Source: an uncultured bacterium
Lineage (GTDB): Bacteria > Myxococcota_A > Polyangia > Polyangiales > Houyiibacteriaceae
Assembly (NCBI GenBank): GCA_937998345.1
Contig: CALLDH010000169.1
Coordinates: 1-38,630, forward strand
Direction of reading: 5' to 3'
Length of the DNA stretch: 38,630 nt
In this document: in pieces, positions 1 to 38,630 of the stretch
Layout of the letters: each line of letters starts with the position of its first letter
Position numbering within the stretch: position 1 is the first letter of the stretch
The notes under the pieces: generated by a model
What the model was told of the DNA's origin: nothing
The model's database searches: none
The model's input: only the letters and a program-made list of their open reading frames with translations
Made by a program: the position numbers and the translations under genes

Positions 1-1233
1 CAGCCTCTTCTCTACCAGGTCGCGACGGCGGCTTTGCATCCCGGGACGATTGCTGCGCCCATTCGAAGTCTCGTGAGCAAACAGGCAAATTGTCGCGTGC
101 TGATGAAGGAGGTCAACGGCGTTGATGTCGATACGCAGACCATAGACGTTGGAGGCGAACCATATATCTATGACTATCTGCTCCTCGCCACCGGCTTCGA
201 GACGAACTACTTCGGCAACGAGTCGTGGAAGAAGTACGCCCCAGGGATGAAGACGATCGATGAGGCCACGGACGTCCGCGCCCGGTTCCTGCTCGCCTTC
301 GAACAGGCGGAGTTCGAGCAGGACGAAGCGGCAAAGCGAGCGGCGCTCACCTTTGCCATCGTTGGCGCTGGGCCCACAGGTGTCGAAATGGCCGGCGCGT
401 TGGCCGAGGTTGCGGACGACATGCGAAAAGACTTTCGGTCCATCGACACGAGGACCGCTCGCATCATCCTGCTCGACTTCGCAGATCGAGTGCTGAGCTC
501 GTTCGACCCGGCCTTGTCGGAACGGGCCAAGCGGGACCTCGAGTCCCTGGGCATCGAGGTGCTTCTGGGTACGAGAGTCACGGACCTCGACGACAAAGGC
601 CTAACCGCCGAGACCCCTGATAGGCCAATTCGGATCGATGCAAACAACGTCATTTGGGCGGCCGGCGTCAAAGGCGGTCCTTTGGGGGAAACTCTCGGCG
701 CCGAGCTCGACCGGGGGGGACGCGTCATCGTAGGCGACGACCTCTCGGTCCCAGGCCACCCCAACGTATTCGTCGCCGGGGACATGGCCCTTCGTCTCGA
801 CGACGAGACGGGCCAACCGGTGCCCGCGGTTGCCCAAGGTGCAATTCAAGGGGGCAAGTTTGTCGGGAAGACGATCGCGGCCGAGATCGCAGCTTCACGA
901 AGAGGTGAGCCCGAGCCGCTGCGCAAGCCCTTTCACTATGACGACCGAGGCTCCATGGCGATCATCGGTCGGAACCGCGCTGTCGCCGAAATCGGCAAGC
1001 TCCGGTTTGGCGGCTACTTCGCTTTCCTGATGTGGGCCCTGATTCACATCCTGTTCCTGATCGACTTTCGCAGGAAGCTGGTTGTGTTTGTCGAATGGAC
1101 TTGGCTCTACTTCACGGGAGGCCGCGGCGCGCGCCTCATCACCGGCGACGACCGAATGCCCAAAGTGATCAAGCCGCCACCTGATTATCGGGCGAAGGCC
1201 CGTGATTCCCTGCCCCATGCGCCGAGTCAGTAA
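1..1233 (+). CDS. ndh: Type II NADH:quinone oxidoreductase, 5'-truncated by window edge
   Basis: Frame is open from base 1 (QPLLYQVATAALHP...), so the true start is upstream. Motifs: YDYLLLATG, IVGAGPTGVEMAG, WAAGV, VFVAGD, AQGAIQ and a C-terminal amphipathic WALIHILFL segment. Confidence 0.92.
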   Translation, partial: QPLLYQVATAALHPGTIAAPIRSLVSKQANCRVLMKEVNGVDVDTQTIDVGGEPYIYDYLLLATGFETNYFGNESWKKYAPGMKTIDEATDVRARFLLAFEQAEFEQDEAAKRAALTFAIVGAGPTGVEMAGALAEVADDMRKDFRSIDTRTARIILLDFADRVLSSFDPALSERAKRDLESLGIEVLLGTRVTDLDDKGLTAETPDRPIRIDANNVIWAAGVKGGPLGETLGAELDRGGRVIVGDDLSVPGHPNVFVAGDMALRLDDETGQPVPAVAQGAIQGGKFVGKTIAAEIAASRRGEPEPLRKPFHYDDRGSMAIIGRNRAVAEIGKLRFGGYFAFLMWALIHILFLIDFRRKLVVFVEWTWLYFTGGRGARLITGDDRMPKVIKPPPDYRAKARDSLPHAPSQ

Positions 1234-1273
1234 AAGGAGCGTACCTCTGGGGTGAAGTCAGCTTGCGCGTCCG

Positions 1274-1305
1274 TTTGAAGACCTTAGACGCTCAACATGA
1301 GTCGC
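1274..1305 (+). repeat. 32-bp direct repeat, copy 1 (promoter/start-codon block)
   Basis: tttgaagaccttagacgctcaacATGagtcgc; 30/32 identical to 5707-5738. Confidence 0.9.
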
Positions 1306-1785
1306 TCAACTCTCCCTCTCATCATCGCGTTCCCACTCGCCTTCGCGGTTGCGGCAAACGCCGCGATCGACTTCACGCTCGACGACCAGTACGAGAAGCC
1401 ACACACCCAAGCGGACATCTTCGCCGGCAGAGCGGTAGTCATGATGGCAGGGATGGAACGCAAGACCCCGGACGCTATGGAGGCCTGGGACAAAGCACTT
1501 CGGCGGAAGGCGCCGCCGACCGTGCTTGTCGTGGGGCTGAGCAACCTCGAGGGCGTCCCCTTCTTCGTTCCAAAGAGCTCGATCAAGAAGGCCCTCGTGA
1601 AACAGCTCCCAAACACAGTCGTGTTGTGCGATTGGAAGGGTAAGACCTACGCGAAGCTGGGCTTCCCGAAGGGCTCGACGATCTCGGTCGCAGTCTTCGA
1701 TGCCCACGGCAAGCGCCTGGGCGTCGTCGATGGACCCGTTACCGACGAGCGAATGGCGCAAGTCCTCGCACTCCTCCCGCCGTGA
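1297..1785 (+). CDS. Secreted hypothetical protein, probable thioredoxin-like fold without CxxC
   Basis: Signal peptide, then DFTLDDQY, VLCDWKG and VFDAHGK segments typical of redoxin-like folds. Confidence 0.7.
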   Translation: MSRSTLPLIIAFPLAFAVAANAAIDFTLDDQYEKPHTQADIFAGRAVVMMAGMERKTPDAMEAWDKALRRKAPPTVLVVGLSNLEGVPFFVPKSSIKKALVKQLPNTVVLCDWKGKTYAKLGFPKGSTISVAVFDAHGKRLGVVDGPVTDERMAQVLALLPP

Positions 1786-1903
1786 AATAGCGGAACTTTG
1801 GGAACGAAGCCCGGATGATGTAGCAGCATGAAAGCCGGTTGGGCGAGCCCTCGGCGCACTGTCACCGCCCGAAGGACCTGACAACCATCGTCGATTGCGA
1901 TAC

Positions 1904-3154
1904 ATGCCCCGAGTGACGGCTCGGGAGCGCCACTTGCTTTGGATCGTGCCGCTTGTGGTGGCGCTTGGCGCAGGAGGCTGGTGGGCGTTCCGCCGCACCG
2001 AGGGTCCGAGAGTCGACGCGATCACCCCGGTCCGCCAGCCGATGGTGCAGACCATCGTCACCTCGGGTCGCGTGGTCCAGCGCCGGCAGTCGAAGCTTGG
2101 CGCAATGATTCCCGGGACTGTCGCCGAGGTGGGAGTCGAGGACGGTGATCGCGTCGAGGCCGAGGCGTTGCTCGTGCGTCTGGCGGATGAAGACGCGCTC
2201 GCCAACCTTGCCGAGGCCGAGGCGTCCGTGTCGGAGGCGGAGGCGAGGCTCGCGCGTGTGCAGGGCGTCGGGAGGCGTATGGCGGAGCAAGCGCTGCGGC
2301 AGGCCACCATCGAGGCGAGGCAGGCCGAGGTAGAGTTTCAGCGGCAGCAGGCACTCGCCGGGAGCGGCGCGGTGAGCGAGCTGACCTTCGAGCGCGCGCG
2401 CCGCGATCGCGACCAGGCGCGGAGCCGGCGTATATCCGCGTCCCTTGAGGTGGCGGCGGCTGCGCCGAAGGGAAGTGACGTGGCCGTGTCGGCTGCAGCG
2501 CTTTCGCGGGCGCAGGCTCGACTCACCGCGGCGCAGGTTGCGGTCGAGCAAACGCGGATTCGCGCACCGCTCCCCGGCGTCGTGCTCAAAAGGCATGTCG
2601 AACCTGGTGAGGTCGTCCAGCCCGGAGAGGCGATCGTGACCTTCGCCGGGGATGGCCCGCTGCAAGTTCGCATTCAACCCGATGAGTCGAACCTCGCACT
2701 GCTGCAATTGGGTCAGCACGCCTTGGTGTCTTCCGAGGCCTTCCCCGAGCAACGGCTCGGGGCATCGATCAGCCGAATCGCACCTTCCGTGGACCCTGTC
2801 CGCGGCACGGTCGAAGTGGACCTGGATATCGAGGACGAAACGGACTTGAGGCCCGACATGACCATGACGGTCGAGATCGAAGTCGGGCGCACGTCGAGTG
2901 CGCTGGTCGTTCCGAGCTGGGCGATCCGTGACCTCGGAAGCGATAGGCCGTGGGTCATGATCGCCAAGGAAGGCGAAGCACGGCGCCGCGATGTCGAGCT
3001 CGGGCTCGAAGGCGACGACGTCGTTGAGGTGGTCTCGGGCCTCAGCACAGACGATCGCGTGCTTTCTCCGATGCTCCCGATCGAGGAGGGCTACCCAGTG
3101 CGTCTACGCAAGGCGCCAGGGGCCGCGAACGTTGGCGACGAGGAGGGCGGCTAG
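1904..3154 (+). CDS. Efflux periplasmic adaptor (MacA/HlyD-like membrane fusion protein)
   Basis: N-terminal TM helix, lipoyl-like halves (GTVAEVGVEDGDRV; IRAPLPGVV...VEPGEVV), alpha-helical hairpin, and C-terminal GDDVVEVVSGL. ATG at 1904 preferred to TTG at 1895. Confidence 0.9.
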   Translation: MPRVTARERHLLWIVPLVVALGAGGWWAFRRTEGPRVDAITPVRQPMVQTIVTSGRVVQRRQSKLGAMIPGTVAEVGVEDGDRVEAEALLVRLADEDALANLAEAEASVSEAEARLARVQGVGRRMAEQALRQATIEARQAEVEFQRQQALAGSGAVSELTFERARRDRDQARSRRISASLEVAAAAPKGSDVAVSAAALSRAQARLTAAQVAVEQTRIRAPLPGVVLKRHVEPGEVVQPGEAIVTFAGDGPLQVRIQPDESNLALLQLGQHALVSSEAFPEQRLGASISRIAPSVDPVRGTVEVDLDIEDETDLRPDMTMTVEIEVGRTSSALVVPSWAIRDLGSDRPWVMIAKEGEARRRDVELGLEGDDVVEVVSGLSTDDRVLSPMLPIEEGYPVRLRKAPGAANVGDEEGG

Positions 3155-4347
3155 TGCTCGCGCTCCAACTTGCATGGAGATTTCTGCGAGAAGGTCGGAC
3201 ACAGTCGTTACTCATCCTCGCCGGCGTCACGATTGGAATTGCCGCATTCGTGTTCGTCTCGGCGATCATCGAAGGCCTTCAAGTCAACTTGCTCGAGCAA
3301 ACCCTCGGTAGCCAGGCGCACATCACCGTCGCTCCCGAAGAAGCGCCTCCACGCGCGCTCATGCGTGCGCCGGGCGTCGCGTTTGCACGGCGGATTGCAC
3401 CGTCCGAGCCGCGGCGGAGGCCCTTCGATCAGTGGCAGCGAGCGGTTCGCCGCGTCGAGGCGACCGACGGCGTGGTTGCGGTCTGCCCGAAAGTAAGCGG
3501 CTCCGCGCTCGCGTACCGGGGCGCCGCCGAGGAGGCGGTGAAGGTGGTCGGCGCAGATGCCGCCCGCTTGCGCCGCATCGTCGACATTCCGGCGAACCTC
3601 GTCGAGGGCCAGTATCGGCTCGGCGGGGATGAAGTCGTCGTCGGCACCAGCCTCGCGGACAAGCTCGGTGCGCGTGTGGGCGATCCGATCCGCGTTCGAA
3701 GCGGCGATCGCGAAAGCGTCCTCAGAATCGTCGGCATCTTCGACATCGGAAACGAGATGGTCAACGGGCGTTGGATGGTCACGTCGCTTCGCAACGCGCA
3801 AACTCTGCTCGGGCGTGTGGGTGACATCACCGAGATCGACGCACGCGTCGCCGACGTGTACGAAGCCGAGCGGATCGCGCGCGAGGTCGAAGCGCGAACC
3901 GGCGTTCCCACAGAGAGCTGGATGGAGCGTAACCGCGATCTGCTCACCGGCCTCCGCTCACAGGACGCTTCCACCACGATGATTCGCGTGTTCGTCCTAC
4001 TCGCCGTTGCGATGGGCATCGCCAGTGTGCTCAGTGTCAGCGTCGTGCAGCGGCGGGGGCAGATCGGAATCCTCCGGGCCGTGGGCACGTCCCGCCAAAT
4101 CGTGCTGGGTGTGTTCCTCTGGCAGGGAGTGCTGTTCGGTTTGGTCGGTGCCGTGCTCGGCTCGCTGGTCGGGGCGCTCGCAGGCGAGCTCATCGAGACG
4201 AGCGCACTCTTCGACATCACCGTGACGCCGCGTCTGTTGTTCACTGCGCTCGGCGTGTCGGTCGCAACGGGTGTTCTTGCGGCTTACCTTCCTGCGCGCC
4301 GGGCGGCGAGGCTCGATCCGGCGGCAGCGATTCGAGGCGACGAATGA
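3154..4347 (+). CDS. ABC transporter permease (MacB/LolE/FtsX family)
   Basis: N-terminal TM, large periplasmic loop, SVVQRRGQIGILRAVG, and C-terminal PARRAARLDP. Overlaps both neighbours. Confidence 0.92.
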   Translation: MLALQLAWRFLREGRTQSLLILAGVTIGIAAFVFVSAIIEGLQVNLLEQTLGSQAHITVAPEEAPPRALMRAPGVAFARRIAPSEPRRRPFDQWQRAVRRVEATDGVVAVCPKVSGSALAYRGAAEEAVKVVGADAARLRRIVDIPANLVEGQYRLGGDEVVVGTSLADKLGARVGDPIRVRSGDRESVLRIVGIFDIGNEMVNGRWMVTSLRNAQTLLGRVGDITEIDARVADVYEAERIAREVEARTGVPTESWMERNRDLLTGLRSQDASTTMIRVFVLLAVAMGIASVLSVSVVQRRGQIGILRAVGTSRQIVLGVFLWQGVLFGLVGAVLGSLVGALAGELIETSALFDITVTPRLLFTALGVSVATGVLAAYLPARRAARLDPAAAIRGDE

Positions 4348-5060
4348 CGATGACACCACCGTTGCTCGAACTCGAAGGAGTTCGCAAATCATACGGAAAC
4401 GGCGTCACAACTGAAATCCTCCACGGAATTGATCTTTCCATCCGGCAGGGCGATCTCGTCGCGCTCATTGGCCCGTCGGGCTCTGGCAAGAGCACCTTGC
4501 TCAATCTGATCGGCCTTCTCGACCGGCCGACGAGGGGGCGCATCGCCATCGAAGGCCAGGCCGCCGAACACCTCGACGACCGCGCCCTTACGGCGCTCCG
4601 GGGCGACAAGCTCGGGTTCATTTTTCAAGCCCACCATTTGCTGCCGGGCCTCACCGTGCTCGAGAACGTGATGCTCCCAAGCGCCGCGTCCCGTGGCGGA
4701 TTTCACCCGAGCATGAGAGCACCCGCAGAGGCGCTGCTCAGCGGCATGGGCCTCGGAGACTGGGTCGACGCCTGGCCGCGCCAACTCTCGGGGGGCATGC
4801 AGCAACGGGTCGCGGTCGCGCGCGCACTGATGAATCAGCCCGCTCTCGTGTTGGCCGATGAACCCACGGGCAACCTCGACACGGCGACCTCCAACCAGGT
4901 CGTCGACCTCCTCCGCGAGCGAAACGCCGAGAGCGCGACCGCCTTCCTGATCGTCACCCACGACCCCACGCTCGCCCGTCGATGCGACCGCGTGGTCGAG
5001 CTCGTCGACGGTGTGGTCGTCTACGACGGGGCGCCCTCGGGAATGAAGAGCTGGGACTGA
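4344..5060 (+). CDS. ABC transporter ATP-binding protein (LolD/MacB-like)
   Basis: Walker A GPSGSGKS, signature LSGGMQQRVA, Walker B VLADEPTGNLD, and VTHD. ATGA overlap with the permease. Confidence 0.95.
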   Translation: MTMTPPLLELEGVRKSYGNGVTTEILHGIDLSIRQGDLVALIGPSGSGKSTLLNLIGLLDRPTRGRIAIEGQAAEHLDDRALTALRGDKLGFIFQAHHLLPGLTVLENVMLPSAASRGGFHPSMRAPAEALLSGMGLGDWVDAWPRQLSGGMQQRVAVARALMNQPALVLADEPTGNLDTATSNQVVDLLRERNAESATAFLIVTHDPTLARRCDRVVELVDGVVVYDGAPSGMKSWD

Positions 5061-5105
5061 ACAAAGCAGCTAGCGCCGGGAGGTATTGGCCCTAGACAAT
5101 GATCC

Positions 5106-5675
5106 ATGGGGCGTCTCCGAACCGGTAAGATCAGTCTCTTGGTGAGCGTGCTACTCGCAATGGGAACGACCACGGCCGCTTCGCAGCCTGTCGACGGGCC
5201 ACCCGCCACCTCGGCCGTTCTGGAACGACTGTACGGAACATATCGCTATGCGGGCGACCCCGCAGCCGCGCACGCTACGATACAGAAGTCCATCGAGGCG
5301 GCGGTGTCGAGCCTTGGATGGTTGGGTCGCAAGGTCGCCGCAAGTCGTCTCGCGAATCACAAAGAGCTTCCCGAACGAATCGAGATCAAACGCAAAGGTG
5401 ACGATGTGTCGGTAGAGATGGGGCAATACTCTGCGATCGCACCAATCGACGGTACCGAACGCGAGCTCGTAGGACCCAATGGAAGAGACTCCAAACTCTC
5501 GTATCGACTGGCCAACGACGAGCTTCAGCAGTTCTTCGTGTTCGAACACGCCAAGCGAAAGTCGACGTATCGCTACAATGAATCGGGCCAGCTCGTCATG
5601 TCGGTCTCGATGACGAGCGAGAAGCTCGCGTCCCCCATCGAGTATGAGCTGGTGTACGCCAAAGCCGCTCCCTAG
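5106..5675 (+). CDS. Secreted hypothetical protein
   Basis: Signal-peptide-like N-terminus, coding-like composition, fills the gap between neighbours. Confidence 0.7.
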   Translation: MGRLRTGKISLLVSVLLAMGTTTAASQPVDGPPATSAVLERLYGTYRYAGDPAAAHATIQKSIEAAVSSLGWLGRKVAASRLANHKELPERIEIKRKGDDVSVEMGQYSAIAPIDGTERELVGPNGRDSKLSYRLANDELQQFFVFEHAKRKSTYRYNESGQLVMSVSMTSEKLASPIEYELVYAKAAP

Positions 5676-5706
5676 AGGAGCGCGGTCCGTGCCTCTTGCC
5701 CATCTC

Positions 5707-5738
5707 TTTCAAGACCTTAGACGATCAACATGAGTCGC
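5707..5738 (+). repeat. 32-bp direct repeat, copy 2
   Basis: tttcaagaccttagacgatcaacATGagtcgc; 30/32 identical to 1274-1305. Confidence 0.9.
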
Positions 5739-6686
5739 ATCGTTCTTTCACTGATTCTCGCCGCGACAAGCACGTCTGCCTGCAATGCTGAACGCGATAC
5801 GTCGCACACCCTGACGTCGTCGACCCCAGCTGCGTCCTCTCTGAAGCTACCTACCCCCGAATCGTTCTCCAAGCAGTACGCGAGCTTCGATGGCTATTGG
5901 TACCGAGGGTTCGCGGAGCTCACACGCTACGCGCTGCGCCAAGCTCGCTACGGAGAGCAGCATGAAGGCGAGGCCGTCTTGATCTTCGTGACGGAGGACT
6001 TCCTCCGTGGCCCTCAAGTCAAGCGGGAGAGGGGGGATTCGTCGGCCGCACTCTCGGTCCTCAAGCTGAACGCTTATCGTCGCTTCTACACCGGTATCTA
6101 CCCGTACACCCTAATGACCTCTTCGTTCACGCCTGCGGCGCGTAGGGATTCGCGAACGCTGAAGGTCAGCAGCTCGATGCAAGAGTGGTGCGGCAACGTG
6201 TACACTCAGATCAATCGTCGCAAGGATGGGCTGCACGTCACGCTGCACTCGTACTTTCAGGATGACGGGGACCAACAATCGATGCTCCCGGAAGCTCCGC
6301 TCGAAGACGGTCTATGGTCACTGATTCGGATCGACCCCTCGAAGATTTCGACCGGGGAGCGGCAAATGATCCCTGCGCTCCACTACATCCGAATGCGTCA
6401 CAAAGCCCTCCGGCCACATCCGGCCGAGGTCAGCAAGATTGACAAGGTCGCGACCGACCTGGTCGACCATCCAGTTTCTGCGGTCCGCGTCGAGTACGCG
6501 CACCTAGGACGCGAGCTCACGATCTATCACGAGCCGGAGTTCCCTTACATCATTCAGGCTTGGGAAGAAAACGTGGGGGCCCAACGAACCACGGCGGTGC
6601 GAACCCACGCCGTCGTCGATGACTACTGGAACCACAACTCCGCCGGGGATTCCACCTACCGCGAGGCCCTTGGGCTACACCACTAG
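5730..6686 (+). CDS. Conserved hypothetical lipoprotein
   Basis: Lipobox-like TSAC. Blocks YWYxGxAELTRY, QARYGE, AVLIFVTEDF, FYTGIYPY and SSMQEWCG recall an uncharacterised conserved family. Confidence 0.75.
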   Translation: MSRIVLSLILAATSTSACNAERDTSHTLTSSTPAASSLKLPTPESFSKQYASFDGYWYRGFAELTRYALRQARYGEQHEGEAVLIFVTEDFLRGPQVKRERGDSSAALSVLKLNAYRRFYTGIYPYTLMTSSFTPAARRDSRTLKVSSSMQEWCGNVYTQINRRKDGLHVTLHSYFQDDGDQQSMLPEAPLEDGLWSLIRIDPSKISTGERQMIPALHYIRMRHKALRPHPAEVSKIDKVATDLVDHPVSAVRVEYAHLGRELTIYHEPEFPYIIQAWEENVGAQRTTAVRTHAVVDDYWNHNSAGDSTYREALGLHH

Positions 6687-6767
6687 CCCGTAACCGGTTC
6701 GGGCTCTGGTCAGCATCCACTCGTGGAGTTTCCGGGCAGGCTGCGGAGCCAAGCTGCAGATTGCAAT

Positions 6768-7916
6768 TCACGTGCTCGTTGCCCGCCGGATGCCCCGGTA
6801 GATGACTTTGCCAACCGCGACGGGAAACAGTAGCCGCTGAACGGCCCATCGCGGGAAGCGGAAGCTACTGCCGTCGGGACGGAACACCCGAAGCCCGTCT
6901 TCCTGGACGCCCAGAATCGACCCCCAACGATATGGCGGCGGGCTGTACTGCTTCATCGCGTGTTCCTTGCCTTTCAGGGTGGCACGGACGTTATGGGCGA
7001 CGAGGCGGTAACCCCAGTTGCGGGCAGAGCTGCGATGCGGATCGGTGGCTGCAATGTCGCCCACGGCGAACACATTCGGATACCCCGGAACGCGCAGAAA
7101 TTGATCGGTCCGTACGAAGCCTCGCTCGTCTAGCATGTCCCCGGGAATGAAGCTGTTGTTCGGCCGCACGTGGCCCACCGACCAGAGGGTGAGGGCGGCC
7201 TCAAACGGGATCTGTCCTGTAGACCAGCTCACCGGACCGGTCGTGAACCGATCGAAGGCAAAGCCTTCGGGAATGAGGGCACGGTGCCCAGGGTGGAGCT
7301 CGACGCCGATCCGCTCGAGGTGGTCCTCGATCCGCTGTCGCACCTTCGGGTGGTAGCCCGGGAGTGGCTGGGGCTCGCTGTAGAAGAAATGGACCGTCTT
7401 GTCGGGGTACCTCTCCCGGACATTCGCGGCGACGCTGACGCCCGTCGCACCGCCGCCGATGATTGTGATGCTGTCTGCCTCGGCGATCTGCTCGGCCGCG
7501 CGACGGATGCCGTCCCTGATGCTCGTTAGATCCTCTAGCGCATCGTTGCGCCAGAAACCGTTTGCGACACCAGAAGAAATGACCAACGCGTCGTAGGGCT
7601 CGATCTGCTGATCCCCGTCGGGCAAGGTGACGGTGACCTGCTGCGCGCTCGTATCCAAATCGGTGATCCGGCCCTGTAGGACCTGCACGTCGTCCAGTCG
7701 CGGATAGCGGCCGAAGGACATGAGGTAGTTCTGCTTCCATACTTCAGGCCGCGTGAGGCGCGTCCCGAGCTCTTGTCCACTCACGAGGCAGGGCTTGGTG
7801 CTGATCCCGAGGACTTCGAATCCAGGGCCAAGATGAATCGCAACCAGTAGGCCCGTATCACCGAGCCCTGCAATGACCACGCGGGGGCGTGGCGACCGCC
7901 GACCAACGCGCCTCAT
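6768..7916 (-). CDS. FAD-dependent pyridine nucleotide-disulfide-type oxidoreductase (AIF/FSP1-like)
   Basis: VVIAGLGDTG, YDALVISSG, IIGGGATG, VFAVGD. Start at ATG 7916 by ATGA overlap with the SDR stop. Confidence 0.85.
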   Translation of the reverse strand: MRRVGRRSPRPRVVIAGLGDTGLLVAIHLGPGFEVLGISTKPCLVSGQELGTRLTRPEVWKQNYLMSFGRYPRLDDVQVLQGRITDLDTSAQQVTVTLPDGDQQIEPYDALVISSGVANGFWRNDALEDLTSIRDGIRRAAEQIAEADSITIIGGGATGVSVAANVRERYPDKTVHFFYSEPQPLPGYHPKVRQRIEDHLERIGVELHPGHRALIPEGFAFDRFTTGPVSWSTGQIPFEAALTLWSVGHVRPNNSFIPGDMLDERGFVRTDQFLRVPGYPNVFAVGDIAATDPHRSSARNWGYRLVAHNVRATLKGKEHAMKQYSPPPYRWGSILGVQEDGLRVFRPDGSSFRFPRWAVQRLLFPVAVGKVIYRGIRRATST

Positions 7917-8878
7917 GTGAGCTTCGCTTGACGATCGTCTGCGAGCGACTCGAGAGTGCCTGACCATCCGCTGTAGCGGCAGAGCTCGGACCACAAGGCC
8001 TCGCGCTCCTCGGCGGTTTCACGAGTTCTGGCGAACCGATGGGTTGGGCGTGGCGTTCGATCGTGCCAGAACTTGCCCGTGCTTCGCCCGGCTTCGTCTG
8101 CGGCGCAAAGCCAGACGATGGTATCTGCACCTTGCGCAGGGCTTCGCAAAAGCGCCTTCGTGAGCCTGTAGAAGCGCGGGAGAGAGGTTGAAACTCCCGG
8201 CGTGTCGGCCCATCCGGGATGCATGGAGTGCACGACCACGCCGCACGGAGCGAGCGCGCCGGCCCAAAGTTCGGTCAAGATGACCTGGCCCCGCTTTGTC
8301 CGGGCGTAGGCCTTCGCTCCGTCATATGTTCCGTGCGCGCTCTGCAGGTCGCTCACCGAGATGCGCTGAGCATACATACCGCCAGACGCCACATTGATGA
8401 TGCGCGCGGACGCGGCGAGTTTGGGGACCAGCAAATTCGTCAGCAAAAAGTGTCCGAGAAGGTTCGTCGCAAACGTGGTTTCGATGCCCTCAGCCGTCTC
8501 GGTGCGAGTAGGCAACAGGACTCCGGCGTTGTTGACGAGAATGTGAATCGGGGCTTCGATTCGCTTGGCGAGCGCGCGTACGTCGGACATCAAACTAAGG
8601 TCTGCGACCTCAATCCCGACGGCAGCGCTGCCAGTCTGCTCGGTGATGCCCGCTGCGACTTGTTCCGTCTTGTCTCGATTGCGCCCGACGAGCTGTACAG
8701 TCGCGCCGAGGCGCGCCAACTCCGTCGCGGTCTGCTTTCCCAGGCCGGATGTCGCTCCCGTGACCACGGCCGTCCGGCCTGTGAGGTCCGCATCGATGCT
8801 CGAGTGAGACCGCCAGCGGTAGCCAAGCGACGTATACCCGAGCAAAGACTTGTCCAAGATCCGATCACGCATCCACAC
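7913..8878 (-). CDS. Short-chain dehydrogenase/reductase (DHRS12-like)
   Basis: TGATSGLG, NNAG, catalytic YARTK, MHPGWADTPG. Confidence 0.92.
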   Translation of the reverse strand: MWMRDRILDKSLLGYTSLGYRWRSHSSIDADLTGRTAVVTGATSGLGKQTATELARLGATVQLVGRNRDKTEQVAAGITEQTGSAAVGIEVADLSLMSDVRALAKRIEAPIHILVNNAGVLLPTRTETAEGIETTFATNLLGHFLLTNLLVPKLAASARIINVASGGMYAQRISVSDLQSAHGTYDGAKAYARTKRGQVILTELWAGALAPCGVVVHSMHPGWADTPGVSTSLPRFYRLTKALLRSPAQGADTIVWLCAADEAGRSTGKFWHDRTPRPTHRFARTRETAEEREALWSELCRYSGWSGTLESLADDRQAKLT

Positions 8879-8941
8879 TACCTGGGACCAGTCGCATCGA
8901 TCCGCAACCGAGGCGCCGACGCGTCATTCGTACCTCCGACG

Positions 8942-9177
8942 TCAGACTGCCTTCGTGTCGAGCGCCGCATGGATTTCCGTCAGGAGCGAAGCTCGATCGT
9001 AGGCGTGGAGCTTTGTGCTCACCGCGTGAAGAAACACGCTTGCGAACTCGGGCTTTCTCGGATGAGTCGCTGCGCCTGGGCCTTGTCGACCTGGCCGAGT
9101 GTCGTGGGGCCGAAGGCGCGCGCATCGAGGATTCGGATCGGCATGCGATTGTAAGCAATTGAGCATTCTTCCAGGCG
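8942..9177 (-). pseudogene. C-terminal remnant of a probable cyclic-nucleotide-binding domain protein, frameshifted
   Basis: ...PIRILDARAFGPTTLGQVDKAQAQRLIRE joins KPEFASVFLHAVSTKL... if one A is added in the run at 9054-9056. No intact 5' end. Confidence 0.4.
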
Positions 9178-9547
9178 AGGATAGGGTAGGAAAACAGCCG
9201 TTGCCCAAGCACCTGATTACTATGGGCCCTGACGACCATCGACTCTTCCGTCCGGCGCACGTGTGCTTCCTTGCCATTGGTTGTCTGCTGCTTGCAAACC
9301 ACCATGCCCACGCACAATCGCCTGGGGACGACGCAACCCCGGCCGTGCCCTTTCCGCAGGACGAGAGAGGCAGCGTCCCACGGAGCGCGCCAGGTGTGTC
9401 TTGCCGTCTACACGACGGAGCCCAGGCGCGCGGGTGCTCCCAACAACGCGCCCACTGCGTCCCCCAAAGCACGCTTCCGATTCTTGAATGGGCTATCCGG
9501 ACGCACCGGTGCATCGGCAACCCGTTCAGGTCGACCGCTTCCATGCG

Positions 9548-9685
9548 TTAGGTCTGGACCGCGGCGCCATGCACGCGGCACATGCACCAGGTGCCTTGTG
9601 GAAACACGACACTTCGGAGCCCCGTACGCCACTGCTCAAGCGCGTGCCGGTGGGCCCGCCGAAACGCGCGAACCTCTCGAAGCGA
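9548..9685 (-). pseudogene. C-terminal remnant of the same RAYT-like transposase family
   Basis: LREVRAFRRAHRHALEQWRTGLRSVVFPQGTWCMCRVHGA aligns with VKRVRAFKAQYARALGAWTAGDRSACFPEGTWWMRVCHGA of 16180-17097. Confidence 0.8.
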
Positions 9686-9693
9686 AGGGCTAG

Positions 9694-10097
9694 CTAACTC
9701 TGCCCGGTCGGCTTGGCGTTGGCTTGAAGCACCCCACTGAACGAGTCGCGGTATGCCCACGCCAAGAAAAGCTGCATGACGACGATGAAGATCGCCATGC
9801 CCAGCCCAGCCTTGTCCATGAAAGTGTGGAAGAGGAGAATGTGGACCGACACGAGCGCGAGCAAGATCAGTCCGAGGGGAAGGAACCGCCCCGTCAGGAT
9901 CATCAGGACGGCGACCAGCTCGACCAGCTTCACGGCGATCATGAAGTACCCGGTGGCGACCAGCGCGCCCATCAACGACCCTGCAGCTTCGTTATCTCCG
10001 GCGCGGGAATGAAACTGAATTGGAAGAACCCGTGCAAACCAAACACCACGAAGATCAAACCCAGCAGCACACGTGCTCCGATGATGACAAACTTCAA
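9694..10097 (-). pseudogene. DoxX-family membrane protein with a 1-nt frameshift (pseudogene or sequencing error)
   Basis: SD aagggag then TTG at 10097: MKFVIIGARVLLGLIFVVFGLHGFF...PAPEI. Frame shifts near 9991-9995 to EAAGSLMGALVATGYF...LFLAWAYR. Confidence 0.8.
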
Positions 10098-10251
10098 GTC
10101 ACGCTCCCTTTTCCAGAGTCCTTGGACCTGGCCAATCGATAGAGCCTCGTCTCGAAACCGTAGCCCCGGAGCCCTGCGCTAGGAAACAATTACGTATGGG
10201 CCGCACCGCCGGATGACCCCAGGTTACCCATGACCGGATGAGGAGGTTGTC

Positions 10252-10374
10252 ATGCGGTGCTTGTTTGGCTTTGTGTTTGTGCTGGCGCCGGTGGCCGGGC
10301 CGCTGAGTGTGAGTGCTCAAGACGATGACGAGGGTGCGAAGTCTTCAATGCGTTGGGCGGGGGAAGATTCGTGA
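10252..10374 (+). CDS. 40-aa ORF that is essentially a signal peptide (truncated secreted-protein remnant or leader ORF)
   Basis: SD AGGAGGT at 10241, then MRCLFGFVFVLAPVAGPLSVSAQDDDEGAKSSMRWAGEDS*. Stop overlaps the next GTG (GTGA). Confidence 0.5.
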   Translation: MRCLFGFVFVLAPVAGPLSVSAQDDDEGAKSSMRWAGEDS

Positions 10375-10898
10375 AATCGCTCGCCCTAGGCGCGCTTGCT
10401 TTCACGTTGGTGGCGGGAGCCCCTGGCGGCACCGACGCCCAAGCTCACATCGTCGTTGAGCCGCCCGCCACACCGCCCACCGCCCGCCCGGCCAGACTGC
10501 CCGTCGCAAGGCCCGCCACCTTGCCCGCGCAAACACCCCCTCCGCTGAGCCCGGCGGAGGAGGTTGAGCGCGCGGAGCTCGCCTGGGTTGTGTTCCGATC
10601 GCGCAATATCTTCATCGGGTCGACGGTCGCGACCGCCCTGGGAGCGGCGTTGGTGTTCCCGGCGGAAGCCAACCAATGTGCGGACGAACCGAAGAGCTTG
10701 GATCGATGCACCCCAGGAGGTAAGGCTATGGTGGTCATCGGTTATCCATTGCTCCTCGTCGGTGGCATCTCCATGTTGTCGAGCGGAATCGTGTTCGGCG
10801 TCATGAAGGGTAAGTTGCGACGACTCGAGCAACGCGCGGCCGCCCCGAAGTCACGAGCGGTTCGCTGGGATCCGGCCGGCTCCCGGTTCGTCTTCTAG
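10371..10898 (+). CDS. Hypothetical membrane protein with signal peptide, Pro-rich linker and two TM helices
   Basis: GTG at 10371; two hydrophobic segments flank a Cys pair; ends RAVRWDPAGSRFVF. Confidence 0.7.
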   Translation: MKSLALGALAFTLVAGAPGGTDAQAHIVVEPPATPPTARPARLPVARPATLPAQTPPPLSPAEEVERAELAWVVFRSRNIFIGSTVATALGAALVFPAEANQCADEPKSLDRCTPGGKAMVVIGYPLLLVGGISMLSSGIVFGVMKGKLRRLEQRAAAPKSRAVRWDPAGSRFVF

Positions 10899-10950
10899 GA
10901 GCTTGGCGGCTGGTCGAGCAACCGCTTTGAGGCTAGTCCGCGGTTCGGTT

Positions 10951-12192
10951 ATGGCACGGTCTCCTCGGCTCGAGCGCGTGATGTTCATGGTGGCTCTAAT
11001 CGTCGCTGGAGAGGCAGTGTTCAGCCTGCCCTTTCACGTTACCCGCTTCTTTCGACCGACGGTCCTCCAGGTGCTGGACCTCAGCAACACGCAACTCGGC
11101 ACGGTGCAGGCGGTGTACGGAGTGGTGGCCATGCTCGCCTACTTCCCCGGTGGGCCACTGGCCGACCGTTTTCCGGCTCGCCGATTGCTCACCGCGTCGC
11201 TTCTGCTGACCAGTGCCGGCGGAGTCTACTTCGCCTCGTTTCCACCGTATCGAGGGCTCTGGGTACTGTTCGGCTTCTGGGGCCTCACCACGATTCTATT
11301 GTTTTGGGCGGCGCTGATTCGAGCCACACGTGAATGGGGTGGCGATGTCGCGCAGGGCCGCGCGTATGGGATTCTCGACGGCGGACGCGGCCTGTTTGCT
11401 GCGGTCCTCGCCGCGGCGGCGGTATTTCTCTTTCAGCTCCTCTTGCCGGACGATCCGACTGCAGCGACCGAGCTCGATCGCGCCCGCGCACTGCGAGGCA
11501 TCATCTATGGGTACACGGTGGCGACCGCTGTCGCGGCGGCGCTGTGCTGGTTCTTCGTCCCGGACGACCAGGGAAAGACGCGCGATCACGAGAGCGCGTG
11601 GGTGCACGTCGCGACCGTGGTGCGGCTCCCCCGTGTATGGCTTCAGGCCGTCATCGTGGTTTGCGCATACGTCGGCTACAAGGGCATCGACAACTACTCG
11701 CTCTTTGCGGTGCAGGGCTACGGCATGAACGAGCTCGAAGGCGCGCGGGTGTCGGCGGTCAGTGCCTGGGTGCGGCCGTTGGCGGCGATTGGCGCGGGCT
11801 GGCTGGGCGACAAGATCAGCTCTTCCCGTGTATCGGCGCTGTGTTTTGCACTCCTCGTCGGCTCGTACGCGTGGCTGACGCTGGCGACGCCAAAGCCGTC
11901 TGCGGCGTGGGTGCTGTACGTCAACGTTCTGTTCACCTGCCTGGCGGTGTTTGGGTTACGAGGGGTCTACTTCGCGCTGTTCCAGGAAGCATCGGTTCCA
12001 CTCGCAGCCACCGGCACCGCGGTCGGGCTGGTTTCGGTGATCGGCTACACGCCGGACATCTTCGTCAACTTGGTCGCCGGCGTGCTGCTCGACCGATCGC
12101 CCGGCATTGCCGGCCACCAGCAGTTCTTCCTCTTCCTCGGCCTGTTTGCGTTTCTGGGGTTGCTCGCCAGCCTCGCCTTCCGGCGGTCCTGA
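10951..12192 (+). CDS. MFS transporter
   Basis: About 12 hydrophobic segments; motif A GGPLADRFPARR and its repeat GWLGDKISSSR. Confidence 0.92.
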   Translation: MARSPRLERVMFMVALIVAGEAVFSLPFHVTRFFRPTVLQVLDLSNTQLGTVQAVYGVVAMLAYFPGGPLADRFPARRLLTASLLLTSAGGVYFASFPPYRGLWVLFGFWGLTTILLFWAALIRATREWGGDVAQGRAYGILDGGRGLFAAVLAAAAVFLFQLLLPDDPTAATELDRARALRGIIYGYTVATAVAAALCWFFVPDDQGKTRDHESAWVHVATVVRLPRVWLQAVIVVCAYVGYKGIDNYSLFAVQGYGMNELEGARVSAVSAWVRPLAAIGAGWLGDKISSSRVSALCFALLVGSYAWLTLATPKPSAAWVLYVNVLFTCLAVFGLRGVYFALFQEASVPLAATGTAVGLVSVIGYTPDIFVNLVAGVLLDRSPGIAGHQQFFLFLGLFAFLGLLASLAFRRS

Positions 12193-12212
12193 CCGCAACC
12201 CGCCGCTTTTTT
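12181..12212 (+). terminator. Possible intrinsic terminator of the MFS gene
   Basis: cggcgg...ccgccg stem followed by c and six T, overlapping the stop codon. Confidence 0.5.
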
Positions 12213-12246
12213 GAAGAGATCCGGAAGAAGAGATCCGACCGAGGTT
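12213..12246 (+). repeat. Orphan copy of the RAYT-flanking motif with stutter
   Basis: gaagagatccg-gaa-gaagagatccgaccgaggtt; core at 12230-12246. Confidence 0.8.
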
Positions 12247-12594
12247 GAGCAGAAAGCCGGAACCCGTGGCGTCCTCACGCTGCCGCGTGCATCTCGTCGC
12301 AGACCGTCGCCAAGTCCTCGAGAGCGGTGGCGCAATCGCCTTCGAAGGACGAGCCGTGCTCTCTTCGCCCATCGGGCTCATGCTGAGGGCCCAAGTGCGC
12401 GGTACTGATTGTCATGTCGCGTCAGGAACCGCGCCGACAGGGCCTTTGTTCTTACTACCCTCGGGCATCAGCGGCGTTCAAGCACGGGATCATTGCAGCA
12501 GCCCGTGAGGTGAATCGGTTGCGCGCAGGTCGCCGTATCGCGCTAGAACTGCGCCGATTGGCGCCGTGAACCCCATAAATCCGGGACGGCGATT

Positions 12595-12610
12595 TGGTGC
12601 ACAACTTGCA
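12595..12610 (+). promoter_or_regulatory. sigma54 (-24/-12) promoter of the ALDH-amidase operon
   Basis: TGGtgcacaacTTGCA gives GG-N10-GC, followed by SD aaggagg before ATG 12649. Confidence 0.65.
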
Positions 12611-12648
12611 TCGATTCTCATGGCTTCAGAACGCAAGGAGGGCATGCC

Positions 12649-14415
12649 ATGGCCGTTTCTTCGATCGCGAGTCGAGATCAGCGCCCTGCGGCTAGCGGAT
12701 CACCGTACTTCGCGGATCTGATCGAGCATTCCCGTGCCACGCGTCGCCAGGACATCGATGCTGTTTTGAGCCGGCTTCGGGCCAACAAGGACGCGTGGGT
12801 TCGGATCGATATGCGCGAACGACTGTCCTTGCTGGATGAAGTGCGCCAGGATTTCATTTCGCTTGGCGAGCGCTGGGTGGCGGCGGAGCTCGAGGCGAAG
12901 CGGATCGCCCCTAACTCCCTGGGCGAAGCAGAGGAGTGGGCCATCCTGGCTACGGTTCATCGAGCGCTTCGAACGCTTCGACAGTCCCTCGCCGAGATCG
13001 AGAAGCTGGGCGAGCCCAAGGTGCCGGGACCGATCGCGTTGCGGCCCAACGGGCAGGTCGTCGCTCAGACGTTTCCTCTGACAGTCTGGGATCGTCTCCT
13101 CTTCCTTGGAGCGAAGGGCGAAGTTTGGATGGAGCCTGGCGTCGGCATTGAGGAAACGATTGCTGCTCAGGCGGCTGCCTACAAAGAGACGGAGCGACAG
13201 GGAAAGGTTTGCCTCGTGCTGGGTGCCGGAAACGCGTCGATGCTTCCTATTACCGATCTTCTCGACAAGCTCTTCGTCGAGCTGCAGGTGGTCGTTCTGA
13301 AGCCAAACCCCGTGAACGCCCACATGGGGCCGTTGATTGAGGAGGGGTTCCGAGCGCTCATCGAGCGGGGCTTTTTGGCCGTCGTCTATGGCGGGGCGGA
13401 GGAAGGAGCCTATCTCAGCAGTCATTCGGACGTAGAAAGCCTGCATTTGACCGGGTCCGACAAGACCTTCGAGGCTGTTGTTTTCGGAACGGGCGCAGAA
13501 GGGGCGAAACGCAAAGCGGAACGCAGCCCGCTCATCGGCAAGCGGTTCACGGGCGAGCTGGGGAACGTCAGCCCCGTGATCATCGTGCCTGGCCCCTGGA
13601 CGCGAAGCGATATCGAAGAGCAGGCCAAGCACATCGCCAGCTGGCTGGTCGTCAACGCGGGTTTCAACTGTCTGACGCCGAGGGTGCTCATCCAGCACGG
13701 GACGTGGACGCAACGAAACGCACTGATGGATGCGGTCGGACGACTCTTGGCCCAGGTTCCTCCGCGTTATCCGTACTACCCGGGAGCGCAGGATCGTCAT
13801 GGCGAGTTCCTGCAGGCACATCCCGATGCAGACCAGTTTGGGGCTCGGGAAGCTGACCGCCTTCCTTGGATACTCATTCGCAATGTGAACCCCGAAGATA
13901 CTCAGGACATTTGCTTCAGGCGCGAGGCATTCTGTGGGCTCTTTGCCGAGACCGCCCTCGATGCACCCAGCGTTGCAGACTTCATCGACCGGGCCGCTCA
14001 GTTCGCGAATGAGACGCTCTGGGGGACCCTCTGCGCAACGCTCATCGTGCATCCCAAGTCCTTGGGGGATCCAAGCATTGCTGCAGCCGTGAACCAGGCG
14101 ATCTCCGACTTGCGATACGGCACCGTCTCGCTGAACATGCTGGTCTATTATTCTGCCTACTTCATGGGAAGCCCTTGGGGCGGATTCCCGGGCCAGGACA
14201 TCTATGACGTCCAATCGGGCATCGGAACGACGTTCAACATGCTCATGTTTGACCGACCTCAGAAGTCTGTGCTCAGGGCTCCTTTCCGAAGGCTCGACCC
14301 GTTGACGATCAAATCGAAAAGGCCGGCTGAGTTCGGTCGAAAGCTCGCAGCATTTGAAGCGAGCCCCTCATGGAAGAAGATCCCCAGTCTCGTGTGGACG
14401 GCGCTCCGCAGCTAG
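12649..14415 (+). CDS. Aldehyde dehydrogenase family protein
   Basis: LGAGN, VVLKPNP, HLTGS, catalytic GELGNVSP and NAGFNC, REAFCG, PWGGFP. Confidence 0.9.
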   Translation: MAVSSIASRDQRPAASGSPYFADLIEHSRATRRQDIDAVLSRLRANKDAWVRIDMRERLSLLDEVRQDFISLGERWVAAELEAKRIAPNSLGEAEEWAILATVHRALRTLRQSLAEIEKLGEPKVPGPIALRPNGQVVAQTFPLTVWDRLLFLGAKGEVWMEPGVGIEETIAAQAAAYKETERQGKVCLVLGAGNASMLPITDLLDKLFVELQVVVLKPNPVNAHMGPLIEEGFRALIERGFLAVVYGGAEEGAYLSSHSDVESLHLTGSDKTFEAVVFGTGAEGAKRKAERSPLIGKRFTGELGNVSPVIIVPGPWTRSDIEEQAKHIASWLVVNAGFNCLTPRVLIQHGTWTQRNALMDAVGRLLAQVPPRYPYYPGAQDRHGEFLQAHPDADQFGAREADRLPWILIRNVNPEDTQDICFRREAFCGLFAETALDAPSVADFIDRAAQFANETLWGTLCATLIVHPKSLGDPSIAAAVNQAISDLRYGTVSLNMLVYYSAYFMGSPWGGFPGQDIYDVQSGIGTTFNMLMFDRPQKSVLRAPFRRLDPLTIKSKRPAEFGRKLAAFEASPSWKKIPSLVWTALRS

Positions 14416-14434
14416 CGTCGTGGGAGTAGCTGAG

Positions 14435-15928
14435 ATGTTTAACGAATACGTACAGTACGATGCCCTCGCTTTGGCGGAGCTCGTGTCCAAGGGCGAGGTT
14501 CATCCGAAAGAGGTCTTGGAGGCTGCCATCCGGCGCGCGGAGAAGCTCAATCCTCGGCTCAATGCGATCGTCACGCCGCTCTACGACTACGCGCGTGATC
14601 GCGTCCAGCAGGATTTGAGCGGCCCCTTTGCCGGGGTGCCATTTCTCTTGAAGGACGTTCACCACGCGTTGAAGGGAACGCCGATGAGCAATGGCAGCCG
14701 GCTTCACAAAGGCGAGGTTTCGGAGGTCACCGCGGAGATCGTGCGCCGGTTTCTCGACGCGGGCGTGGTCGTGTTCGGCAAGACCAATACGCCTGAATAC
14801 AAGCTCTCGGTGCTGACGATGCCGGAGGCTTGGGGGCCTACCCGTAACCCGTGGGACGTGACTCGGTTGCCGGGTGGTTCGAGTGGAGGATCCGCGGCCG
14901 CAGTCGCGGCTGGCATCGTGCCGATGGCATCGGCGACCGACGAAGGAGGATCGATACGGATGCCCGCCTCGGCATGCGGGGTGTTCGGCCTCAAGCCGAG
15001 CAGAGGGCGAAACCCGATCGGACCGGACTTCAGTTGGGAGGCCGAGGGGCTTTCGACCTCCGGTGTGATCACGCGCACGGTCCGCGACAGCGCAGCAATG
15101 CTCGACGCCACCGAAGGACCCGAGCCTGGCTCGCCCTACGTGGCGCCTGGGCCGACGGGCTTCCTCGCCGCTCTCAGTGATCCTCTGGGTCGACTGCGTA
15201 TCGGAGTTTCGACTGCGTCCAATGTCTTCGGAATGCCGATGGATGGCCCTTGTGTCGATGCGGTTCGCGTCACAGGTCTTCTTCTGCAGGACCTGGGCCA
15301 CGTGGTCGAAGAGGTGCCGCTTCCATACGACGAGTGGGAGGTGCTCCAAACGTTCCTGATTCTGCTTGCGGCCAATACCGCGGCCGTCATGACGGAGTTG
15401 GAGGGGCGATATGGCAAGAGCAGGGTTCGCGCTTCGCTCGAGGATGTCTCTCTTCTGCTCGGAAAGGTTGGCCGGGCCATGCCCGCCGAATCCGTCGGCA
15501 CCTCTCGAATCAACGCGCGTCGCATCGGCGCCAAGCTGGCGGCTTTCCATGACGACTATGACGTTCTGGTCACGCCCACGCTTGGACGCGTGCCGATTCC
15601 GATCGAGCAGGGCGAGCTCACCGCAGCAGAGAAGCGGCTCCTTCGCTTTGTGTTATCGCCTGCAGCGGCCGGCCTCTTACACGTCAGACGCTTCCTCGAG
15701 CGTATGATGGAAACTCAGACAGAATCGGTCGTCCGGCAAGTGCTGTGGCGAACGCCGATCGCTAATGTCGCTGGAGTCCCCGCCATGTCGGTGCCGCTTC
15801 ATCGAACCGAAAACGACCTGCCGGTCGGGGTGCAGTTCATTGGGCGCTACGGAGACGAAGTCACTCTCCTCAGGCTGGCCGCGCAGCTCGAGGAAGCCAA
15901 ACCTTGGCGCGTGGCTACGGGCACTTGA
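14435..15928 (+). CDS. Amidase-signature family hydrolase
   Basis: [47 protein letters not shown] at 14435 follows ggag. Confidence 0.93.
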
Positions 15929-16179
15929 ACGACCCCGGGGAACGGAAGAAGATCCAACCCACGTTGGCGGTGACGCAAAGCCGCGCGAAGCTGATCCAAG
16001 GCTTCTGGTCAGCGTGCGATGCACCCAATGGTGCCGATGAAAGCACCCGGAACACTCCACTATATCGCGAAGGGCGCGCTCGTCGCGGCCTCGCTCCAGG
16101 GAATTGGGCCCTCACCATGCACGCCGGCGCCCCCGCCCCGTAGGGCAGTCGAGAAAGCTCCGGCTGGGCATTGTGTGCT

Positions 16180-17097
16180 CTACGGGGCGGGCCCGCACCG
16201 CGCCCCGTGACACACCCGCATCCACCAGGTGCCTTCGGGGAAGCACGCGCTTCGGTCTCCAGCGGTCCACGCCCCGAGCGCCCGCGCGTACTGTGCCTTG
16301 AATGCTCGGACGCGCTTCACTGCCTCGGTGGCCACCGCTCGATGGCCCGCAGCGGCAAACTGAGGATTGAGGCTCCCAAACACTTCGTAGCTCTTGGCCC
16401 GCTTCGTGTGCGCGAGCTTGAGGACGCGCCTCGGGCCCACAAACGAGAGCCCTGTCCGCTTGGCCTTGTTCCACGCTTGATGTTGCTTGTCCCGCACGCG
16501 TTCGGCGATGCGCTGACGGGCGAGCTCAGGCCCATAGTCGAGTTCGAGTGCCACCGGCATCTGCAGCCGAAGCTCGAGCTCTTCGGGCCACTCAGGGTTA
16601 TTGGGGTCGAAGTAGTGCGGAGGGCGCTTGACCCGGATGACACGCGTCCCGACGTGTGGGGGGAGGGTGTGCGCTCCGGGCCAGTCTTTGGCGTACCGGA
16701 CGGCGCCTGCTTCGACCGGGTTGACGATGAGGTAGGCGATGGCCTCGACCATGGCTTCAGGCGTCAGCAGCACGTGGGCGCCACTACTATCCTTATTGAA
16801 AACTTCCTCGGGCCACCCGCGATAGGCCTTGGTGCACAAGGCGAGGTAGCGGTGAAAGGTCTGCAAGAACTTTGGGTACACGCCTCGCACGTCGGTGATG
16901 ACCTCGTGGGAATGAGTCGACATGAGGCACGCGGCGTGGACCAAGACACCATGGAGCTCGGCCGCGTAGGCGAGGCAATACCAATACACTTGCTCCATCT
17001 GCCGTGCTTCGTCCGGATTGAGAAGGAAGTGGCGGCGCGTGGTGCGACGAGAGAGCGCCAGGGTGGCGCCCGGATCCACAATGCGGGGTCGGGTCAT
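16180..17097 (-). CDS. REP-associated tyrosine transposase-like (HUH/Y1) protein with long C-terminal extension
   Basis: HUH motif CLMSTHSH; catalytic Tyr block AYLIVNPVEAGAV...DWPG; 305 aa. Confidence 0.88.
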   Translation of the reverse strand: MTRPRIVDPGATLALSRRTTRRHFLLNPDEARQMEQVYWYCLAYAAELHGVLVHAACLMSTHSHEVITDVRGVYPKFLQTFHRYLALCTKAYRGWPEEVFNKDSSGAHVLLTPEAMVEAIAYLIVNPVEAGAVRYAKDWPGAHTLPPHVGTRVIRVKRPPHYFDPNNPEWPEELELRLQMPVALELDYGPELARQRIAERVRDKQHQAWNKAKRTGLSFVGPRRVLKLAHTKRAKSYEVFGSLNPQFAAAGHRAVATEAVKRVRAFKAQYARALGAWTAGDRSACFPEGTWWMRVCHGARCGPAP

Positions 17098-17111
17098 ACC
17101 CCGTCGGTAGA

Positions 17112-17127
17112 AGCGAACGCCATGCCG
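17112..17127 (-). promoter_or_regulatory. sigma54-like promoter of transposase A
   Basis: CGGCATGGCGTTCGCT (GG-N10-GC), 14 nt before the ATG. Confidence 0.55.
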
Positions 17128-17186
17128 ACTCGGGGCCCTGTGATTTCCGGAGCTTGGCGGCGTGGCTGCGGCGGTTTCGTGAGCGG

Positions 17187-17219
17187 CCGCCGGCGGACGT
17201 CACTTCACGAGACTACAGC
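17187..17219 (-). repeat. Conserved GTAG + palindrome block (REP-like), copy A
   Basis: gctGTAGtctcgtgaagtgacgtccgccggcgg; 28/33 identical to 22835-22867. Confidence 0.75.
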
Positions 17220-17364
17220 GCTATACGCCAACACGTACTGCGTTTGGGGTAACCTCGGTAGAATCTCCTAATCTCCTTCTTGGCACCCCAGCTGGCGCAG
17301 CGGGGGCGCTCCCGTCACGCTGCATTGACTGGCGGTCGGAATCCCGTCGCTGTGGAGGCGCTAG

Positions 17365-18372
17365 ATGCGGTATTTCTTGGGAATCTTGGGAATCGTCTTG
17401 GTGGCTGCGCTTGGAGCGGCCGGGTTGAGTGGCTGCAGCGAAGCCGAGAACGCGGGTGGCACGGGTGGGACTGCGGGGACCGGGGGCACGGCTGGAGCCG
17501 GAGGCACGGCGGGAACCGGCGGGACGATCGAGGGGTTCGATCCGCTCGAAGGGATCGGAGATGTCGAGCTGGTCGTCGACGGATTCCTGTTTACCGAAGG
17601 GCCGCATTGGCGGGCGACGGAGCAGCGGCTTCTGTTCACCGACATTCCGGTAGGGGTGATCTACGAGCTGACGCCGCCGGATGATGTTCAGACGTTTCGT
17701 GAGGAAAGCCAGATGGCCAACGGGCTCGCTTCGGATTCCGATGGTCTCTTGCTTGCGGCCGAGCACGAGTCCCGGCGGGTGTCGCGGACGCTCGAGGACG
17801 GGACGATCGTGACTGTGGCAAGTGAGTACATGGGCGACTCGTTGAACTCGCCGAACGACATTGCGGTTCGGATCGATGGAACGATTTACTTCACGGACCC
17901 GCCGTACGGGATCAACCAGGCAACACAGCAGGAGCTCGACTTCAACGGTGTGTTTCGGGTGGACCCGGAAGGCGTGCTGACCGCGGAGTGGGAAGGCGAG
18001 CTGGAGTCACGGCCGAATGGGCTCGTGCTTTCGCCGGATGAGCGGCGCTTGTACGTGGCGGACACCACGGAGGGCGTGATGGTGTTCGATGTGAATGCCG
18101 ACGGTTCGCTTGGTGAAGAACAGGCCTTCGTTCCATCCGTGGCGGGCGCCGATGGGATGGCGATGGACACCGGTGGCAATTTGTTCGTGTCGACGGCGAC
18201 CGGCGTGCAGGTGTTCGACCCCGAGGGGACGCTTTGGGGGACGATCGAGATGCCGGAAGGTGCACTCGCACCGGCGAACTGCGCGTTTGGCGGAGACGAC
18301 GCGCGAACCTTATACATCACGGCGCGCTCGGCGCTCTACCAAGTGCGCTTGATGCGGCCGGGCTTGTACTGA
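17365..18372 (+). CDS. SMP-30/gluconolactonase/LRE family lipoprotein
   Basis: Lipobox LSGC, Gly/Thr linker, [42 protein letters not shown]. Confidence 0.93.
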
Positions 18373-18434
18373 GGGCTCTCGTCGCCCACTGGGCTCAAGC
18401 TGTGCACGTACCGCGCCGACGGGGCTGTTGTTCT

Positions 18435-18472
18435 CAATGCCGATCACTTCCGCCCCTAACTGATCGGCATTG
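18435..18472. mobile_element. 38-bp inverted-repeat mini-element (IS4-like ends) with imperfect 10-bp target duplication
   Basis: caatgccgatca-14 nt-tgatcggcattg, flanked by ctgttgttct and cttctgttct. The homologous site at 12428-12457 lacks it. Confidence 0.6.
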
Positions 18473-18527
18473 CTTCTGTTCTTACTATCAACCCCCGGCG
18501 TATGCTTACCACCATCGTGACGGCTGA

Positions 18528-18549
18528 GGCGCTGCGCTGACGCAGCGCC
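18528..18549. terminator. GC-rich hairpin between convergent genes
   Basis: ggcgctgcg-ctga-cgcagcgcc, a perfect 9-bp stem just after the esterase stop. No U-tract. Confidence 0.45.
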
Positions 18550-18558
18550 CCGTGATCC

Positions 18559-20391
18559 TTACTCACAAACGATGATGGTATCGCCGTTGCTCTCTTGGAA
18601 TGGGGGCGTGTTCGGTTCGGGTGGTTCGGGATCGTTGGCGAGGAGAAGCCCTGGGTTGGTGGCTTCGACGTTCCTCCAATCCGGATCGCGACCGTTGGGC
18701 CCGCTATTCAGCATGGCGTTGAGCCAATCGACCACGGTGGGGACACCACCGGTGGTGTCGTCGTAGACCTTGTCCCTGCCCCACGTCGTGTGCGCCGAGC
18801 CCGATCCAAAGTAGGATCGGTAGTTGTCCGGAACCGCGGAGAAGGTGTCTGCGGACTGCTGACGCGCCACGTCCCCGAAATCACAGGTCGCCTGCCACCA
18901 GGTCGCGGCGCCCAGCGGGCTCATCGTCAGCATGACGTTATAGAATCCGGTCTGCCCGCCCTGGCCTCCATCGTAGACCGTCGAGTAGTGCGCCCAGTTG
19001 CTCTCCGGGTAGTACTTCGCCACGGCCTCGGTGTAGGCAGGCATCCCTCCCCCCTCCGGGTCGAGTGCGTCCTCCACCCCGGGGATGTACTCAGGCAGGT
19101 TCGCGGCGAAGTTCCAGTTGCCAAACTCGTTCGTCAGGAACTCCTGCGTAATCACGCCGTTGCCAGCATCGGCAAGCACGTGGATCTGCGAGGCAGGCCA
19201 GACTTCGTGAAGAAGCGGCCCATTGAACCAGGCGCCATACGCTCCTGCGCTCGACCCTGTGACGAAGACCACCTCCGGGTCGTAGAAGTGCTCGCGAGCC
19301 CACTTCTCCGCGATTCGCGAATTGTGATAACCCCGATGCTCGATCGTGAGCTCGTCGGTGTACTCCTGGGTCGCGTTGCCGTAGTGGACGTCGCAGGTGC
19401 AGTAGGTGATGAAGACGGTGTGCCAGTCTTTGAAGGGGTTGTTCTCATTGTTCCGGTCGGCAAAGCCTGTGGTGGTCGAGTTTGGATTGTCGGCTTCGGT
19501 CGCAGTGGGCGAGCAGGTGGGGATTCCACACGTCAACGCATCCCAACAGGCGCCTCCGCCCTGATAATACATCACGAGCTTGTTGACGGTGCCGCGCTTG
19601 GCGAAGTAGCGATACTCGGACCCGGGCTCGATGCAGGTCGGGGTGAACGTCGTGCCTTTGTAGACGGTCTCCTCGGGCACGAGCGAGATGTAGCTCGCGC
19701 TCTCGACCCCCGGAGCCACGATCGTGTTCGAAACCACCTCGTCGACGAGCGCTCCGAAGTCGCTCCCCACCTGTTCCTGGGTGGCGTCGGTCGGGCAGTC
19801 ACTCGCGGTCGCCGTGTTCCAGGCCTGGATCCACGTGTTGGTCGCGTCTTCGATGGCACCGTCCACGATCGATCGATCGGGGTCCTCGTGAAGGTCGGAG
19901 ATGTAGACGCCCTCGGCGTCGAGAATCGTCGTGCAAGCATCGCCTGTCGCGGTCATCAGGTCGGACACGCACTGCGCCTGCGCCGCCTGACCGAGATCGA
20001 TGCCTACCGTGATCGTGTTGAAGATCTCATTGACCGCGTCCTCGATGGAATCCGCGGCGTCCCCCGAGGCGAGCGCGAAGCTATCGCAATCCGCGTCCTC
20101 GGTCTGGGCATCGTTTTCGGCATCACCCCACGCGGTGTCGAGCGCGTCTCCTGCTGCGGAGATCGCGTCACCGCGGGCAGTCACGTTAAGATCCAGGGCG
20201 TACGCGGCCCACGCGCCCATGACCGTTTCGCAGAATGTCCCTGCCGCCGCCTGCTTGTCCCCAATGCAGATGTTCGCTGCGTACGGTTCCGGACGGAACC
20301 GCGTGGTGCCGCCAGAAGAATCACTACTACAACCCGCACTGAGCGCGACGGGAATCGCCAAACAAGCTACGACAAGCTTAATCATTCGCAT
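18559..20391 (-). CDS. Pectinacetylesterase/Notum-like esterase lipoprotein with acidic Cys-rich N-terminal domain
   Basis: SD ggagg then ATG 20391; lipobox LSAGC; YQGGGACWD, YCTCDVHYG, nucleophile TGSSAG, LADAG. Confidence 0.88.
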   Translation of the reverse strand: MRMIKLVVACLAIPVALSAGCSSDSSGGTTRFRPEPYAANICIGDKQAAAGTFCETVMGAWAAYALDLNVTARGDAISAAGDALDTAWGDAENDAQTEDADCDSFALASGDAADSIEDAVNEIFNTITVGIDLGQAAQAQCVSDLMTATGDACTTILDAEGVYISDLHEDPDRSIVDGAIEDATNTWIQAWNTATASDCPTDATQEQVGSDFGALVDEVVSNTIVAPGVESASYISLVPEETVYKGTTFTPTCIEPGSEYRYFAKRGTVNKLVMYYQGGGACWDALTCGIPTCSPTATEADNPNSTTTGFADRNNENNPFKDWHTVFITYCTCDVHYGNATQEYTDELTIEHRGYHNSRIAEKWAREHFYDPEVVFVTGSSAGAYGAWFNGPLLHEVWPASQIHVLADAGNGVITQEFLTNEFGNWNFAANLPEYIPGVEDALDPEGGGMPAYTEAVAKYYPESNWAHYSTVYDGGQGGQTGFYNVMLTMSPLGAATWWQATCDFGDVARQQSADTFSAVPDNYRSYFGSGSAHTTWGRDKVYDDTTGGVPTVVDWLNAMLNSGPNGRDPDWRNVEATNPGLLLANDPEPPEPNTPPFQESNGDTIIVCE

Positions 20392-20442
20392 ACGAACCTC
20401 CATGGAATGCCGTCTTTTCCTATAGATTTCCTCCAAGTTCAA

Positions 20443-20460
20443 GAGATTTTACCGACATTG
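20443..20460 (+). repeat. Degenerate orphan copy of the RAYT-flanking motif
   Basis: gagattttaccgacattg versus gagatcctaccgacgttg at 22787; intergenic. Confidence 0.55.
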
Positions 20461-20706
20461 CGCTCGGGCGTCTCGAGGAAGACGGCTTCGTCATTCTGGA
20501 AGACGTTCTCACTTTCGGGGTTCGTAGAGAACCTGCGCGAAGAGATGCTGGCGATGCTCGGGTACAGCATCCACAGCGCCCTCATGGGGTACGTCGACGG
20601 CCGAGATCCGAAGCACCTTTTGGGGGACGGACGGCTAGTCAGGAGTCGCCTTGATCCGGGTCGCCCAACGCGCGTCGCAGAATACCGCGCGTGAACGAGC
20701 GCGAAG

Positions 20707-21159
20707 TCAAAGGGTGATCAAATCGCCAAGGCGCTCGACGATCTCGTCTTGCTTGCTCGCAGCCAAATCTTTGTCGAGCGCGGCCATCACGAGCTGAGCC
20801 GTCGGGCCGTCGAGGGAAGACCGGAGCAATCCCAAGAACTTTGGCGGCGCAACGAGAACCACGCCCCTGTATCGATTCTGCACGCGAGCATCCTGGAGCT
20901 TGTCGGCCAGCGCTCTCGCGAAGTCGGAAACCGCTCTATCGTGCGGGCCTTCGCTCTGGCCCATCGACGCGCGGCCAGGGTCACCGCTGTTTTTGCGAAA
21001 AGAGCGGCCAGGACGGTCGGAAGCCATGTCCCGATCCCGTGCTCGACCCTCGGGGTGCTCGACCTCCTCGACGAGCTCCAGCCCCGTTCCGCGACCGCGG
21101 TTCTCGAAGAATCGAGCCCCCGCCTCGTGAGCGACTACAATCCATGTGCTGGTCATCAT
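20707..21159 (-). CDS. Host attachment protein (baeRF12/AtsE-like)
   Basis: TWIVVAHEAGARFF, SDRPGRSF, FARALA, LVAPPKFLGLLR, DKDL; SD gggagg. Confidence 0.88.
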   Translation of the reverse strand: MMTSTWIVVAHEAGARFFENRGRGTGLELVEEVEHPEGRARDRDMASDRPGRSFRKNSGDPGRASMGQSEGPHDRAVSDFARALADKLQDARVQNRYRGVVLVAPPKFLGLLRSSLDGPTAQLVMAALDKDLAASKQDEIVERLGDLITL

Positions 21160-21179
21160 CTGTCCTCCCTTGTTGCAAC

Positions 21180-21310
21180 TCAGGATGTGGGTAGTGAACG
21201 AAGCGCCTGGAGCTCGATTATCTGCTTCGAGTCGTCCCCGGCGATGACCTCGATGCCCGACAGCATCCCCGATTCTTCGCGAATGTAAATCTCTTTCGGC
21301 CTCGCCACCC
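21180..21310 (-). pseudogene. C-terminal gene fragment, DUF5335-like
   Basis: VARPKEIYIREESGMLSGIEVIAGDDSKQIIELQ recalls the DUF5335 C-terminus. No matching N-terminus upstream. Confidence 0.4.
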
Positions 21311-21318
21311 GGTCGGGA

Positions 21319-21490
21319 TCAGTCGACCCAGAGGAAAGCTTCGGGCCAGCGGTTCCGCATCCAAGCCACGCCGGCTCCCACCGCATCGTCCAGCGCGAAC
21401 GAGGGAGCATACCCAAGTGCCCGAATCCGCCCATCGTCGAAGTGGCTCGCGCACGCCAAGATTCTTTTTGGCCCATTGGGACGATGTTTT
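21319..21490 (-). pseudogene. C-terminal remnant of an NAD-dependent epimerase/dehydratase
   Basis: HFDDGRIRALGYAPSFALDDAVGAGVAWMRNRW* matches the usual extended-SDR tail. Confidence 0.45.
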
Positions 21491-21782
21491 GGGCCGAGTT
21501 GCGCGGTACTCGCTTGTTATGTCGTGTGGGGCGCGAACCGAGTCCATCAACCAGTCGGCGTGCGCAGCCTGGTGAAGCAAGCCGTCTGCAATTGCAATGG
21601 GACGATAGAGCGAAAGCATGGCTTCATCCCCCTTGCCCCCCGGGTCGGGTCGCCCACCTGCCAACCTTCCGGGTCCGTGAATCGCCTACATTGAGGCTCT
21701 TCATACTCAAAGTGTGCGCTCGAAGGACAACGCGGTTCATACGCAATTCCTATCGCTAGCGCCCGTGCCGTTCCGTAGAGTT

Positions 21783-22721
21783 TCAGTTCGCAGGGACGGT
21801 CGTCGCACTCTCGATTCGAAAGTCGAAGCTCTCGTCGATCTCCGCGTGTTCCCGATGGCCCTCTTCGACGAAGACGACCTTGTTCTTGATTCTGCCGGTG
21901 GCGGTGCCATGGGAACCGAGGGTCCTGAGGTCGAGACGAATGTGACCGGTCGCTATTGTTTGACCCGACTCGACTTCGAGCGAAGATTCATCCTCGGCGA
22001 ACTCGACGATCTGACGGTTGCCGCTTCGCGCAAACTCCACGTCGAGAACAACCTGGTCTCCGTCGCGCTCCACCAGGGTGTAAATCGCCTCCTGCACCAT
22101 CTTGACGCCGTGGAGCGCCAACATGCCTCGAACTGCCCAACGGGCGCCCACACCGACCTCCTCGTTGGGAAGGGCCACGACAGAGACGAGCGAGAACGCG
22201 TTGGTGATGGTCCAGAGTAGACGCAGAGGTACGTCGACGGCCTTTTGATTGTAGCGAAGGCCGCGCACATGACCGCTGTCATCCATTGCGTTCCACGAAC
22301 CCGTGCCTTTCAAGAAGTCCGTGTGCACCTGGATGTCCTCGAGGAGCTTCTCGCTGGCACCGGGCCCAGCCACGGCCTTGGACTCGACAATCTCGAAGTC
22401 ATAGCGGATCTCTTGCTCATCGACCTTCGCGGGCCCGATCACCGCGTGTATCTCCATTTTCTGCAGTCCGGATACGGTCGTGGTCGGGCTGCCGTGCTCG
22501 GATGGGATGACTCGCCACGACATCTTGGAAGTCGTCGTCGTCCCCTCCGCGATCGCGTAGCGCAGCAGGCTCCTCGGCTCTTCGCCCGCGTCTAGGAGCT
22601 CTAGCGGAATGAAAGGAGGCGCCTCTGCCGCAGGCGGTGTCTTGCAGCCAATGAGCAACAAGACGAGGCAACCCAGAATCCAGTGCTCTCGAATCATCGA
22701 AAAGGTCCTCCCGATAGTCAC
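21783..22721 (-). CDS. Hypothetical lipoprotein
   Basis: Lipobox LIGC; LLDAGEEPRSLLRY and LPNEEVGVGARW blocks typical of myxobacterial lipoproteins. Confidence 0.8.
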   Translation of the reverse strand: MTIGRTFSMIREHWILGCLVLLLIGCKTPPAAEAPPFIPLELLDAGEEPRSLLRYAIAEGTTTTSKMSWRVIPSEHGSPTTTVSGLQKMEIHAVIGPAKVDEQEIRYDFEIVESKAVAGPGASEKLLEDIQVHTDFLKGTGSWNAMDDSGHVRGLRYNQKAVDVPLRLLWTITNAFSLVSVVALPNEEVGVGARWAVRGMLALHGVKMVQEAIYTLVERDGDQVVLDVEFARSGNRQIVEFAEDESSLEVESGQTIATGHIRLDLRTLGSHGTATGRIKNKVVFVEEGHREHAEIDESFDFRIESATTVPAN

Positions 22722-22750
22722 GCAGATTGCGGCATAGTACCGGAACCGGA

Positions 22751-22803
22751 CAGAGATCCCAGAGATCCCAGCAGAGATCCTACCCAGAGATCCTACCGAC
22801 GTT
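22751..22803 (+). repeat. Stuttered terminal motif of element B
   Basis: cagagatcc|cagagatcc|cag|cagagatcctacc|cagagatcctaccgacgtt. Confidence 0.9.
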
Positions 22804-22834
22804 GTGCAAAGCGAAGCGCGCTCTCGGCGATTCG

Positions 22835-22867
22835 GCTGTAGTGTCGTGAGGCGGCGGCCGCCGGCGG
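22835..22867 (+). repeat. Conserved GTAG + palindrome block (REP-like), copy B
   Basis: gctGTAGtgtcgtgaggcggcggccgccggcgg; ends in the perfect palindrome ccgccggcgg. Confidence 0.75.
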
Positions 22868-22937
22868 AGTCTGGCGTACCGTCAGCAGTGTTGGACGCGC
22901 CGGTCTAGAATTTGCGGGGAATGTTGACACTGAGCTC

Positions 22938-22953
22938 CGGCACGGTTCTCGCT
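22938..22953 (+). promoter_or_regulatory. sigma54-like promoter of transposase B
   Basis: CGGCACGGTTCTCGCT (GG-N10-GC), 12 nt before ATG 22966. Confidence 0.6.
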
Positions 22954-22965
22954 GGGGCTCATTGC

Positions 22966-23883
22966 ATGACCCGACGACGCATCATCGAGCCCGGCACCAC
23001 TTGGGCACTCTCACGACGCACGACCCGGCGCCACTTCCTGCTCAATCCCGACGAAGCTCGGCAGATGGAGCAAGCGTATTGGTACAGCCTGGGATATGCG
23101 GCCAATGCGCACGGCGTCTCCGTGCACGCGGGCTGTCTAATGTCGAGCCACTCCCATGAAGTGGTCACCGATGTCCGCGGGGAGCTCCCCCGCTTCCTTC
23201 GCACCTTCCACCGCCTTCTCGCGCTGATTACCAAGGCCTATCGCAAGTGGCCGGAAGAGGTTTTCAACAAGCGCAGCACGGGCGCCCATGAGCTGCTGAC
23301 GCCACAAGCCACGATTGAGGCGCTGGCCTACCTCATCGCCAACCCCGTCGAAGCGATGGCGGTGCGCTACGCCAAGGATTGGCCCGGCGCACACACTCTG
23401 CCTCGAGACATCGGTACGCGCGTCATCCGCGTGCGTCGACCGGACCACTACTTCGACCCCCACAACCCCGCATGGCCTGACGTCATCGAGCTTCGATTGG
23501 GGATGCCGGCAATGCTCGAGCTGGACCATGGGGTTGAGCTTGCTCAGCAACGCATCGCCGCGCGCGTCCGAGAGCGGGAGCGCGGTGCGTTGCGGGAGGC
23601 CAGGCGAAGCGGCCGCAGCTTCGTCGGACCGCGACGGGTGCTTCGGCTCGCGCATACCAAGCGGGCCCGAAGTTACGAAGAGTTCGGAAGCCTTGACCCT
23701 CAGTTCGCTGCTGCCGGGCATCGAGAGGCGGCTGTGCATGCGGTGCGGCGTTTGCGGCGATTCAACGCCCAATATGACAAGGCGCTTCACGGCTGGACGT
23801 CAGGTGACCGTAACGCGTGCTTCCCAAGTGGCACCTGGTGGATGCGGGTGTGCCACGGGGCCCGCTGCGGTCCGGCGCCGTAG
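22966..23883 (+). CDS. REP-associated tyrosine transposase-like (HUH/Y1) protein, paralogue of 16180-17097
   Basis: CLMSSHSH and AYLIANPVEA...DWPG. ATG 22966 gives 305 aa, colinear with copy A. Confidence 0.88.
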   Translation: MTRRRIIEPGTTWALSRRTTRRHFLLNPDEARQMEQAYWYSLGYAANAHGVSVHAGCLMSSHSHEVVTDVRGELPRFLRTFHRLLALITKAYRKWPEEVFNKRSTGAHELLTPQATIEALAYLIANPVEAMAVRYAKDWPGAHTLPRDIGTRVIRVRRPDHYFDPHNPAWPDVIELRLGMPAMLELDHGVELAQQRIAARVRERERGALREARRSGRSFVGPRRVLRLAHTKRARSYEEFGSLDPQFAAAGHREAAVHAVRRLRRFNAQYDKALHGWTSGDRNACFPSGTWWMRVCHGARCGPAP

Positions 23884-24201
23884 GGTCGTTCCAACCGTAT
23901 CCGTCACCGTTGTGAAGCTTGGACCTCGACGGCGTCCGACGGCGTATCGGTGCGTCCGGAGCGCGACAACTCGGACAGCGAACCCGCCCCACGAGCTCGC
24001 AAGCAGGTGAATGGGGCTCAATCGGGCCGCCGAGCGCGCGTCGCGGGCCCTCCGTGAGCGACCAACTGGACCCGCAGCACCCACTCATTGACCGCCAACC
24101 TCGGTCGGATCTTTATAATCGGGGTTCTGTCGTCCGGCGCCCCAAGCACCACGGGCTCAGAGCGATCCGCGACGAGCTCGGTACCTGAGCGACGGCTCTG
24201 T

Positions 24202-24229
24202 TTGACAGGATCCGACTAAGATCTACGAC
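24202..24229 (+). promoter_or_regulatory. Possible sigma70-type promoter, near-leaderless
   Basis: TTGACA-16 nt-TACGAC, ending 7 nt before ATG 24237; no SD. Confidence 0.4.
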
Positions 24230-24236
24230 TCCTCCC

Positions 24237-24719
24237 ATGCCAGCTCCCATTAGCTCGGACCTCGTCTGGAAGGAAATAGAGAAGCGTTCGTTCGCTGTGC
24301 TTTCCTACGTGAATCCCAAAGGCCAGGCGCGTTCTGCGGGCATCGTCTATGTCGTGATAGACGGGGTACTGTACGTCCGGGTGGCGAAGGCTTCGTGGAA
24401 GGCGAAGCACATCCTGCTCAACCCCCACGTCGCGCTCAATGTGACGATCTCAAAACGCGTTCCGTTCATGCCCTGGATCAAGATCCCCGACGCGACGATC
24501 GCCTTCAGCGGCACTGCGCGTGTGCTTCCGATGAGCGATCTCGATCCCAAGCTCGTCGAAACCCTCACGGGACGATTGATCGAGCAGCACGGGACCATGG
24601 CCGAAAACTGCATGCTCGAGATTCGCCCGGCCGGTCACTTCGTGACGTACGGTGTCGGCGTGTCTCTCCTGGACATGCGCGACCCGGAAAAGGCGCGGGG
24701 TCGCGCGCCTGTCGCCTGA
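24237..24719 (+). CDS. Pyridoxamine 5'-phosphate oxidase-like (split-barrel flavin-binding) protein
   Basis: FAVLSYVNPKGQAR...KAKHILLNPHVAL...FSGTA pattern. Confidence 0.8.
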   Translation: MPAPISSDLVWKEIEKRSFAVLSYVNPKGQARSAGIVYVVIDGVLYVRVAKASWKAKHILLNPHVALNVTISKRVPFMPWIKIPDATIAFSGTARVLPMSDLDPKLVETLTGRLIEQHGTMAENCMLEIRPAGHFVTYGVGVSLLDMRDPEKARGRAPVA

Positions 24720-24750
24720 GCGGCGACCCGAGTCACCGAAAGCGGATTCG

Positions 24751-25659
24751 TCAGCCGTGCGCGTCGAGCCAGCCGGCGATCCGCGGCCAAACTTCCTCGC
24801 TCGCCGCCTTGCTGATGATCATTTCGACGTGGCCGTAGTCCTTGCTGAACCCTTGCTCGACGCCAAGCAGCACCCAGGCCTTGTCTTGGCTACCCACTGC
24901 GTCGAAGAGCAGACGGCAACCGGTCGCGGGATCGTTCTTGTCGTTCGACGCAGCGAAGGCCAACAAGGGTACTTCGATGCGACGCACTCCATCCCAGTAG
25001 TTGCGCCCGTCCTCCGTGAGCCATTGCCGATTTGGCCCTTTCCATCGATAGAAGTCGAGCATGTAACCGCGCGACTCTGGCTCCGGCCCGAGGCGAAACA
25101 GGCGCGCCGGGACTCGTCCGAGGAGGGTGAGCAGACCCCATGCGGCGGCTCGGGGCACCGCTCGTTGCATCCAACTGTCGCCTTCGCTGATGTTGGCGCC
25201 GAGGACCACCGCCGAACGCATCTGTTCGCCCGACGTCCAACCGCCAGCAAGAGAGCCGACAATGGCGACGCCACCCCAGGAGTGACCGACCCAGTGCGCG
25301 TGCTGACCCGTTTCCGCAGCCACCATTTGTTGAACCGCGGGCAGATCCCAGCGCATCTGATCCTCGGCGCTCCAGTTGCGATAGCGCCTGTCGCGGGTTG
25401 AGCGCCCGTGACCGCGCATCTCCGGAATCCAAACGTCGTAGCCATGCTGGAGGAGGTGCGGGGCGAGGCCGACTCCTTTGCTCGAAACCCAGAAGCTACG
25501 TTGGCAAAAGGTGCCGTGCACCAGAACTACCGGCTCACGAGCGCCATCATCTGAGTCGTCAAGAAGCCGAGTGATCGCGATCTCTACATCGTCCTCGGTC
25601 TTGATCCGATAGACTCGCGCGCTCACGGGCCCAATCCGATCCTTCTGGAACTTCGCCAT
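24751..25659 (-). CDS. Alpha/beta-fold hydrolase
   Basis: VLVHG, EMRGHG, nucleophile GHSWGG, acid SNDK, DYGH. Confidence 0.9.
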   Translation of the reverse strand: MAKFQKDRIGPVSARVYRIKTEDDVEIAITRLLDDSDDGAREPVVLVHGTFCQRSFWVSSKGVGLAPHLLQHGYDVWIPEMRGHGRSTRDRRYRNWSAEDQMRWDLPAVQQMVAAETGQHAHWVGHSWGGVAIVGSLAGGWTSGEQMRSAVVLGANISEGDSWMQRAVPRAAAWGLLTLLGRVPARLFRLGPEPESRGYMLDFYRWKGPNRQWLTEDGRNYWDGVRRIEVPLLAFAASNDKNDPATGCRLLFDAVGSQDKAWVLLGVEQGFSKDYGHVEMIISKAASEEVWPRIAGWLDAHG

Positions 25660-25793
25660 CGTGTTCCCCGTAGCTCTCTTAGCCCACTAGGCGCATGTTG
25701 AGAACCGAGCTGCGCGGTACTACGTGTGGCGTCGACGTCCTCAGACTCGACGAATCGCCCTTCTGGTCCCAACACGGTCGCGACCGCACGAGG

Positions 25794-27329
25794 TCAGCGA
25801 CGGGTGGCGTGCATTTCCGATGAGGTGGTCCTTCGCGCACGGCGTCCCTTGGATCCTTTGGAAGCCGGGGCGCAGGACCCGCGCGGATTGGCGGAGAGCT
25901 CGAGGATACCTCGCCCAGAGAACACCGGGTCGACGAACATGGCCCGGGAATCGGGTCCTCCCCAAGTCCCGCAGTGGTGCGTCGTGTCTCCGATTTGCAG
26001 CATTCGTACGACGTTGCGTCCCTTGAAATCGAGACGAATCGCCCCCTCGGCGAGGCCTTCGGCGACGCTCAGCGTTGCGGAGTCCGATATCGCTGGCTCG
26101 TGAAGTGTCATCGACCCGCCGCGCACGACGACGTCGCCTACCCCTAAGCCGGTTGGGGAGGCCACGATCAGATCCGCAGACTGCACCGTCACGCCGCCGG
26201 AGAAATCGTTGTTCCCGTTCAGAACGAGTCGTCCGCTGCCGATCCGCAGACCACCTTCTCCCGTCAGATGAATCGGCGCGTTCCCGTATGAGATACCGGC
26301 GAACTCCTCGGGAGAGTTGTCGAAGACACGGACCAACAGTGCGCCTCCATCGTCTAGGGTCGCCTCATCGAGAGCGATGTTCCCGCTCAAGCGAGCCGCG
26401 CGGGCCAGCACCGGGCGATACTTCTGCTGGGGCCCGAGGCGCCGCTGAAGAACGCGTCCTTCTTCGCTCAAAGCAAACCAAATCGTGCCCGTGCCGACCC
26501 CACCCGGCTTCGCTCGGGAGTGGGGACGAAATTTCGGTAAGCCGTAGCGCCCATCCGCGTTTTTTCTCGAATCGGGGTCGAAGTGAAGCGTGGCGCTCGA
26601 GTCGATGACCGGCACCGCGATGACCTTCGCCGCGTCTTTCTCCAGCGTACCGCGGCCATCGTAGTCCTTGGTGCTGGGATCAACCACGGTCGGCGAGCCC
26701 GCGACGATGAAGACGTGCCCAGTGTCGCGTGGCTTGGGGCGGCTGTCGTCGGACGGCTTTGCATACCGTCCCATGGCGTAGGCACCGATGTCGCCCGACC
26801 GTAAATCCTCGAAGCTCGTCACCGCCTCGAAGCCGGTCGCAGGCGCGTCGCCGCTGCGAAGGTACTGCGCCACCACGAACGCTCGCGACCATGGCCTCCG
26901 GCTTTCGCGCAGCGCAAAGTCCTCTGAATAGAGCCGGTTGTACTCGTCTCGCCCCCGCTGGGCCTGCAGGACCGCTTGATGGAGAGGGGAGATCGTGTTG
27001 AGCACGAAACTGAGCCAGCCGGAGCAGTCGGTCGAAGCGAGGAGGGAGTGCGCATCGGTCGACTCGAGCTGGACCTGCGGCTCACCGAGCCGCTTTCGCG
27101 GGCCGAGCAGCTTCTGGTGACTGTAGCTGTTGCTTGCGGGTGGTTCGTGGGCGTCGTCGCTCAGCGCCTGGATCACCGCCGTGGAGAACCGAACCGCGTC
27201 CTCGGATAACTGTGCCGACGAGTCCGTCGTCGCACGGGGGCTCCTACGCTCAACTGTGGTCGGTCCGATTTGAGGCGAACCACAGGCGGCGATTAAGAGG
27301 AGCATCGAAAGATGCGTTTTCGACAGCAC
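25794..27329 (-). CDS. Lipoprotein: NlpC/P60-like Cys-His domain fused to autotransporter-associated beta-strand repeat (PATR)
   Basis: Lipobox IAAC; DCSG, LRSGDI, GHVFIV; C-terminal GSGRLVLNGNNDFSGGVTV. Start codon uncertain. Confidence 0.7.
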   Translation of the reverse strand: MLSKTHLSMLLLIAACGSPQIGPTTVERRSPRATTDSSAQLSEDAVRFSTAVIQALSDDAHEPPASNSYSHQKLLGPRKRLGEPQVQLESTDAHSLLASTDCSGWLSFVLNTISPLHQAVLQAQRGRDEYNRLYSEDFALRESRRPWSRAFVVAQYLRSGDAPATGFEAVTSFEDLRSGDIGAYAMGRYAKPSDDSRPKPRDTGHVFIVAGSPTVVDPSTKDYDGRGTLEKDAAKVIAVPVIDSSATLHFDPDSRKNADGRYGLPKFRPHSRAKPGGVGTGTIWFALSEEGRVLQRRLGPQQKYRPVLARAARLSGNIALDEATLDDGGALLVRVFDNSPEEFAGISYGNAPIHLTGEGGLRIGSGRLVLNGNNDFSGGVTVQSADLIVASPTGLGVGDVVVRGGSMTLHEPAISDSATLSVAEGLAEGAIRLDFKGRNVVRMLQIGDTTHHCGTWGGPDSRAMFVDPVFSGRGILELSANPRGSCAPASKGSKGRRARRTTSSEMHATRR

Positions 27330-27499
27330 GGCTCGTTCCCTGTCTTCCAAAGTGCACCGGCCAGAAGCGCCCGGTCGCACAACAGGCTAGTCGGACCGGG
27401 CACCGAGCACCAAATCTCTGACTCAATCTAGGCTGGCGACCGTCAAACGCCTTACATCCCTAGGCAACACGTCCCTCGCGGGGTACCGTGCCCAACTGA

Positions 27500-29161
27500 A
27501 TGACCAAGGGTAACGGCGCACAAGCTCTGATTCAGACTCTCATCCACGGTGGTGTGGACACCTGCTTCACCAATCCTGGGACGTCGGAGATGCACTTCGT
27601 CGCCGCGTTAGATCGGTCTAATATGCGCGGGGTATTGTGTTTGTTCGAAGGCGTGGCTTCGGGGGCTGCCGACGGATACGCGCGCATGGCAGATAAGCCT
27701 GCAGCCACCTTGTTGCATCTTGGATGCGGTCTCGGAAATGCGCTCGCGAACCTGCACAATGCGCGCAAGGCGCGTGTACCCATGATCAACATCATCGGAG
27801 ATCATGCGACCTATCACACTCAATACGACGCGCAGTTGCAGTCAGACATTGAGACCGTCGCCAAGAACATTTCTACGTGGTTCAAGACGACGCCTGAAAC
27901 CAGTCAACTAGCTGCCGATGCGGCTGAAGCGGTAGCGGTGGCCAAGGGCCCGCCCGCACAGATTGCTACCCTGATCTTGCCCGCAGATGTGTCCTGGGGT
28001 GAGGGTGCCGAACCCGTGCAGGCGCACGAGCCTGTGCAAGCGCCGGCGGCGTCTGGCGAAACGGTGCAGGCGATTGCACGGGTCATCAAGAAGTCGGGCA
28101 AGAAGGTTGCCTTCTTGTTGGGCAATCGGGTGCTACGTGAGGCTGGGCTGCGCGCGGCGTCGCAGATTGCGCAGAAGACAGGCGCCAAGCTCTTCTGCGA
28201 GGTCTTTCCGACGCGCCTCGAGCGAGGTGAAGGGCTGCCCGCCGTCGAGCGCATTGCGTACCTTGCGGAAATGGCTTCGGTGCAGCTCGACGGCTATGAC
28301 CACTTGGTTCTGGTGGATGCCAAGGCTCCCGTGTCGTTCTTCGCCTATCCAGGCAAGAAGAGCTATCTCGTGCCAGACAAGTGCACAGCCCACACATTGG
28401 TGGAGCCGCATGAAGATGCGCTCGCTTCGCTGCAGGCACTCGTCGAAGCGGCGGGTGCGTCCAACACCGAGCCCAAGTTGCAGAGCGCGGAACGTCCAAA
28501 ATTGCCCAAAGGCAAACTCAACGCCGCCAAGGTGTGTCAGGCCATTGGTGCCCTGTTGCCGACACACGCCATCATCTCCGACGAGGCGCAAACCTCCGGG
28601 GTTAGGCTGCCGAGTTTCACAGCGGGTGCGCCTCGCCATGACGTGCTGGCTTTGACCGGCGGGGCAATCGGACAAGGTTTGCCGGTCGCCGTCGGCGCGG
28701 CAACGGCCTCGCCGGACCGTCCCGTGCTCGCGCTCGTTGGCGATGGCTCCGCCATGTACACGATTCAGGCGCTATGGACGATCGCACGCGAGGGTCTCGA
28801 CGTAACTACGGTTATCTTGAACAACCGCTCCTATGGGATTCTCAATATTGAGCTCGAGCGCGTCGGAGCAGACAAGATCGGACCCAAAGCCAAGGCGCAA
28901 TTGGACCTATCGGAACCCGCGATTGACTTTGTGGCGATGGCCAAAGGAATGGGCGTATCTGCACAACGCGTCGCGACAGCCGAGGACTTCAACGCAGCGC
29001 TGCGAAACGCACTGAAGACCCGTGGCCCGTATCTGATCGATGCGGTCGTCCCTAGCGAGTACGAAGGATTGAAGCTCAAAGCGCTACCACACATGCTCAA
29101 CGCGCTCGGCAGCGTCCCTTCACCTGTCGCGAAGGCAATCAAGAAAAAGATTGCGCCGTAG
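27500..29161 (+). CDS. ThDP-dependent enzyme, acetolactate synthase large subunit-like
   Basis: NPGTSEMH, EGVASGAADGYAR, ThDP motif GDGSAMY...NN. No small subunit adjacent. Confidence 0.9.
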   Translation: MTKGNGAQALIQTLIHGGVDTCFTNPGTSEMHFVAALDRSNMRGVLCLFEGVASGAADGYARMADKPAATLLHLGCGLGNALANLHNARKARVPMINIIGDHATYHTQYDAQLQSDIETVAKNISTWFKTTPETSQLAADAAEAVAVAKGPPAQIATLILPADVSWGEGAEPVQAHEPVQAPAASGETVQAIARVIKKSGKKVAFLLGNRVLREAGLRAASQIAQKTGAKLFCEVFPTRLERGEGLPAVERIAYLAEMASVQLDGYDHLVLVDAKAPVSFFAYPGKKSYLVPDKCTAHTLVEPHEDALASLQALVEAAGASNTEPKLQSAERPKLPKGKLNAAKVCQAIGALLPTHAIISDEAQTSGVRLPSFTAGAPRHDVLALTGGAIGQGLPVAVGAATASPDRPVLALVGDGSAMYTIQALWTIAREGLDVTTVILNNRSYGILNIELERVGADKIGPKAKAQLDLSEPAIDFVAMAKGMGVSAQRVATAEDFNAALRNALKTRGPYLIDAVVPSEYEGLKLKALPHMLNALGSVPSPVAKAIKKKIAP

Positions 29162-29248
29162 CCGGCGCACGACGCCATGCGGTTCGAACGTCCGCGTGAA
29201 GAGCCGACTGAAGACAGGGGAGGCTGTAGGCAGTATGGTTCGCAAGCC

Positions 29249-30040
29249 GTGAACGCGAGCAGGCCGCATCGATTGATCACTCTTGCCTTCTCTCACTACA
29301 ACGAGAAGGCTCGATGGGCGCTCGACCGATACGCGATTCCTTACAGCGAGGAACCGCACATGCCCTTCGTCTGTTCTTTGGCGGTCGCCGTCGCGACCCG
29401 CGGTCGCGGTGGCAAGGCCGACCGCACATCGTCCCGATACTCGACTCCAGTCCTGATCCTGAACGATGGCCGTGTCCTCTCGGACTCCACCGACATCGTT
29501 CGTTTCGCCGCGGAAGGAGACGACTCGTTGTTTCCAAGCAGCGAAGTCTCGGAGCTCGTCGACCACTACGGCGACCAACTAGGTCCGTACACTCGCTTCT
29601 TGGCGTACTGGCACCTGGGCCGTCATCCGGGAATGATCGAGCGACTGGCTGCTGACAACGTAGGCAGTCGGCAAGCAAAGGTGTTCCAACGACTTGCGCC
29701 CCTGATAGAGTCCCAACTCACGCGTGCCTTGAGTCTCACCGAGGCGGGTCGGGACCGCGCCATGGCGCGCCTACGCGAGGAACTAGATGCCGCCGGGTCG
29801 AGGCTCGGAGACCGCGACTATCTCTGCGGCGATCGATTCATAGCGGCCGACCTCACCTTCGGAGCGCTCCTCGCACCCGTGCTGTGCATCACACCCGAAG
29901 AGGGATTCGGCGCCATTCTGCCCGAACTAGCCTCCCTCGACGACGAGGCTCGGGCGCTGATCAGCGAGGTGCGCGCCCACAGAGCCGGCCAGTTCGCCCT
30001 TCGAATCTACGGCGAAGAGCGGCGCCGTTGCCAAAGCTAG
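29249..30040 (+). CDS. Glutathione S-transferase family protein
   Basis: SHYNEKARWALD, TPVL, DSTDI, YLCGDRFIAADLTF. GTG at 29249. Confidence 0.88.
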   Translation: MNASRPHRLITLAFSHYNEKARWALDRYAIPYSEEPHMPFVCSLAVAVATRGRGGKADRTSSRYSTPVLILNDGRVLSDSTDIVRFAAEGDDSLFPSSEVSELVDHYGDQLGPYTRFLAYWHLGRHPGMIERLAADNVGSRQAKVFQRLAPLIESQLTRALSLTEAGRDRAMARLREELDAAGSRLGDRDYLCGDRFIAADLTFGALLAPVLCITPEEGFGAILPELASLDDEARALISEVRAHRAGQFALRIYGEERRRCQS

Positions 30041-30200
30041 AGACGGATTTCCGCGCAGCTGATTCTCCTCGGCTACACCTCATCGTTGCAGCCCACGTTC
30101 GTCGCCATCGCGCTCCTTGCCCGAGAATCGGGGTGGAATCGGGCCATTGTGTACCCGGAGAGTGTCCCCTGCGGGTTGAGGGGGTTACTATCGATGCCCG

Positions 30201-30698
30201 GTGATCACGTCCGTCGACCACATTCACATTCATGCCGCCGACCCTTCGGCCACGATTCGGTTCTACGAGTCCTGCTTCGGCGCTGAGCACCTAGGGTCCA
30301 TTCCTTCGGGTGAAGGTGGGCAGAACCAGGGCGTGCTTCTCGGCGGGCAGCTCTTGGTCATCAGTGCCTTCCCGTCAGGAATGACTCCGATGGAGCCGCC
30401 TGAAGCGGGGGAGGGGGCGCTTCGCTCCGGGTTTGGCGTGGCGCACTTTGGTGTTCAGACCACCGACCTCGATGGCGCGCTGGCGCGCTTGCGTGAGGCC
30501 GGGGTACACGCCCACGCCGAGCCGCGGCGCACTGGCTCGATCCGCTACGCGTATGTGACCGCACCCGACGGCGTGGTCATCGAGCTTGTTGAGCTCCACC
30601 TGCCTGCCCATCTCGCGCGGCTCGTGCCCCTGCTCAACGGCGTCAACCGAGCGATCCACCTCACACGACGCGCCCTCGCGAAGCAACTCTTCAAGTAG
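30201..30698 (+). CDS. VOC/glyoxalase family protein
   Basis: DHIHI...FY, HFGVQ, YVTAPDGVVIELVE. Confidence 0.88.
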   Translation: MITSVDHIHIHAADPSATIRFYESCFGAEHLGSIPSGEGGQNQGVLLGGQLLVISAFPSGMTPMEPPEAGEGALRSGFGVAHFGVQTTDLDGALARLREAGVHAHAEPRRTGSIRYAYVTAPDGVVIELVELHLPAHLARLVPLLNGVNRAIHLTRRALAKQLFK

Positions 30699-30771
30699 CC
30701 CCATCTCCTATGTTACGTTCAGTCCCGCCGGGACGACCGATTCCCGGGCGAAACCGGACCTTGGAGTGCAA

Positions 30772-31929
30772 GTGCGAGAACCTGAATCGAAGACCACACC
30801 GACCCTCGCGTATACTCGCTCCCCGGCACACAAAGAGACGAACGAGGCCAAGGCCGAGAGCCGACGCTTTCATTCGAGCTCGAAGAAAGTCAGGTTGCCT
30901 CCCTTTCCGAATAGTTGGTTTCACCTGGCCCCTTTTAGCGAATTCAAGAAGGACGAGATTCGGTCATTCAAGTTTCTCGGGCACGACATCATCGCCTTCA
31001 AAACGGGAAACGACAGCATTACCGTGATGGATGCGTACTGCCCTCACCTCGGTGCCCATTTGGGACGGGACGCGAAGGGGCGGAACAATCGGCTAAAGAA
31101 TGGATGCGTAGAGTGCCCCTATCACCATCTCACCTTCGACTCCGAGGGAAGCTGCGTACAAGGGAAGAGCCATGCGTCTGTGCCCAAGGCGAAGGTTTTC
31201 ACTTGGGAAACCGAAATCGTTGAAGGTCTCGTCTTCGTTTATCATCACAAAGACAAGTTGCCTGCGACCTGGAAGGTCTCTGAGTTCTTTCGCCCAGAAG
31301 GAAACTGGAGCCAGCCCTATATGACCTATCAAGGCGTTCATCCCATTCACCCGCAGGATGCCGCCGAGAACTCCGTCGACACCTTACATTTTCGGACTCT
31401 GCACCAGTTCGACCAGGTCGATCAGGTCACCGAAGCCGTTGCCGACCGTCAGCATTTTTACCAAACGCTTCACATTGGAAGGATGGGGATTCTCCCAAAG
31501 TTCATGAGGAACGTCCCCATCTACTCAGTCGTCAAAGAGGCCGCGGTAGGCGTTGGGTTCCCCATGGCCCACAATCGTTTTCATCCGATTGGATTGCAGG
31601 TAAACCATCTCGTTTTTCTGACGCCGATCGATGAGACCTCGACGAACTTCTGGTTCTACTTTCAGGTGTCTTTCTCGGACGTGAAAGTGCCTCGGTTCAT
31701 GAAAAGGCAAAAGGAGCGCCTCGACCGCCATTTGAACGAGCATGTTAAGCGAGCTGTCGACAGAGCTGTCCATCGCGCCGCATGTACCGCTCTGTCCCCC
31801 GTGTTTGCTTTCATCAACAGCCAAGATCTCGATATTTGGTCGACGAAGTCCTATTGCGAGAAACCTATCGTCTTGGGAGATGACGGCAACATCCATCTGT
31901 TCCGCAAATGGTGTAAGCAATTCTACTAA
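30772..31929 (+). CDS. Rieske non-heme iron oxygenase (KshA/Neverland-like)
   Basis: Rieske CPHLGAHL...CPYH, mononuclear Fe ENSVDTLHFRTLH, C-terminal QDLDIW..K and FRKWCKQFY. Start GTG 30772 (after ggag) or 30766. Confidence 0.88.
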   Translation: MREPESKTTPTLAYTRSPAHKETNEAKAESRRFHSSSKKVRLPPFPNSWFHLAPFSEFKKDEIRSFKFLGHDIIAFKTGNDSITVMDAYCPHLGAHLGRDAKGRNNRLKNGCVECPYHHLTFDSEGSCVQGKSHASVPKAKVFTWETEIVEGLVFVYHHKDKLPATWKVSEFFRPEGNWSQPYMTYQGVHPIHPQDAAENSVDTLHFRTLHQFDQVDQVTEAVADRQHFYQTLHIGRMGILPKFMRNVPIYSVVKEAAVGVGFPMAHNRFHPIGLQVNHLVFLTPIDETSTNFWFYFQVSFSDVKVPRFMKRQKERLDRHLNEHVKRAVDRAVHRAACTALSPVFAFINSQDLDIWSTKSYCEKPIVLGDDGNIHLFRKWCKQFY

Positions 31930-31966
31930 TGGCGACACTCTCCCCCCAATGCTTGGCATGACTGGC

Positions 31967-32653
31967 ATGACTAGCATGCCAAGCCGGTGCTGCGTGCTGA
32001 CTCTCTCTCTCTTGGCTGTGGCGTTGATTGCGGCCTGCTCGAAGTCGACGGCATCAAAGGCCACCATCCCCCGATACGACCGCATGCCGGGGTATGAGCG
32101 GGTTTTTTTCACGAGCTTGTTTGTAATCGGCGTAGGCGAGAACGAGGAAAAGAGACGGCTTTTCGAGGATGTGTTCTCCAGGGTGCTCTCCGGTGACAGC
32201 ACGTACGCGATGCCGAGTTGGAAGCGCTTGCCTCAGAGCCGACTTCTCACCGAGAGGGAGCTCAAGACCGCACTCAGCACGAATGACTTCGACGGCGTGT
32301 TGATCACCCGCTTGGTCAGCGTAGACGAGGACGGGGGCGAGGAACACGCGGAAGGAGATACGTCCGGAGTGCGGCGCGCACGTCCGTTCGAGGAATACTA
32401 TCAAGGCAGCTATGAGGCCGTTCACGAGCCCGGTTACTACGAGAGAACGATCGCCTACCGACTCGAGACGAACCTCTATGCGATCAGCGACGGTGGCCTC
32501 GTCTGGGCAGCTCATTCTGCCATCGTTGATCCGGCCTCGGTGGAGAAGGGCATCGACCGCCTGGCCGGAGCAGTCGCGGAGAAGCTCAGACAAGAGGGGT
32601 TGGTCCGCTGGGGGCTATTTTCACTCCTTGTGCGCCCAGGCGTGGGAATGTAA
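31967..32653 (+). CDS. Hypothetical lipoprotein
   Basis: Lipobox IAAC; RRLFED, DGVLITRLV, PGYY, LETNLY...LVW. Start ambiguous among ATGs at 31949-31976. Confidence 0.75.
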   Translation: MTSMPSRCCVLTLSLLAVALIAACSKSTASKATIPRYDRMPGYERVFFTSLFVIGVGENEEKRRLFEDVFSRVLSGDSTYAMPSWKRLPQSRLLTERELKTALSTNDFDGVLITRLVSVDEDGGEEHAEGDTSGVRRARPFEEYYQGSYEAVHEPGYYERTIAYRLETNLYAISDGGLVWAAHSAIVDPASVEKGIDRLAGAVAEKLRQEGLVRWGLFSLLVRPGVGM

Positions 32654-32720
32654 GTAGCCCACGATGGACCGAGTGGTTCTCCTTCCACAGAATCGCAACG
32701 CACAACCTTAGGAGGCAGCC

Positions 32721-33647
32721 GTGGTCGCCATCGCTGAGAACATCACCTGGCTCGTTGGTCGCACGCCGCTCGTACGGATGCCTCGGATCACCGCCGGTTT
32801 GAACGCGCAGGTCGTCGCCAAGCTCGAGAGCTTCAACCCCTGCGCCAGCGTCAAGGACCGCATCGGGCGCGCCATGATCGAAGCCGCCGAGCGCGATGGC
32901 GTGCTGAAGCCGGGCGTGACCCTCGTCGAGCCCACCAGTGGCAATACGGGCATCGGGCTGGCGTTCGTTGCAGCCTCGCGGGGCTACCGGCTCGTCCTGA
33001 CGATGCCGGAAACGATGAGCCTCGAACGGCGCCGGATGCTGTCCGCTCTTGGCGCCGAGCTCATTCTGACTCCGGGCAAGGGCGGGATGGGCGCCGCCAT
33101 CGACAAGGCAAGGGAGCTCGCCGAGCAGGAAGGCCACTTGCTCTTGCAGCAGTTCGCCAATCCCGCCAACCCGGAGGTGCACCGCAGGACGACCTCCGAG
33201 GAAATTTGGAACGACACGGACGGACAGGTCGACGTGTTCATCTCCGGCGTCGGCACCGGCGGCACCATCACCGGCGTGGCCGACGTGATCAAGCGTCGCA
33301 AGCCAGGCTTCAAAGCCATTGCTGTCGAACCAGTAGGCTCCCCCGTGTTGAGTGGCGGCGAGGCCGGGCCGCACAAGATTCAGGGCATCGGCGCAGGCTT
33401 CGTGCCGGATGTCCTGCAGACTGAGTTGATCGACGAGGTGTTCCAGGTCTCGGACGAGGACGCGGGCGCCGCAGCCCGGCGGGTCGCGAAAGAGGAGGGC
33501 ATCCTGGTGGGAATCTCGGCAGGGGCCGCGCTCCATGCCGCGCTCGAGGTGGCGAAACGCCCCGAGCACGCGGGCCAACTCATCGTGGTCCTGCTTCCGG
33601 ACACCGGCGAACGCTACCTCTCCACCTGGCTCTACGACGAAGAATGA
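32721..33647 (+). CDS. cysK: Cysteine synthase A
   Basis: PLP lysine [42 protein letters not shown]; SD aggagg. Confidence 0.97.
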
Positions 33648-33730
33648 ATCGATGACGCCGTCGAAGTCGGCTCGACCACGCAGGACCAGACTTGGTTTGG
33701 CTTCGCGGTAATTCGTAAGCCGCGCGGCCG

Positions 33731-33774
33731 GTCGGCTTGCGTTCGGCTTGCGGTCGGCTTGTGGTCGGCTTGCT
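33731..33774 (+). repeat. 11-bp tandem direct repeat x4, probable operator
   Basis: gtcggcttgcg ttcggcttgcg gtcggcttgtg gtcggcttgct, upstream of TACTAT (33789-33794). Confidence 0.8.
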
Positions 33775-33806
33775 CCTGGGCGACCTGCTACTATCGCCCT
33801 CCGAAC

Positions 33807-35600
33807 ATGGGAACGAAGGAGAACATGCTCCGCGGAATCTGCGCGGACCGATATCGGCCGGACAAGATTCCCGAGTCCGTCGACACAGTCGTGATCGGCA
33901 GCGGCATGAGTGGGCTCACCGCCGCAGCTGTGCTCTCGCGCACGGGGCAGCGCGTGCTGGTCCTTGAACAGCACTACGTGGCTGGCGGGGGTTCCCACAT
34001 GTTCCAGCTCAAGGGCGGGCTGCATTTCGACTCGGGGCTCCACTACCTGGTCCCTTACTCCGGGCTTCTGATGTGGCTCGCTACGGGTGGCAACGAGATG
34101 CCGCTCCGGTTCGAGCGCATGGGCGAACCCGACGGCACCTTCGACCGCATTGCGCTCGGAAAGGAGCCGCCTTTCGGGATCAAGCACGACGAAGCCCATC
34201 TGCCCGACCTGTACGCCCGCTTCCCGGAGCGCAAAGACGACATCGACGAGTTCTTGCGAGTCTCGGAGCAAGTGTTGAAACGCTTTCCACTCTTCGTCCT
34301 CTCGAAGGCCTTCCCGGTCTGGCTTCAAAAGCCCTGGCATCGTCACGTGCTCGGTGAGACCTGGCAGCGCTACGCGGGCCGCAGCCTCAAGGAAGTGCTT
34401 CAAGAGATCACCGACGAGCCCTTACTCGCGGGACTCCTGGCTGGTCCCTGGATGGACACCGGTGCACCGCCTGATCGCGCGAGCTTTCTTCTGGGCGCCT
34501 GCGTTGCGCGCGGGCTCGCCATCGAAGGAGGCGCGTACCCCGTGGGGGGCTCCCAGGAGCTGGCGAAGTGCCTCGTTCCCGTGATCACAGGCGCCGGCGG
34601 ACGGGTGCTGGTGCGCGCAAGCGTCGAAGAGATCCTCGTCGATTCCGCAAAGGGTTGCACGACAGGCGTGCGTCTCGCCGACGGAACCGTCGTCCCGTGC
34701 AAGCAGGTGATTTCGAGCGTCGGCTATCACAACACCTTCGGCAAGCTCGTTTCGAAAAAGGTCACCGAGCAATTCGAGATCCCGCGTCGTCTCCCCATCG
34801 GGAGCTCCTGCGGCTTCATCATGGCCAACATCGGCCTCCGAGGAACCGCAGAGGAGCTCGGGCTCACCTGCGCCAATCTCTGGTACCACCCTACGCGTGA
34901 CGATGGGGACATGTTCGGCGCCATCGACGACTTCATGTCGAATCCCACCGACCCAGGCCACGATCCGATGATCATGGTGACCTTTCCGTCCATCAAGGCT
35001 CGGCAGGGCGCGACGCAGAACGGCGACAAGACGACCTGCCAGATCCTGTGCATGGCCGAGCACGCCTGGTTCGCGCAGTACGCGGATCGACCCACCCGCA
35101 AGCGAGGCGCCGAGTACAAGGCCGTCAAGCGAGAGTGGGGCGAACGCCTGGTCGCCCTCTTGCTGCGCTTCTATCCGCAACTCGACGGCAGGATCGAGCT
35201 CGTGGACGTCTCGACACCTCTCTCGATCGAGCACTACCTCGGCGCGCACCAGGGGGGCGCAGTGGGTCTCGATCATACCCCGGAGCGCTTCACCGACTGG
35301 AGCCTGGTCGAGCGCCTCAACGCTCGCACGCCGATCGAAGGCCTCTGGCTCACGGGTCAGGACACGGTCACCTGTGGACAACCCATCGTCCAGGGCGCAG
35401 GCCTGATCACGGCGTTTCGCGTGCTGGGCCTCCAGCAATCGCTTCGGTACCTGGCCCGCACGCTCCCACCCATCGTGGGCAGCCTGGCTCAGCAACGACG
35501 GAGCGACTCGTCGAATGGGCCGCGCCCTGAGCTCGATCGTGCTTCGCAACCGACGAGCCGCGACCCTGAGGCCAAGCACGTGCTGGCTGCCGAAGAGTGA
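33807..35600 (+). CDS. FAD-dependent oxidoreductase, phytoene desaturase/retinol saturase (RetSat-like) family
   Basis: VIGSGMSGL, VLEQHYVAGG, FDSGLHY, YPVGGS, TFPSIK, STPLS, GLDHTPERF, TPIEGLWLTGQD. Start 33807 or 33825. Confidence 0.88.
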   Translation: MGTKENMLRGICADRYRPDKIPESVDTVVIGSGMSGLTAAAVLSRTGQRVLVLEQHYVAGGGSHMFQLKGGLHFDSGLHYLVPYSGLLMWLATGGNEMPLRFERMGEPDGTFDRIALGKEPPFGIKHDEAHLPDLYARFPERKDDIDEFLRVSEQVLKRFPLFVLSKAFPVWLQKPWHRHVLGETWQRYAGRSLKEVLQEITDEPLLAGLLAGPWMDTGAPPDRASFLLGACVARGLAIEGGAYPVGGSQELAKCLVPVITGAGGRVLVRASVEEILVDSAKGCTTGVRLADGTVVPCKQVISSVGYHNTFGKLVSKKVTEQFEIPRRLPIGSSCGFIMANIGLRGTAEELGLTCANLWYHPTRDDGDMFGAIDDFMSNPTDPGHDPMIMVTFPSIKARQGATQNGDKTTCQILCMAEHAWFAQYADRPTRKRGAEYKAVKREWGERLVALLLRFYPQLDGRIELVDVSTPLSIEHYLGAHQGGAVGLDHTPERFTDWSLVERLNARTPIEGLWLTGQDTVTCGQPIVQGAGLITAFRVLGLQQSLRYLARTLPPIVGSLAQQRRSDSSNGPRPELDRASQPTSRDPEAKHVLAAEE

Positions 35601-35656
35601 CCCGCCGGGCCTGGCGGACCGCTTGATGCACGTGGGGTAGCGGTGCTACAAGAACC

Positions 35657-36805
35657 GTGACTCTAATGACAGGGTTTTTGGAGATGGGGCAGGGGACCAC
35701 CTCGGTCGAGCGCGGAATTCGGGTGCGCGAGGCAAGGCCTGAGGACAATCGATTCCTGATCGACCTCAGTGAGCAGTGTCCCATGCAGGCGGACACCTCC
35801 CTGCTGATCGAGCGCTCGCCAGACTTCTTTGCGCTCTCGAATGCGAGAGGCAGCTCTTGGACTGCCGTTGTTGAAGCGGGAGGACGCCTGGTGGCGTGTG
35901 CCAGTGTTGCGCGGCGCCCTGCGTGGGTCTCCGGCAAGCGGATGGAAATGGGTGTCATCGCCGACGTGAAGGTCTCCCCGGACCATCGAGGGCGAGGAGT
36001 CGCAGGGCAGTTGCTGACGCACCTCGTGCAGGCGGAGCGTGCGCGTGCGCCGGCCGTCTTTGCGGGCCTGACCGCAGCAGGTAACCAGTCGATCGATGGC
36101 ATGTTGCGAAGCTTTGGGGAAATGCTTCCGCTCAACCGCCTCGCCACGTTCACGTCGTATGAGCTGCTGCCCTTGATTCCCCTCAGGGTCAGGAAGGACC
36201 TTCTGATCCGGCCCGCGACCGAATCGGACCGAAGTGTTATGGTGTCGCTCCTCTCGAGATTTCACCGTAGCTACTGCTTTGGGCCGGTGTTTGAGGACGG
36301 CGGTTTCGAGGCGCAACTGGCGCGTAGCCCAGGGATGGACATTTCGTCGTACTGGCTGGCTTTTCGCGGAAACGTGCTCGAGGCGGCGCTTGGGACTTGG
36401 GACCAAAGCGCGTTCAAGCGCATTCGCGTTCTGAGCATGCCGAGCAGCATGCGCCTGGCTGTGGAGTCGCTCCGGAAGGTGTCGGCGTTCGCACCGCTTC
36501 CCAAGCTGCCGACGGTCGGGGACGTCTTGCGTCTTCGCTACCTCCGCCACGCCGCCCATCTGCCAGGAAAGCTCGACTCGCTCAGCGCCCTAGTTCGGCA
36601 CTGCGTCAATGATGCGCGCAAGCGGGAGGATCATTTCGTTCTCTTCACCTGCGCGGATACGGATCCACTTGCCGGAGCCGTGCGAGGAATTCCCCGATTC
36701 ACCTATCGATATGGCCTCACCGCAGGCTGCAATCGTCCCGAGGCCCAGCCGCTACTCGAAGCGATTGGCGATCAAACTTTCTACGACGACGCGAGTCTTT
36801 CATGA
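35657..36805 (+). CDS. GNAT-family acyltransferase (tandem-domain length)
   Basis: Acyl-CoA motif DVKVSPDHRGRGVAGQL; second GNAT-like start IRPATESD; ERSPDFF. Confidence 0.82.
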   Translation: MTLMTGFLEMGQGTTSVERGIRVREARPEDNRFLIDLSEQCPMQADTSLLIERSPDFFALSNARGSSWTAVVEAGGRLVACASVARRPAWVSGKRMEMGVIADVKVSPDHRGRGVAGQLLTHLVQAERARAPAVFAGLTAAGNQSIDGMLRSFGEMLPLNRLATFTSYELLPLIPLRVRKDLLIRPATESDRSVMVSLLSRFHRSYCFGPVFEDGGFEAQLARSPGMDISSYWLAFRGNVLEAALGTWDQSAFKRIRVLSMPSSMRLAVESLRKVSAFAPLPKLPTVGDVLRLRYLRHAAHLPGKLDSLSALVRHCVNDARKREDHFVLFTCADTDPLAGAVRGIPRFTYRYGLTAGCNRPEAQPLLEAIGDQTFYDDASLS

Positions 36806-37959
36806 ACGATACGAAGACCCCAGGGCACGACGGTGTCCAGCTTGATGAGCTCATCTTCACGTTGAGCTGGGAAGATCCAGCACTCGACGTGGAGGCGCTA
36901 CGCGTGAGCTCAAACACGCGCATTGCGACCGTTGCCTCGGGAGGGTGCAACGCGCTCACCTTCCTCTTGCATGACCCCGCATTCGTCTACGCGTTCGACT
37001 ACAATCTCACGCAGGTTTGGACGCTACAGCTCAAAGCGGCCGCGTTCCGAACCCTCGATCACGCAGCGGTCCTCGAGTTGTTTGGAGTGCGTGAGTCGAA
37101 TCGGCGTCGCACGCTCGTCGAAACGGCGGTCCAAGAGCTCTCCCCTGAAGCGCGTCAATACTGGCTCGGTCGCGAGGACCTAGTGCAACAGGGTTTGCTT
37201 GGCCTCGGGCGCTACGAGCGGTTTGTCCGCGCCTTTCGGACCCTGCTTCGCCTCATACAGGGGCGACGTCGAATCGAAGCTTTGTTCGACGAGCGCGATC
37301 AGCAAGCCCGCGTGGAGTTCTTCGAGAACAAATGGAACAGCCGGGCTTGGCGCTTGCTTTTCAAAGCCTTCTTCAACAAGACCGTCCTGTCCCGACGGGG
37401 GCTGAGCCCGGAGTACTTCACATTCGATGACGGCTCGACTTCCTTTGCCGACAGCTTTGCACGACGTACTCGACACGCGTTGACGGAGCTTTCCGTACGC
37501 GACAACCATTTTCTCGCGCAGTACACCCGCGGTGCGTATCTCGACGAGGAACATCTTCCCGACTATCTGCGCGAGGAGAATTTCGATCTTTTGCGTTCGC
37601 GCCTCGATCGACTCGTACTAGAGCAGAACGACGTTCGAAGCCTCGTGGAGCGCTTTGGGCCGTCGGCCTTCGACGGCATCTGCCTCTCCAACGTGTTCGA
37701 GTTAATGTCCGAAGCCGAAACGCAAGACGTATTGCAGAAGCTCGCTCCCTGCCTGGTTCCCGGTGGTCGTATGACCTTGCGCAATCTGATGATCCCGCGC
37801 GCTGTGAAAGGCGAGCTGGCAAGGCAGCTCGTTCGCGATGAACCCCTGTCCCGAGCCTTGCTCTTCAAGGATCGTTCCTTCGTTTACCGTTCGTTTCAGG
37901 TCTATACGTACCGGCCGGACGAGGCCGACAGAGAGTCGAGAAAGGTAGCCAATGCTTAG
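36802..37959 (+). CDS. DUF3419/BtaA-like SAM-dependent transferase
   Basis: SWEDPALDVEAL, VASGGCNAL, DYNLTQ, GRYER, LPDYL, LSNVFE, DRSFVY. ATGA overlap with the GNAT gene. Confidence 0.85.
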   Translation: MNDTKTPGHDGVQLDELIFTLSWEDPALDVEALRVSSNTRIATVASGGCNALTFLLHDPAFVYAFDYNLTQVWTLQLKAAAFRTLDHAAVLELFGVRESNRRRTLVETAVQELSPEARQYWLGREDLVQQGLLGLGRYERFVRAFRTLLRLIQGRRRIEALFDERDQQARVEFFENKWNSRAWRLLFKAFFNKTVLSRRGLSPEYFTFDDGSTSFADSFARRTRHALTELSVRDNHFLAQYTRGAYLDEEHLPDYLREENFDLLRSRLDRLVLEQNDVRSLVERFGPSAFDGICLSNVFELMSEAETQDVLQKLAPCLVPGGRMTLRNLMIPRAVKGELARQLVRDEPLSRALLFKDRSFVYRSFQVYTYRPDEADRESRKVANA

Positions 37960-38630
37960 TCCAGAACATGAACGCTATCGTCCGGTTCATCAGATCATCC
38001 TGTCCCAGGCGGTGGCAGGAGAGGCTATTGCGATTCGGCACTTGGCGCGCATGATTTGCTTGAGCAAAGACCTGGACGAGCGGCTAGAGCTGGTGCAGGA
38101 CGCAGGCAGGGAGCGTGCTCACCTGTTGAGCCTACGCTCCGTCGCCGCAGATATAGGAGCTCCGCTCGTTGCCGCTCCCGATCCGTACTGGGACGAGGTC
38201 GGTCGAGCATTCGATTCATTCGCTGATGCGGGGGATCTCGACGGCTGTTACATCGTCCAAGACGTTGTTCTCGAGTGCTACGCCATTACGCTGTACCGCG
38301 CCCTCGAAACCTGTACGGAGCCCTTCTTGGCGGAGCTGGTTCGTCGCATCGCCGACGAAGAGGAACGGCACCTGGCTCACGGCATCGAACGGGTGCGACG
38401 AGACCTCGAACGCGACCCATCGAAAGTCCATGCGCGGATTGAGGAGGCCAACGAGTCGGTTGCGCGCGTACTTGCCGGTTGGGTTCGCGAGGAGGACTGC
38501 GAACCGATCTGCGGCGTCTGTGGTAGCGTGGGAGGGACCTGTGCCAAGGACGACCTGCGTTTGCTCGGCATGGATCTTCCGAGTTTGCAGCCGGCGTTTG
38601 CACAATTGTATGGAGACAGCCTTCGTGCGG
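37952..38630 (+). CDS. Ferritin-like di-iron protein homologous to cyanobacterial aldehyde-deformylating oxygenase; 3'-truncated by window edge
   Basis: Hand translation, absent from the ORF track: MLSPEHERYR...GEAIA...ERAH...CYIVQDVVLECYAITLY...EPF...DEEERHLAHG...EEAN...CEPICGVCGSVGGTC...DDLRLLGMD...LYGDSLRA. No stop to window end; overlaps the upstream stop by 8 nt. Confidence 0.85.
   Translation, partial: MLSPEHERYRPVHQIILSQAVAGEAIAIRHLARMICLSKDLDERLELVQDAGRERAHLLSLRSVAADIGAPLVAAPDPYWDEVGRAFDSFADAGDLDGCYIVQDVVLECYAITLYRALETCTEPFLAELVRRIADEEERHLAHGIERVRRDLERDPSKVHARIEEANESVARVLAGWVREEDCEPICGVCGSVGGTCAKDDLRLLGMDLPSLQPAFAQLYGDSLRA

Follow-up and report, generated by a model that had tools for sequence, protein, structure and literature searches.

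RAYT-like HUH/Y1 transposase genes between short inverted end motifs in a marine-sediment myxobacterium

To our knowledge, HUH/Y1 transposases are understood only for elements with hairpin ends (IS608 and ISDra2) and, in part, for REPs, and the HUH/Y1 enzymes studied to date require hairpins. The layout in which a Y1 gene is flanked by terminal inverted repeats (TIRs) has rarely been studied, and there is little literature on it under the names TIRYT and TIRtron. In the main-text descriptions, these are RAYT-like genes lying between TIRs at fixed distances, sometimes as dimers or in clusters, as named in 2013 (Di Nocera, De Gregorio and Rocco, PMC3733652) and discussed again in 2018, mostly within TnpA-Y1 subclass 2.1 (Quentin et al., PMC6006769). 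The majority of the TIRs described there carry a GGGGWSAS motif, with TIRs lacking it also listed (PMC3733652), and subclass 2.1 is given a median protein length of 238 aa and the Pfam HTH families Bac_DnaA_C, HTH_23 and HTH_28 (PMC6006769). Subclass 2.3, from Chromatiales/Alteromonadales, is described with a median of 325 aa and a within-genome identity of 74.8% (PMC6006769).

The window analysed here (38,630 nucleotides; GCA_937998345.1 CALLDH010000169.1:1-38630) derives from a marine-sediment myxobacterium (Myxococcota) and contains two diverged units of ~1.3 kb, W1 and W2, with one gene each. A preliminary description had assigned them to a distinct class of HUH element, on the premise that RAYT-like genes normally lack TIR-like ends. 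That premise is not supported by the main-text accounts of TIRYT/TIRtron, which are already of this kind (PMC3733652, PMC6006769); what stood of the earlier interpretation is the enzyme type, the defined ends and the additional C-terminal part, while the distinct class did not. As TIR-flanked RAYT-like genes were already named in 2013, the W1/W2 family differs from TIRYT/TIRtron in motif, in phylum and apparently in its C-terminal part, and not in kind, and we read it as belonging to that known kind rather than to a new class. Common to both, as far as the main texts describe TIRYTs, are a RAYT-like Y1 gene, TIRs instead of REP hairpins, a near-constant distance to the CDS and few or no dispersed copies. 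The inverted-repeat flanks at a roughly fixed distance are thus present here, whereas GGGGWSAS is not, the end motif being RAGATCCGACCGASGTT with the core CCSASGTT. Further differences from those descriptions are the length of the proteins (305 aa, against the subclass 2.1 median of 238), in which Pfam searches found none of the listed HTH families, and the host phylum, which is absent from the main texts of PMC3733652 and PMC6006769. Whole-unit copying, for which there is evidence here, goes beyond what the same main texts describe. With exactly mapped ends of 17-22 nt, one small gene and a deeply conserved core, the family is a clean test case for this layout.

The two units and the genes between them

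Unit W1 spans 15949-17267 (1319 bp) and unit W2 spans 22787-24113 (1327 bp). Their parts, and two related features elsewhere in the window, are as follows.

9563..9697, minus strand: family-gene remnant whose 45 aa resemble residues 255-299 (tblastn)
12216..12262, plus strand: solo motif and one truncated outward copy, then the first part of a conserved module without a gene (GAGCAGAAAG..)
15949..15971, plus strand: 3' end of W1, inverted motif AAGATCCAACCCACGTT plus GGCGGT (exact motif match)
16180..17097, minus strand: W1 gene for a 305-aa RAYT-like HUH/Y1 protein (ORF)
17098..17250, minus strand: 5' leader of W1, with the family-conserved block GATTnC..TGTnnTTTCGTGA..GGCGGCCGCCGGCGG (5' ends aligned by eye)
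17251..17267, minus strand: 5' end motif of W1, GAGATTCTACCGAGGTT (exact motif match)
17270..17275, minus strand: truncated outward copy GAGATT at the 5' end of W1 (read from the sequence; fits the quantified reiteration pattern)
22753..22786, plus strand: three truncated outward copies at the 5' end of W2 (GAGATCC, GAGATCCC, GAGATCCTACCC), with short fillers between them (read from the sequence)
22787..22803, plus strand: 5' end motif of W2, GAGATCCTACCGACGTT (exact motif match)
22966..23883, plus strand: W2 gene for a 305-aa RAYT-like HUH/Y1 protein, with H62-S-H64, catalytic Y122 and YLIANP
24091..24113, minus strand: 3' end of W2, motif AAGATCCGACCGAGGTT plus GGCGGT (exact motif match)

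The 3' end of W1 begins 20 nt past the stop codon of an amidase gene, and the solo motif is placed between genes for an MFS transporter and an aldehyde dehydrogenase. A motif scan found no end motif near the remnant.

The unit lengths, the stop-to-end distances (231 nt in W1 and 230 nt in W2) and the 20/23 nt shared by the downstream ends agree with the preliminary description, as does its estimate, made by eye, that the paralogues are three-quarters identical (228/305 residues, 75%, gap-free). The DNA in between is indeed diverged: the 5' ends match at 15/17 positions and the 3' ends with GGCGGT at those 20/23, compared with 51% identity for the leader, 72% for the CDS and 40% for the 3' untranslated part, and the ends are the most conserved DNA of the unit. 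Because each 1.3-kb unit holds just one gene, there is no tnpB inside it, in line with the earlier remark that none is adjacent. A promoter scan detected no sigma-70-like promoter in either W1 or W2.

W1 (minus strand) and W2 (plus strand) face each other across 5.5 kb that hold a lactonase-like gene, a pectin-acetylesterase-like gene, a Host_attach gene and one more, with the similar 3'-type ends outermost. The whole span of 15949-24113 might therefore be a composite transposon that mobilises the four inner genes, and the absence of detectable lactonase and esterase genes from the close relative G032 would fit such a history. However, G032 has the Host_attach gene (96% identity) with neither element beside it, the esterase gene occurs in 21 of the 41 genomes of the genus (51-70% identity), 11 relatives' esterase loci have no family genes or window neighbours within 1.5 kb, and a second copy of the 8.2-kb span was not seen. 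The esterase-gene loci of relatives thus lend the composite transposon no support, and we consider it very unlikely.

The protein and its C-terminal part

Among 68 sequences reaching down to 30% identity, H62, H64 and Y122 are invariant and N126 is nearly so; the two window proteins read YLIANP and YLIVNP at the tyrosine. The AlphaFold2 model of the W2 protein (pLDDT 96.7) has as its best match among solved structures E. coli TnpAREP (4er8; Foldseek E 7.8e-6; VIA Z 14.2, with 155/165 residues aligned), followed by the IS608 and ISDra2 TnpA proteins. The features of the HUH/Y1 superfamily, namely the HuH metal-binding motif, a single catalytic tyrosine and the Y1 fold, are all found, and both window proteins have the class 2 tyrosine motif Y---NP. 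They are RAYT-like HUH/Y1 nucleases, as the preliminary description had proposed. In profile libraries, PF01797 gave weak matches in 33/68 relatives and none to either window protein at E<=1, and NCBIfam REP_Tyr_transpos (NF047646) scored 30.3 bits (W1) and 33.4 bits, below its cut-off of 80. Values of dN/dS lie between 0.04 and 0.15 across the compared pairs, and the protein is under strong purifying selection.

Compared with E. coli TnpAREP, about 140 residues are added at the C-terminus (the preliminary description, right as to their existence, had put them at about 160 aa), and they match no known family; as first suggested, they may serve to recognise the motif. The C-terminal sequences gave no Pfam match, neither Bac_DnaA_C nor HTH_23 nor HTH_28 was hit by 68 full-length and 39 C-terminal sequences at E<=0.1 and E<=1, and a profile search of PDB sequences was likewise negative. 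When the whole model was used in a fold search, residues 250-298 matched helical hairpins only, at a Z of 4.0 that is not meaningful, and a stored Atlas homologue is annotated as 'transposase family, Y1_Tnp, Myxococcota' and no more.

The family resembles REPtrons (RAYT/TnpAREP) in its best structural match, the Y..NP motif, inverted cognate repeats, low copy number and diverged paralogues, and departs from them in the low NCBIfam score and the C-terminal addition. With IS200/IS605 elements it shares the HUH/Y1 fold and a small single-gene unit lacking target duplications, whereas its protein is twice as long and no tnpB is present in the unit. Also comparable is TnpA-Y1 subclass 2.3, which is described in the main text of PMC6006769 as having long proteins with a subclass-specific C-terminal domain, several moderately identical copies and no REP. 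By that description the two are nonetheless set apart, since subclass 2.3 has NHYH and YVDLNP where S(T/S)HSH and YLI(A/V)NP are found here, its 55-aa beta3-alphaC insertion is absent from our model, and the host phylum differs.

The inverted end motifs

Exact matches to RAGATYCNACCSASGTT occur in the window at 15949 (+), 17251 (-), 22787 (+) and 24097 (-), all pointing inwards as first described, and at a fifth position, 12230 (+), which the preliminary description had omitted. Five matches compare with 0.02 expected, and 0/100 shuffles gave five; the motif is not there by chance. The end consensus here is an inverted motif of 17-22 nt, RAGATCCGACCGASGTT(GGCGG), and 51 aligned 3' ends give RAGATCCGACCGAGGTTGGCGG. 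The proposal that these motifs form defined ends at conserved distances also holds in relatives, where the upstream motif is found 160-215 nt ahead of the ATG in 56/73 loci (clustering at 168-171 and 177-180 nt) and the downstream motif ends 215-280 nt after the stop codon in 53/62 loci (mostly 227-241 nt), and where homology stops at these points. On the two sides, 97 and 92 matches are on the expected strand versus 2 and 3 on the opposite one. Even in subfamilies at 42-45% and 30-36% identity, inverted ends of variant sequence retain the core (6/9 and 9/12 loci, respectively).

The ends are non-palindromic, as claimed. When both DNA strands of all four W1/W2 ends were folded, the folds were at shuffle level (z -1.6 to +1.3), and a 5-bp mini-stem that the 3' end might form showed no covariation (0.177 vs 0.176; 242/500 shuffles were as high). 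Shuffle-level folding together with the lack of covariation rules out REP-like hairpin ends, and there is no GTAG tag in the end motif, unlike the GTAG- or CGTC-tagged palindromic REPs of REPtrons. IS200/IS605 ends likewise differ, being subterminal hairpins at both ends on one strand without inverted repeats, although some distant branches of the superfamily do have hairpin ends and the end repeats in one of them (G105) are directly oriented. The lack of an evident hairpin, given that the studied HUH/Y1 enzymes need one, counts against the reading of W1 and W2 that we favour below.

A genome scan, one of the checks first proposed, found 10 motif copies at <=1 mismatch in the 3.47-Mb MAG; in three further genomes (3.5-5.4 Mb) the counts are 3, 7 and 9, and about half of the genomic copies adjoin family genes. 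With just 2-14 copies per genome in the wider set, compared with tens to hundreds for the repeats of REPtrons, a genome-wide repeat family is ruled out. The motif is not exclusive to W1/W2-type units, because it also heads the conserved gene-less module, which occurs in 17/41 genomes of the genus; one genome with such a module has no gene of tier A (the window's own subfamily, >=55% identity). Neither the window nor 7 solo-motif loci matched an Rfam family at gathering score, and no tRNA was found at the solo-motif loci.

Alternatively, the motif might serve the host, for instance as a terminator or operator, or be recognised by another recombinase; it would then persist near the gene only within untranslated regions, with the HUH protein inactive on it. 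The modules that it heads lie upstream of ordinary genes, and the reverse complement of each 3' end scores as a weak hairpin of terminator type with a T-rich run behind it. Yet terminator-like counts are at shuffle level (2 vs 1.3 and 1 vs 1.0), the motif stands inverted at both ends where it marks the breakpoints of homology, and its core, unlike the diverging leaders, follows the protein from 100% to about 30% identity. The absence of target duplications argues against a DDE enzyme acting in trans. A host signal or foreign site is, on this evidence, highly improbable.

Discreteness, age and borders of the copies

The W1 copy in G032 is 92% identical in DNA (protein 95%, dN/dS 0.09) over a stretch limited to window positions 15948-17269, and it occupies a different context. 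Within one genome, two copies (L076/L078) are 99.2% alike over 1439 nt, where the similarity stops, and in five further copy pairs homology likewise ends at the motifs. Contigs of other copies end exactly at 24113/24114. The unit is therefore discrete, with borders at the motifs or 1-4 nt beyond; it is present at different loci in related genomes and was copied whole within one genome.

Most copies are old lineages persisting in place. The median identity of within-genome pairs is 79% (n=62), with just three pairs above 90% (100, 93 and 91%), as against a mean of 99.4% for the IS200/IS605-type subclass 1.1 as described in PMC6006769, and the nearest relative lies in another genome for 54/63 copies and in the same genome for 9/63. 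Two pairs, L023/L047 and L028/L060, are syntenic.

Such observations could also indicate domesticated, immobile RAYT-type genes that process cognate repeats in place to the host's benefit, as REPtrons do, and that owe their locations to ordinary rearrangements. Several diverged lineages with few recent duplicates per genome would be expected of such genes, as would orthologues that keep synteny and are under purifying selection (L023/L047, with 6.9 kb that are 93% alike and dN/dS 0.10) and the fixation of W1 and W2 in contigs from runs of 4 studies, and RAYTs have been characterised as housekeeping-like in Bertels 2017 (PMC5581495). Against this, the 99.2%-identical pair is confined to the unit, G000 and G032 carry one lineage at separate loci, its breakpoints coinciding with the motifs, gene fragments and remnants exist, there is no repeat population to service, and distant branches are clearly multi-copy (5 copies in G198 at 88-97% identity; two in G105 at 96.5%). 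We regard domestication as unlikely, and read the units as long-lived, seldom-moving, IS-like elements of the TIRYT/TIRtron kind. The combination of old, syntenic, selected copies with rare whole-unit copying is relevant to the question of whether genes of this type are selfish, domesticated or intermediate. The old, fixed look of most copies fits a domesticated gene equally well and is a point against the IS-like reading.

Target duplications are ruled out, as flank repeats are at the level of shuffled pairings (>=2 nt in 5/39 elements vs 3.4; >=3 nt in 1/39). No empty site was found in relatives, where it had been suggested to look: the amidase orthologues of 13 relatives have no neighbours that are conserved, and G032 has different genes at both sites, which are replaced rather than empty. 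Metagenome contigs from runs of the 4 studies bridge all four junctions and gave no excision joint or clean empty site, although contigs cannot show absence; in the two joints listed, the shorter side is 22-23 nt long, and resembling motifs from other copies have probably been joined. That neither an empty site nor an excision joint was seen, and that the same motif heads gene-less modules, also weighs against the IS-like reading.

At the borders, a 7-mer of the end itself is found again in the 60 nt outside it for 38/109 ends, compared with 2 inside and 8 for flanks taken from other loci, and 101/172 of the outside copies begin between -4 and +2 relative to the border. These outward reiterations are full or truncated copies of the end that begin at the border, with a fixed start and a variable length.

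Taken together, we favour, with a probability of roughly two in three (0.68), the reading that each unit is a self-contained IS-like element whose sole gene encodes a RAYT-like HUH/Y1 transposase acting on the inverted ends, putative border nicks included. The inverted end motifs of 17-22 nt would be the sites of the enzyme. Where and on which strand the enzyme nicks, and how copying proceeds, is pure inference on our part: the motif-bearing strand would be nicked at the outer border of each end, and so on opposite strands at the two ends; Y122 would bind the 5' phosphate and leave the 3'-OH of the flank free; short strand-displacement synthesis from that 3'-OH and subsequent rejoining may give rise to the outward reiterations; and full mobilisation of the unit would be rare. 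That a Y1 HUH transposase working on short non-hairpin inverted ends by opposite-strand border nicks follows a pathway distinct from both IS200/IS605 'peel and paste' and REP processing, with the reiterations as its scar, is a tentative and rather doubtful suggestion. If true, the modules that begin with the motif but hold no gene might be non-autonomous partners, or sites at which the elements preferentially land. The natural border scars suggest a cut position for the enzyme, which makes a nicking or strand-transfer assay easy to design.

The length of the stutter region varies among strains, and a contig from another metagenome is without 13 nt at 22772. Beyond the 3' end of W2, an insertion of 19 nt at 24116-24118 is present in one strain.

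Two units and the ends of their family

The window comes from a MAG of 3.47 Mb (346 contigs, 63% G+C), whose relatives are Myxococcota/Polyangiales MAGs. It carries two units, W1 and W2, each consisting of a RAYT-like gene between inward-pointing copies of a short motif, RAGATYCNACCSASGTT. The two genes, and the exact matches located by a motif scan of the window, are as follows:

12230, + strand: fifth exact match to RAGATYCNACCSASGTT
15949–17267: unit W1
15949, + strand: exact match to RAGATYCNACCSASGTT
16180–17097, − strand: W1 gene, 305 aa
17251, − strand: exact match to RAGATYCNACCSASGTT
22787–24113: unit W2
22787, + strand: exact match to RAGATYCNACCSASGTT
22966–23883, + strand: W2 gene, 305 aa
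24097, − strand: exact match to RAGATYCNACCSASGTT

The five matches compare with 0.02 expected by chance. As the preliminary description had it, the two 305-aa paralogues are about three-quarters identical (75%, without gaps), each gene is enclosed by one inward-pointing pair of motifs, the units measure 1319 and 1327 bp, and the distances from stop codon to unit end are 231 and 230 nt. The ends are the most conserved DNA between W1 and W2 (15/17 and, for the downstream ends, 20/23 nt as described), and the reported divergence of the interior was likewise found, with identities of 51% in the leader, 72% in the CDS and 40% in the 3′ untranslated part.

We surveyed the ends at the best 80 of 104 loci confirmed in public genomes, plus both window copies, counting the motif at up to 3 mismatches to a stricter core and using only loci with enough flank. 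An upstream motif lay 160–215 nt before the ATG at 56/73 loci and a downstream motif ended 215–280 nt past the stop codon at 53/62, which upholds the proposal that the motif is enriched at other family members and held at conserved distances. Within 650 nt, 97 and 92 matches fell on the expected strand and 2 and 3 on the opposite one. The 3′-end consensus of the family is RAGATCCGACCGAGGTTGGCGG. Subfamilies of the same genus, with 42–45% and 30–36% protein identity, have inverted ends of their own (for example, AACCCGACCCGGGTTGGCG or AACCTTCCCAGGTT), which were found at 6/9 and 9/12 loci, respectively, with a shorter upstream distance. Since the core CCSASGTT is common to all variant subfamily ends found, down to 30–36% identity, the ends have accompanied the protein through deep divergence.

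The HUH/Y1 protein and its relation to known systems

Neither window protein has a Pfam match at E ≤ 1, and the NCBIfam model REP_Tyr_transpos covers residues 3–140 at 30–33 bits, short of its cut-off of 80. When 1.84 billion cluster representatives were scanned in full, 2395 relatives were found at E ≤ 0.001; among the matches listed, most keep the length of ~300 aa, with full-length alignments down to 32% identity. Support for the RAYT-type HUH identity put forward earlier came from both sequence and structure. Across 68 aligned sequences, 33 of which weakly match PF01797, there is no variation at Y122 or at H62 and H64 of the HuH motif (H-S-H in this case), and N126 of the Y..(A)NP motif, which in Quentin et al. 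(2018; PMC6006769) is the tyrosine motif of class 2, is nearly invariant. The closest solved structure to an AlphaFold2 model of the window protein (pLDDT 96.7, pTM 0.93) is E. coli TnpAREP with bound REP hairpin (4er8; Foldseek E 7.8e-6), followed by the IS608 and ISDra2 TnpA proteins; by VIA, model and 4er8 gave a Z of 14.2, with 155/165 residues aligned over model residues 1–237. The extra part is indeed present and matches 0 Pfam families and 0 PDB sequences; it amounts to ~140 residues, made up of insertions after residue 140 and of residues 238–305.

The possibility that the ends are REPs was ruled out, given the lack of hairpins beyond shuffles and the low copy numbers. DNA folding of either strand of the four window ends gave nothing more stable than shuffles did, and a candidate 5-bp stem at the 3′ end, itself derived from the consensus, was pairable in 90% of cells with no covariation. 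The motif has 10 copies in the MAG of the window, 3–9 in three other genomes and 2–14 in five more; the reversed-motif control in the genome scans gave 0 matches. On the gene sense strand, the 3′ motifs of W1 and W2 each form a weak hairpin of terminator type with a T-rich run after it (15954–15967, − strand; 24088–24108, + strand); such structures were counted no more often than in shuffles. Read inward, the flanks of both ends are T-poor, each of the 20 flank positions having T in 1–8 of 39 sequences.

RAYT-like genes were originally considered normally to be without TIR-like ends, and hence the units a distinct class. This is contradicted by the main text of Di Nocera et al. (2013; PMC3733652), where TIRYT/TIRtron denotes RAYT-like genes with flanking TIRs at fixed distances, at times clustered; according to that of Quentin et al. 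(2018), these largely correspond to subclass 2.1, with a C-terminal HTH. The present family, with its RAYT-like gene and TIRs at fixed distances, has the same layout. It differs, going by the same texts, in its motif (the published one being GGGGWSAS), in its unassigned and probably different extra domain, which gave no match to the HTH families of subclass 2.1 in Pfam or to PDB sequences, and in its host phylum, Myxococcota, which is absent from both main texts. A full-text literature search for TIRYT or TIRtron found no works beyond these two, and a search for HUH tyrosine transposases with terminal inverted repeats in Myxococc* returned nothing on this family. The preliminary description is confirmed as to its observations, and its interpretation is right in part: going by these searches and main texts, the family is well defined, has not been described before and belongs to a known but experimentally untouched kind.

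Movement, reiterated ends and age

Sequence comparison shows a discrete unit that has changed place. The counterpart of W1 in a close relative (G032) matches it at 92%, a match limited to window positions 15948–17269. Elsewhere, DNA identity between the two genomes is 82% in the amidase gene and 91–96% in other flanks. In the relative, no element follows the amidase gene; the W1-type element adjoins the 3′ end of the PNPOx-like gene and, along with a 3.1-kb gene encoding a Cys-rich repeat protein (>900 aa), replaces the α/β-hydrolase gene of the window (24782–25675). Empty sites had been suggested as a check; the relative offers no clean one, having other genes at both sites; at that of W2, between Host_attach and PNPOx, an MBL-fold hydrolase and a methyltransferase stand in place of the ORF at 21783–22721 and W2. 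Two of its contigs, C266 (locus L097) and C41 (L096), share the end of the PNPOx gene before parting, suggesting that they are strain variants.

Two copies within one genome (L076/L078) share 1439 nt at 99.2% identity; the match begins just outside the 5′ motif, ends just past the 3′ motif and goes no further. Similarity also stops at the motifs in L013/L072, L004/L024, L040/L028, L029/L028 and L022/L038. No target duplication was detected (flank repeats of at least 2 nt in 5/39 elements versus 3.4 expected from shuffled flank pairs), which fits an HUH rather than a DDE enzyme. In other Myxococcota families, distant branches occur in several copies per genome: five at 88–97% identity in G198 and two at 96.5% in G105. 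Distant members of ~30% identity have two differing ends with short hairpins in G120 (L156–L160), or the same GACCGTGGGTC-like hairpin at both ends in direct orientation in G105 (L161–L163); these units are nearer to the IS200/IS605 layout.

The ends are reiterated outward, as at both window units:

17270–17275: reiteration of the W1 5′ end
22753–22786: reiteration of the W2 5′ end

At least two motif copies were present on 24/73 upstream and 23/62 downstream sides. The end's own 7-mer recurred within 60 nt outside at 38/109 ends, compared with 2 inside and 8 when the flank was taken from another, random locus; an extra copy was full at 24 ends, and truncated copies were present at 23. Outside copies of at least 8 nt numbered 172, at 73/106 ends; 101/172 begin −4 to +2 from the first base of the motif, with lengths varying from 8 to 100 nt. 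Small indels at these very borders set strains of other sediment metagenomes apart from the window: at W2, a 13-nt deletion at 22772, in the stutter array, and a 19-nt insertion at 24116–24118, 3 nt outside the 3′ end; at W1, a 1-nt insertion at 15940, 9 nt outside the 3′ end. Contigs of other copies break off at 24113/24114. The fixed start, outward-only position and variable length of the reiterations suggest a scheme in which the enzyme would nick the strand that carries the motif, on the outer side of each end and hence on opposite strands at the two ends; the 3′-OH of the flank would prime short strand-displacement synthesis; and the enzyme-bound 5′ end would be rejoined, duplicating the first n bases. 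The complete but rare outcome may be copying of the whole unit.

Most family copies look old and stable. The median protein identity of pairs within a genome is 79%, the nearest relative is in the same genome for only 9/63 copies of multi-copy genomes, dN/dS is 0.04–0.15 (11 pairs), and synteny crosses species at L023/L047 and L028/L060. The W1 locus (15400–17800) is present in 19 sediment or marine runs from 9 studies; runs of 4 studies yielded contigs across all four element junctions and no excision joint. The family occurs in 12/12 sampled genomes of the window's genus and in 34/201 sampled Myxococcota genomes (20/142 genera), and the copies nearest to those of the window are largely restricted to its genus.

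Gene-less modules and other intergenic repeats

The end motif, often with outward stutters, also heads a conserved gene-less module of ~85 nt (TTGASCAGAAA..TCACGCAAC..GACCGATAAGCGCGG), at the following sites:

12216–12262, window
6466–6842 and 8567–8930, contig C333 of the window's MAG
about 650–736, contig C174 of the same MAG
L122 and L124–L137, further loci

The module pattern has 23 matches in 17/41 genomes of the genus (reversed control, 0), and the motif preceded the module in 15/15 instances inspected. In one genome (G008), a full-pattern module and a variant copy are both motif-headed, and no close family gene (at least 55% identity) is present. Behind some modules lie a terminator-like hairpin and a string similar to the 3′ end of a tRNA; no tRNA and no Rfam family was called in the motif-headed modules. 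A solo 5′-end-like fragment (L120; contig C245 of the MAG, 5990–6090) combines the motif AAGATCCGACCCAGGTT with ~85 nt of leader of the family type, in which GGCGGCCGCCGGCGG occurs, and is not followed by a transposase gene.

Another intergenic repeat, ~60–95 nt long (..TTGCGCGGTACT..ATGTCGCGT..), with no Rfam match at gathering score, is 72–86% identical across several contigs and G032:

12358–12452, 21468–21533 and 25673–25736, window
contigs C21, C242, C245, C261 and C333 of the window's MAG
G032, the close relative

Finally, TGGTGCACAACTTGCA at 12597–12612, upstream of an aldehyde dehydrogenase gene, resembles the consensus of a sigma-54 −24/−12 promoter and is a putative promoter of this type.

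Follow-up and report, generated by a model that had tools for sequence, protein, structure and literature searches.

Nested prefix arrays at the terminal inverted repeats of RAYT/TIRtron-like HUH/Y1 elements of Polyangiales, and their possible origin in repeated nicking and rejoining

Introduction

Elements of the IS200/IS605 group have no terminal inverted repeats, carry the hairpins of both ends on one strand and encode a transposase of about 130–150 aa. In these elements, a guide tetranucleotide determines where cleavage occurs, as described in PMC8266576. For TnpA_REP, the same source describes cleavage at the dinucleotides on either side of the hairpin, with a 5'P-tyrosine link and a 3'-OH that is able to prime replication; the 3'-OH of an added oligonucleotide resolves the link and is joined to the enzyme-linked 5' end. 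According to this source, the 3'-OH might prime replication or serve in strand transfer, and the mechanism of RAYT dissemination is poorly understood (PMC8266576).

In the TIRtron systems, as described in PMC3733652 and PMC6006769, the repeat families are small and the repeats sometimes occur as dimers or clusters. The main group is described there as having the repeat GGGGWSAS and a C-terminal HTH (DnaA_C, HTH_23 or HTH_28). The survey of Quentin et al. 2018 is stated to have begun from the Pfam Y1_Tnp profile at an E-value of 0.01 (PMC6006769), and the string 'Myxococc' is absent from the main text of both PMC3733652 and PMC6006769.

Here, a stretch of 38,630 nt (the window) from contig CALLDH010000169.1 of an uncultured bacterium of the Polyangiales (assembly GCA_937998345.1) was analysed. 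An earlier note, made from the sequence alone, had drawn attention to nested 'stutter' duplications at the outer edge of a terminal motif and had read them as scars of repeated site-specific nicking and strand transfer at a fixed position. The stutters are real, statistically strong and found across a deep family. The reading given to them in the earlier note is the best available one; it is circumstantial, and we would place it slightly above an even chance.

Terminal inverted repeats and organization of the elements

Two elements of about 1.33 kb in the window have the repeated motif as their terminal inverted repeat. The consensus of the motif is rAGATCCgACCGAsGTTG(gc), and conservation in the sequence logo begins at -2/-1 relative to the G of GATCC. 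The 17-nt motif has six matches in the window at ≤3 mismatches (0.10 expected; none of the 100 shuffles reached six), and four of these matches are arranged as inverted pairs, 15949+/17267- and 22787+/24113-. Each element is composed of a terminal repeat, about 170 nt, a 305-aa HUH/Y1 gene, about 235 nt and the inverted repeat.

Element 2 starts with a left terminal inverted repeat (22785–22804, plus strand), assigned by motif match and logo, in which a 4-nt leader, caga, precedes GATCCTACCGACGTTG. It is followed by a conserved 5' region (22805–22965, plus strand; 42 left ends aligned) with the GC-rich palindrome GGCGGCCGCCGGCGG, by the HUH/Y1 gene (22966–23883, plus strand; 305 aa from the ATG), and by the right terminal inverted repeat (24097–24116, minus strand; AAGATCCGACCGAGGTT plus leader), where a prefix array is absent. 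The protein of element 2 (P0001) was kept as a 323-aa sequence starting from an upstream TTG at 22912. In element 1, the HUH/Y1 gene (16180–17097, minus strand; P0002, 305 aa) lies between a left terminal repeat at 17251–17277 on the minus strand (aggaGATTCTACCGAGGTT behind one 8-nt prefix unit, aggagatt) and a right terminal repeat at 15946–15965 on the plus strand (gaaGATCCAACCCACGTT). The two genes are paralogues sharing 71–74% DNA identity over two aligned blocks. A solo terminal repeat with no adjoining HUH gene is found at 12213–12246 (plus strand), and a weak motif match with three mismatches and without an array, at 20443–20459 (plus strand), may be due to chance or may be a relic.

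In the closest relative (locus L001, 95% protein identity), homology to element 1 extends across 17269–15948, from repeat edge to repeat edge, with 92% DNA identity. It begins at 17269, the restart base (the base at which the sequence starts anew after the prefix unit of element 1), and ends at 15948. The label 'terminal' used in the earlier note is borne out, since the motif brackets two paralogous genes in inverted orientation and the L001 homology ends at its outer edges. The flank of L001 (3720–3938) matches the window elsewhere, at 24781–24563, and in three further loci (L031, L048 and L056) the element is located beside homologues of the window genes at 27.7–32.6 kb, where the window has no element. 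Because the flanks differ in L001 and in these relatives, the repeat-bounded unit has moved or been rearranged among related genomes. The L001 copy of element 1 adjoins, in opposite orientation, the sequence found next to element 2 in the window, an arrangement that could reflect inversion or exchange between two inverted copies. A search for empty sites by way of the neighbouring gene in 41 related genomes led to a multi-copy gene family, the closest match being 60% identical.

At 80 related loci, the motif lies about 166–178 nt upstream of the start codon and an inverted copy about 228–250 nt past the stop codon; from these loci and the two window elements, 59 left and 62 right ends were located. 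The assembly to which the window belongs (79% complete) contains four copies of the gene and 16 motif matches at ≤3 mismatches, about 10 of them real. The closed genome of a 3.5-Mb relative has 20 motif matches versus three for a reversed-pattern control, and that of a 5.4-Mb relative has 37 versus two.

The palindrome within the motif, CCGACC..GGTTGG, is imperfect, and the pair formed by positions 5 and 14 is G:T in 70 of 117 ends. No covariation was detected in the palindrome among these 117 ends, and RNAalifold found no consensus helix beyond two 3-bp stems in 42 left ends and in a 53-nt sub-region of 40 of them. Likewise, DNA folding of 120 ends revealed no excess energy relative to shuffles (mean z: left ends, -0.03; right ends, -0.5). 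By eye, a hairpin 20–45 nt inside the end can be drawn in some copies, with a shifting register. Neither Rfam searches at gathering scores nor tRNA scans returned anything for the window.

The HUH/Y1 protein and the region upstream of its gene

As judged from sequence profiles and a structure model (pLDDT 86.8), the proteins of both elements belong to the HUH/Y1 family and resemble TnpA_REP, and they are predicted to nick DNA site-specifically. Residues H62, H64 and Y122 (AYLIxNP) are invariant in a 32-sequence alignment reaching down to 47% identity. The NCBIfam profile REP_Tyr_transpos (NF047646) is matched over positions 2–144 of 146 with an E-value of 4e-8, the scores of the two window proteins (33.2 and 30.3 bits) being below the curated cut-off of 80. 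Pfam gave no match to P0001 or P0002 even at E-values up to 10, PF01797 (Y1_Tnp) included, and a profile search of PDB sequences gave nothing at E-values up to 1. The family lies outside the Pfam Y1_Tnp profile used by earlier surveys and therefore extends the known range of these enzymes. The best PDB match of the model is 4er8_A, TnpA_REP of E. coli bound to a REP hairpin (Foldseek E-value, 3.6e-5; TMt, 0.67); VIA also places 4er8_A first (Z 13.4, rmsd 3.3, 157 aligned residues), followed by IS608 TnpA (Z 8.4). The C-terminal half of the protein, about 150 residues, matches no known family, and an atlas look-up of this half returned only unnamed myxobacterial clusters with scores <0.9.

At E ≤ 0.001, 482 homologues were found in Myxococcota/Polyangiales metagenome genomes, labelled 'transposase' by their sources; of the 120 homologues listed, nearly all have 305 aa. 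The genes are under purifying selection, with dN/dS of 0.06–0.09 for the element 1 gene versus close relatives and 0.12–0.14 for the element 2 gene versus paralogues.

A box, GGCACG-N4-TCGC(T), is found about 13–27 nt upstream of the ATG in both elements (22939–22952, and 17125–17112 on the minus strand) and is nearly invariant among the 42 left ends (columns 163–177 of alignment A3). Its GG-N10-GC spacing fits the sigma-54 -24/-12 consensus, and the box is a putative sigma-54 promoter. A GC-rich palindrome (TGGCGGCCGCCGGCGG ... CCGCCA) is situated about 60 nt further upstream of the box, and similar blocks occur upstream of the Sorangium-clade genes.

Prefix arrays in the window

The nested stutters were confirmed base for base at all three places where the earlier note had reported them. 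The stretch 22751–22803 consists of cagagatcc (22751–22759), cagagatcc (22760–22768), cag (22769–22771), cagagatcctacc (22772–22784) and cagagatcctaccgacgtt (22785–22803). The first four, of 9, 9, 3 and 13 nt, are truncated units that make up the left prefix array of element 2 (22751–22784, plus strand). The five junctions fall on the same c, so that the restart base is exact within this locus. At 12213–12246, the sequence reads gaagagatccg|gaa|gaagagatccgaccgaggtt, two prefix units of 11 and 3 nt preceding the solo repeat, and at 17277–17251 on the minus strand it reads aggagatt|aggagattctaccgaggtt. In each case, the leader and the variant of the motif found in the units are those of the full copy next to them (caga..CCT for element 2, agga..TTCT for element 1, gaaga..CCG at 12213). 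Tandem Repeats Finder reported 21 rows, corresponding to about 18 arrays, in the 38.6-kb window, two of which (17262–17277 and 22751–22797) are at motif edges.

A stutter-like repeat, caagattcc/caagattcc, is also present at 17400–17365 on the minus strand, where it forms the coding start of an SMP-30/gluconolactonase-like gene. It was rejected as a relic of the motif, as it encodes the signal-peptide repeat LGILGI.

Variation among strains and assemblies

The window stretch occurs in 18 runs from eight studies, none of which is on record as RNA. Logan contigs of runs X3, X12 and X13, originating from three studies, cross 22751–22803 without an indel; the records cover 20944–22993, 21122–22993 and 21839–22993 and contain 0, 1 and 2 other letters, respectively. 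Independent contigs thus reproduce the array, which is not an assembly artefact; arrays are also present in closed genomes of Sorangium isolates. Length heterogeneity, which the earlier note had proposed to look for in reads, was not seen at 22751–22803 in the contigs of four runs; contigs drop rare variants, and minor length variants are therefore compatible with this uniformity. A JGI metagenome contig (L150), on the other hand, equals window positions 22560–23000 over 441 nt at 100% identity except that the innermost 13-nt unit, cagagatcctacc (22772–22784), is absent. This polymorphism could be a loss by slippage between two perfect 13-nt repeats.

Strain indels over 12.4 kb were found at four places, two of which are the outer edges of right repeats. 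At the outer edge of the right repeat of element 2 (24114–24116), runs X13 and X14 have 19 nt more and X3 has 1 nt less than the window. At the right repeat of element 1, X13 and X14 have an extra A behind 15940, and the contigs of X3 and X14 break at 15926/15941. A 9-nt deletion is found in X3 at 17453, further into the SMP-30/gluconolactonase-like gene. Finally, the right arm of element 2 contains at 23927–23945 a 10-nt tandem repeat, CGACGGCGTC, in 1.9 copies, of which X13 has one unit more. This is ordinary copy-number polymorphism, and it is a caution for the reading of the 13-nt unit difference.

The X13 and X14 contigs depart from the window sequence at 12210 and 12213, at the start of the array of the solo repeat; the loose-end sequences of variant contigs at 12210–12256 were not found in this assembly. 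A second dispersed intergenic repeat of about 50–60 nt (..GCCCATCGGGC..TGCGCGGTACT..) is located nearby at 12358–12419, and again at 21468–21510 and 25673–25734. It is also carried by contigs C21 and C245, with five clear copies in the assembly, and Rfam returned nothing for it. Contigs of four runs diverge at the borders of this repeat (loose ends at 12358, 12406 and 21500) into several continuations.

Prefix arrays in related elements

The 5' flanks were tabulated for the 115 of 121 located element ends that have a clean outer flank. An end was scored as stutter-positive if at least one exact copy of the 7-mer formed by 2 nt and GATCC lay within 120 nt outside the motif. By this test, 54 of the 115 ends (24/57 left, 30/58 right) are positive and 61 are without an array, in a set whose loci are related and do not count as independent samples (at this end, L028 and L040 have the same sequence). 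Stutters exceed those at random sites: of 2118 anchors placed at random in the same loci, 53 were positive. As further controls, the inner side gave 11/121 and the reverse-complemented outer flank 2/121. Comparison of the outer flank with the first 90 nt of the end yielded 159 exact matches of at least 8 nt, 96 of which begin between offsets -10 and -1, including 67 between -6 and -3; the inner-side control of the same test gave 26 matches, which were scattered. A strict parse into abutting prefixes worked for 38 of the 121 ends and, once identical ends had been dropped, provided 60 units of 3 to 76 nt, seven of them of only 3 nt. The prefix copies are found on the outer side of both ends and always read inward. 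Solo repeats with stutters are known from the window (12213) and from contig C245.

The claim that the units restart at a fixed base holds exactly within each locus, but between loci the distance to the motif varies from 1 to 9 nt 5' of GATCC. Offsets of 3 and 4 nt are the commonest (11 and 10 cases), with 1 nt in two cases, 2 nt in four, 5 nt in six, 6 nt in three, and 8 and 9 nt in one each; in L059, the offset is 5 at one end and 8 at the other. Among the parsed units, neither a dinucleotide shared at the restart nor a required last base of the unit was found. A guide-like complement of the first three bases after the restart was searched for inside the end, and the best antiparallel score (46/114) was below the shuffled maximum (mean 49). 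A 'direct' guide peak at +25 was discarded as an artefact of arrays in which the outer copy had been picked. No complementarity exists between the leaders of the two ends.

The truncated copies might be explained as selected, iteron-like binding sites for the HUH protein or a regulator, tuning expression or end recognition. GATCC units at a spacing of 9–13 nt upstream of the conserved promoter-like region would suit such a role, and repeat clusters beside RAYT genes are described in PMC3116915 and PMC3733652. We consider this explanation very improbable in view of the 61 ends that have no such units, the arrays found past the right end as well, remote from any promoter, and a unit length that spans 3 to 76 nt. 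In addition, the number, length and order of units vary between close relatives: L001 has prefix units of 15 and 38 nt versus the single 8-nt unit of element 1.

Stutters are also present in more distant members of the family. The paralogues on contigs C220 and C18 (about 40% protein identity) have another repeat, AACCCGACCCGGGTT, and units of 40 and 56 nt. In their clade, with about 40% identity, the trait recurs with a different motif, CGACCCGACCCRGGTTG; among 52 loci of this clade are closed genomes of cultured Sorangium strains. The 47 of these loci with enough flank contain 469 inward-reading repeat copies versus 61 outward-reading ones; at least two copies at one end were found in 40 loci, and the maximum at a single end is 14. 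The trait thus goes with the enzyme family and not with one sequence. In L098, the locus most closely related to the C220 paralogue, the left flank holds a duplicate of the left end, about 215 nt long, ahead of the full copy; the duplicate extends through the first 12 nt of the gene (ATGACCCAACCA), and shorter stutters are nested in both copies. Some of the 2–10-nt tails that follow GGTTG in the Sorangium arrays are not prefixes of the innermost copy; therefore, other processes contribute there.

Two paralogous segments of about 430 nt on assembly contig C333 (~6422–6922 and 8510–9010 (-)) each start with a solo terminal repeat, and the window solo copy at 12230 has the first ~14 nt after the motif in common with them. 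One of the segments has a 13-nt duplication (gagcagaaaggcg) directly past the GGTT of the motif, i.e., an inner-side stutter.

The long units and irregular tails bear on the possibility that the arrays were formed by enzyme-dependent joining when the element inserted or when a break at its boundary was repaired, short enzyme-linked end fragments, or products of polymerase run-off and template jumping, being added serially to a broken flank. Such a process would involve a linear intermediate with a physical 5' end; it would still depend on the HUH enzyme, but would not consist of nicking, extension and rejoining in place. It would give the same polarity and homology-free junctions, and could account for the filler nucleotides and non-prefix tails of the Sorangium arrays as well as for the long units, those of 60–76 nt and that of about 215 nt reaching the ATG in L098. 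However, leader and motif variant are specific to each locus, and the units share those of the full copy beside them; moreover, in L150 the array differs by one unit at an unchanged insertion site. The latter means that at least some of the events occurred in place, after insertion, and we regard joining at insertion or break repair as quite unlikely to be the source of the arrays.

Origin of the arrays

The reading we prefer, at odds only a little better than even, is that the arrays are scars of repeated nicking, short inward copying and rejoining at the element boundary. At the outer boundary of the element, the encoded enzyme would nick the strand on which the motif runs 5'→3' towards the interior, and would stay tyrosine-linked to the 5' end of the element. 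The 3'-OH of the flank would then be extended by a host polymerase, so that the first bases of the element are recopied and the enzyme-linked strand is displaced; extension would often halt after GATC(C), where the enzyme-bound motif would start. The enzyme would join its own 5' end to the new 3'-OH, giving flank + prefix(n) + full end, and the next round of replication would fix the duplication. Repeated cycles would stack prefixes of unequal length, all restarting at the nick. The covalently bound protein would presumably shield the displaced flap from removal. These steps of nicking, extension and rejoining we infer from the sequence only.

Several features of the arrays are consistent with this proposal. 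An enzyme linked to the 5' end together with a 3'-OH on the flank predicts exactly the observed pattern, i.e., prefixes on the outer side that read inward; a nick inside the motif would instead be expected to give a shared unit end with variable starts. About half of the junctions lack microhomology: 29 of the 60 have none, which is about the chance level, and none is present at the window junctions tcc|cag, cag|cag and acc|cag. The units end directly after GATC or GATCC in 20 of 60 cases. The mismatch to the full copy is 0.047–0.048 per nt in the two innermost ranks and 0.09–0.12 in ranks 3–5; such an age gradient is also expected for any tandem array.

The presence of an invariant HxH and Y in a TnpA_REP fold, homology-free joining, non-random stops, change in place and the age gradient count in favour of nicking and rejoining. 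The varying restart offset, the 61 of 115 ends without arrays, the uniform contigs, and an imperfect palindrome that has neither covariation nor folding excess count against it. The flexible cleavage of TnpA_REP may, by analogy, be a precedent for the varying restart and is not an explanation of it. As regards the scars of nicking and strand transfer claimed in the earlier note, the HUH/Y1 enzyme, the polarity, the homology-free junctions, the one-unit polymorphism and the divergence gradient agree with them. Nested insertion of element into element was rejected as a source of the arrays, as the split remainder expected beyond the other end is replaced there by inward-reading prefixes of that end's own repeat.

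Ordinary replication errors would require no enzyme-made nick: the palindrome CCGACC..GGTTGG, or a bound protein, would stall the fork, and slipped-strand mispairing and unequal exchange would follow. In line with this, the prefix ends cluster just before the 5' foot of the palindrome (the 20 of 60 units mentioned above), and neighbours of equal length exist, as in the two cagagatcc units of the window and the gaac-spaced units of L139. Moreover, the tandem repeat at 23927–23945, which is unrelated to the motif, is polymorphic in the same populations, and the one-unit difference of L150 is a change of the slippage type. Replication errors are nevertheless an unlikely cause of the arrays as a whole. 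The first duplication would need homology at the restart, which is lacking in 29 of 60 junctions, and start-less units would be expected inside the arrays, whereas the observed restarts cluster at one place. Furthermore, the ends are not unusually structured according to the folding z-scores, and at both ends the arrays are confined to the outer side, irrespective of fork direction.

If nicking and rejoining did produce the arrays, these would mark the in vivo cleavage site at single-base resolution in dozens of elements, and the 3'-OH of the flank would be shown to be extended in the cell. A more far-reaching proposal, which we regard as tentative and rather doubtful, is that these are HUH elements of an undescribed kind, which start DNA synthesis in vivo from nicks at both of their inverted ends, inward from each flank, the arrays being abortive initiations. 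The arrays would then provide, for the first time in a natural setting, a base-resolution footprint of replication primed by a RAYT-type enzyme, and would record past nicking events in order, the innermost unit being the newest and the record decaying slowly. Cleavage assays and mutation-accumulation sequencing are practical, as homologues are present in Sorangium strains that can be cultivated and whose genomes are closed.

Comparison with known systems

Similar to REPtrons (RAYT/TnpA_REP; E. coli YafM, 4er8), the elements encode a protein with an HUH/Y1 catalytic fold closest to 4er8 and with a weak match to NCBIfam REP_Tyr_transpos. The gene likewise lies between oppositely oriented copies of a short repeat that is palindromic in part and of which a few solo copies are intergenic, and it is under purifying selection. 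In contrast to REPtrons, the window protein is 305 aa long, with a C-terminal half of about 150 aa of no known family, and the logo of the window motif has no GTAG at its 5' side. A REPtron comprises hundreds of REP/REPIN copies and a single gene, whereas the family described here has tens of repeats and several diverged genes per genome. Nested prefix arrays are not mentioned in the REPtron descriptions of the main texts considered.

With the TIRtrons (TIRYTs; Di Nocera et al. 2013, PMC3733652, and subclass 2.1 as described in PMC6006769), the elements share a RAYT-like Y1 gene placed between terminal inverted repeats that are not classic REPs. The main TIRtron group differs in its repeat, that of the window being rAGATCCgACCGAsGTTG, and in its C-terminal domains, as Pfam finds no domain in the window proteins; the Y1_Tnp profile from which the survey of Quentin et al. 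started is not matched by the window family. In Pseudomonas fluorescens SBW25, as described by Bertels and Rainey 2011 (PMC3116915), cognate REPIN/REP clusters also lie beside tyrosine-transposase genes, with tandem repeats that include flank. According to that description, the SBW25 clusters are tandem arrays of whole, nearly identical REPINs, whereas the window family has 3'-truncated prefixes of unequal length that share one restart base. In the literature searched and the main texts considered, no description of such prefix arrays was found.

The likeness to IS200/IS605 elements (IS608, ISDra2) is limited to the Y1 HUH fold (matches to 2vhg, 2xm3 and 2f4f) and to a 5'-phosphotyrosine and free 3'-OH chemistry that the window enzymes would share. 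Unlike IS200/IS605, the window elements have inverted repeats and a 305-aa protein, and a guide signal was not found at the ends of the window family. Unprocessed 5'-flap ligation of the FEN1/Rad27 type offers a further parallel: when a strand is displaced from a nick and the resulting 5' flap is joined, a tandem duplication that starts at the nick is produced. The nicks in that case are not site-specific, and short repeats are usually involved; in the window family, by contrast, the covalently attached enzyme would itself protect and rejoin the flap. Taken together, the elements are a new variant of the RAYT/TIRtron systems.

Follow-up and report, generated by a model that had tools for sequence, protein, structure and literature searches.

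The cyanobacterial alkane pathway is encoded by neighboring genes for a di-iron enzyme, ADO (TIGR04059/PF11266; PDB 5UWZ, 4RC5), and a Cys-dependent NAD(P)H thioester reductase, AAR (TIGR04058; PDB 6JZQ/6JZU). Canonical ADO turns a fatty aldehyde into an alkane plus formate. The accounts in PMC3903477 and PMC6361979 present ADO/AAR alkane and alkene synthesis as a cyanobacterial specialty, PMC9743570 contains a report that ADO turns alkanes into alcohols or aldehydes, and the roles of Cys294 and of loop residues in the AAR active site are described in PMC7089970. The second closely related system is the BtaA/BtaB pathway to the betaine lipid DGTS (Rhodobacter sphaeroides, Sinorhizobium meliloti). 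BtaA, a DUF3419 protein, transfers the 3-amino-3-carboxypropyl group of SAM to diacylglycerol; as PMC3972451 presents it, this is the only characterized activity of DUF3419. Aminolipids of the ornithine-lipid type (OlsB/OlsA, with the OlsE hydroxylase) and the tandem GNATs of the N-myristoyltransferase/Eis kind (PDB 1IYL, 7Q3A) complete the comparison. N-myristoyltransferases are fatty-acyl-CoA to amine transferases: a long acyl chain is passed from CoA to an alpha-amine.

Organization of the locus

The window, that is, the whole stretch of DNA analyzed here, is the entire 38,630-nt contig C169, and the gene cluster at its 3' end therefore runs off the assembly. Four ORFs, all co-oriented in the ORF listing, lie at this end (Table 1). 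The GNAT and DUF3419 genes overlap by ATGA (36802-36805), the DUF3419 and ADO-like genes by 8 nt (ATGCTTAG, 37952-37959), and a gap of 56 nt (35601-35656) separates the RetSat-like gene from the GNAT gene. The original prediction described these four genes and both overlaps, all of which are present in the sequence. It also had the cluster leaving the window, and the ADO-like gene is indeed cut at the contig end, 17 codons short; the window copy lacks 17 residues of the near-identical, full-length protein P0014 (243 aa).

Table 1. Features at the 3' end of the window (positions in contig C169)
Feature	Position	Strand	Description
Gene 1, ORF	33759-35600	+	ATG at 33807 gives 597 aa
Gene 1, RetSat-like	33807-35600	+	597 aa; CrtI/CrtISO/RetSat-superfamily FAD oxidoreductase; Pfam Amino_oxidase and NAD_binding_8
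Left edge of conserved block	35616-35656	+	41-nt leader ahead of GNAT start; blastn homology begins at 35616
Gene 2, tandem-GNAT N-acyltransferase (predicted)	35657-36805	+	382 aa; N-myristoyltransferase/Eis-like fold
Gene 3, DUF3419/BtaA-family SAM-dependent transferase (predicted)	36802-37959	+	385 aa; module-specific subfamily
Gene 4, ADO-like ferritin-type di-iron protein (predicted)	37952-38629	+	226 of 243 aa; 3' end open, gene cut by contig end

Loci L010 and L011 are 87.4% identical to the window over 3018 nt, from 35616 onward (blastn); the 5' half of the conserved operon falls at window positions 35616-38630. A metagenome contig, L007, which is 98.6% identical, serves as the proxy for the DNA past the contig end. 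There, the ADO-like gene is followed by an AAR homologue, an AfsA-type hotdog gene, an SDR gene and a gene for a GT4 glycosyltransferase. The far side of this arrangement is also seen at the edge of C22, another contig of the genome. Neither the window nor the assembled genome contains the AAR-like gene itself, a 31%-identical paralogue being all that the genome has.

Conservation of the module

The ADO-like gene adjoins an AAR-like gene, or lies one gene apart from it, in all 18 related loci (an AhpC/TSA gene sits between them in three), many of which are non-independent: the proteins of L007-L011 are 84-100% identical to the window's. For the window itself, the adjacency is read from L007. 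The pairing throughout these loci with an AAR-like reductase points toward fatty-aldehyde chemistry. A DUF3419 gene is present in 12 of the 18. In the remaining six, neither DUF3419 nor GNAT accompanies the ADO/AAR pair, and the pair can therefore work alone. GNAT tracks DUF3419, being found in every DUF3419 locus with upstream DNA covered (8/8) and in no locus without DUF3419 (0/6), which fits a GNAT acting on a DUF3419-installed amine. The full set (GNAT, DUF3419, ADO, AAR) also occurs in two MAGs, one from Deltaproteobacteria and one from Bacteroidetes. Its order is GNAT-DUF3419-ADO-AAR in most loci and GNAT-ADO-AAR-DUF3419 in the Bacteroidetes locus L003; linkage thus survives rearrangement. 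The invariant core consists of the ADO-like and AAR-like genes, to which most lineages add the module-specific DUF3419 and tandem-GNAT genes. The neighborhood comparison proposed with the original prediction comes out in its favor, since the GNAT, DUF3419 and ADO-like combination recurs in other genomes.

The operon is patchily distributed over at least three bacterial groups. A search of same-genus genomes did not find it; it is therefore accessory, and probably acquired horizontally. Its neighbors in other loci are of lipid type (MacB/FtsX, PAP2, FA_desaturase, and in L002 an FA_hydroxylase with a weak OlsE-like match) and also include ABC/FtsX, ACP, enoyl-CoA hydratase and LolA-like genes. 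A conserved MmgE/PrpD-like gene occurs in L002, L007 and L017; neither it nor the AfsA-type hotdog has a role in the scheme proposed below.

The ADO-like and AAR-like proteins

The ADO-like protein passes the cut-off of PF11266 (Ald_deCOase; 33.6 bits against 28) and does not reach the equivalog cut-off of TIGR04059 (32.2 against 222.65); among its relatives, 14 matching Cys-motif representatives score 27-72 bits with TIGR04059, and three of 54 representatives pass. A profile of 17 ADO-like relatives matches ADO structures at E 1.4e-28. All six di-iron ligands (E24, E54/H57, E108, E137/H140) are invariant in these 17 and align to the ADO motifs in 5UWZ. Within an insert of ~20 residues lies a conserved Cys motif, C183-x3-C187-x2-C190-x6-C197-x-K, which is absent from cyanobacterial ADO; C187, C190 and C197 are invariant among the 17 relatives. 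In a maximum-likelihood tree of 47 rows, the true ADOs form a group of seven and the window protein lies in a group of 40, with a branch at 100/100 between them. By sequence, then, the ADO-like protein is placed in a non-cyanobacterial sister clade, outside the bona fide ADO clade. Cys-less relatives with the ADO-like domain fused to a SAM methyltransferase (P0034, P0043, P0049, P0100) fall in another subclade of the tree than the window protein, and P0125 combines a partial ADO-like match with an AAR-type Rossmann domain. Of the "ADO-like oxygenase" of the original prediction, the kinship with ADO stands. The protein is, however, one member of an ADO/AAR-type couple whose AAR-like gene falls immediately beyond the contig end, out of sight of that prediction, and this points to fatty-aldehyde chemistry more than to a generic tailoring oxygenase.

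The AAR-like protein of L007 matches AAR 6JZQ with a phmmer E of 4.7e-33, FHAC aligning on MFAC(294) and GAAGDVG on GATGDIG. The C294 column, the GxxGxxG dinucleotide loop and the VAS(M/T) loop are kept, as is R189; R193 is replaced by P. TIGR04058 scores are 138.9 (L007), 110.7 (L002) and 215.1 (L003), all below the equivalog cut-off of 449.7. The module thus shares with the cyanobacterial pathway its neighboring di-iron and Cys-dependent reductase genes, the metal ligands, the AAR Cys294 and the dinucleotide loop. It differs in both equivalog-level scores, in the sister-clade position and Cys-motif insert of its ADO-like protein, in its non-cyanobacterial hosts, and in that the pair is embedded with GNAT and DUF3419 genes and followed by tailoring genes.

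The DUF3419 and GNAT proteins

The DUF3419 protein scores 226.7 bits with PF11899, whose cut-off is 28.2; the match spans profile positions 8-384 of 385 and is thus a full-length domain, as in BtaA. Orthologues from module loci share 55-61% identity with it, and the one in Bacteroidetes L003 shares 38%. The phylum's other DUF3419 genes are 29-40% identical to it, and no GNAT, ADO or AAR neighbors of these were detected by tblastn within ~1.5 kb on each side; the module subfamily, set apart in this way, is therefore seen only alongside the ADO/AAR pair. In the structural model, a helical insert of ~200 residues is set in a class I SAM-methyltransferase core, and fold searches return generic class I methyltransferase cores only (best VIA-align Z 12.9); the PDB entries searched include no BtaA structure. 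Judged from the model, the enzyme might just as well use diacylglycerol, the acceptor of BtaA, or have methyltransferase activity.

The original prediction saw no btaB and held that one just downstream would count against it: none of the seven operon genes of L007 is a btaB-like methyltransferase. (In L003, a generic 202-aa Methyltransf_11 gene, whose relation to BtaB is not established, lies three genes upstream.) In contrast with the DGTS pathway, the module operon has no BtaB; the place of that amine-modifying enzyme is taken by a GNAT.

The GNAT protein scores 47 bits with Pfam Acetyltransf_9 (cut-off 25) and 35.9 bits with Acetyltransf_1, and has orthologues in L002, L003, L007, L008, L010, L011, L019 and L020. 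Its AlphaFold model (pLDDT 80.9, pTM 0.82) finds N-myristoyltransferases (1iyl_A, E 2.4e-13, TM 0.61) and the tandem GNAT MAB_4324 as top Foldseek matches, aligning with them across ~380 columns; the two-GNAT fold is present. The likeness to tandem GNATs extends over the whole 382 aa at a TM of ~0.6, but sequence identity is only 10-14%, and the module GNAT is encoded in a bacterial operon.

A proposed route and its alternatives

The best explanation, which we hold tentatively, is that the operon couples an ADO/AAR-type fatty-aldehyde route to a homoserine head group, which comes from SAM and is N-acylated afterward. The AAR-like enzyme would reduce a fatty acyl thioester to the aldehyde by way of its conserved active-site Cys. 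The ADO-like enzyme would oxidatively remove C1 and, either directly or in a further reaction, yield a C(n-1) alcohol instead of an inert alkane; the alcohol is proposed since the enzymes that follow require a nucleophile. A metal or Fe-S center bound by the Cys motif may feed in electrons, replacing a docked ferredoxin. The DUF3419 enzyme would then move the 3-amino-3-carboxypropyl (homoserine) group of SAM to the hydroxyl, the chemistry of BtaA on diacylglycerol (PMC3972451), and the tandem GNAT would acylate the new alpha-amine from fatty acyl-CoA or acyl-ACP. The result would be a homoserine-type lipid with two tails, one N-acyl and one O-alkyl, open to lineage-specific tailoring or export by GT4, SDR and AfsA-hotdog proteins in the window's lineage, and elsewhere by MacB/FtsX ABC transporters, a fatty-acid hydroxylase or desaturase, and PAP2. 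The alcohol-forming step is an assumption; the alkane made by canonical ADO could not be used by DUF3419 or GNAT, although the alkane conversion reported in PMC9743570 speaks for alcohols being within reach of ADO chemistry.

Such a lipid would resemble the ornithine lipids in its amino acid head group, amide-linked acyl chain and second chain (the OlsE-like hydroxylase match in L002 is a further point of likeness). It would differ in drawing its head group from SAM and its ether-linked second chain from the aldehyde route, and no OlsB, OlsA or OlsF homologue is seen with the module.

That the operon instead joins two co-regulated but chemically separate functions is somewhat unlikely. The ADO/AAR pair would make alkanes or alkenes like its cyanobacterial counterpart, DUF3419 would, like BtaA, convert diacylglycerol to diacylglyceryl-homoserine that GNAT N-acylates in place of BtaB methylation, and both products would adjust the membrane. 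The six loci with the pair alone, the retention of all ADO ligands and of the AAR catalytic Cys, and the diacylglycerol substrate of the sole characterized DUF3419 activity (PMC3972451) suit this arrangement. Against it, the four genes stay together across distant groups despite a change of order, their start and stop codons overlap, and the phylum's other DUF3419 genes have no such neighbors within the ~1.5 kb covered on each side.

A small diffusible metabolite or signal (butenolide, gamma-butyrolactone-like or acyl-homoserine-type) is an unlikely product. It would combine a beta-ketoacyl or aldehyde unit (AfsA-type hotdog, AAR-like, SDR) with SAM-derived homoserine (DUF3419, GNAT). LuxI-type synthases work by GNAT-fold chemistry acting on SAM, a parallel that favors the signal, as do the AfsA hotdog (PF03756, 94.8 bits) and SDR after the AAR-like gene in L007-L010 and the ECF sigma factor after the module in L002. 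However, the AfsA-hotdog, SDR and GT4 genes were seen only in the window's own lineage (L007-L010) and not in L002 or L003, whereas in other lineages the accessory genes are of lipid type and the export genes of the MacB/FtsX or LolA-like kind; the hotdog, moreover, is single-domain and scores 79.9 bits with the ScbA/BarX model (cut-off 200).

The original prediction itself, a four-gene tailoring operon in which the oxygenase hydroxylates or desaturates a lipid and the RetSat-like reductase saturates its chain, is very doubtful. The genes are co-oriented, no terminator-like site was found between the RetSat-like and GNAT genes, and their junction recurs on the independent contig L007, which holds the last 22 nt of the RetSat-like gene. 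But a RetSat-like match is absent from all 18 related loci, homology with L010 and L011 begins after the gene (an OsmC-like gene lies upstream of the module in both), and the oxygenase's constant AAR-like partner speaks for aldehyde chemistry. The RetSat-like protein scores 113.3 bits with TIGR02730 (cut-off 586.9) and 91.7 with TIGR02734 (cut-off 238.1), and so is assigned to the superfamily only, with no equivalog-level match to a named RetSat, CrtISO or CrtI member. A same-genus genome, G401, has an orthologue (77% amino acid identity) among other neighbors. The RetSat-like gene, included with some reserve in the original prediction, is on this comparison to be taken as a true neighbor in this population that lies outside the conserved module. 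Ordinary DGTS synthesis, with a BtaB encoded elsewhere, is scarcely credible: the high DUF3419 Pfam score would suit it, but no methyltransferase follows in the L007 operon and the gene is grouped with GNAT and the ADO/AAR pair in all module loci.

Returning to the aldehyde-to-aminolipid route, no description of such a route or operon was found in the literature searched, and the product is probably an undescribed amino-acid-headed lipid; the amino-lipid or acylated-metabolite pathway first proposed is a reasonable inference. A bolder version is decidedly unlikely: that the ADO-relative clade consists of alcohol-forming (or otherwise functionalizing) deformylases with Cys-ligated metal or Fe-S electron entry which, with the AAR-like, BtaA-like and tandem-GNAT enzymes, build new ether-linked N-acyl homoserine membrane lipids, glycosylated in the window's lineage and horizontally spread among marine-sediment bacteria.

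Implications

Sister clades of both ADO and AAR occur in non-cyanobacterial genomes, where they are linked with a SAM transferase of the BtaA family and a GNAT of fatty-acyl type. The Cys motif of the ADO-like protein may help engineering. Were the product found, it would give a function to the module-specific branch of the large, almost uncharacterized DUF3419 family, would extend ADO chemistry beyond alkanes, and would probably be a new bacterial aminolipid or lipid-derived metabolite.

Gene content at the contig edge

The source genome is fragmented (346 contigs, 3.47 Mb, 79.5% complete) and the window is the whole of its 38,630-bp contig C169, so that the right-end cluster reaches the contig edge. 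ORF calls bear out the four co-oriented genes of the original prediction (Table); the ATGA overlap of GNAT and DUF3419, the 8-nt overlap of DUF3419 with the gene for a protein like aldehyde-deformylating oxygenase (ADO) and the 56-nt gap between the RetSat-like gene and GNAT are as it described them, and its family assignments of all four genes hold on Pfam and TIGRFAM scores. The RetSat-like product is a flavoprotein of the CrtI/CrtISO superfamily, its 113 bits against TIGR02730 lying far under the 586.9 cut-off. The ADO-like protein passes the Ald_deCOase Pfam cut-off (33.6 bits vs 28); against the ADO equivalog model it reaches 32 bits, far under the cut-off of 222.65. Compared with P0014, a near-identical collection protein of 243 aa, the window copy lacks only the final 17 codons.

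Table. Coordinates of the genes of the module and of its relatives
Feature	Coordinates	Strand	Basis or remark
RetSat-like	window, ORF 33759-35600, ATG 33807 (597 aa)	+	ORF call
GNAT	window 35657-36805 (382 aa)	+	ORF call; Acetyltransf_9, 47 bits
DUF3419	window 36802-37959 (385 aa)	+	ORF call; DUF3419, 226.7 bits, full length
ADO-like	window 37952-38629 (226 aa, open at contig end)	+	ORF call; Ald_deCOase
ADO-like	L007 2374-3105	+	
AAR-like reductase	L007 3115-4161	+	TIGR04058, 138.9 bits
AfsA-type hotdog protein	L007 4158-4736	+	
Epimerase/3-beta-HSD-type SDR	L007 4733-5710	+	
GT4 glycosyltransferase	L007 5711-6736	+	
B12-radical-SAM protein	L007 6720-8276	-	
MmgE/PrpD-like protein	L007 8269-9945	-	
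Polysaccharide-synthesis-family (Polysacc_synt) membrane protein	L007 10020-11102	-	weak match, 26.2 bits vs cut-off 28.2
MmgE/PrpD-family	L002 504-2036	-	
MmgE/PrpD-family	L017 2074-2532	+	directly 3' of AAR-like gene
AhpC/TSA-type redoxin	L012 371-1126		between AAR-like and ADO-like; no DUF3419 at locus
AhpC/TSA-type redoxin	L013 1865-2605		between AAR-like and ADO-like; no DUF3419 at locus
AhpC/TSA-type redoxin	L015 7252-8004		between AAR-like and ADO-like; no DUF3419 at locus
580-690-aa protein	L003 3317-5068		immediately upstream of ADO-like gene or GNAT
580-690-aa protein	L014 1899-3971		immediately upstream of ADO-like gene or GNAT
580-690-aa protein	L016 2-1432		immediately upstream of ADO-like gene or GNAT

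The operon beyond the contig end

The metagenome contig L007 matches window 35579-38630 with 98.6% DNA identity, including the final 22 nt of the RetSat-like gene, and carries the cluster onward through a gene for a protein like acyl-ACP reductase (AAR) and the further genes of the Table; the stop and start codons of its plus-strand genes overlap or abut. The edge of another contig of the window's own genome, C22, encodes a polysaccharide-synthesis-family protein 99% identical to that of L007 together with the N-terminal 153 aa of a PrpD-like protein (98.7% identity). This edge is the far side of the L007 arrangement, and ~5-6 kb are therefore merely unassembled in the window's genome. The original prediction had seen no btaB-type methyltransferase; none is present in the operon as read from L007, and this absence thus extends downstream in the 98.6%-identical proxy contig.

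In the window's own assembly (79% complete), an AAR-like neighbour was not found, only a 31%-identical paralogue at C287:2257-4689, away from the contig edge. Its AAR-like domain, 31% identical to the AAR-like protein of L002 (a Deltaproteobacteria MAG locus), lies C-terminally in an open frame of 810 codons whose N-terminal ~350 aa are unrelated. The true AAR-like neighbour of the window's ADO-like gene is unassembled.

The left boundary

The RetSat-like gene is a true neighbour of the module in this population, since its junction with GNAT is also present on L007 and is supported by words in sequencing runs, and it lies outside the conserved block. It has no match in any of the 18 related loci, and the homology shared with L010 and L011 starts only at window 35616, past its stop codon; L010 has an OsmC-like gene upstream of the module. 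A same-genus genome (G401) has a 77%-identical orthologue among other neighbours. No terminator-like site was found between the RetSat-like gene and GNAT. Fourteen sequencing runs from six studies contain 85-96% of the words sampled from 33700-38630. A misbinned or chimeric contig is rejected on this support, on the recurrence of the junction on an independent contig, and on the match of the left 33.6 kb to same-genus genomes.

Transcript evidence was sought by mapping contigs from four RNA or possibly-RNA runs onto 33700-38630. Three RNA libraries from different studies (X17, X18, X19) yield pieces on the RetSat-like gene only (33785-35481, at least 99% identity), possibly from carried-over DNA. 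Pieces on GNAT (36012-36231) and the ADO-like gene (38124-38311) come from X15 alone, a run whose RNA status is a guess. All of these libraries may contain DNA, and gaps in the coverage carry no weight. An 11-nt tandem repeat (consensus CGGTCGGCTTG, 4.1 copies, 88% matches) occupies window 33729-33773, in the cysK/RetSat-like intergenic region, at the point where most same-genus genomes cease to be syntenic; it may represent an operator or the scar of an insertion.

An accessory module in the phylum

The module is accessory. Window DNA as far as cysK is 72-94% identical to same-genus genomes, and among the matches listed none reaches beyond window 35477. In the 18 same-genus and 23 same-family genomes searched, both the ADO-like protein (E <= 1e-10) and the window-type DUF3419 (E <= 1e-20) are absent, and two genomes (G320, G411) have cysK neighbourhoods without the module. 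Strong matches occur in only two of 401 phylum genomes, the window's own and G192; the latter is presumably the same Deltaproteobacteria MAG as L002, the identities being equal. Other DUF3419 genes of the phylum (29-40% identical) have no GNAT, ADO or AAR neighbour within ~1.5 kb on each side by tblastn.

Weak ADO-like profile matches (E 1e-11 to 1e-16) are found in 28 further phylum genomes (e.g. G203:C62, G118:C33, G323:C4, G168:C165, G057:C57), often paired on a single contig; they probably represent another ferritin-like family. The window's genome has a second weak DUF3419-like match (C280:1894-2640, L024/L025; 32 bits, in two pieces). A dip in G+C to 0.53 at window 31001-32000 (~0.62 elsewhere) overlaps a Rieske/KshA-type oxygenase gene (30586-31929) that has same-genus matches.

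Recurrence of the gene set

Eighteen related loci, two from a DUF3419 scan of the genome collection and 16 from a metagenome scan with the ADO-like alignment, were all compared with the window proteins by tblastn. The AAR-like gene adjoins the ADO-like gene in 15 of the 18; a single AhpC/TSA gene lies between them in the other three. DUF3419 is present in 12 loci, eight of which have GNAT; in the remaining four (L009, L017, L021, L022) the contig breaks off within DUF3419. GNAT was not found by tblastn in any of the six DUF3419-less loci. The order is GNAT-DUF3419-ADO-AAR, with the sole exception of the Bacteroidetes MAG locus L003, in which the genes run GNAT-ADO-AAR-DUF3419 and a fatty-acid desaturase gene and a PAP2 gene come next. 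L007-L011, at 84-100% protein identity to the window, are counted as one lineage; in all, some five or six separate lineages have the set (the window group, L002, L017/L019, L020/L021, L022 and L003). The GNAT/DUF3419/ADO-like combination, whose conservation elsewhere the original prediction had made its own test, thus recurs.

The surroundings vary. An MmgE/PrpD-family gene (54-55% identical) lies near the module in three lineages. L002 has an ABC/FtsX transporter, a fatty-acid hydroxylase (weak OlsE-like match) and a P450; L003 has MacB/FtsX and a methyltransferase; and L015 has an ACP, an enoyl-CoA hydratase, MacB/FtsX, a PSD-like gene and a LolA-like gene. The AhpC/TSA arrangement is followed in L013 and L015 by a short phosphatidylserine-decarboxylase-like gene. 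The 580-690-aa proteins of L003, L014 and L016 have no Pfam or NCBIfam match and are 24% identical to one another; the 583-aa L003 copy was rejected as a RetSat-like relative (BLASTP E 1.6).

An ADO-like protein with a cysteine motif

With a profile of 17 ADO-like sequences, both ends of the protein match cyanobacterial ADO structures (E 1.4e-28), and the six ligand positions (E24, E54/H57, E108, E137/H140) are invariant. The segment at profile positions ~163-201 is ~20 residues longer than in ADO and contains the motif C183-x3-C187-x2-C190-x6-C197-x-K (residues 183-199 of the window's protein), which is missing from cyanobacterial ADO; C187, C190 and C197 are invariant, and C183, found in at least 90% of sequences, is missing in L003. 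The C-x3-C-x2-C spacing is reminiscent of 4Fe-4S sites, and the insert could serve as a metal or Fe-S site.

An exhaustive HMM search of 1.84 billion representatives yielded only 212 proteins with E <= 1e-3, 31 of them with E <= 1e-30. Among the 54 full-length representatives, 19 have the Cys motif and only three pass the ADO equivalog cut-off; the 14 with the motif that matched the ADO model score 27-72 bits. A maximum-likelihood tree of 47 rows splits the true-ADO group (seven rows) on a 100/100 branch from 40 rows that comprise the Cys-motif forms and a Cys-less subclade. Members of this subclade (P0034, P0043, P0049), and likewise P0100, join an N-terminal ArsM/UbiE-type SAM methyltransferase to the ADO-like domain, and P0125 combines a partial ADO-like match with an AAR-type Rossmann domain. 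The AAR-like protein of L007 matches AAR 6JZQ (E 4.7e-33) and keeps the catalytic Cys294 column and the GxxGxxG and VAS(M/T) loops, residues with roles described in excerpts of PMC7089970.

The GNAT model (pLDDT 80.9) is a tandem GNAT with N-myristoyltransferases (TM ~0.6) and MAB_4324 as nearest solved folds. In the DUF3419 model (pLDDT 82.9) a class I SAM-methyltransferase core carries a large helical insert. No solved structure is more closely related; Foldseek against the PDB gave no match at E <= 0.001. VIA-align ties class I methyltransferase cores at Z 11-12.9 over 151-222 residues (MccD, 11.4; phosphatidylethanolamine N-methyltransferase, 11.2), which do not separate methyl from aminocarboxypropyl transfer. 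Complex prediction pairing DUF3419 (alignment A3) and the ADO-like protein (A1) scored 0.00 ('no answer'), which speaks neither for nor against an interaction.

A possible pathway

The linkage pattern suggests one pathway. The AAR-like enzyme would supply a fatty aldehyde and the ADO-like enzyme would take off C1; the SAM-dependent DUF3419 transferase would act next, and GNAT, seen only with DUF3419, would acylate the amine that an aminocarboxypropyl transfer would leave. For the scheme to work the ADO-like product would have to carry a nucleophile, most simply the C(n-1) alcohol, and ADO reportedly forms n-1 alcohols in vitro. Such a route would yield an N-acyl, O-alkyl homoserine-type lipid, which the GT4 enzyme would glycosylate in this lineage. 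Electron entry is one possible role for the Cys motif of the ADO-like protein. Excerpts of PMC9743570 describe ADO as converting alkanes to alcohols or aldehydes and as requiring ferredoxin-delivered electrons, with a docking region for ferredoxin and AAR near the substrate entrance; a title in its reference list names peroxide as an inhibitory by-product of ADO. The AhpC/TSA gene of three loci would fit peroxide removal. The whole scheme is tentative, a serious possibility that we put somewhat short of an even chance. It has no place for the conserved PrpD-like gene or for the AfsA-type hotdog protein, and it does not explain the six loci with the ADO/AAR pair only.

Two parallel functions, one for the ADO/AAR pair and one for DUF3419 and GNAT, would leave the pair free to occur by itself, as it does in those six loci, and would give up the single pathway that the linkage suggests; we consider this unlikely, if worth keeping in mind. 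A small signal-type metabolite as product is rather improbable. The four-gene version of the original prediction is very unlikely: its module recurs and its operon has no btaB-type methyltransferase, but the RetSat-like gene stands outside the conserved block. Plain DGTS synthesis, no BtaB having been found in the operon, can practically be dismissed.

The module shares homology with both the cyanobacterial ADO/AAR pair and BtaA and would work like them; it differs in that its proteins fall short of the ADO and AAR equivalog cut-offs and in that BtaB (whose chemistry with BtaA is covered in excerpts of PMC3972451) was not found in its operon. In their abstracts, PMC3903477 and PMC6361979 treat alkane and alkene production by ADO and AAR as a cyanobacterial speciality. 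In literature searches with subscription journals outside their coverage, no description of the gene set was found; nothing turned up on ADO beyond cyanobacteria (all results on ADO with acyl-ACP reductase were cyanobacterial) or on n-1 alcohols from ADO; titles and abstract starts on DUF3419 held no such operon; of the papers listed for BtaA together with an aldehyde decarbonylase and acetyltransferase gene cluster, none was relevant; and PF11266/TIGR04059/Ald_deCOase gave unrelated papers only. The observation behind the original prediction is confirmed, and its interpretation is partly supported and sharpened, to an alkane-type enzyme pair recruited into a probable homoserine- or aminolipid-type operon.

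Follow-up and report, generated by a model that had tools for sequence, protein, structure and literature searches.

The closest described systems to the locus reported here are the cyanobacterial aldehyde-deformylating oxygenase (cADO, or ADO), its acyl-ACP reductase (AAR), and the biotin-synthesis oxygenase BioE. ADO is described as 'found exclusively in photosynthetic cyanobacteria' (PMC5699528) and as the slow, rate-limiting step in engineered alkane production (PMC7089970). In Nostoc ADO the di-iron ligands are given as E33, E61, H64, E116, E145 and H148 (spacings 28/55/29), Cys107 as buried and fully conserved, and Cys71 as a conserved substrate-pocket residue whose replacement (C71A/S) cuts activity to about 0.1 (PMC4383598). 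W178 of SeADO is a tunnel gate residue, C294 is the catalytic cysteine of cyanobacterial AAR, and in the solved cyanobacterial complex helices 7/8 of ADO contact the N-terminal domain of AAR (PMC7089970). BioE is a non-cyanobacterial, ferritin-like di-iron oxygenase, about 20% identical to cADO, that cleaves C14-C18 acyl-CoA/ACP at C7-C8 to yield a pimeloyl thioester; it is described in bio operons with a BioL regulator, in Bacteroidota families (Weeksellaceae), Burkholderiaceae and Chlamydiaceae (PMC12704756, PMC12915131). The ligands of Chlamydia BioE are listed as E41, E68, H71, E140, E170 and H173, with spacings of 27/72/30 (PMC12915131). The enzymes for microbial n-alkanes in sediments have been reported as not yet identified. 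The literature searched contained no published description of an AAR-linked ADO family in Myxococcota or other non-cyanobacteria. The phylogeny supplements of the BioE papers might show related clades.

The window, the whole stretch of 38,630 nucleotides that was analysed, is an entire contig (G000:C169) of a Myxococcota metagenome-assembled genome (MAG). Its relevant features are the following.

35657 to 36805, plus strand: GNAT acyltransferase gene, 382 aa, first gene of the module (Acetyltransf_9/1/7 matches)
36802 to 37959, plus strand: DUF3419 gene, BtaA/BTA1-like and SAM-dependent (PF11899, 226.7 bits)
37952 to 38630, plus strand: gene of the ADO-like di-iron protein (open reading frame starting at ATG 37952 and still open where the window stops; PF11266, PDB profile and fold)
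within 37952 to 38630, plus strand: ligand codons E24 (38021-38023), E54/H57, E108 and E137/H140 (translation)
38498 to 38542, plus strand: predicted metal-binding cysteine loop, C183-x3-C187-x2-C190-x6-C197 (alignment and motif count)

The ADO-like reading frame encodes 226 residues and is open at its 3' end. It corresponds to the first 226 of 243 codons (the 5' 93%) of the full-length form P0001, leaving 17 codons absent; since the window is the whole contig, it is the end of the assembled sequence that truncates the gene, whose frame is not broken. The original prediction had described a frame that opens at ATG 37952 and runs to the end of the window, with ligands E24, E54xxH57, E108 and E137xxH140, and the translation reads exactly so. 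The blocks it had quoted as ADO-like (GEAIA, CYIVQDVVLECYAITLY, EPF..EEERHLAHG and DDLRLLGMD..LYGDSL) are all present, and the same blocks are aligned to solved ADO chains in PDB profile alignments.

The protein is a real, divergent member of the ADO family and not a cyanobacterial-type orthologue. Against a gathering cut-off of 28 bits, the Pfam family PF11266 (Ald_deCOase) recognises the truncated protein at 33.6 bits and full-length P0001 at 37.4 bits; in a scan of the protein's own genome the match is again above the cut-off, at 32.7 bits. A profile built from 22 family members and searched against all PDB sequences retrieved 20 ADO sequences (E 1.3e-26 to 7e-18), and the best non-ADO match was a designed di-iron protein at E 3e-4. 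The AlphaFold model (pLDDT 90.5) gave Foldseek ranks 1-26 occupied exclusively by cyanobacterial ADO entries, with target-normalised TM of 0.83-0.89, rmsd of 2.7-3.3 and identities to solved ADOs of 19-23%; this likeness of fold spans the whole length, and other ferritin-like families begin at E 9e-4. Both profile and structure thus select ADO as the best match, in preference to MiaE, PaaA or desaturase. Divergence is equally evident, since the ADO equivalog TIGR04059 (NCBIfam) has a cut-off of 222.65 bits and the protein scores 32.2. All 10 more distant relatives tested also score below this cut-off (21-67 bits). Fusions to ArsM-like methyltransferases occur among more distant relatives. The protein had been called unannotated, which is true only in part, as Pfam recognises it and 8 of the 22 relatives already carry the JGI label 'fatty aldehyde decarbonylase'.

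The genomes matching the protein are Deltaproteobacteria or Myxococcota MAGs, and the host of the gene is a marine-sediment Myxococcota (myxobacterium), not a cyanobacterium. Profile, structure and taxonomy therefore agree on a divergent ADO-like protein outside the cyanobacteria, as had been proposed. A candidate closed genome carrying the module (G427) was rejected, being a scaffold with 100-N joins that holds the GNAT piece only. One sequencing run, of RNA or possibly DNA, has three short contigs on this stretch, which is evidence neither way.

The six di-iron ligands (E24, E54, H57, E108, E137 and H140; spacings 30/54/29) are invariant in 22 sequences and align to the ADO ligands. The helix-4 signature of ADO is kept as C99-x3-Q103-x4-E108-x2-A111-x3-Y115, and every position of it is invariant in the 22-sequence alignment. 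In the PDB profile alignment C99 falls on Cys107 of Nostoc ADO; Y115 is aligned with SeADO Y122, and Y79/W80 with SeADO F86/F87. The position of Nostoc Cys71 is V64 in the ADO-like protein, and V or A in the family rows read. At the C-terminal side, the motif (T)RWLARL is likewise strongly conserved in the 22-sequence alignment.

A further, predicted metal site is an inserted cysteine loop that has no counterpart in cyanobacterial ADO. C187, C190 and C197 are invariant among the 22 sequences and C183 is nearly so; the motif is found in 38 of 53 full-length relatives, as Cx3Cx2CxnC in 28 and as HCx2Cx3C in 7. Metal sites typically show such switches in the kind and placement of their ligands, and by its motif pattern the loop looks like one; the Cys4 (or His/Cys3) loop probably binds Zn or Fe-S. 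It forms part of about 21 extra residues located where SeADO has W178, falls within a stretch unaligned to solved ADO chains in the PDB profile, and is poorly modelled by AlphaFold (pLDDT 55-61, which is low). At the tunnel-gate position of cADO, the loop may shape the substrate entrance or act as an electron entry point.

It had been observed that no AAR gene is visible, which holds for the window, where the contig ends, and fails just beyond it. Contigs that are identical over the ADO-like protein (L004 and L007, 100% identical to P0001) continue into an AAR homologue that begins 10 bases past the ADO-like stop. All 30 related loci, and genome G192 besides, have an AAR-like gene beside the ADO-like one. 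The downstream protein, of 348 aa, matches the acyl-ACP reductase family TIGR04058 at 1.8e-38 and 132.7 bits (equivalog cut-off 449.7) and the solved AAR 6jzq at 4.7e-33, aligned over residues 42-327. Its C282 aligns to the catalytic C294 of solved AAR; across 14 sequences neither this cysteine nor the nucleotide loop GAxGDVGSG varies. The AAR-like gene lies directly downstream of the ADO-like gene in one clade; some members of the other clade have it upstream instead, separated by about 0.8-0.9 kb and an AhpC/TSA-like gene. The downstream DNA taken from L004 has no match in the protein's own genome, G000, which says nothing on absence because that MAG is 79% complete; since it is without the downstream genes, we infer the partner for this genome from the identical or near-identical contigs. 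The only TIGR04058-like match in G000, a 799-aa protein on contig C287, was rejected as a different protein that is not the partner of the ADO-like gene.

The two proteins would be expected to work together. A model of the ADO-like/AAR-like complex scored 0.83 (best of 3 controls, 0.00), a mark attained by 58 of 80 solved complexes and by 2 of 110 mismatched pairs; as the structure of a like complex (6JZU) is available, the score indicates likeness and may reflect what the predictor had already learned. Three runs share at least 92% of contacts, with partner pLDDT of at least 86. The modelled interface places residues 210-243 of the ADO-like protein (its last two helices) against residues 21-51 of the AAR-like protein.

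The pair belongs to an operon with the order GNAT, DUF3419 (BtaA-like), ADO-like, AAR-like, AfsA-type hotdog, SDR and GT4 glycosyltransferase, of which the contig holds the first three; the genes from AAR-like to GT4 fall past its end and are known from other contigs. Neighbouring frames overlap, the GNAT and DUF3419 genes sharing 4 bases at stop and start, and the end of the DUF3419 gene running 8 bases into the ADO-like frame (ATGCTTAG); overlapping stops and starts recur in the L007 operon. Of the 30 loci, 13 have the DUF3419 gene next to the ADO-like gene, as does G192, and GNAT homologues occur upstream in 10 of 30 loci, in G192 and, by a separate scan, in one further locus, L013. Database look-up placed the GNAT in generic GNAT clusters only. 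The hotdog protein is of AfsA/ScbA type and the SDR has weak OleD/HpnA-like matches; as the AfsA, SDR and GT4 genes are present in only 6-7 of 30 loci, they stand outside the constant core. In the other clade the neighbours are a DAGK-like kinase and the AhpC/TSA-like, thioredoxin-fold protein. The latter has a single WC(S/P)YS motif in place of the usual peroxiredoxin motif; a peroxide-scavenger role for it is speculative. A CrtI-like gene at 33759-35600 was considered as a member of the module and rejected, because the same-genus genome G401 has a 79%-identical copy of it yet no match to the module DNA. The GNAT-to-GT4 module is a patchy accessory operon. No biotin genes and no GntR/MocR regulator were found among the neighbours scanned. 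In a ceramide-type pathway the GNAT, SDR and DAGK-like proteins would presumably be ceramide synthase, ceramide reductase and ceramide kinase, respectively; the neighbours scanned included no aminotransferase-type gene for such a pathway.

On balance, we are inclined to propose that the module encodes an AAR/ADO-type route from acyl-thioester to aldehyde to deformylated product, feeding a lipid. First, the conserved cysteine of the AAR-like enzyme would accept an acyl chain supplied as an ACP or CoA thioester, and the enzyme would reduce it with NAD(P)H to the aldehyde. The aldehyde may then pass to the ADO-like enzyme across the contact that the last two helices of that enzyme make with the N-terminal domain of the AAR-like partner. 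With O2 and electrons, the di-iron centre would remove C1 as formate to leave a chain one carbon shorter, as C(n-1) hydrocarbon or as alcohol, which the remaining operon enzymes would incorporate or decorate to give an unusual lipid. It counts against this reading that the GNAT, BtaA-like, AfsA-like, SDR and GT4 proteins, or the AhpC/TSA-like and DAGK-like proteins, suggest a tailored lipid or signal more than a plain alkane, that the ADO-like and AAR-like proteins both fall far short of their equivalog cut-offs, and that identity to solved ADOs is only 19-23%.

A possible, though less likely, alternative is that the ADO fold here performs other chemistry, either a BioE-like attack on a thioester-held acyl chain or a reaction on a functionalised aldehyde, with a signal or lipid head as product. 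Hydroxylation, desaturation or C-C cleavage might be involved, on an acyl chain carried by ACP, CoA or the AAR-like cysteine; the substrate might otherwise be a 3-oxo or 3-hydroxy aldehyde linked to the AfsA-like hotdog. Because BioE, at about 20% identity to cADO, cleaves C14-C18 acyl-CoA/ACP to a pimeloyl thioester, an ADO-like fold so distant can host quite different acyl-thioester chemistry, and the ArsM fusions among distant relatives indicate that the fold is used in several contexts. A score far beneath the ADO equivalog cut-off, the replacement of pocket Cys71 and the fit of the AfsA/ScbA-type hotdog, SDR, GT4, GNAT and DUF3419 to a tailored product all lean the same way. However, the AAR-like partner is there in 30 of 30 loci with its catalytic cysteine and nucleotide loop kept, which argues that an aldehyde is made beside the di-iron enzyme. 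Ligand spacing and helix-4 signature are those of ADO, unlike Chlamydia BioE, the scanned neighbours hold no biotin genes, and the AfsA, SDR and GT4 genes that would point to a special product accompany only 6-7 of 30 loci.

We regard as unlikely a reading in which the locus is a self-contained alkane/alkanol module of marine-sediment Myxococcota, outside the cyanobacteria, where the ADO-like and AAR-like enzymes make C(n-1) hydrocarbons or alcohols, the loop holds Fe or Fe-S, and decorated lipids result. Here the iron or iron-sulfur centre of the loop would feed the di-iron site directly or redox-gate the tunnel, and the enzyme could do without a separately docked ferredoxin as in cyanobacteria. 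The BtaA-like, GNAT, glycosyltransferase or lipid-kinase neighbours would build a new class of head-group-decorated lipid.

It is very improbable that the protein is no oxygenase in vivo and instead serves the AAR-like enzyme as a partner that binds lipid or aldehyde, or is a ferritin-like handler of iron or peroxide. Rubrerythrin and encapsulin ferritin-like families do give weak, sub-threshold matches (Pfam Rubrerythrin, 17.9 bits vs a cut-off of 22.8) and a thioredoxin-fold AhpC/TSA-like gene adjoins in one clade, but those matches are far weaker than the ADO matches, the six ligands and hydrophobic helix-4 signature are fully conserved, and the ADO fold is matched over the whole length. 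A pseudogene, assembly artefact or mis-binned contig, for which one could cite the gene's truncation at the contig end and a MAG that is 79% complete with 3.4% contamination, is already largely refuted and hardly credible: the frame is intact in independent assemblies (contigs of three other studies differ in 0-2 bases across 37952-38630, with no indel listed there, and full-length proteins, identical or near-identical, are present in other assemblies), the remainder of the contig has up to 90% DNA identity to same-genus genomes, and 30 invariant columns across sequences as low as 30% identity reveal a purifying pattern.

Judged from its sequences, a modified version of an enzyme pair regarded as cyanobacterial is present outside that group too. 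Finding a conserved ADO/AAR-like pair among heterotrophic Myxococcota, and among metagenomes of soil and sediment, widens the known range of this pathway type. For biofuel work the family offers natural enzyme variants whose tunnel entrance is distinct, which may have a built-in metal or redox site and which come with a reductase matched to them, and in sediments the pair is a testable candidate for bacterial synthesis of hydrocarbons or unusual lipids. Were the alkane/alkanol reading true, it would provide a heterotrophic, non-photosynthetic source of sedimentary hydrocarbons; if the chemistry differs, as in BioE, another reaction type would be added to the ADO-like di-iron fold.

Among known systems, rubrerythrin-type proteins offer an analogy in how the protein might work, since they too combine a di-iron carboxylate centre and a four-Cys metal motif in one chain. 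The electron-relaying four-Cys iron site of rubrerythrin, a peroxidase, has a rubredoxin-like domain to itself, whereas the Cys motif here is a short loop inside the ADO fold. BioE shares a non-cyanobacterial distribution and the same six-ligand di-iron site, and it acts on long acyl chains. It is set apart, on its published description, by the absence of bio genes from the ADO-like loci and the constant presence of AAR; the Chlamydia enzyme has 72 residues from its first ExxH to the third ligand, compared with 54 here. The AAR-like protein keeps the catalytic cysteine and GxxGxxG loop of cyanobacterial AAR (6JZQ) but differs in its score (132.7 bits vs the 449.7 cut-off) and in its variable gene order. 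The modelled interface uses the same faces as the AAR-ADO complex (6JZU), pairing the last helices of ADO with the N-terminal domain of AAR. The best match is cADO itself (PF11266, TIGR04059; for example PDB 4RC5, 2OC5 and 5K53), with which the protein shares an eight-helix ferritin-like fold, six Glu/His ligands at nearly equal spacing to those of cADO, the helix-4 signature C..IQ....E..A...Y, an aromatic pair at SeADO 86/87, a conserved buried cysteine, a similar length (243 aa vs about 231 aa) and an AAR homologue encoded alongside. In contrast to cADO, the family carries a Cx3Cx2CxnC loop, has V or A in place of pocket Cys71, conserves (T)RWLARL on its C-terminal side and resides in operons with GNAT and DUF3419, or AhpC-like, genes.

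The cut frame at the end of the window encodes a homologue of aldehyde-deformylating oxygenase (ADO), as the original prediction proposed. Pfam Ald_deCOase is its top family, at 33.6 bits for the cut form and 37.4 bits for the full-length protein (curated cut-off 28 bits), and the PaaA/PaaC, MiaE-like, rubrerythrin and desaturase Pfam matches all fall under their cut-offs. Searched against solved structures, a profile of A1 (an alignment of 22 ADO-like relatives) retrieved 20 distinct ADO sequences (E 1.3e-26 to 7e-18) before a designed di-iron protein at E 3e-4. With the AlphaFold model built on A1 (pLDDT 90.5, pTM 0.89), Foldseek ranks 1-26 were solely cyanobacterial ADO entries (TM to target 0.83-0.89), followed by VlmB, R2lox and PaaA starting at E 9e-4. 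ADO is thus a better fit than any other ferritin-like family by Pfam, profile and fold. The six di-iron ligands, E24, E54xxH57, E108 and E137xxH140, lie where they had been predicted when counted on the translation, and A1 shows no variation at any of them, nor at C99, Q103, A111, Y115, Y79 and W80. By alignment count, C99 corresponds to the buried and fully conserved Cys107 of Nostoc ADO (numbering, PMC4383598) and Y115 to Y122 of SeADO, whose F86/F87 positions hold Y79/W80 here (numbering, PMC4286721). The ADO homology of the relatives is already known, eight of the 22 bearing the automatic JGI label 'fatty aldehyde decarbonylase'.

The predicted frame, from ATG 37952 to the final window base (226 aa, stopless), is present in the ORF list, and the four sequence blocks quoted in its support are all found in the translation. 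There is an 8-base overlap (ATGCTTAG) between its ATG and the stop of the preceding gene, and a purine-rich GAGAAAGG lies ahead of this start. The frame stops at the window end because the contig ends there; the window is one entire contig of a metagenome-assembled genome of 346 contigs that is 79% complete. The cluster representative P0001 has 243 aa and an identity to the window protein that rounds to 100% (one difference, L141M), thus just 17 codons are absent from the window. The stretch is present at at least 88% of sampled words in 18 runs from 6 studies (three of these rows may be the source itself). Contigs from three of the six studies span the ORF; they differ there at 0-2 bases, with no indel listed, so the frame is intact.

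No acyl-ACP reductase (AAR) gene had been visible, which holds for the window but not for the locus. Scans of genome and metagenome collections recovered 30 loci with the ADO-like gene (L004-L033). Two of them, L004 and L007, encode an ADO-like protein with 100% identity to P0001 and extend past its stop, and a gene for a 348-aa protein begins ten bases 3' of that stop. This protein matches TIGR04058 acyl-ACP reductase (E 1.8e-38, 132.7 bits against a cut-off of 449.7) and the solved AAR 6jzq (E 4.7e-33), with a cysteine aligned with C294, reported to be the catalytic residue of AAR (PMC7089970). That cysteine (C282) and the GAxGDVGSG loop are invariant in an alignment of 14 sequences. By tblastn with the cluster proteins, the AAR-like gene adjoins the ADO-like gene in all 30 loci, and the 97% complete genome G192 has the same arrangement.

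The modelled ADO-like/AAR-like complex scored 0.83 and the best of three controls 0.00; among 80 solved complexes 58 reached that mark, and among 110 mismatched pairs 2 did. Contact agreement across three runs was at least 92% and partner pLDDT at least 86. The modelled interface sets the final two helices of the ADO-like protein (210-243), including the nearly invariant RWLARL end and the 17 residues absent from the window, against AAR-like residues 21-51, 65, 96 and 266-267. The structure of the cyanobacterial complex reportedly has ADO helices 7 and 8 meeting the AAR N-terminal domain, the acyl tunnel opening at the interface (PMC7089970). Since that complex is already solved, the score may reflect memory, and the model shows likeness to the cyanobacterial complex rather than binding.

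We propose that the AAR-like protein would reduce an acyl-thioester to an aldehyde, which the ADO-like protein would then deformylate. Fold, ligands, signature residues, the universal AAR partner and the modelled interface argue for such an AAR/ADO-type two-step conversion, which we nonetheless rate as only somewhat probable since the pocket differs and each protein scores far under its equivalog cut-off. By analogy, the ADO-like protein could instead cleave acyl-thioesters, as reported for BioE, which has ~20% identity to cyanobacterial ADO (PMC12704756, PMC12915131). However, 54 residues separate the first ExxH from the third ligand in this protein, against 55 in Nostoc ADO (PMC4383598) and 72 in Chlamydia BioE (PMC12915131), no bio genes were found among the neighbours scanned, and an AAR-like gene always accompanies the ADO-like gene.

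In L007 the pair belongs to an operon, the module, in the order GNAT, DUF3419, ADO-like, AAR-like, AfsA-type hotdog (PF03756 match; ScbA/BarX-like), SDR (epimerase family; weak OleD/HpnA-like matches) and GT4, whose stops and starts overlap or abut. DUF3419 is described as a domain of the betaine-lipid synthase BTA1 (PMC10685587). Across the 30 loci the neighbours include DUF3419 (13), GNAT (10), AfsA (7) and SDR (6), many contigs being too short for more; a second-clade query adds one further GNAT locus. This second clade, ~47% identical and on soil-type metagenome contigs, carries GNAT, an AhpC/TSA-like thioredoxin-fold protein (15 loci), ADO-like and AAR-like, with a DAGK-type lipid kinase in two loci. 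The invariable core is ADO-like plus AAR-like, with GNAT and either a BtaA-like or an AhpC-like gene usually upstream. Hydroxyl groups of lipids are the targets of the characterised BtaA-type, GT4 and DAGK-type families, which by analogy would suggest that the module product goes into a decorated lipid.

Further genes near the module are:
L014, 9265-10017 (+), AhpC/TSA-family gene
L020, 7287-8039 (+), AhpC/TSA-family gene
L007, 8269-9945 (-), MmgE/PrpD-family gene
L025, 2074-2532 (+), MmgE/PrpD-family gene
L040, 17831-19363 (+), MmgE/PrpD-family gene
L040 (G192), 12997-15711 (-), gene for a 904-aa protein with an FtsX-like permease domain

The AhpC/TSA-family protein of the second clade (250 aa) is encoded directly 5' of the ADO-like gene, in the place of DUF3419; it contains one WC(S/P)YS motif and is extended by 86 residues at the N-terminus. 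The MmgE/PrpD-family protein recurs in three otherwise unlike contexts with 54% identity between loci; in L007 its gene lies after the module on the opposite strand and adjoins a B12-binding radical SAM gene, likewise on that strand. The end of the 904-aa permease gene abuts the start of the module GNAT, and its product may export that of the module.

The ADO-like family is rare: its relatives form 22 clusters in 5.8 billion proteins and 77 representatives at E<=1e-3 in 1.84 billion. Of 401 genomes sampled from the phylum, 3 have matches at E<=1e-10, the source genome included, and none of the 18 same-genus genomes in this sample does. When 35640-38630 was searched as DNA against 40 same-genus genomes, two held real pieces of it, G422 (96%) and G427 (93%); a third match, of 29 bases only, was discounted. 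Elsewhere the contig aligns with same-genus genomes at up to 90% identity, and these matches, among those listed, end near 35478. The module is an accessory island starting between ~35480 and 35657. Upstream of it lie:
27500-29161, TPP enzyme gene
29177-30040, GST-like protein gene
30586-31929, Rieske/KshA-type oxygenase gene
32721-33647, PALP enzyme gene

GC falls to 0.575 at 30001-32000. A ~920-base stretch occurs as 72%-identical copies on opposite strands (22966-23883 and 16180-17097) and has matches at several sites in many of the searched genomes of the genus, and is therefore a multi-copy gene family.

Some distant relatives (26-34% identity) consist of an ArsM-like SAM methyltransferase fused to a C-terminal ADO-like domain that retains the six ligands (P0039, P0044 and P0047, 561-605 aa; fragments P0092 and P0096). 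They score up to 282 bits against NF008823 arsenite methyltransferase, and might tie the ADO-like chemistry to methylated lipids, organo-arsenic or otherwise. The source genome itself has, as judged by domain matches, a second, distinct acyl-reducing locus on contig C287 (positions of locus L002):
262-2661 (+), gene for a 799-aa protein with an internal AAR-like domain (TIGR04058, 61 bits) and a Shikimate_DH-type NAD fold
2748-3842 (+), NAD_binding_4 'male sterility' type fatty-acyl reductase gene

In a literature search, no description was found of a non-cyanobacterial ADO family linked to AAR, or of the Cys loop or operon of such a family; in two environmental hydrocarbon-gene papers checked, ADO is placed in cyanobacteria only (PMC10176705) and is not reported in Myxococcota (PMC13170169).

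On sequence grounds the ADO-like protein is no cyanobacterial-type orthologue of ADO, scoring 32.2 bits against the NCBIfam ADO equivalog (cut-off 222.65) with 19-23% identity to solved ADOs. The substrate-pocket Cys71 of Nostoc ADO, whose replacement (C71A/S) reportedly lowers activity to ~0.1 of wild-type (PMC4383598), is V64 in the window protein and V or A in the family alignment rows examined. Between the aligned blocks, residues 163-200 stand opposite only 17 residues of SeADO (native 169-185, by count), a stretch containing W178, described as a tunnel-gate residue (PMC7089970). The extra residues hold C183-x3-C187-x2-C190-x6-C197, of which C187, C190 and C197 are invariant in A1 and C183 nearly so. 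Among 53 full-length proteins (225-300 aa, from two protein-collection searches) 38 carry a CxxC..C motif at this loop, as Cx3Cx2CxnC in 28 and HCx2Cx3C in 7, and 15 have none. Alternation of the fourth ligand, Cys at -4 or His at -1, is expected of a metal site, and most simply the loop (pLDDT 55-61 in the AlphaFold model) is predicted to hold, at the mouth of the tunnel, either structural Zn or an Fe-S/iron centre. The AhpC/TSA-family protein could be its thiol redox partner, or a peroxide scavenger. Rubrerythrin offers an analogy for electron relay, a role that would be speculative for the loop. Nostoc ADO is reported to have only three cysteines, 71, 107 and 117 (PMC4383598), thus the Cys loop is an addition specific to this family.

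Follow-up and report, generated by a model that had tools for sequence, protein, structure and literature searches.

A conserved cysteine loop, probably a metal site, in an ADO-like di-iron oxygenase paired with an AAR-like protein outside the cyanobacteria

The 38,630-nucleotide stretch of DNA analyzed here (the window, throughout) comes from an uncultured member of the Myxococcota_A and ends in a gene for an ADO-like, ferritin-fold di-iron oxygenase whose hallmark is a cysteine-rich loop at what would be, by homology, the portal for its substrate. Three of the loop's cysteines are conserved like catalytic ligands, and in related loci the enzyme is encoded next to an AAR-like protein, the two making up a distinct ADO-like/AAR-like pair. 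Judging from its relatives, the loop probably holds a four-ligand metal or cluster site, which is the most economical reading of three invariant Cys residues, a fourth position occupied by Cys or His, and a CxxCG knuckle predicted to be ordered at the start of a helix.

The window is a complete contig (C169), taken from a MAG that is 79% complete and amounts to 3.47 Mb in 346 contigs. Its last gene is a plus-strand ORF (37952..38629) that remains open at the contig end and encodes 226 aa. The full-length form of the protein is 243 aa (P0001, with the single difference L141M), and further copies of the gene occur on contigs L002 and L021, in which the ADO-like protein is 100% identical. A search for a continuation of the contig in the window's own genome (G000) returned a 153-base overlap with the window itself as its sole match, and genes lying 3′ of the ADO-like gene were therefore read from L002 and L021. 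On the 5′ side, the stop of the DUF3419 gene and the start of the ADO-like gene share 8 nt, read as ATGCTTAG. Coordinates are collected in Table 1.

Table 1. Features at the 3′ end of the window, in window positions
Feature	Position	Strand	Basis or remark
382-aa GNAT-domain protein, first gene of the conserved cluster	35657..36805	+	PF13527, E 3.2e-12
DUF3419 (BtaA-like, SAM-dependent) gene	36802..37959	+	PF11899, E 6.8e-67
ADO-like ferritin-fold di-iron oxygenase gene	37952..38630	+	Ends with the contig after codon 226 of 243
Six di-iron ligand codons	38021..38371	+	E24 (38021), E54 (38111), H57 (38120), E108 (38273), E137 (38360), H140 (38369)
Insertion E181-C197, 17 residues that cyanobacterial-type ADO lacks	38492..38542	+	MAFFT gap; two-block match to PDB ADOs; between helices 6 and 7
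C183, C187, C190, C197 (CX3CX2CX6C)	38498..38542	+	Translation, codons checked: C183 38498-38500, C187 38510-38512, C190 38519-38521, C197 38540-38542
K199 codon	38546-38548	+	Just past the four Cys

Several lines of evidence place the protein among the ADOs. The 226-aa fragment matches PF11266 (Ald_deCOase) at an E-value of 4.6e-8, with 33.6 bits against a gathering threshold of 28, and a PDB search with a profile of 22 homologues returned cyanobacterial ADO chains as the only significant matches (best E 1.3e-26). The AF2 model, with a pLDDT of 90.5 when built from 22 sequences and 93.7 when built from 56, was superimposed by VIA-align on the ADO of S. elongatus (4rc7_A) with a Z of 27.7 and an rmsd of 1.8 Å over 218/220 residues; the next-best fold families, VlmB, R2lox and PaaA/C, reached a Z of ~18-20, and the Foldseek TM to ADO was 0.80-0.89. 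All six di-iron ligands, E24, E54, H57, E108, E137 and H140 (E, ExxH, E, ExxH), are present and are invariant in 22/22 homologues. Its score against TIGR04059, the NCBIfam equivalog model for cyanobacterial ADO, is 37.3 bits, far below the cut-off of 222.65. By these profile and fold measures the protein belongs to the ADO family, while its equivalog score sets it apart from the cyanobacterial enzyme.

Two other assignments were considered and set aside. Membership in the Rubrerythrin family was rejected on a PF02915 score of 17.9 bits against a threshold of 22.8, with a single CxxC situated inside the loop and no rubredoxin domain. A radical SAM reading of the CX3CX2C motif was likewise rejected, given that PF04055 was not matched at E up to 0.1, that the protein is a ferritin-like bundle, and that the x3 spacing varies in the family.

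When aligned by MAFFT with cyanobacterial-type ADO representatives (P0102, P0106 and others), the protein opens one clean 17-residue gap facing E181-C197. HMMER comparison with solved ADOs gave a concordant picture, in which two blocks of the profile (8-161 and 199-241) match two blocks of ADO (17-168 and 185-227) with ~20 extra residues between them. An earlier note, made from the letters of the window alone, had read the protein as ADO-like, had placed four cysteines at the positions given in Table 1, and had described them as an insertion between helices that are consecutive in cyanobacterial ADO; translation, codon positions, the family match and these alignments bear out each of those readings. 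Since random placement of 8 Cys in 243 aa would put four of them within 15 residues in ~3% of cases, the single sequence is weak evidence, and the feature is judged real on its conservation.

That conservation is pronounced. C187, C190 and C197 are invariant in 22/22 and 56/56 relatives, down to an identity of 22%. In the 56 full-length relatives, whose identity to P0001 spans 22-88%, the invariant columns number just eight (E24, Q103, E108, Y115, H140, C187, C190 and C197), and those other than the three cysteines are di-iron ligands or core residues. K199, immediately beyond the loop, is kept in 55/56 rows. C183 is clade-specific, being present in 20/22 and 47/56 relatives; seven of the nine rows that lack it carry His-186, directly before C187, while P0033 and P0039 have neither residue. 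A His adjacent to C187 thus usually compensates for a missing C183, as would be expected of a site with four ligands. The earlier note had asked for all four Cys to be conserved, and the alignment upholds this for C187, C190 and C197 while denying it for C183. Its further suggestion of a distinct subfamily stands, in light of the conserved Cys and of four well-supported Cys-loop clades outside cyanobacterial ADO.

The variation within the loop was also counted across the 74 loop-covering proteins found among 171 family proteins. Four-Cys forms total 38/74 and comprise Cx3Cx2Cx6C (19/74), Cx3Cx2Cx3C (12/74, plus 1 with an extra Cys) and Cx4Cx2Cx3C (6/74). Three-Cys loops of the form Cx2Cx3C account for another 19/74, 17 of which have a His directly before the first Cys, and three-Cys loops that lack a CxxC (Cx3Cx4-6C) account for 11/74; other Cys patterns were seen in 2/74, and a loop without any Cys in 4/74. 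The family-wide core is thus C-x2-C-x3-6-C, with the first Cys limited to some clades and His-186 or a Cys at -5 found elsewhere.

The family is small, as an exhaustive search with a profile recovered only 202 proteins at E up to 0.001 from 1.84 billion representatives. Of 72 proteins covering 150 or more aligned positions, 16 lack the full EEHEEH string (truncated, frameshifted or divergent) and were set aside; the maximum-likelihood tree of the other 56 resolves four Cys-loop clades outside cyanobacterial ADO with support of 94/97, 99/99, 98/100 and 100/100. Support at the deep nodes between these clades and cyanobacterial ADO is 46/50, and a single origin of the insertion is therefore not claimed. 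The sequences come from MAGs assigned to Myxococcota/'Deltaproteobacteria' and from metagenomes of soil or sediment. In a sample of the phylum, 14/401 genomes, including G000, have a match at E up to 0.001, the only strong one besides that of G000 being in G192 (E 5.2e-94), and the cluster occurs in 0/18 genomes of the same genus. The weaker ferritin-like matches in the phylum (L006-L019) have no AAR-like neighbour within the DNA examined and for this reason were not counted in the Cys-loop ADO-like family.

An AAR-like gene adjoins the ADO-like gene in 31/31 related loci by tblastn, a set that lies outside the three-Cys clade (P0021-P0035 types); in L002 and L021 it is read downstream. The encoded protein matches TIGR04058 at an E-value of 1.8e-38, with 132.7 bits against a cut-off of 449.7, and matches PDB 6JZQ at 3.1e-30, while the Cys that aligns with catalytic C294 of SeAAR is invariant in 18/18 sequences. 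On the strength of this adjacency in every one of the 31 loci, the system is, by its gene content, a non-cyanobacterial ADO/AAR pair. Within the three-Cys clade, the 538-aa P0121 has both ADO-like and AAR-like parts, looks frameshifted, and hints that AAR follows there as well.

Modeling of the two proteins together by ESMFold2 supports their binding, with a score of 0.83 against 0.00 for the best of 3 controls, a contact agreement of at least 95% between runs, and a partner pLDDT of at least 86; the mark that was applied is reached by 58/80 solved complexes and 2/110 mismatched pairs. As a similar complex (6JZU) has already been solved, this pass may reflect likeness only. The confident contacts of the ADO-like protein are residues 210-243 (helices 7 and 8), which begin 13 residues past the loop, and those of the AAR-like protein are the N-terminal residues 21-51, 65, 95-96 and 266-267, such that the predicted interface occupies the same face as in the cyanobacterial complex. 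Loop residues 181-197 are absent from the confident contacts, where residues that are not named are to be taken as uncertain and not as negative. By HMM alignment, the acidic helix-7 patch that binds AAR in SeADO (E196, E200, D201) is not kept, its counterparts in P0001 being P210, P214 and A215.

In the AF2 model, the loop is flanked by helices 156-177 and 199-204 and contains a short helix (188-192) right after C187, so that C187-x-x-C190-G sits at a helix N-terminus in the shape of a knuckle. The pLDDT of the loop rises from 55-61 with 22 sequences to 79-82 with 56, and with the deeper alignment the loop is predicted to be ordered. A search of PDB sequences with the loop alone gave no significant match, its only hit being a zinc-finger knuckle at an E-value of 6.1.

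The position of the loop can be read from an HMM alignment in which SeADO 168-186 lies opposite P0001 162-200 and SeADO Y206-G207 is aligned with Y220-G221, and in which SeADO W178 falls in the stretch that the insertion has expanded. [quoted passage not shown] A molecular dynamics paper (PMC11876802), in the passages that concern PmADO, likewise places the substrate entrance at R191, the equivalent of SeADO W178, and the main product exit at L194/D195/K208 and the H6-H7 loop. From the alignment and these published structures and simulations, we infer that the insertion replaces the loop bearing the gate residue and rebuilds the tunnel mouth just before the AAR-docking helices.

Two main types of operon surround the gene pair. 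The first, found in 14/31 loci including those of the window's clade, has a DUF3419 gene upstream, usually preceded by a gene for a 380-aa GNAT protein, and has AfsA-hotdog, SDR and GT4 genes downstream where the DNA reaches far enough. Conservation of this upstream GNAT gene is seen in L020-L023, L025 and L043, and to a lesser degree in L026, L028 and L030-L032. The second type, found in 15/31 loci, has a gene for a 250-aa AhpC/TSA-Redoxin (thioredoxin-fold) protein immediately upstream and overlapping the ADO-like start (PF00578, E 1.6e-16); this protein has one invariant Cys, in G-x-W-C-x-Y-S-R, and genes for phosphatidylserine decarboxylase and a second thioredoxin-like protein are often near. 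L040 and L046 have neither DUF3419 nor Redoxin upstream, and a tblastn search of the window with the Redoxin protein found no match. The 478-aa 'Redoxin-ADO' ORFs of L036, L039 and L041 were rejected as fusions, since they represent an upstream extension of the ADO frame; true fusions are the methyltransferase-ADO-like proteins P0041, P0053 and P0057, and among the fused forms scanned by Pfam these methyltransferase fusions were the only ones seen, with no ferredoxin or rubredoxin domain. The window also encodes, upstream, a Rieske oxygenase, a cysteine synthase and a CrtI-like oxidase, none of which recurs in the 31 loci.

A total of 129 neighbour proteins, including batches of 14, 14, 13, 13, 32 and 23, were also scanned for electron donors, and none was a ferredoxin, flavodoxin or ferredoxin reductase. 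The missing linked ferredoxin or reductase argues neither way on whether the loop holds a cluster, a Zn or a disulfide.

On the reading preferred here, a putative four-ligand site would be formed by C187, C190 and C197 together with C183 or, in other clades, with His-186 or a Cys at -5. The bound metal would fold the enlarged helix-6/helix-7 loop into a rigid knuckle at what, by homology, would be both the mouth of the substrate tunnel and the product exit of an ADO-type di-iron oxygenase. Helices 7 and 8, at which the AAR-like acyl-thioester reductase is predicted to dock and would hand over the aldehyde, would follow immediately after this knuckle. The metal would be of a structural, Zn-type kind that shapes and holds the portal and takes no part in electron transport.

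That a structural, non-redox Zn-type site lies at the portal is a serious possibility, although one that falls somewhat short of an even chance. Zn is generally the more frequent occupant of short Cys4 knuckles, and both the position at the tunnel mouth and the oxygen chemistry of the enzyme favour it. The structural zinc lobe of alcohol dehydrogenase, C-x2-C-x2-C-x7-C, has a similar spacing; endonuclease III, in turn, binds a [4Fe-4S] cluster with C-x6-C-x2-C-x5-C, and as the loop fits both alike, the choice of metal is not decided by spacing. Other observations speak against structural Zn. P0033 and P0039 (2/56) have only three candidate ligands and would be a better fit to a 3-Cys Fe-S site, and the thioredoxin-fold gene right upstream in 15/31 loci hints at thiol or redox chemistry.

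It is conceivable, though rather unlikely, that the loop is instead a built-in electron relay, in which a [4Fe-4S], [2Fe-2S] or rubredoxin-like Fe(Cys)4 center would feed the di-iron site from a general cellular donor and partly replace external ferredoxin. Rubrerythrin couples an Fe(Cys)4 center to a di-iron bundle, three of the Cys in the present loop are as conserved as the catalytic ligands, and many Fe-S sites share the variability of the fourth ligand, here Cys, His or neither. Because the loop is unnamed among the AAR-like contacts, which involve helices 7 and 8, it could also stay free for another partner. On the other hand, alignment places the loop at the mouth of the tunnel, a long way down the substrate channel, the Pfam scan of fused forms showed no ferredoxin or rubredoxin fusion, and a [4Fe-4S] cluster would be labile if exposed on an enzyme that activates O2. 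The earlier note, which had named structural Zn or disulfides as alternatives, had based its internal relay on the ability of CX3CX2C spacing to bind Fe-S clusters, an argument that does not survive the variation of this spacing across the family, where the first Cys is clade-limited and the conserved core is of another form; nor is the relay supported as it was stated, the loop lying by alignment at the substrate-tunnel mouth and not on an obvious electron path. According to passages of the review PMC9743570, an outside donor must supply ADO with four electrons for each turnover. No ferredoxin, flavodoxin or reductase gene is linked among the neighbours scanned, and a redox-active loop would answer that need. 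The same review also gives the area around the substrate entrance a role in binding ferredoxin, but this claim traces to a single GRAMM-X docking model (PMC7325246, in the part describing it) and carries little weight.

A redox dithiol or disulfide, in which C187-x-x-C190 would cycle with C197 or C183, is improbable. Such a pair might act as a regulatory switch at the portal, or might undergo exchange with thioredoxin-fold proteins, which would clear peroxide or supply reducing equivalents, and its appeal comes from a CxxC at a helix N-terminus, like thioredoxin-type motifs, from the AhpC/TSA-Redoxin gene immediately upstream in 15/31 loci, and from the second Redoxin/Thioredoxin-like gene in L036 and L041. 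The window's clade has DUF3419 upstream with no Redoxin gene, three invariant Cys with a compensating Cys or His suit a metal site better, and the Redoxin partner could merely scavenge peroxide from uncoupled turnover. We know of no precedent for a thiol directly reducing a di-iron center. As for the absence of any cofactor, with the loop being only a chance Cys-rich surface loop or a linker, the ~3% chance for this composition would leave some room if P0001 stood alone, but the invariance of C187, C190 and C197 in 56/56 relatives, on par with the di-iron ligands, makes this scarcely credible.

ADO, whose cyanobacterial form turns a Cn aldehyde into a Cn-1 alkane and formate, is the bottleneck of biological alkane production, being slow and dependent on an external ferredoxin system. 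Should the loop be redox-active, the enzyme would provide the first case of an in-loop redox relay among catalytic ferritin-like oxygenases, a natural answer to dependence on external ferredoxin and a self-contained ADO scaffold. It is tempting, though doubtful, to picture a self-wired alkane-type oxygenase in which an Fe-S or rubredoxin-like iron center in the loop feeds the di-iron site, within a widespread non-cyanobacterial ADO/AAR system. Should the loop instead hold a structural Zn, it would mark a new portal architecture. In either event, the pair points to an as yet unexplored pathway of lipids or hydrocarbons, for which one type of operon has DUF3419, GNAT, AfsA, SDR and glycosyltransferase genes and the other has thioredoxin-fold partners.

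Passages of a review (PMC9118987) describe ADO as confined to cyanobacteria. Among the matches listed in a search of the full-text literature, whose scope stops short of subscription journals and supplements, neither a Cys-loop ADO nor an ADO/AAR pair from outside the cyanobacteria was found described. BioE of the Weeksellaceae, a ferritin-like di-iron oxygenase, shows, in the passages of PMC12704756 that describe it, that ADO-like enzymes of other chemistry exist outside cyanobacteria. Like the protein described here, it is a non-cyanobacterial relative of ADO, ~20% identical to ADO and acting on long acyl chains, and it differs in cleaving fatty acyl chains to pimelate and in being linked to bio genes; its description in those passages mentions no AAR partner, and the word 'cysteine' is absent from the text of that paper. 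The AAR-like neighbour, for its part, is matched by the N-terminal reductase region of PigE (E 1e-22), with the catalytic Cys kept as in the AAR family; it falls below the AAR equivalog cut-offs and, unlike PigE, has no aminotransferase fusion.

Comparisons for the loop itself come from unrelated proteins. The zinc lobe of alcohol dehydrogenase and the [4Fe-4S] loop of endonuclease III and MutY each place four Cys, including one CxxC, within 15-17 residues and hold Zn or a cubane, respectively, with no relation in sequence or fold to the present loop. The nearest precedent for a built-in relay is rubrerythrin, a ferritin-like di-iron protein whose chain also bears another metal site, ligated by Cys. 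In rubrerythrin that site forms a C-terminal domain of its own with a pair of CxxC knuckles, whereas here a single CxxC lies within a 17-residue loop.

The closest known system is cyanobacterial ADO (PF11266/TIGR04059; PDB 4RC5, 2OC5, 6JZU), with which the protein shares 19-23% identity, the eight-helix ferritin-like fold, the six di-iron ligands, an adjacent AAR-type gene (31/31 loci here) and a predicted docking via helices 7 and 8 as in 6JZU. The cyanobacterial enzyme has a short gate loop where the present one has its 17-residue Cys-rich insertion, and has an acidic helix-7 AAR patch where P210, P214 and A215 are found here. Its hosts are cyanobacteria, as opposed to the Myxococcota/'Deltaproteobacteria' MAGs and soil or sediment metagenomes of the present family, and, unlike cyanobacterial ADO, the Cys-loop enzymes keep company in their operons with DUF3419, GNAT, AfsA and SDR genes or with a Redoxin gene.

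The cluster around the ADO-like gene (window 35657-38630) was found in none of the 18 same-genus genomes searched. Across the 400 further genomes examined from the phylum, G192 alone gave a strong match. The segment is therefore an accessory, possibly transferred island, or else belongs to a mis-binned contig. Further upstream in the window lies a run of genes, from the TPP-dependent enzyme to the Rieske/KshA-like oxygenase (see table), that the ADO cluster does not share across the 31 related loci. Elsewhere on the contig, a 150-aa protein (20710-21159, minus strand) matches the Host_attach/bacterial eRF1-like family 12 (baeRF12), with an E-value of 1.6e-40.

The gene preceding the ADO-like gene encodes a DUF3419 protein, DUF3419 being the BtaA-type aminocarboxypropyl-transferase family involved in betaine-lipid synthesis. 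Its presence and coupling, taken alongside the genes for AfsA hotdog, SDR, and GT4 proteins further downstream, suggest an unknown pathway for a lipid or signalling molecule. The G192 locus (L020 16798-19507) resembles L021, a locus matching the window's ADO-like protein, in that an MmgE/PrpD gene is likewise found close to the cluster, as is a fatty acid hydroxylase gene.

Genes neighbouring the ADO-like gene in the window and in related loci (L-numbers)
Gene(s)	Coordinates	Strand	Arrangement
TPP-dependent enzyme, GST-like, glyoxalase-fold, Rieske/KshA-like oxygenase	window 27500-31929		run upstream of ADO cluster
DUF3419	window 36802-37959		translationally coupled to ADO-like gene through 8-nt overlap
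AAR-like acyl-thioester reductase	L002 1215-2261; L021 3115-4158		directly 3' of ADO-like gene, beyond window's end
AfsA hotdog, SDR, GT4	L021 4098-6736		downstream in cluster
B12-binding radical SAM (518 aa), MmgE/PrpD-family (558 aa)	L021 6720-9945	-	converging on cluster
AhpC/TSA-Redoxin (250 aa)	L028 7265-8017; L036 7246-8004; L037 7252-8004; 12 more loci		immediately 5' of ADO-like gene

In a sister clade, where the loop takes the form Cx3Cx2Cx3C, the start of the ADO-like gene is overlapped by an AhpC/TSA-Redoxin gene, the product of which has a single invariant Cys; this residue sits in a thioredoxin-like motif of the monothiol kind, G-x-W-C-x-Y-S-R. Also close by are a phosphatidylserine decarboxylase gene and another gene of Redoxin/Thioredoxin-like type. 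Another clade, represented by proteins of 561-605 aa (P0041, P0053, P0057) and 280-285 aa (P0042, P0049), is marked by fusion of the ADO-like domain with a class I SAM methyltransferase. The loop in this clade retains C183, C187, and C197, with C190 replaced by Leu. The Cys-rich C-terminal tail (...C-x5-CC or ...SCC) of P0041, P0042, and P0049 might supply the missing ligand.

Apparent "no-Cys" or "fused" variants are inflated by four visibly frameshifted assemblies of the family, P0121 (538 aa), P0030, P0047, and P0052, in which an ADO-like N-terminal part gives way to out-of-frame text; in P0121, an AAR-like NAD-binding region then picks up.

The window's end cuts the ADO-like gene, removing its last 17 codons. 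An AAR-like gene adjoins the ADO-like gene in all 31 related loci, and the two therefore constitute a non-cyanobacterial ADO/AAR pair.
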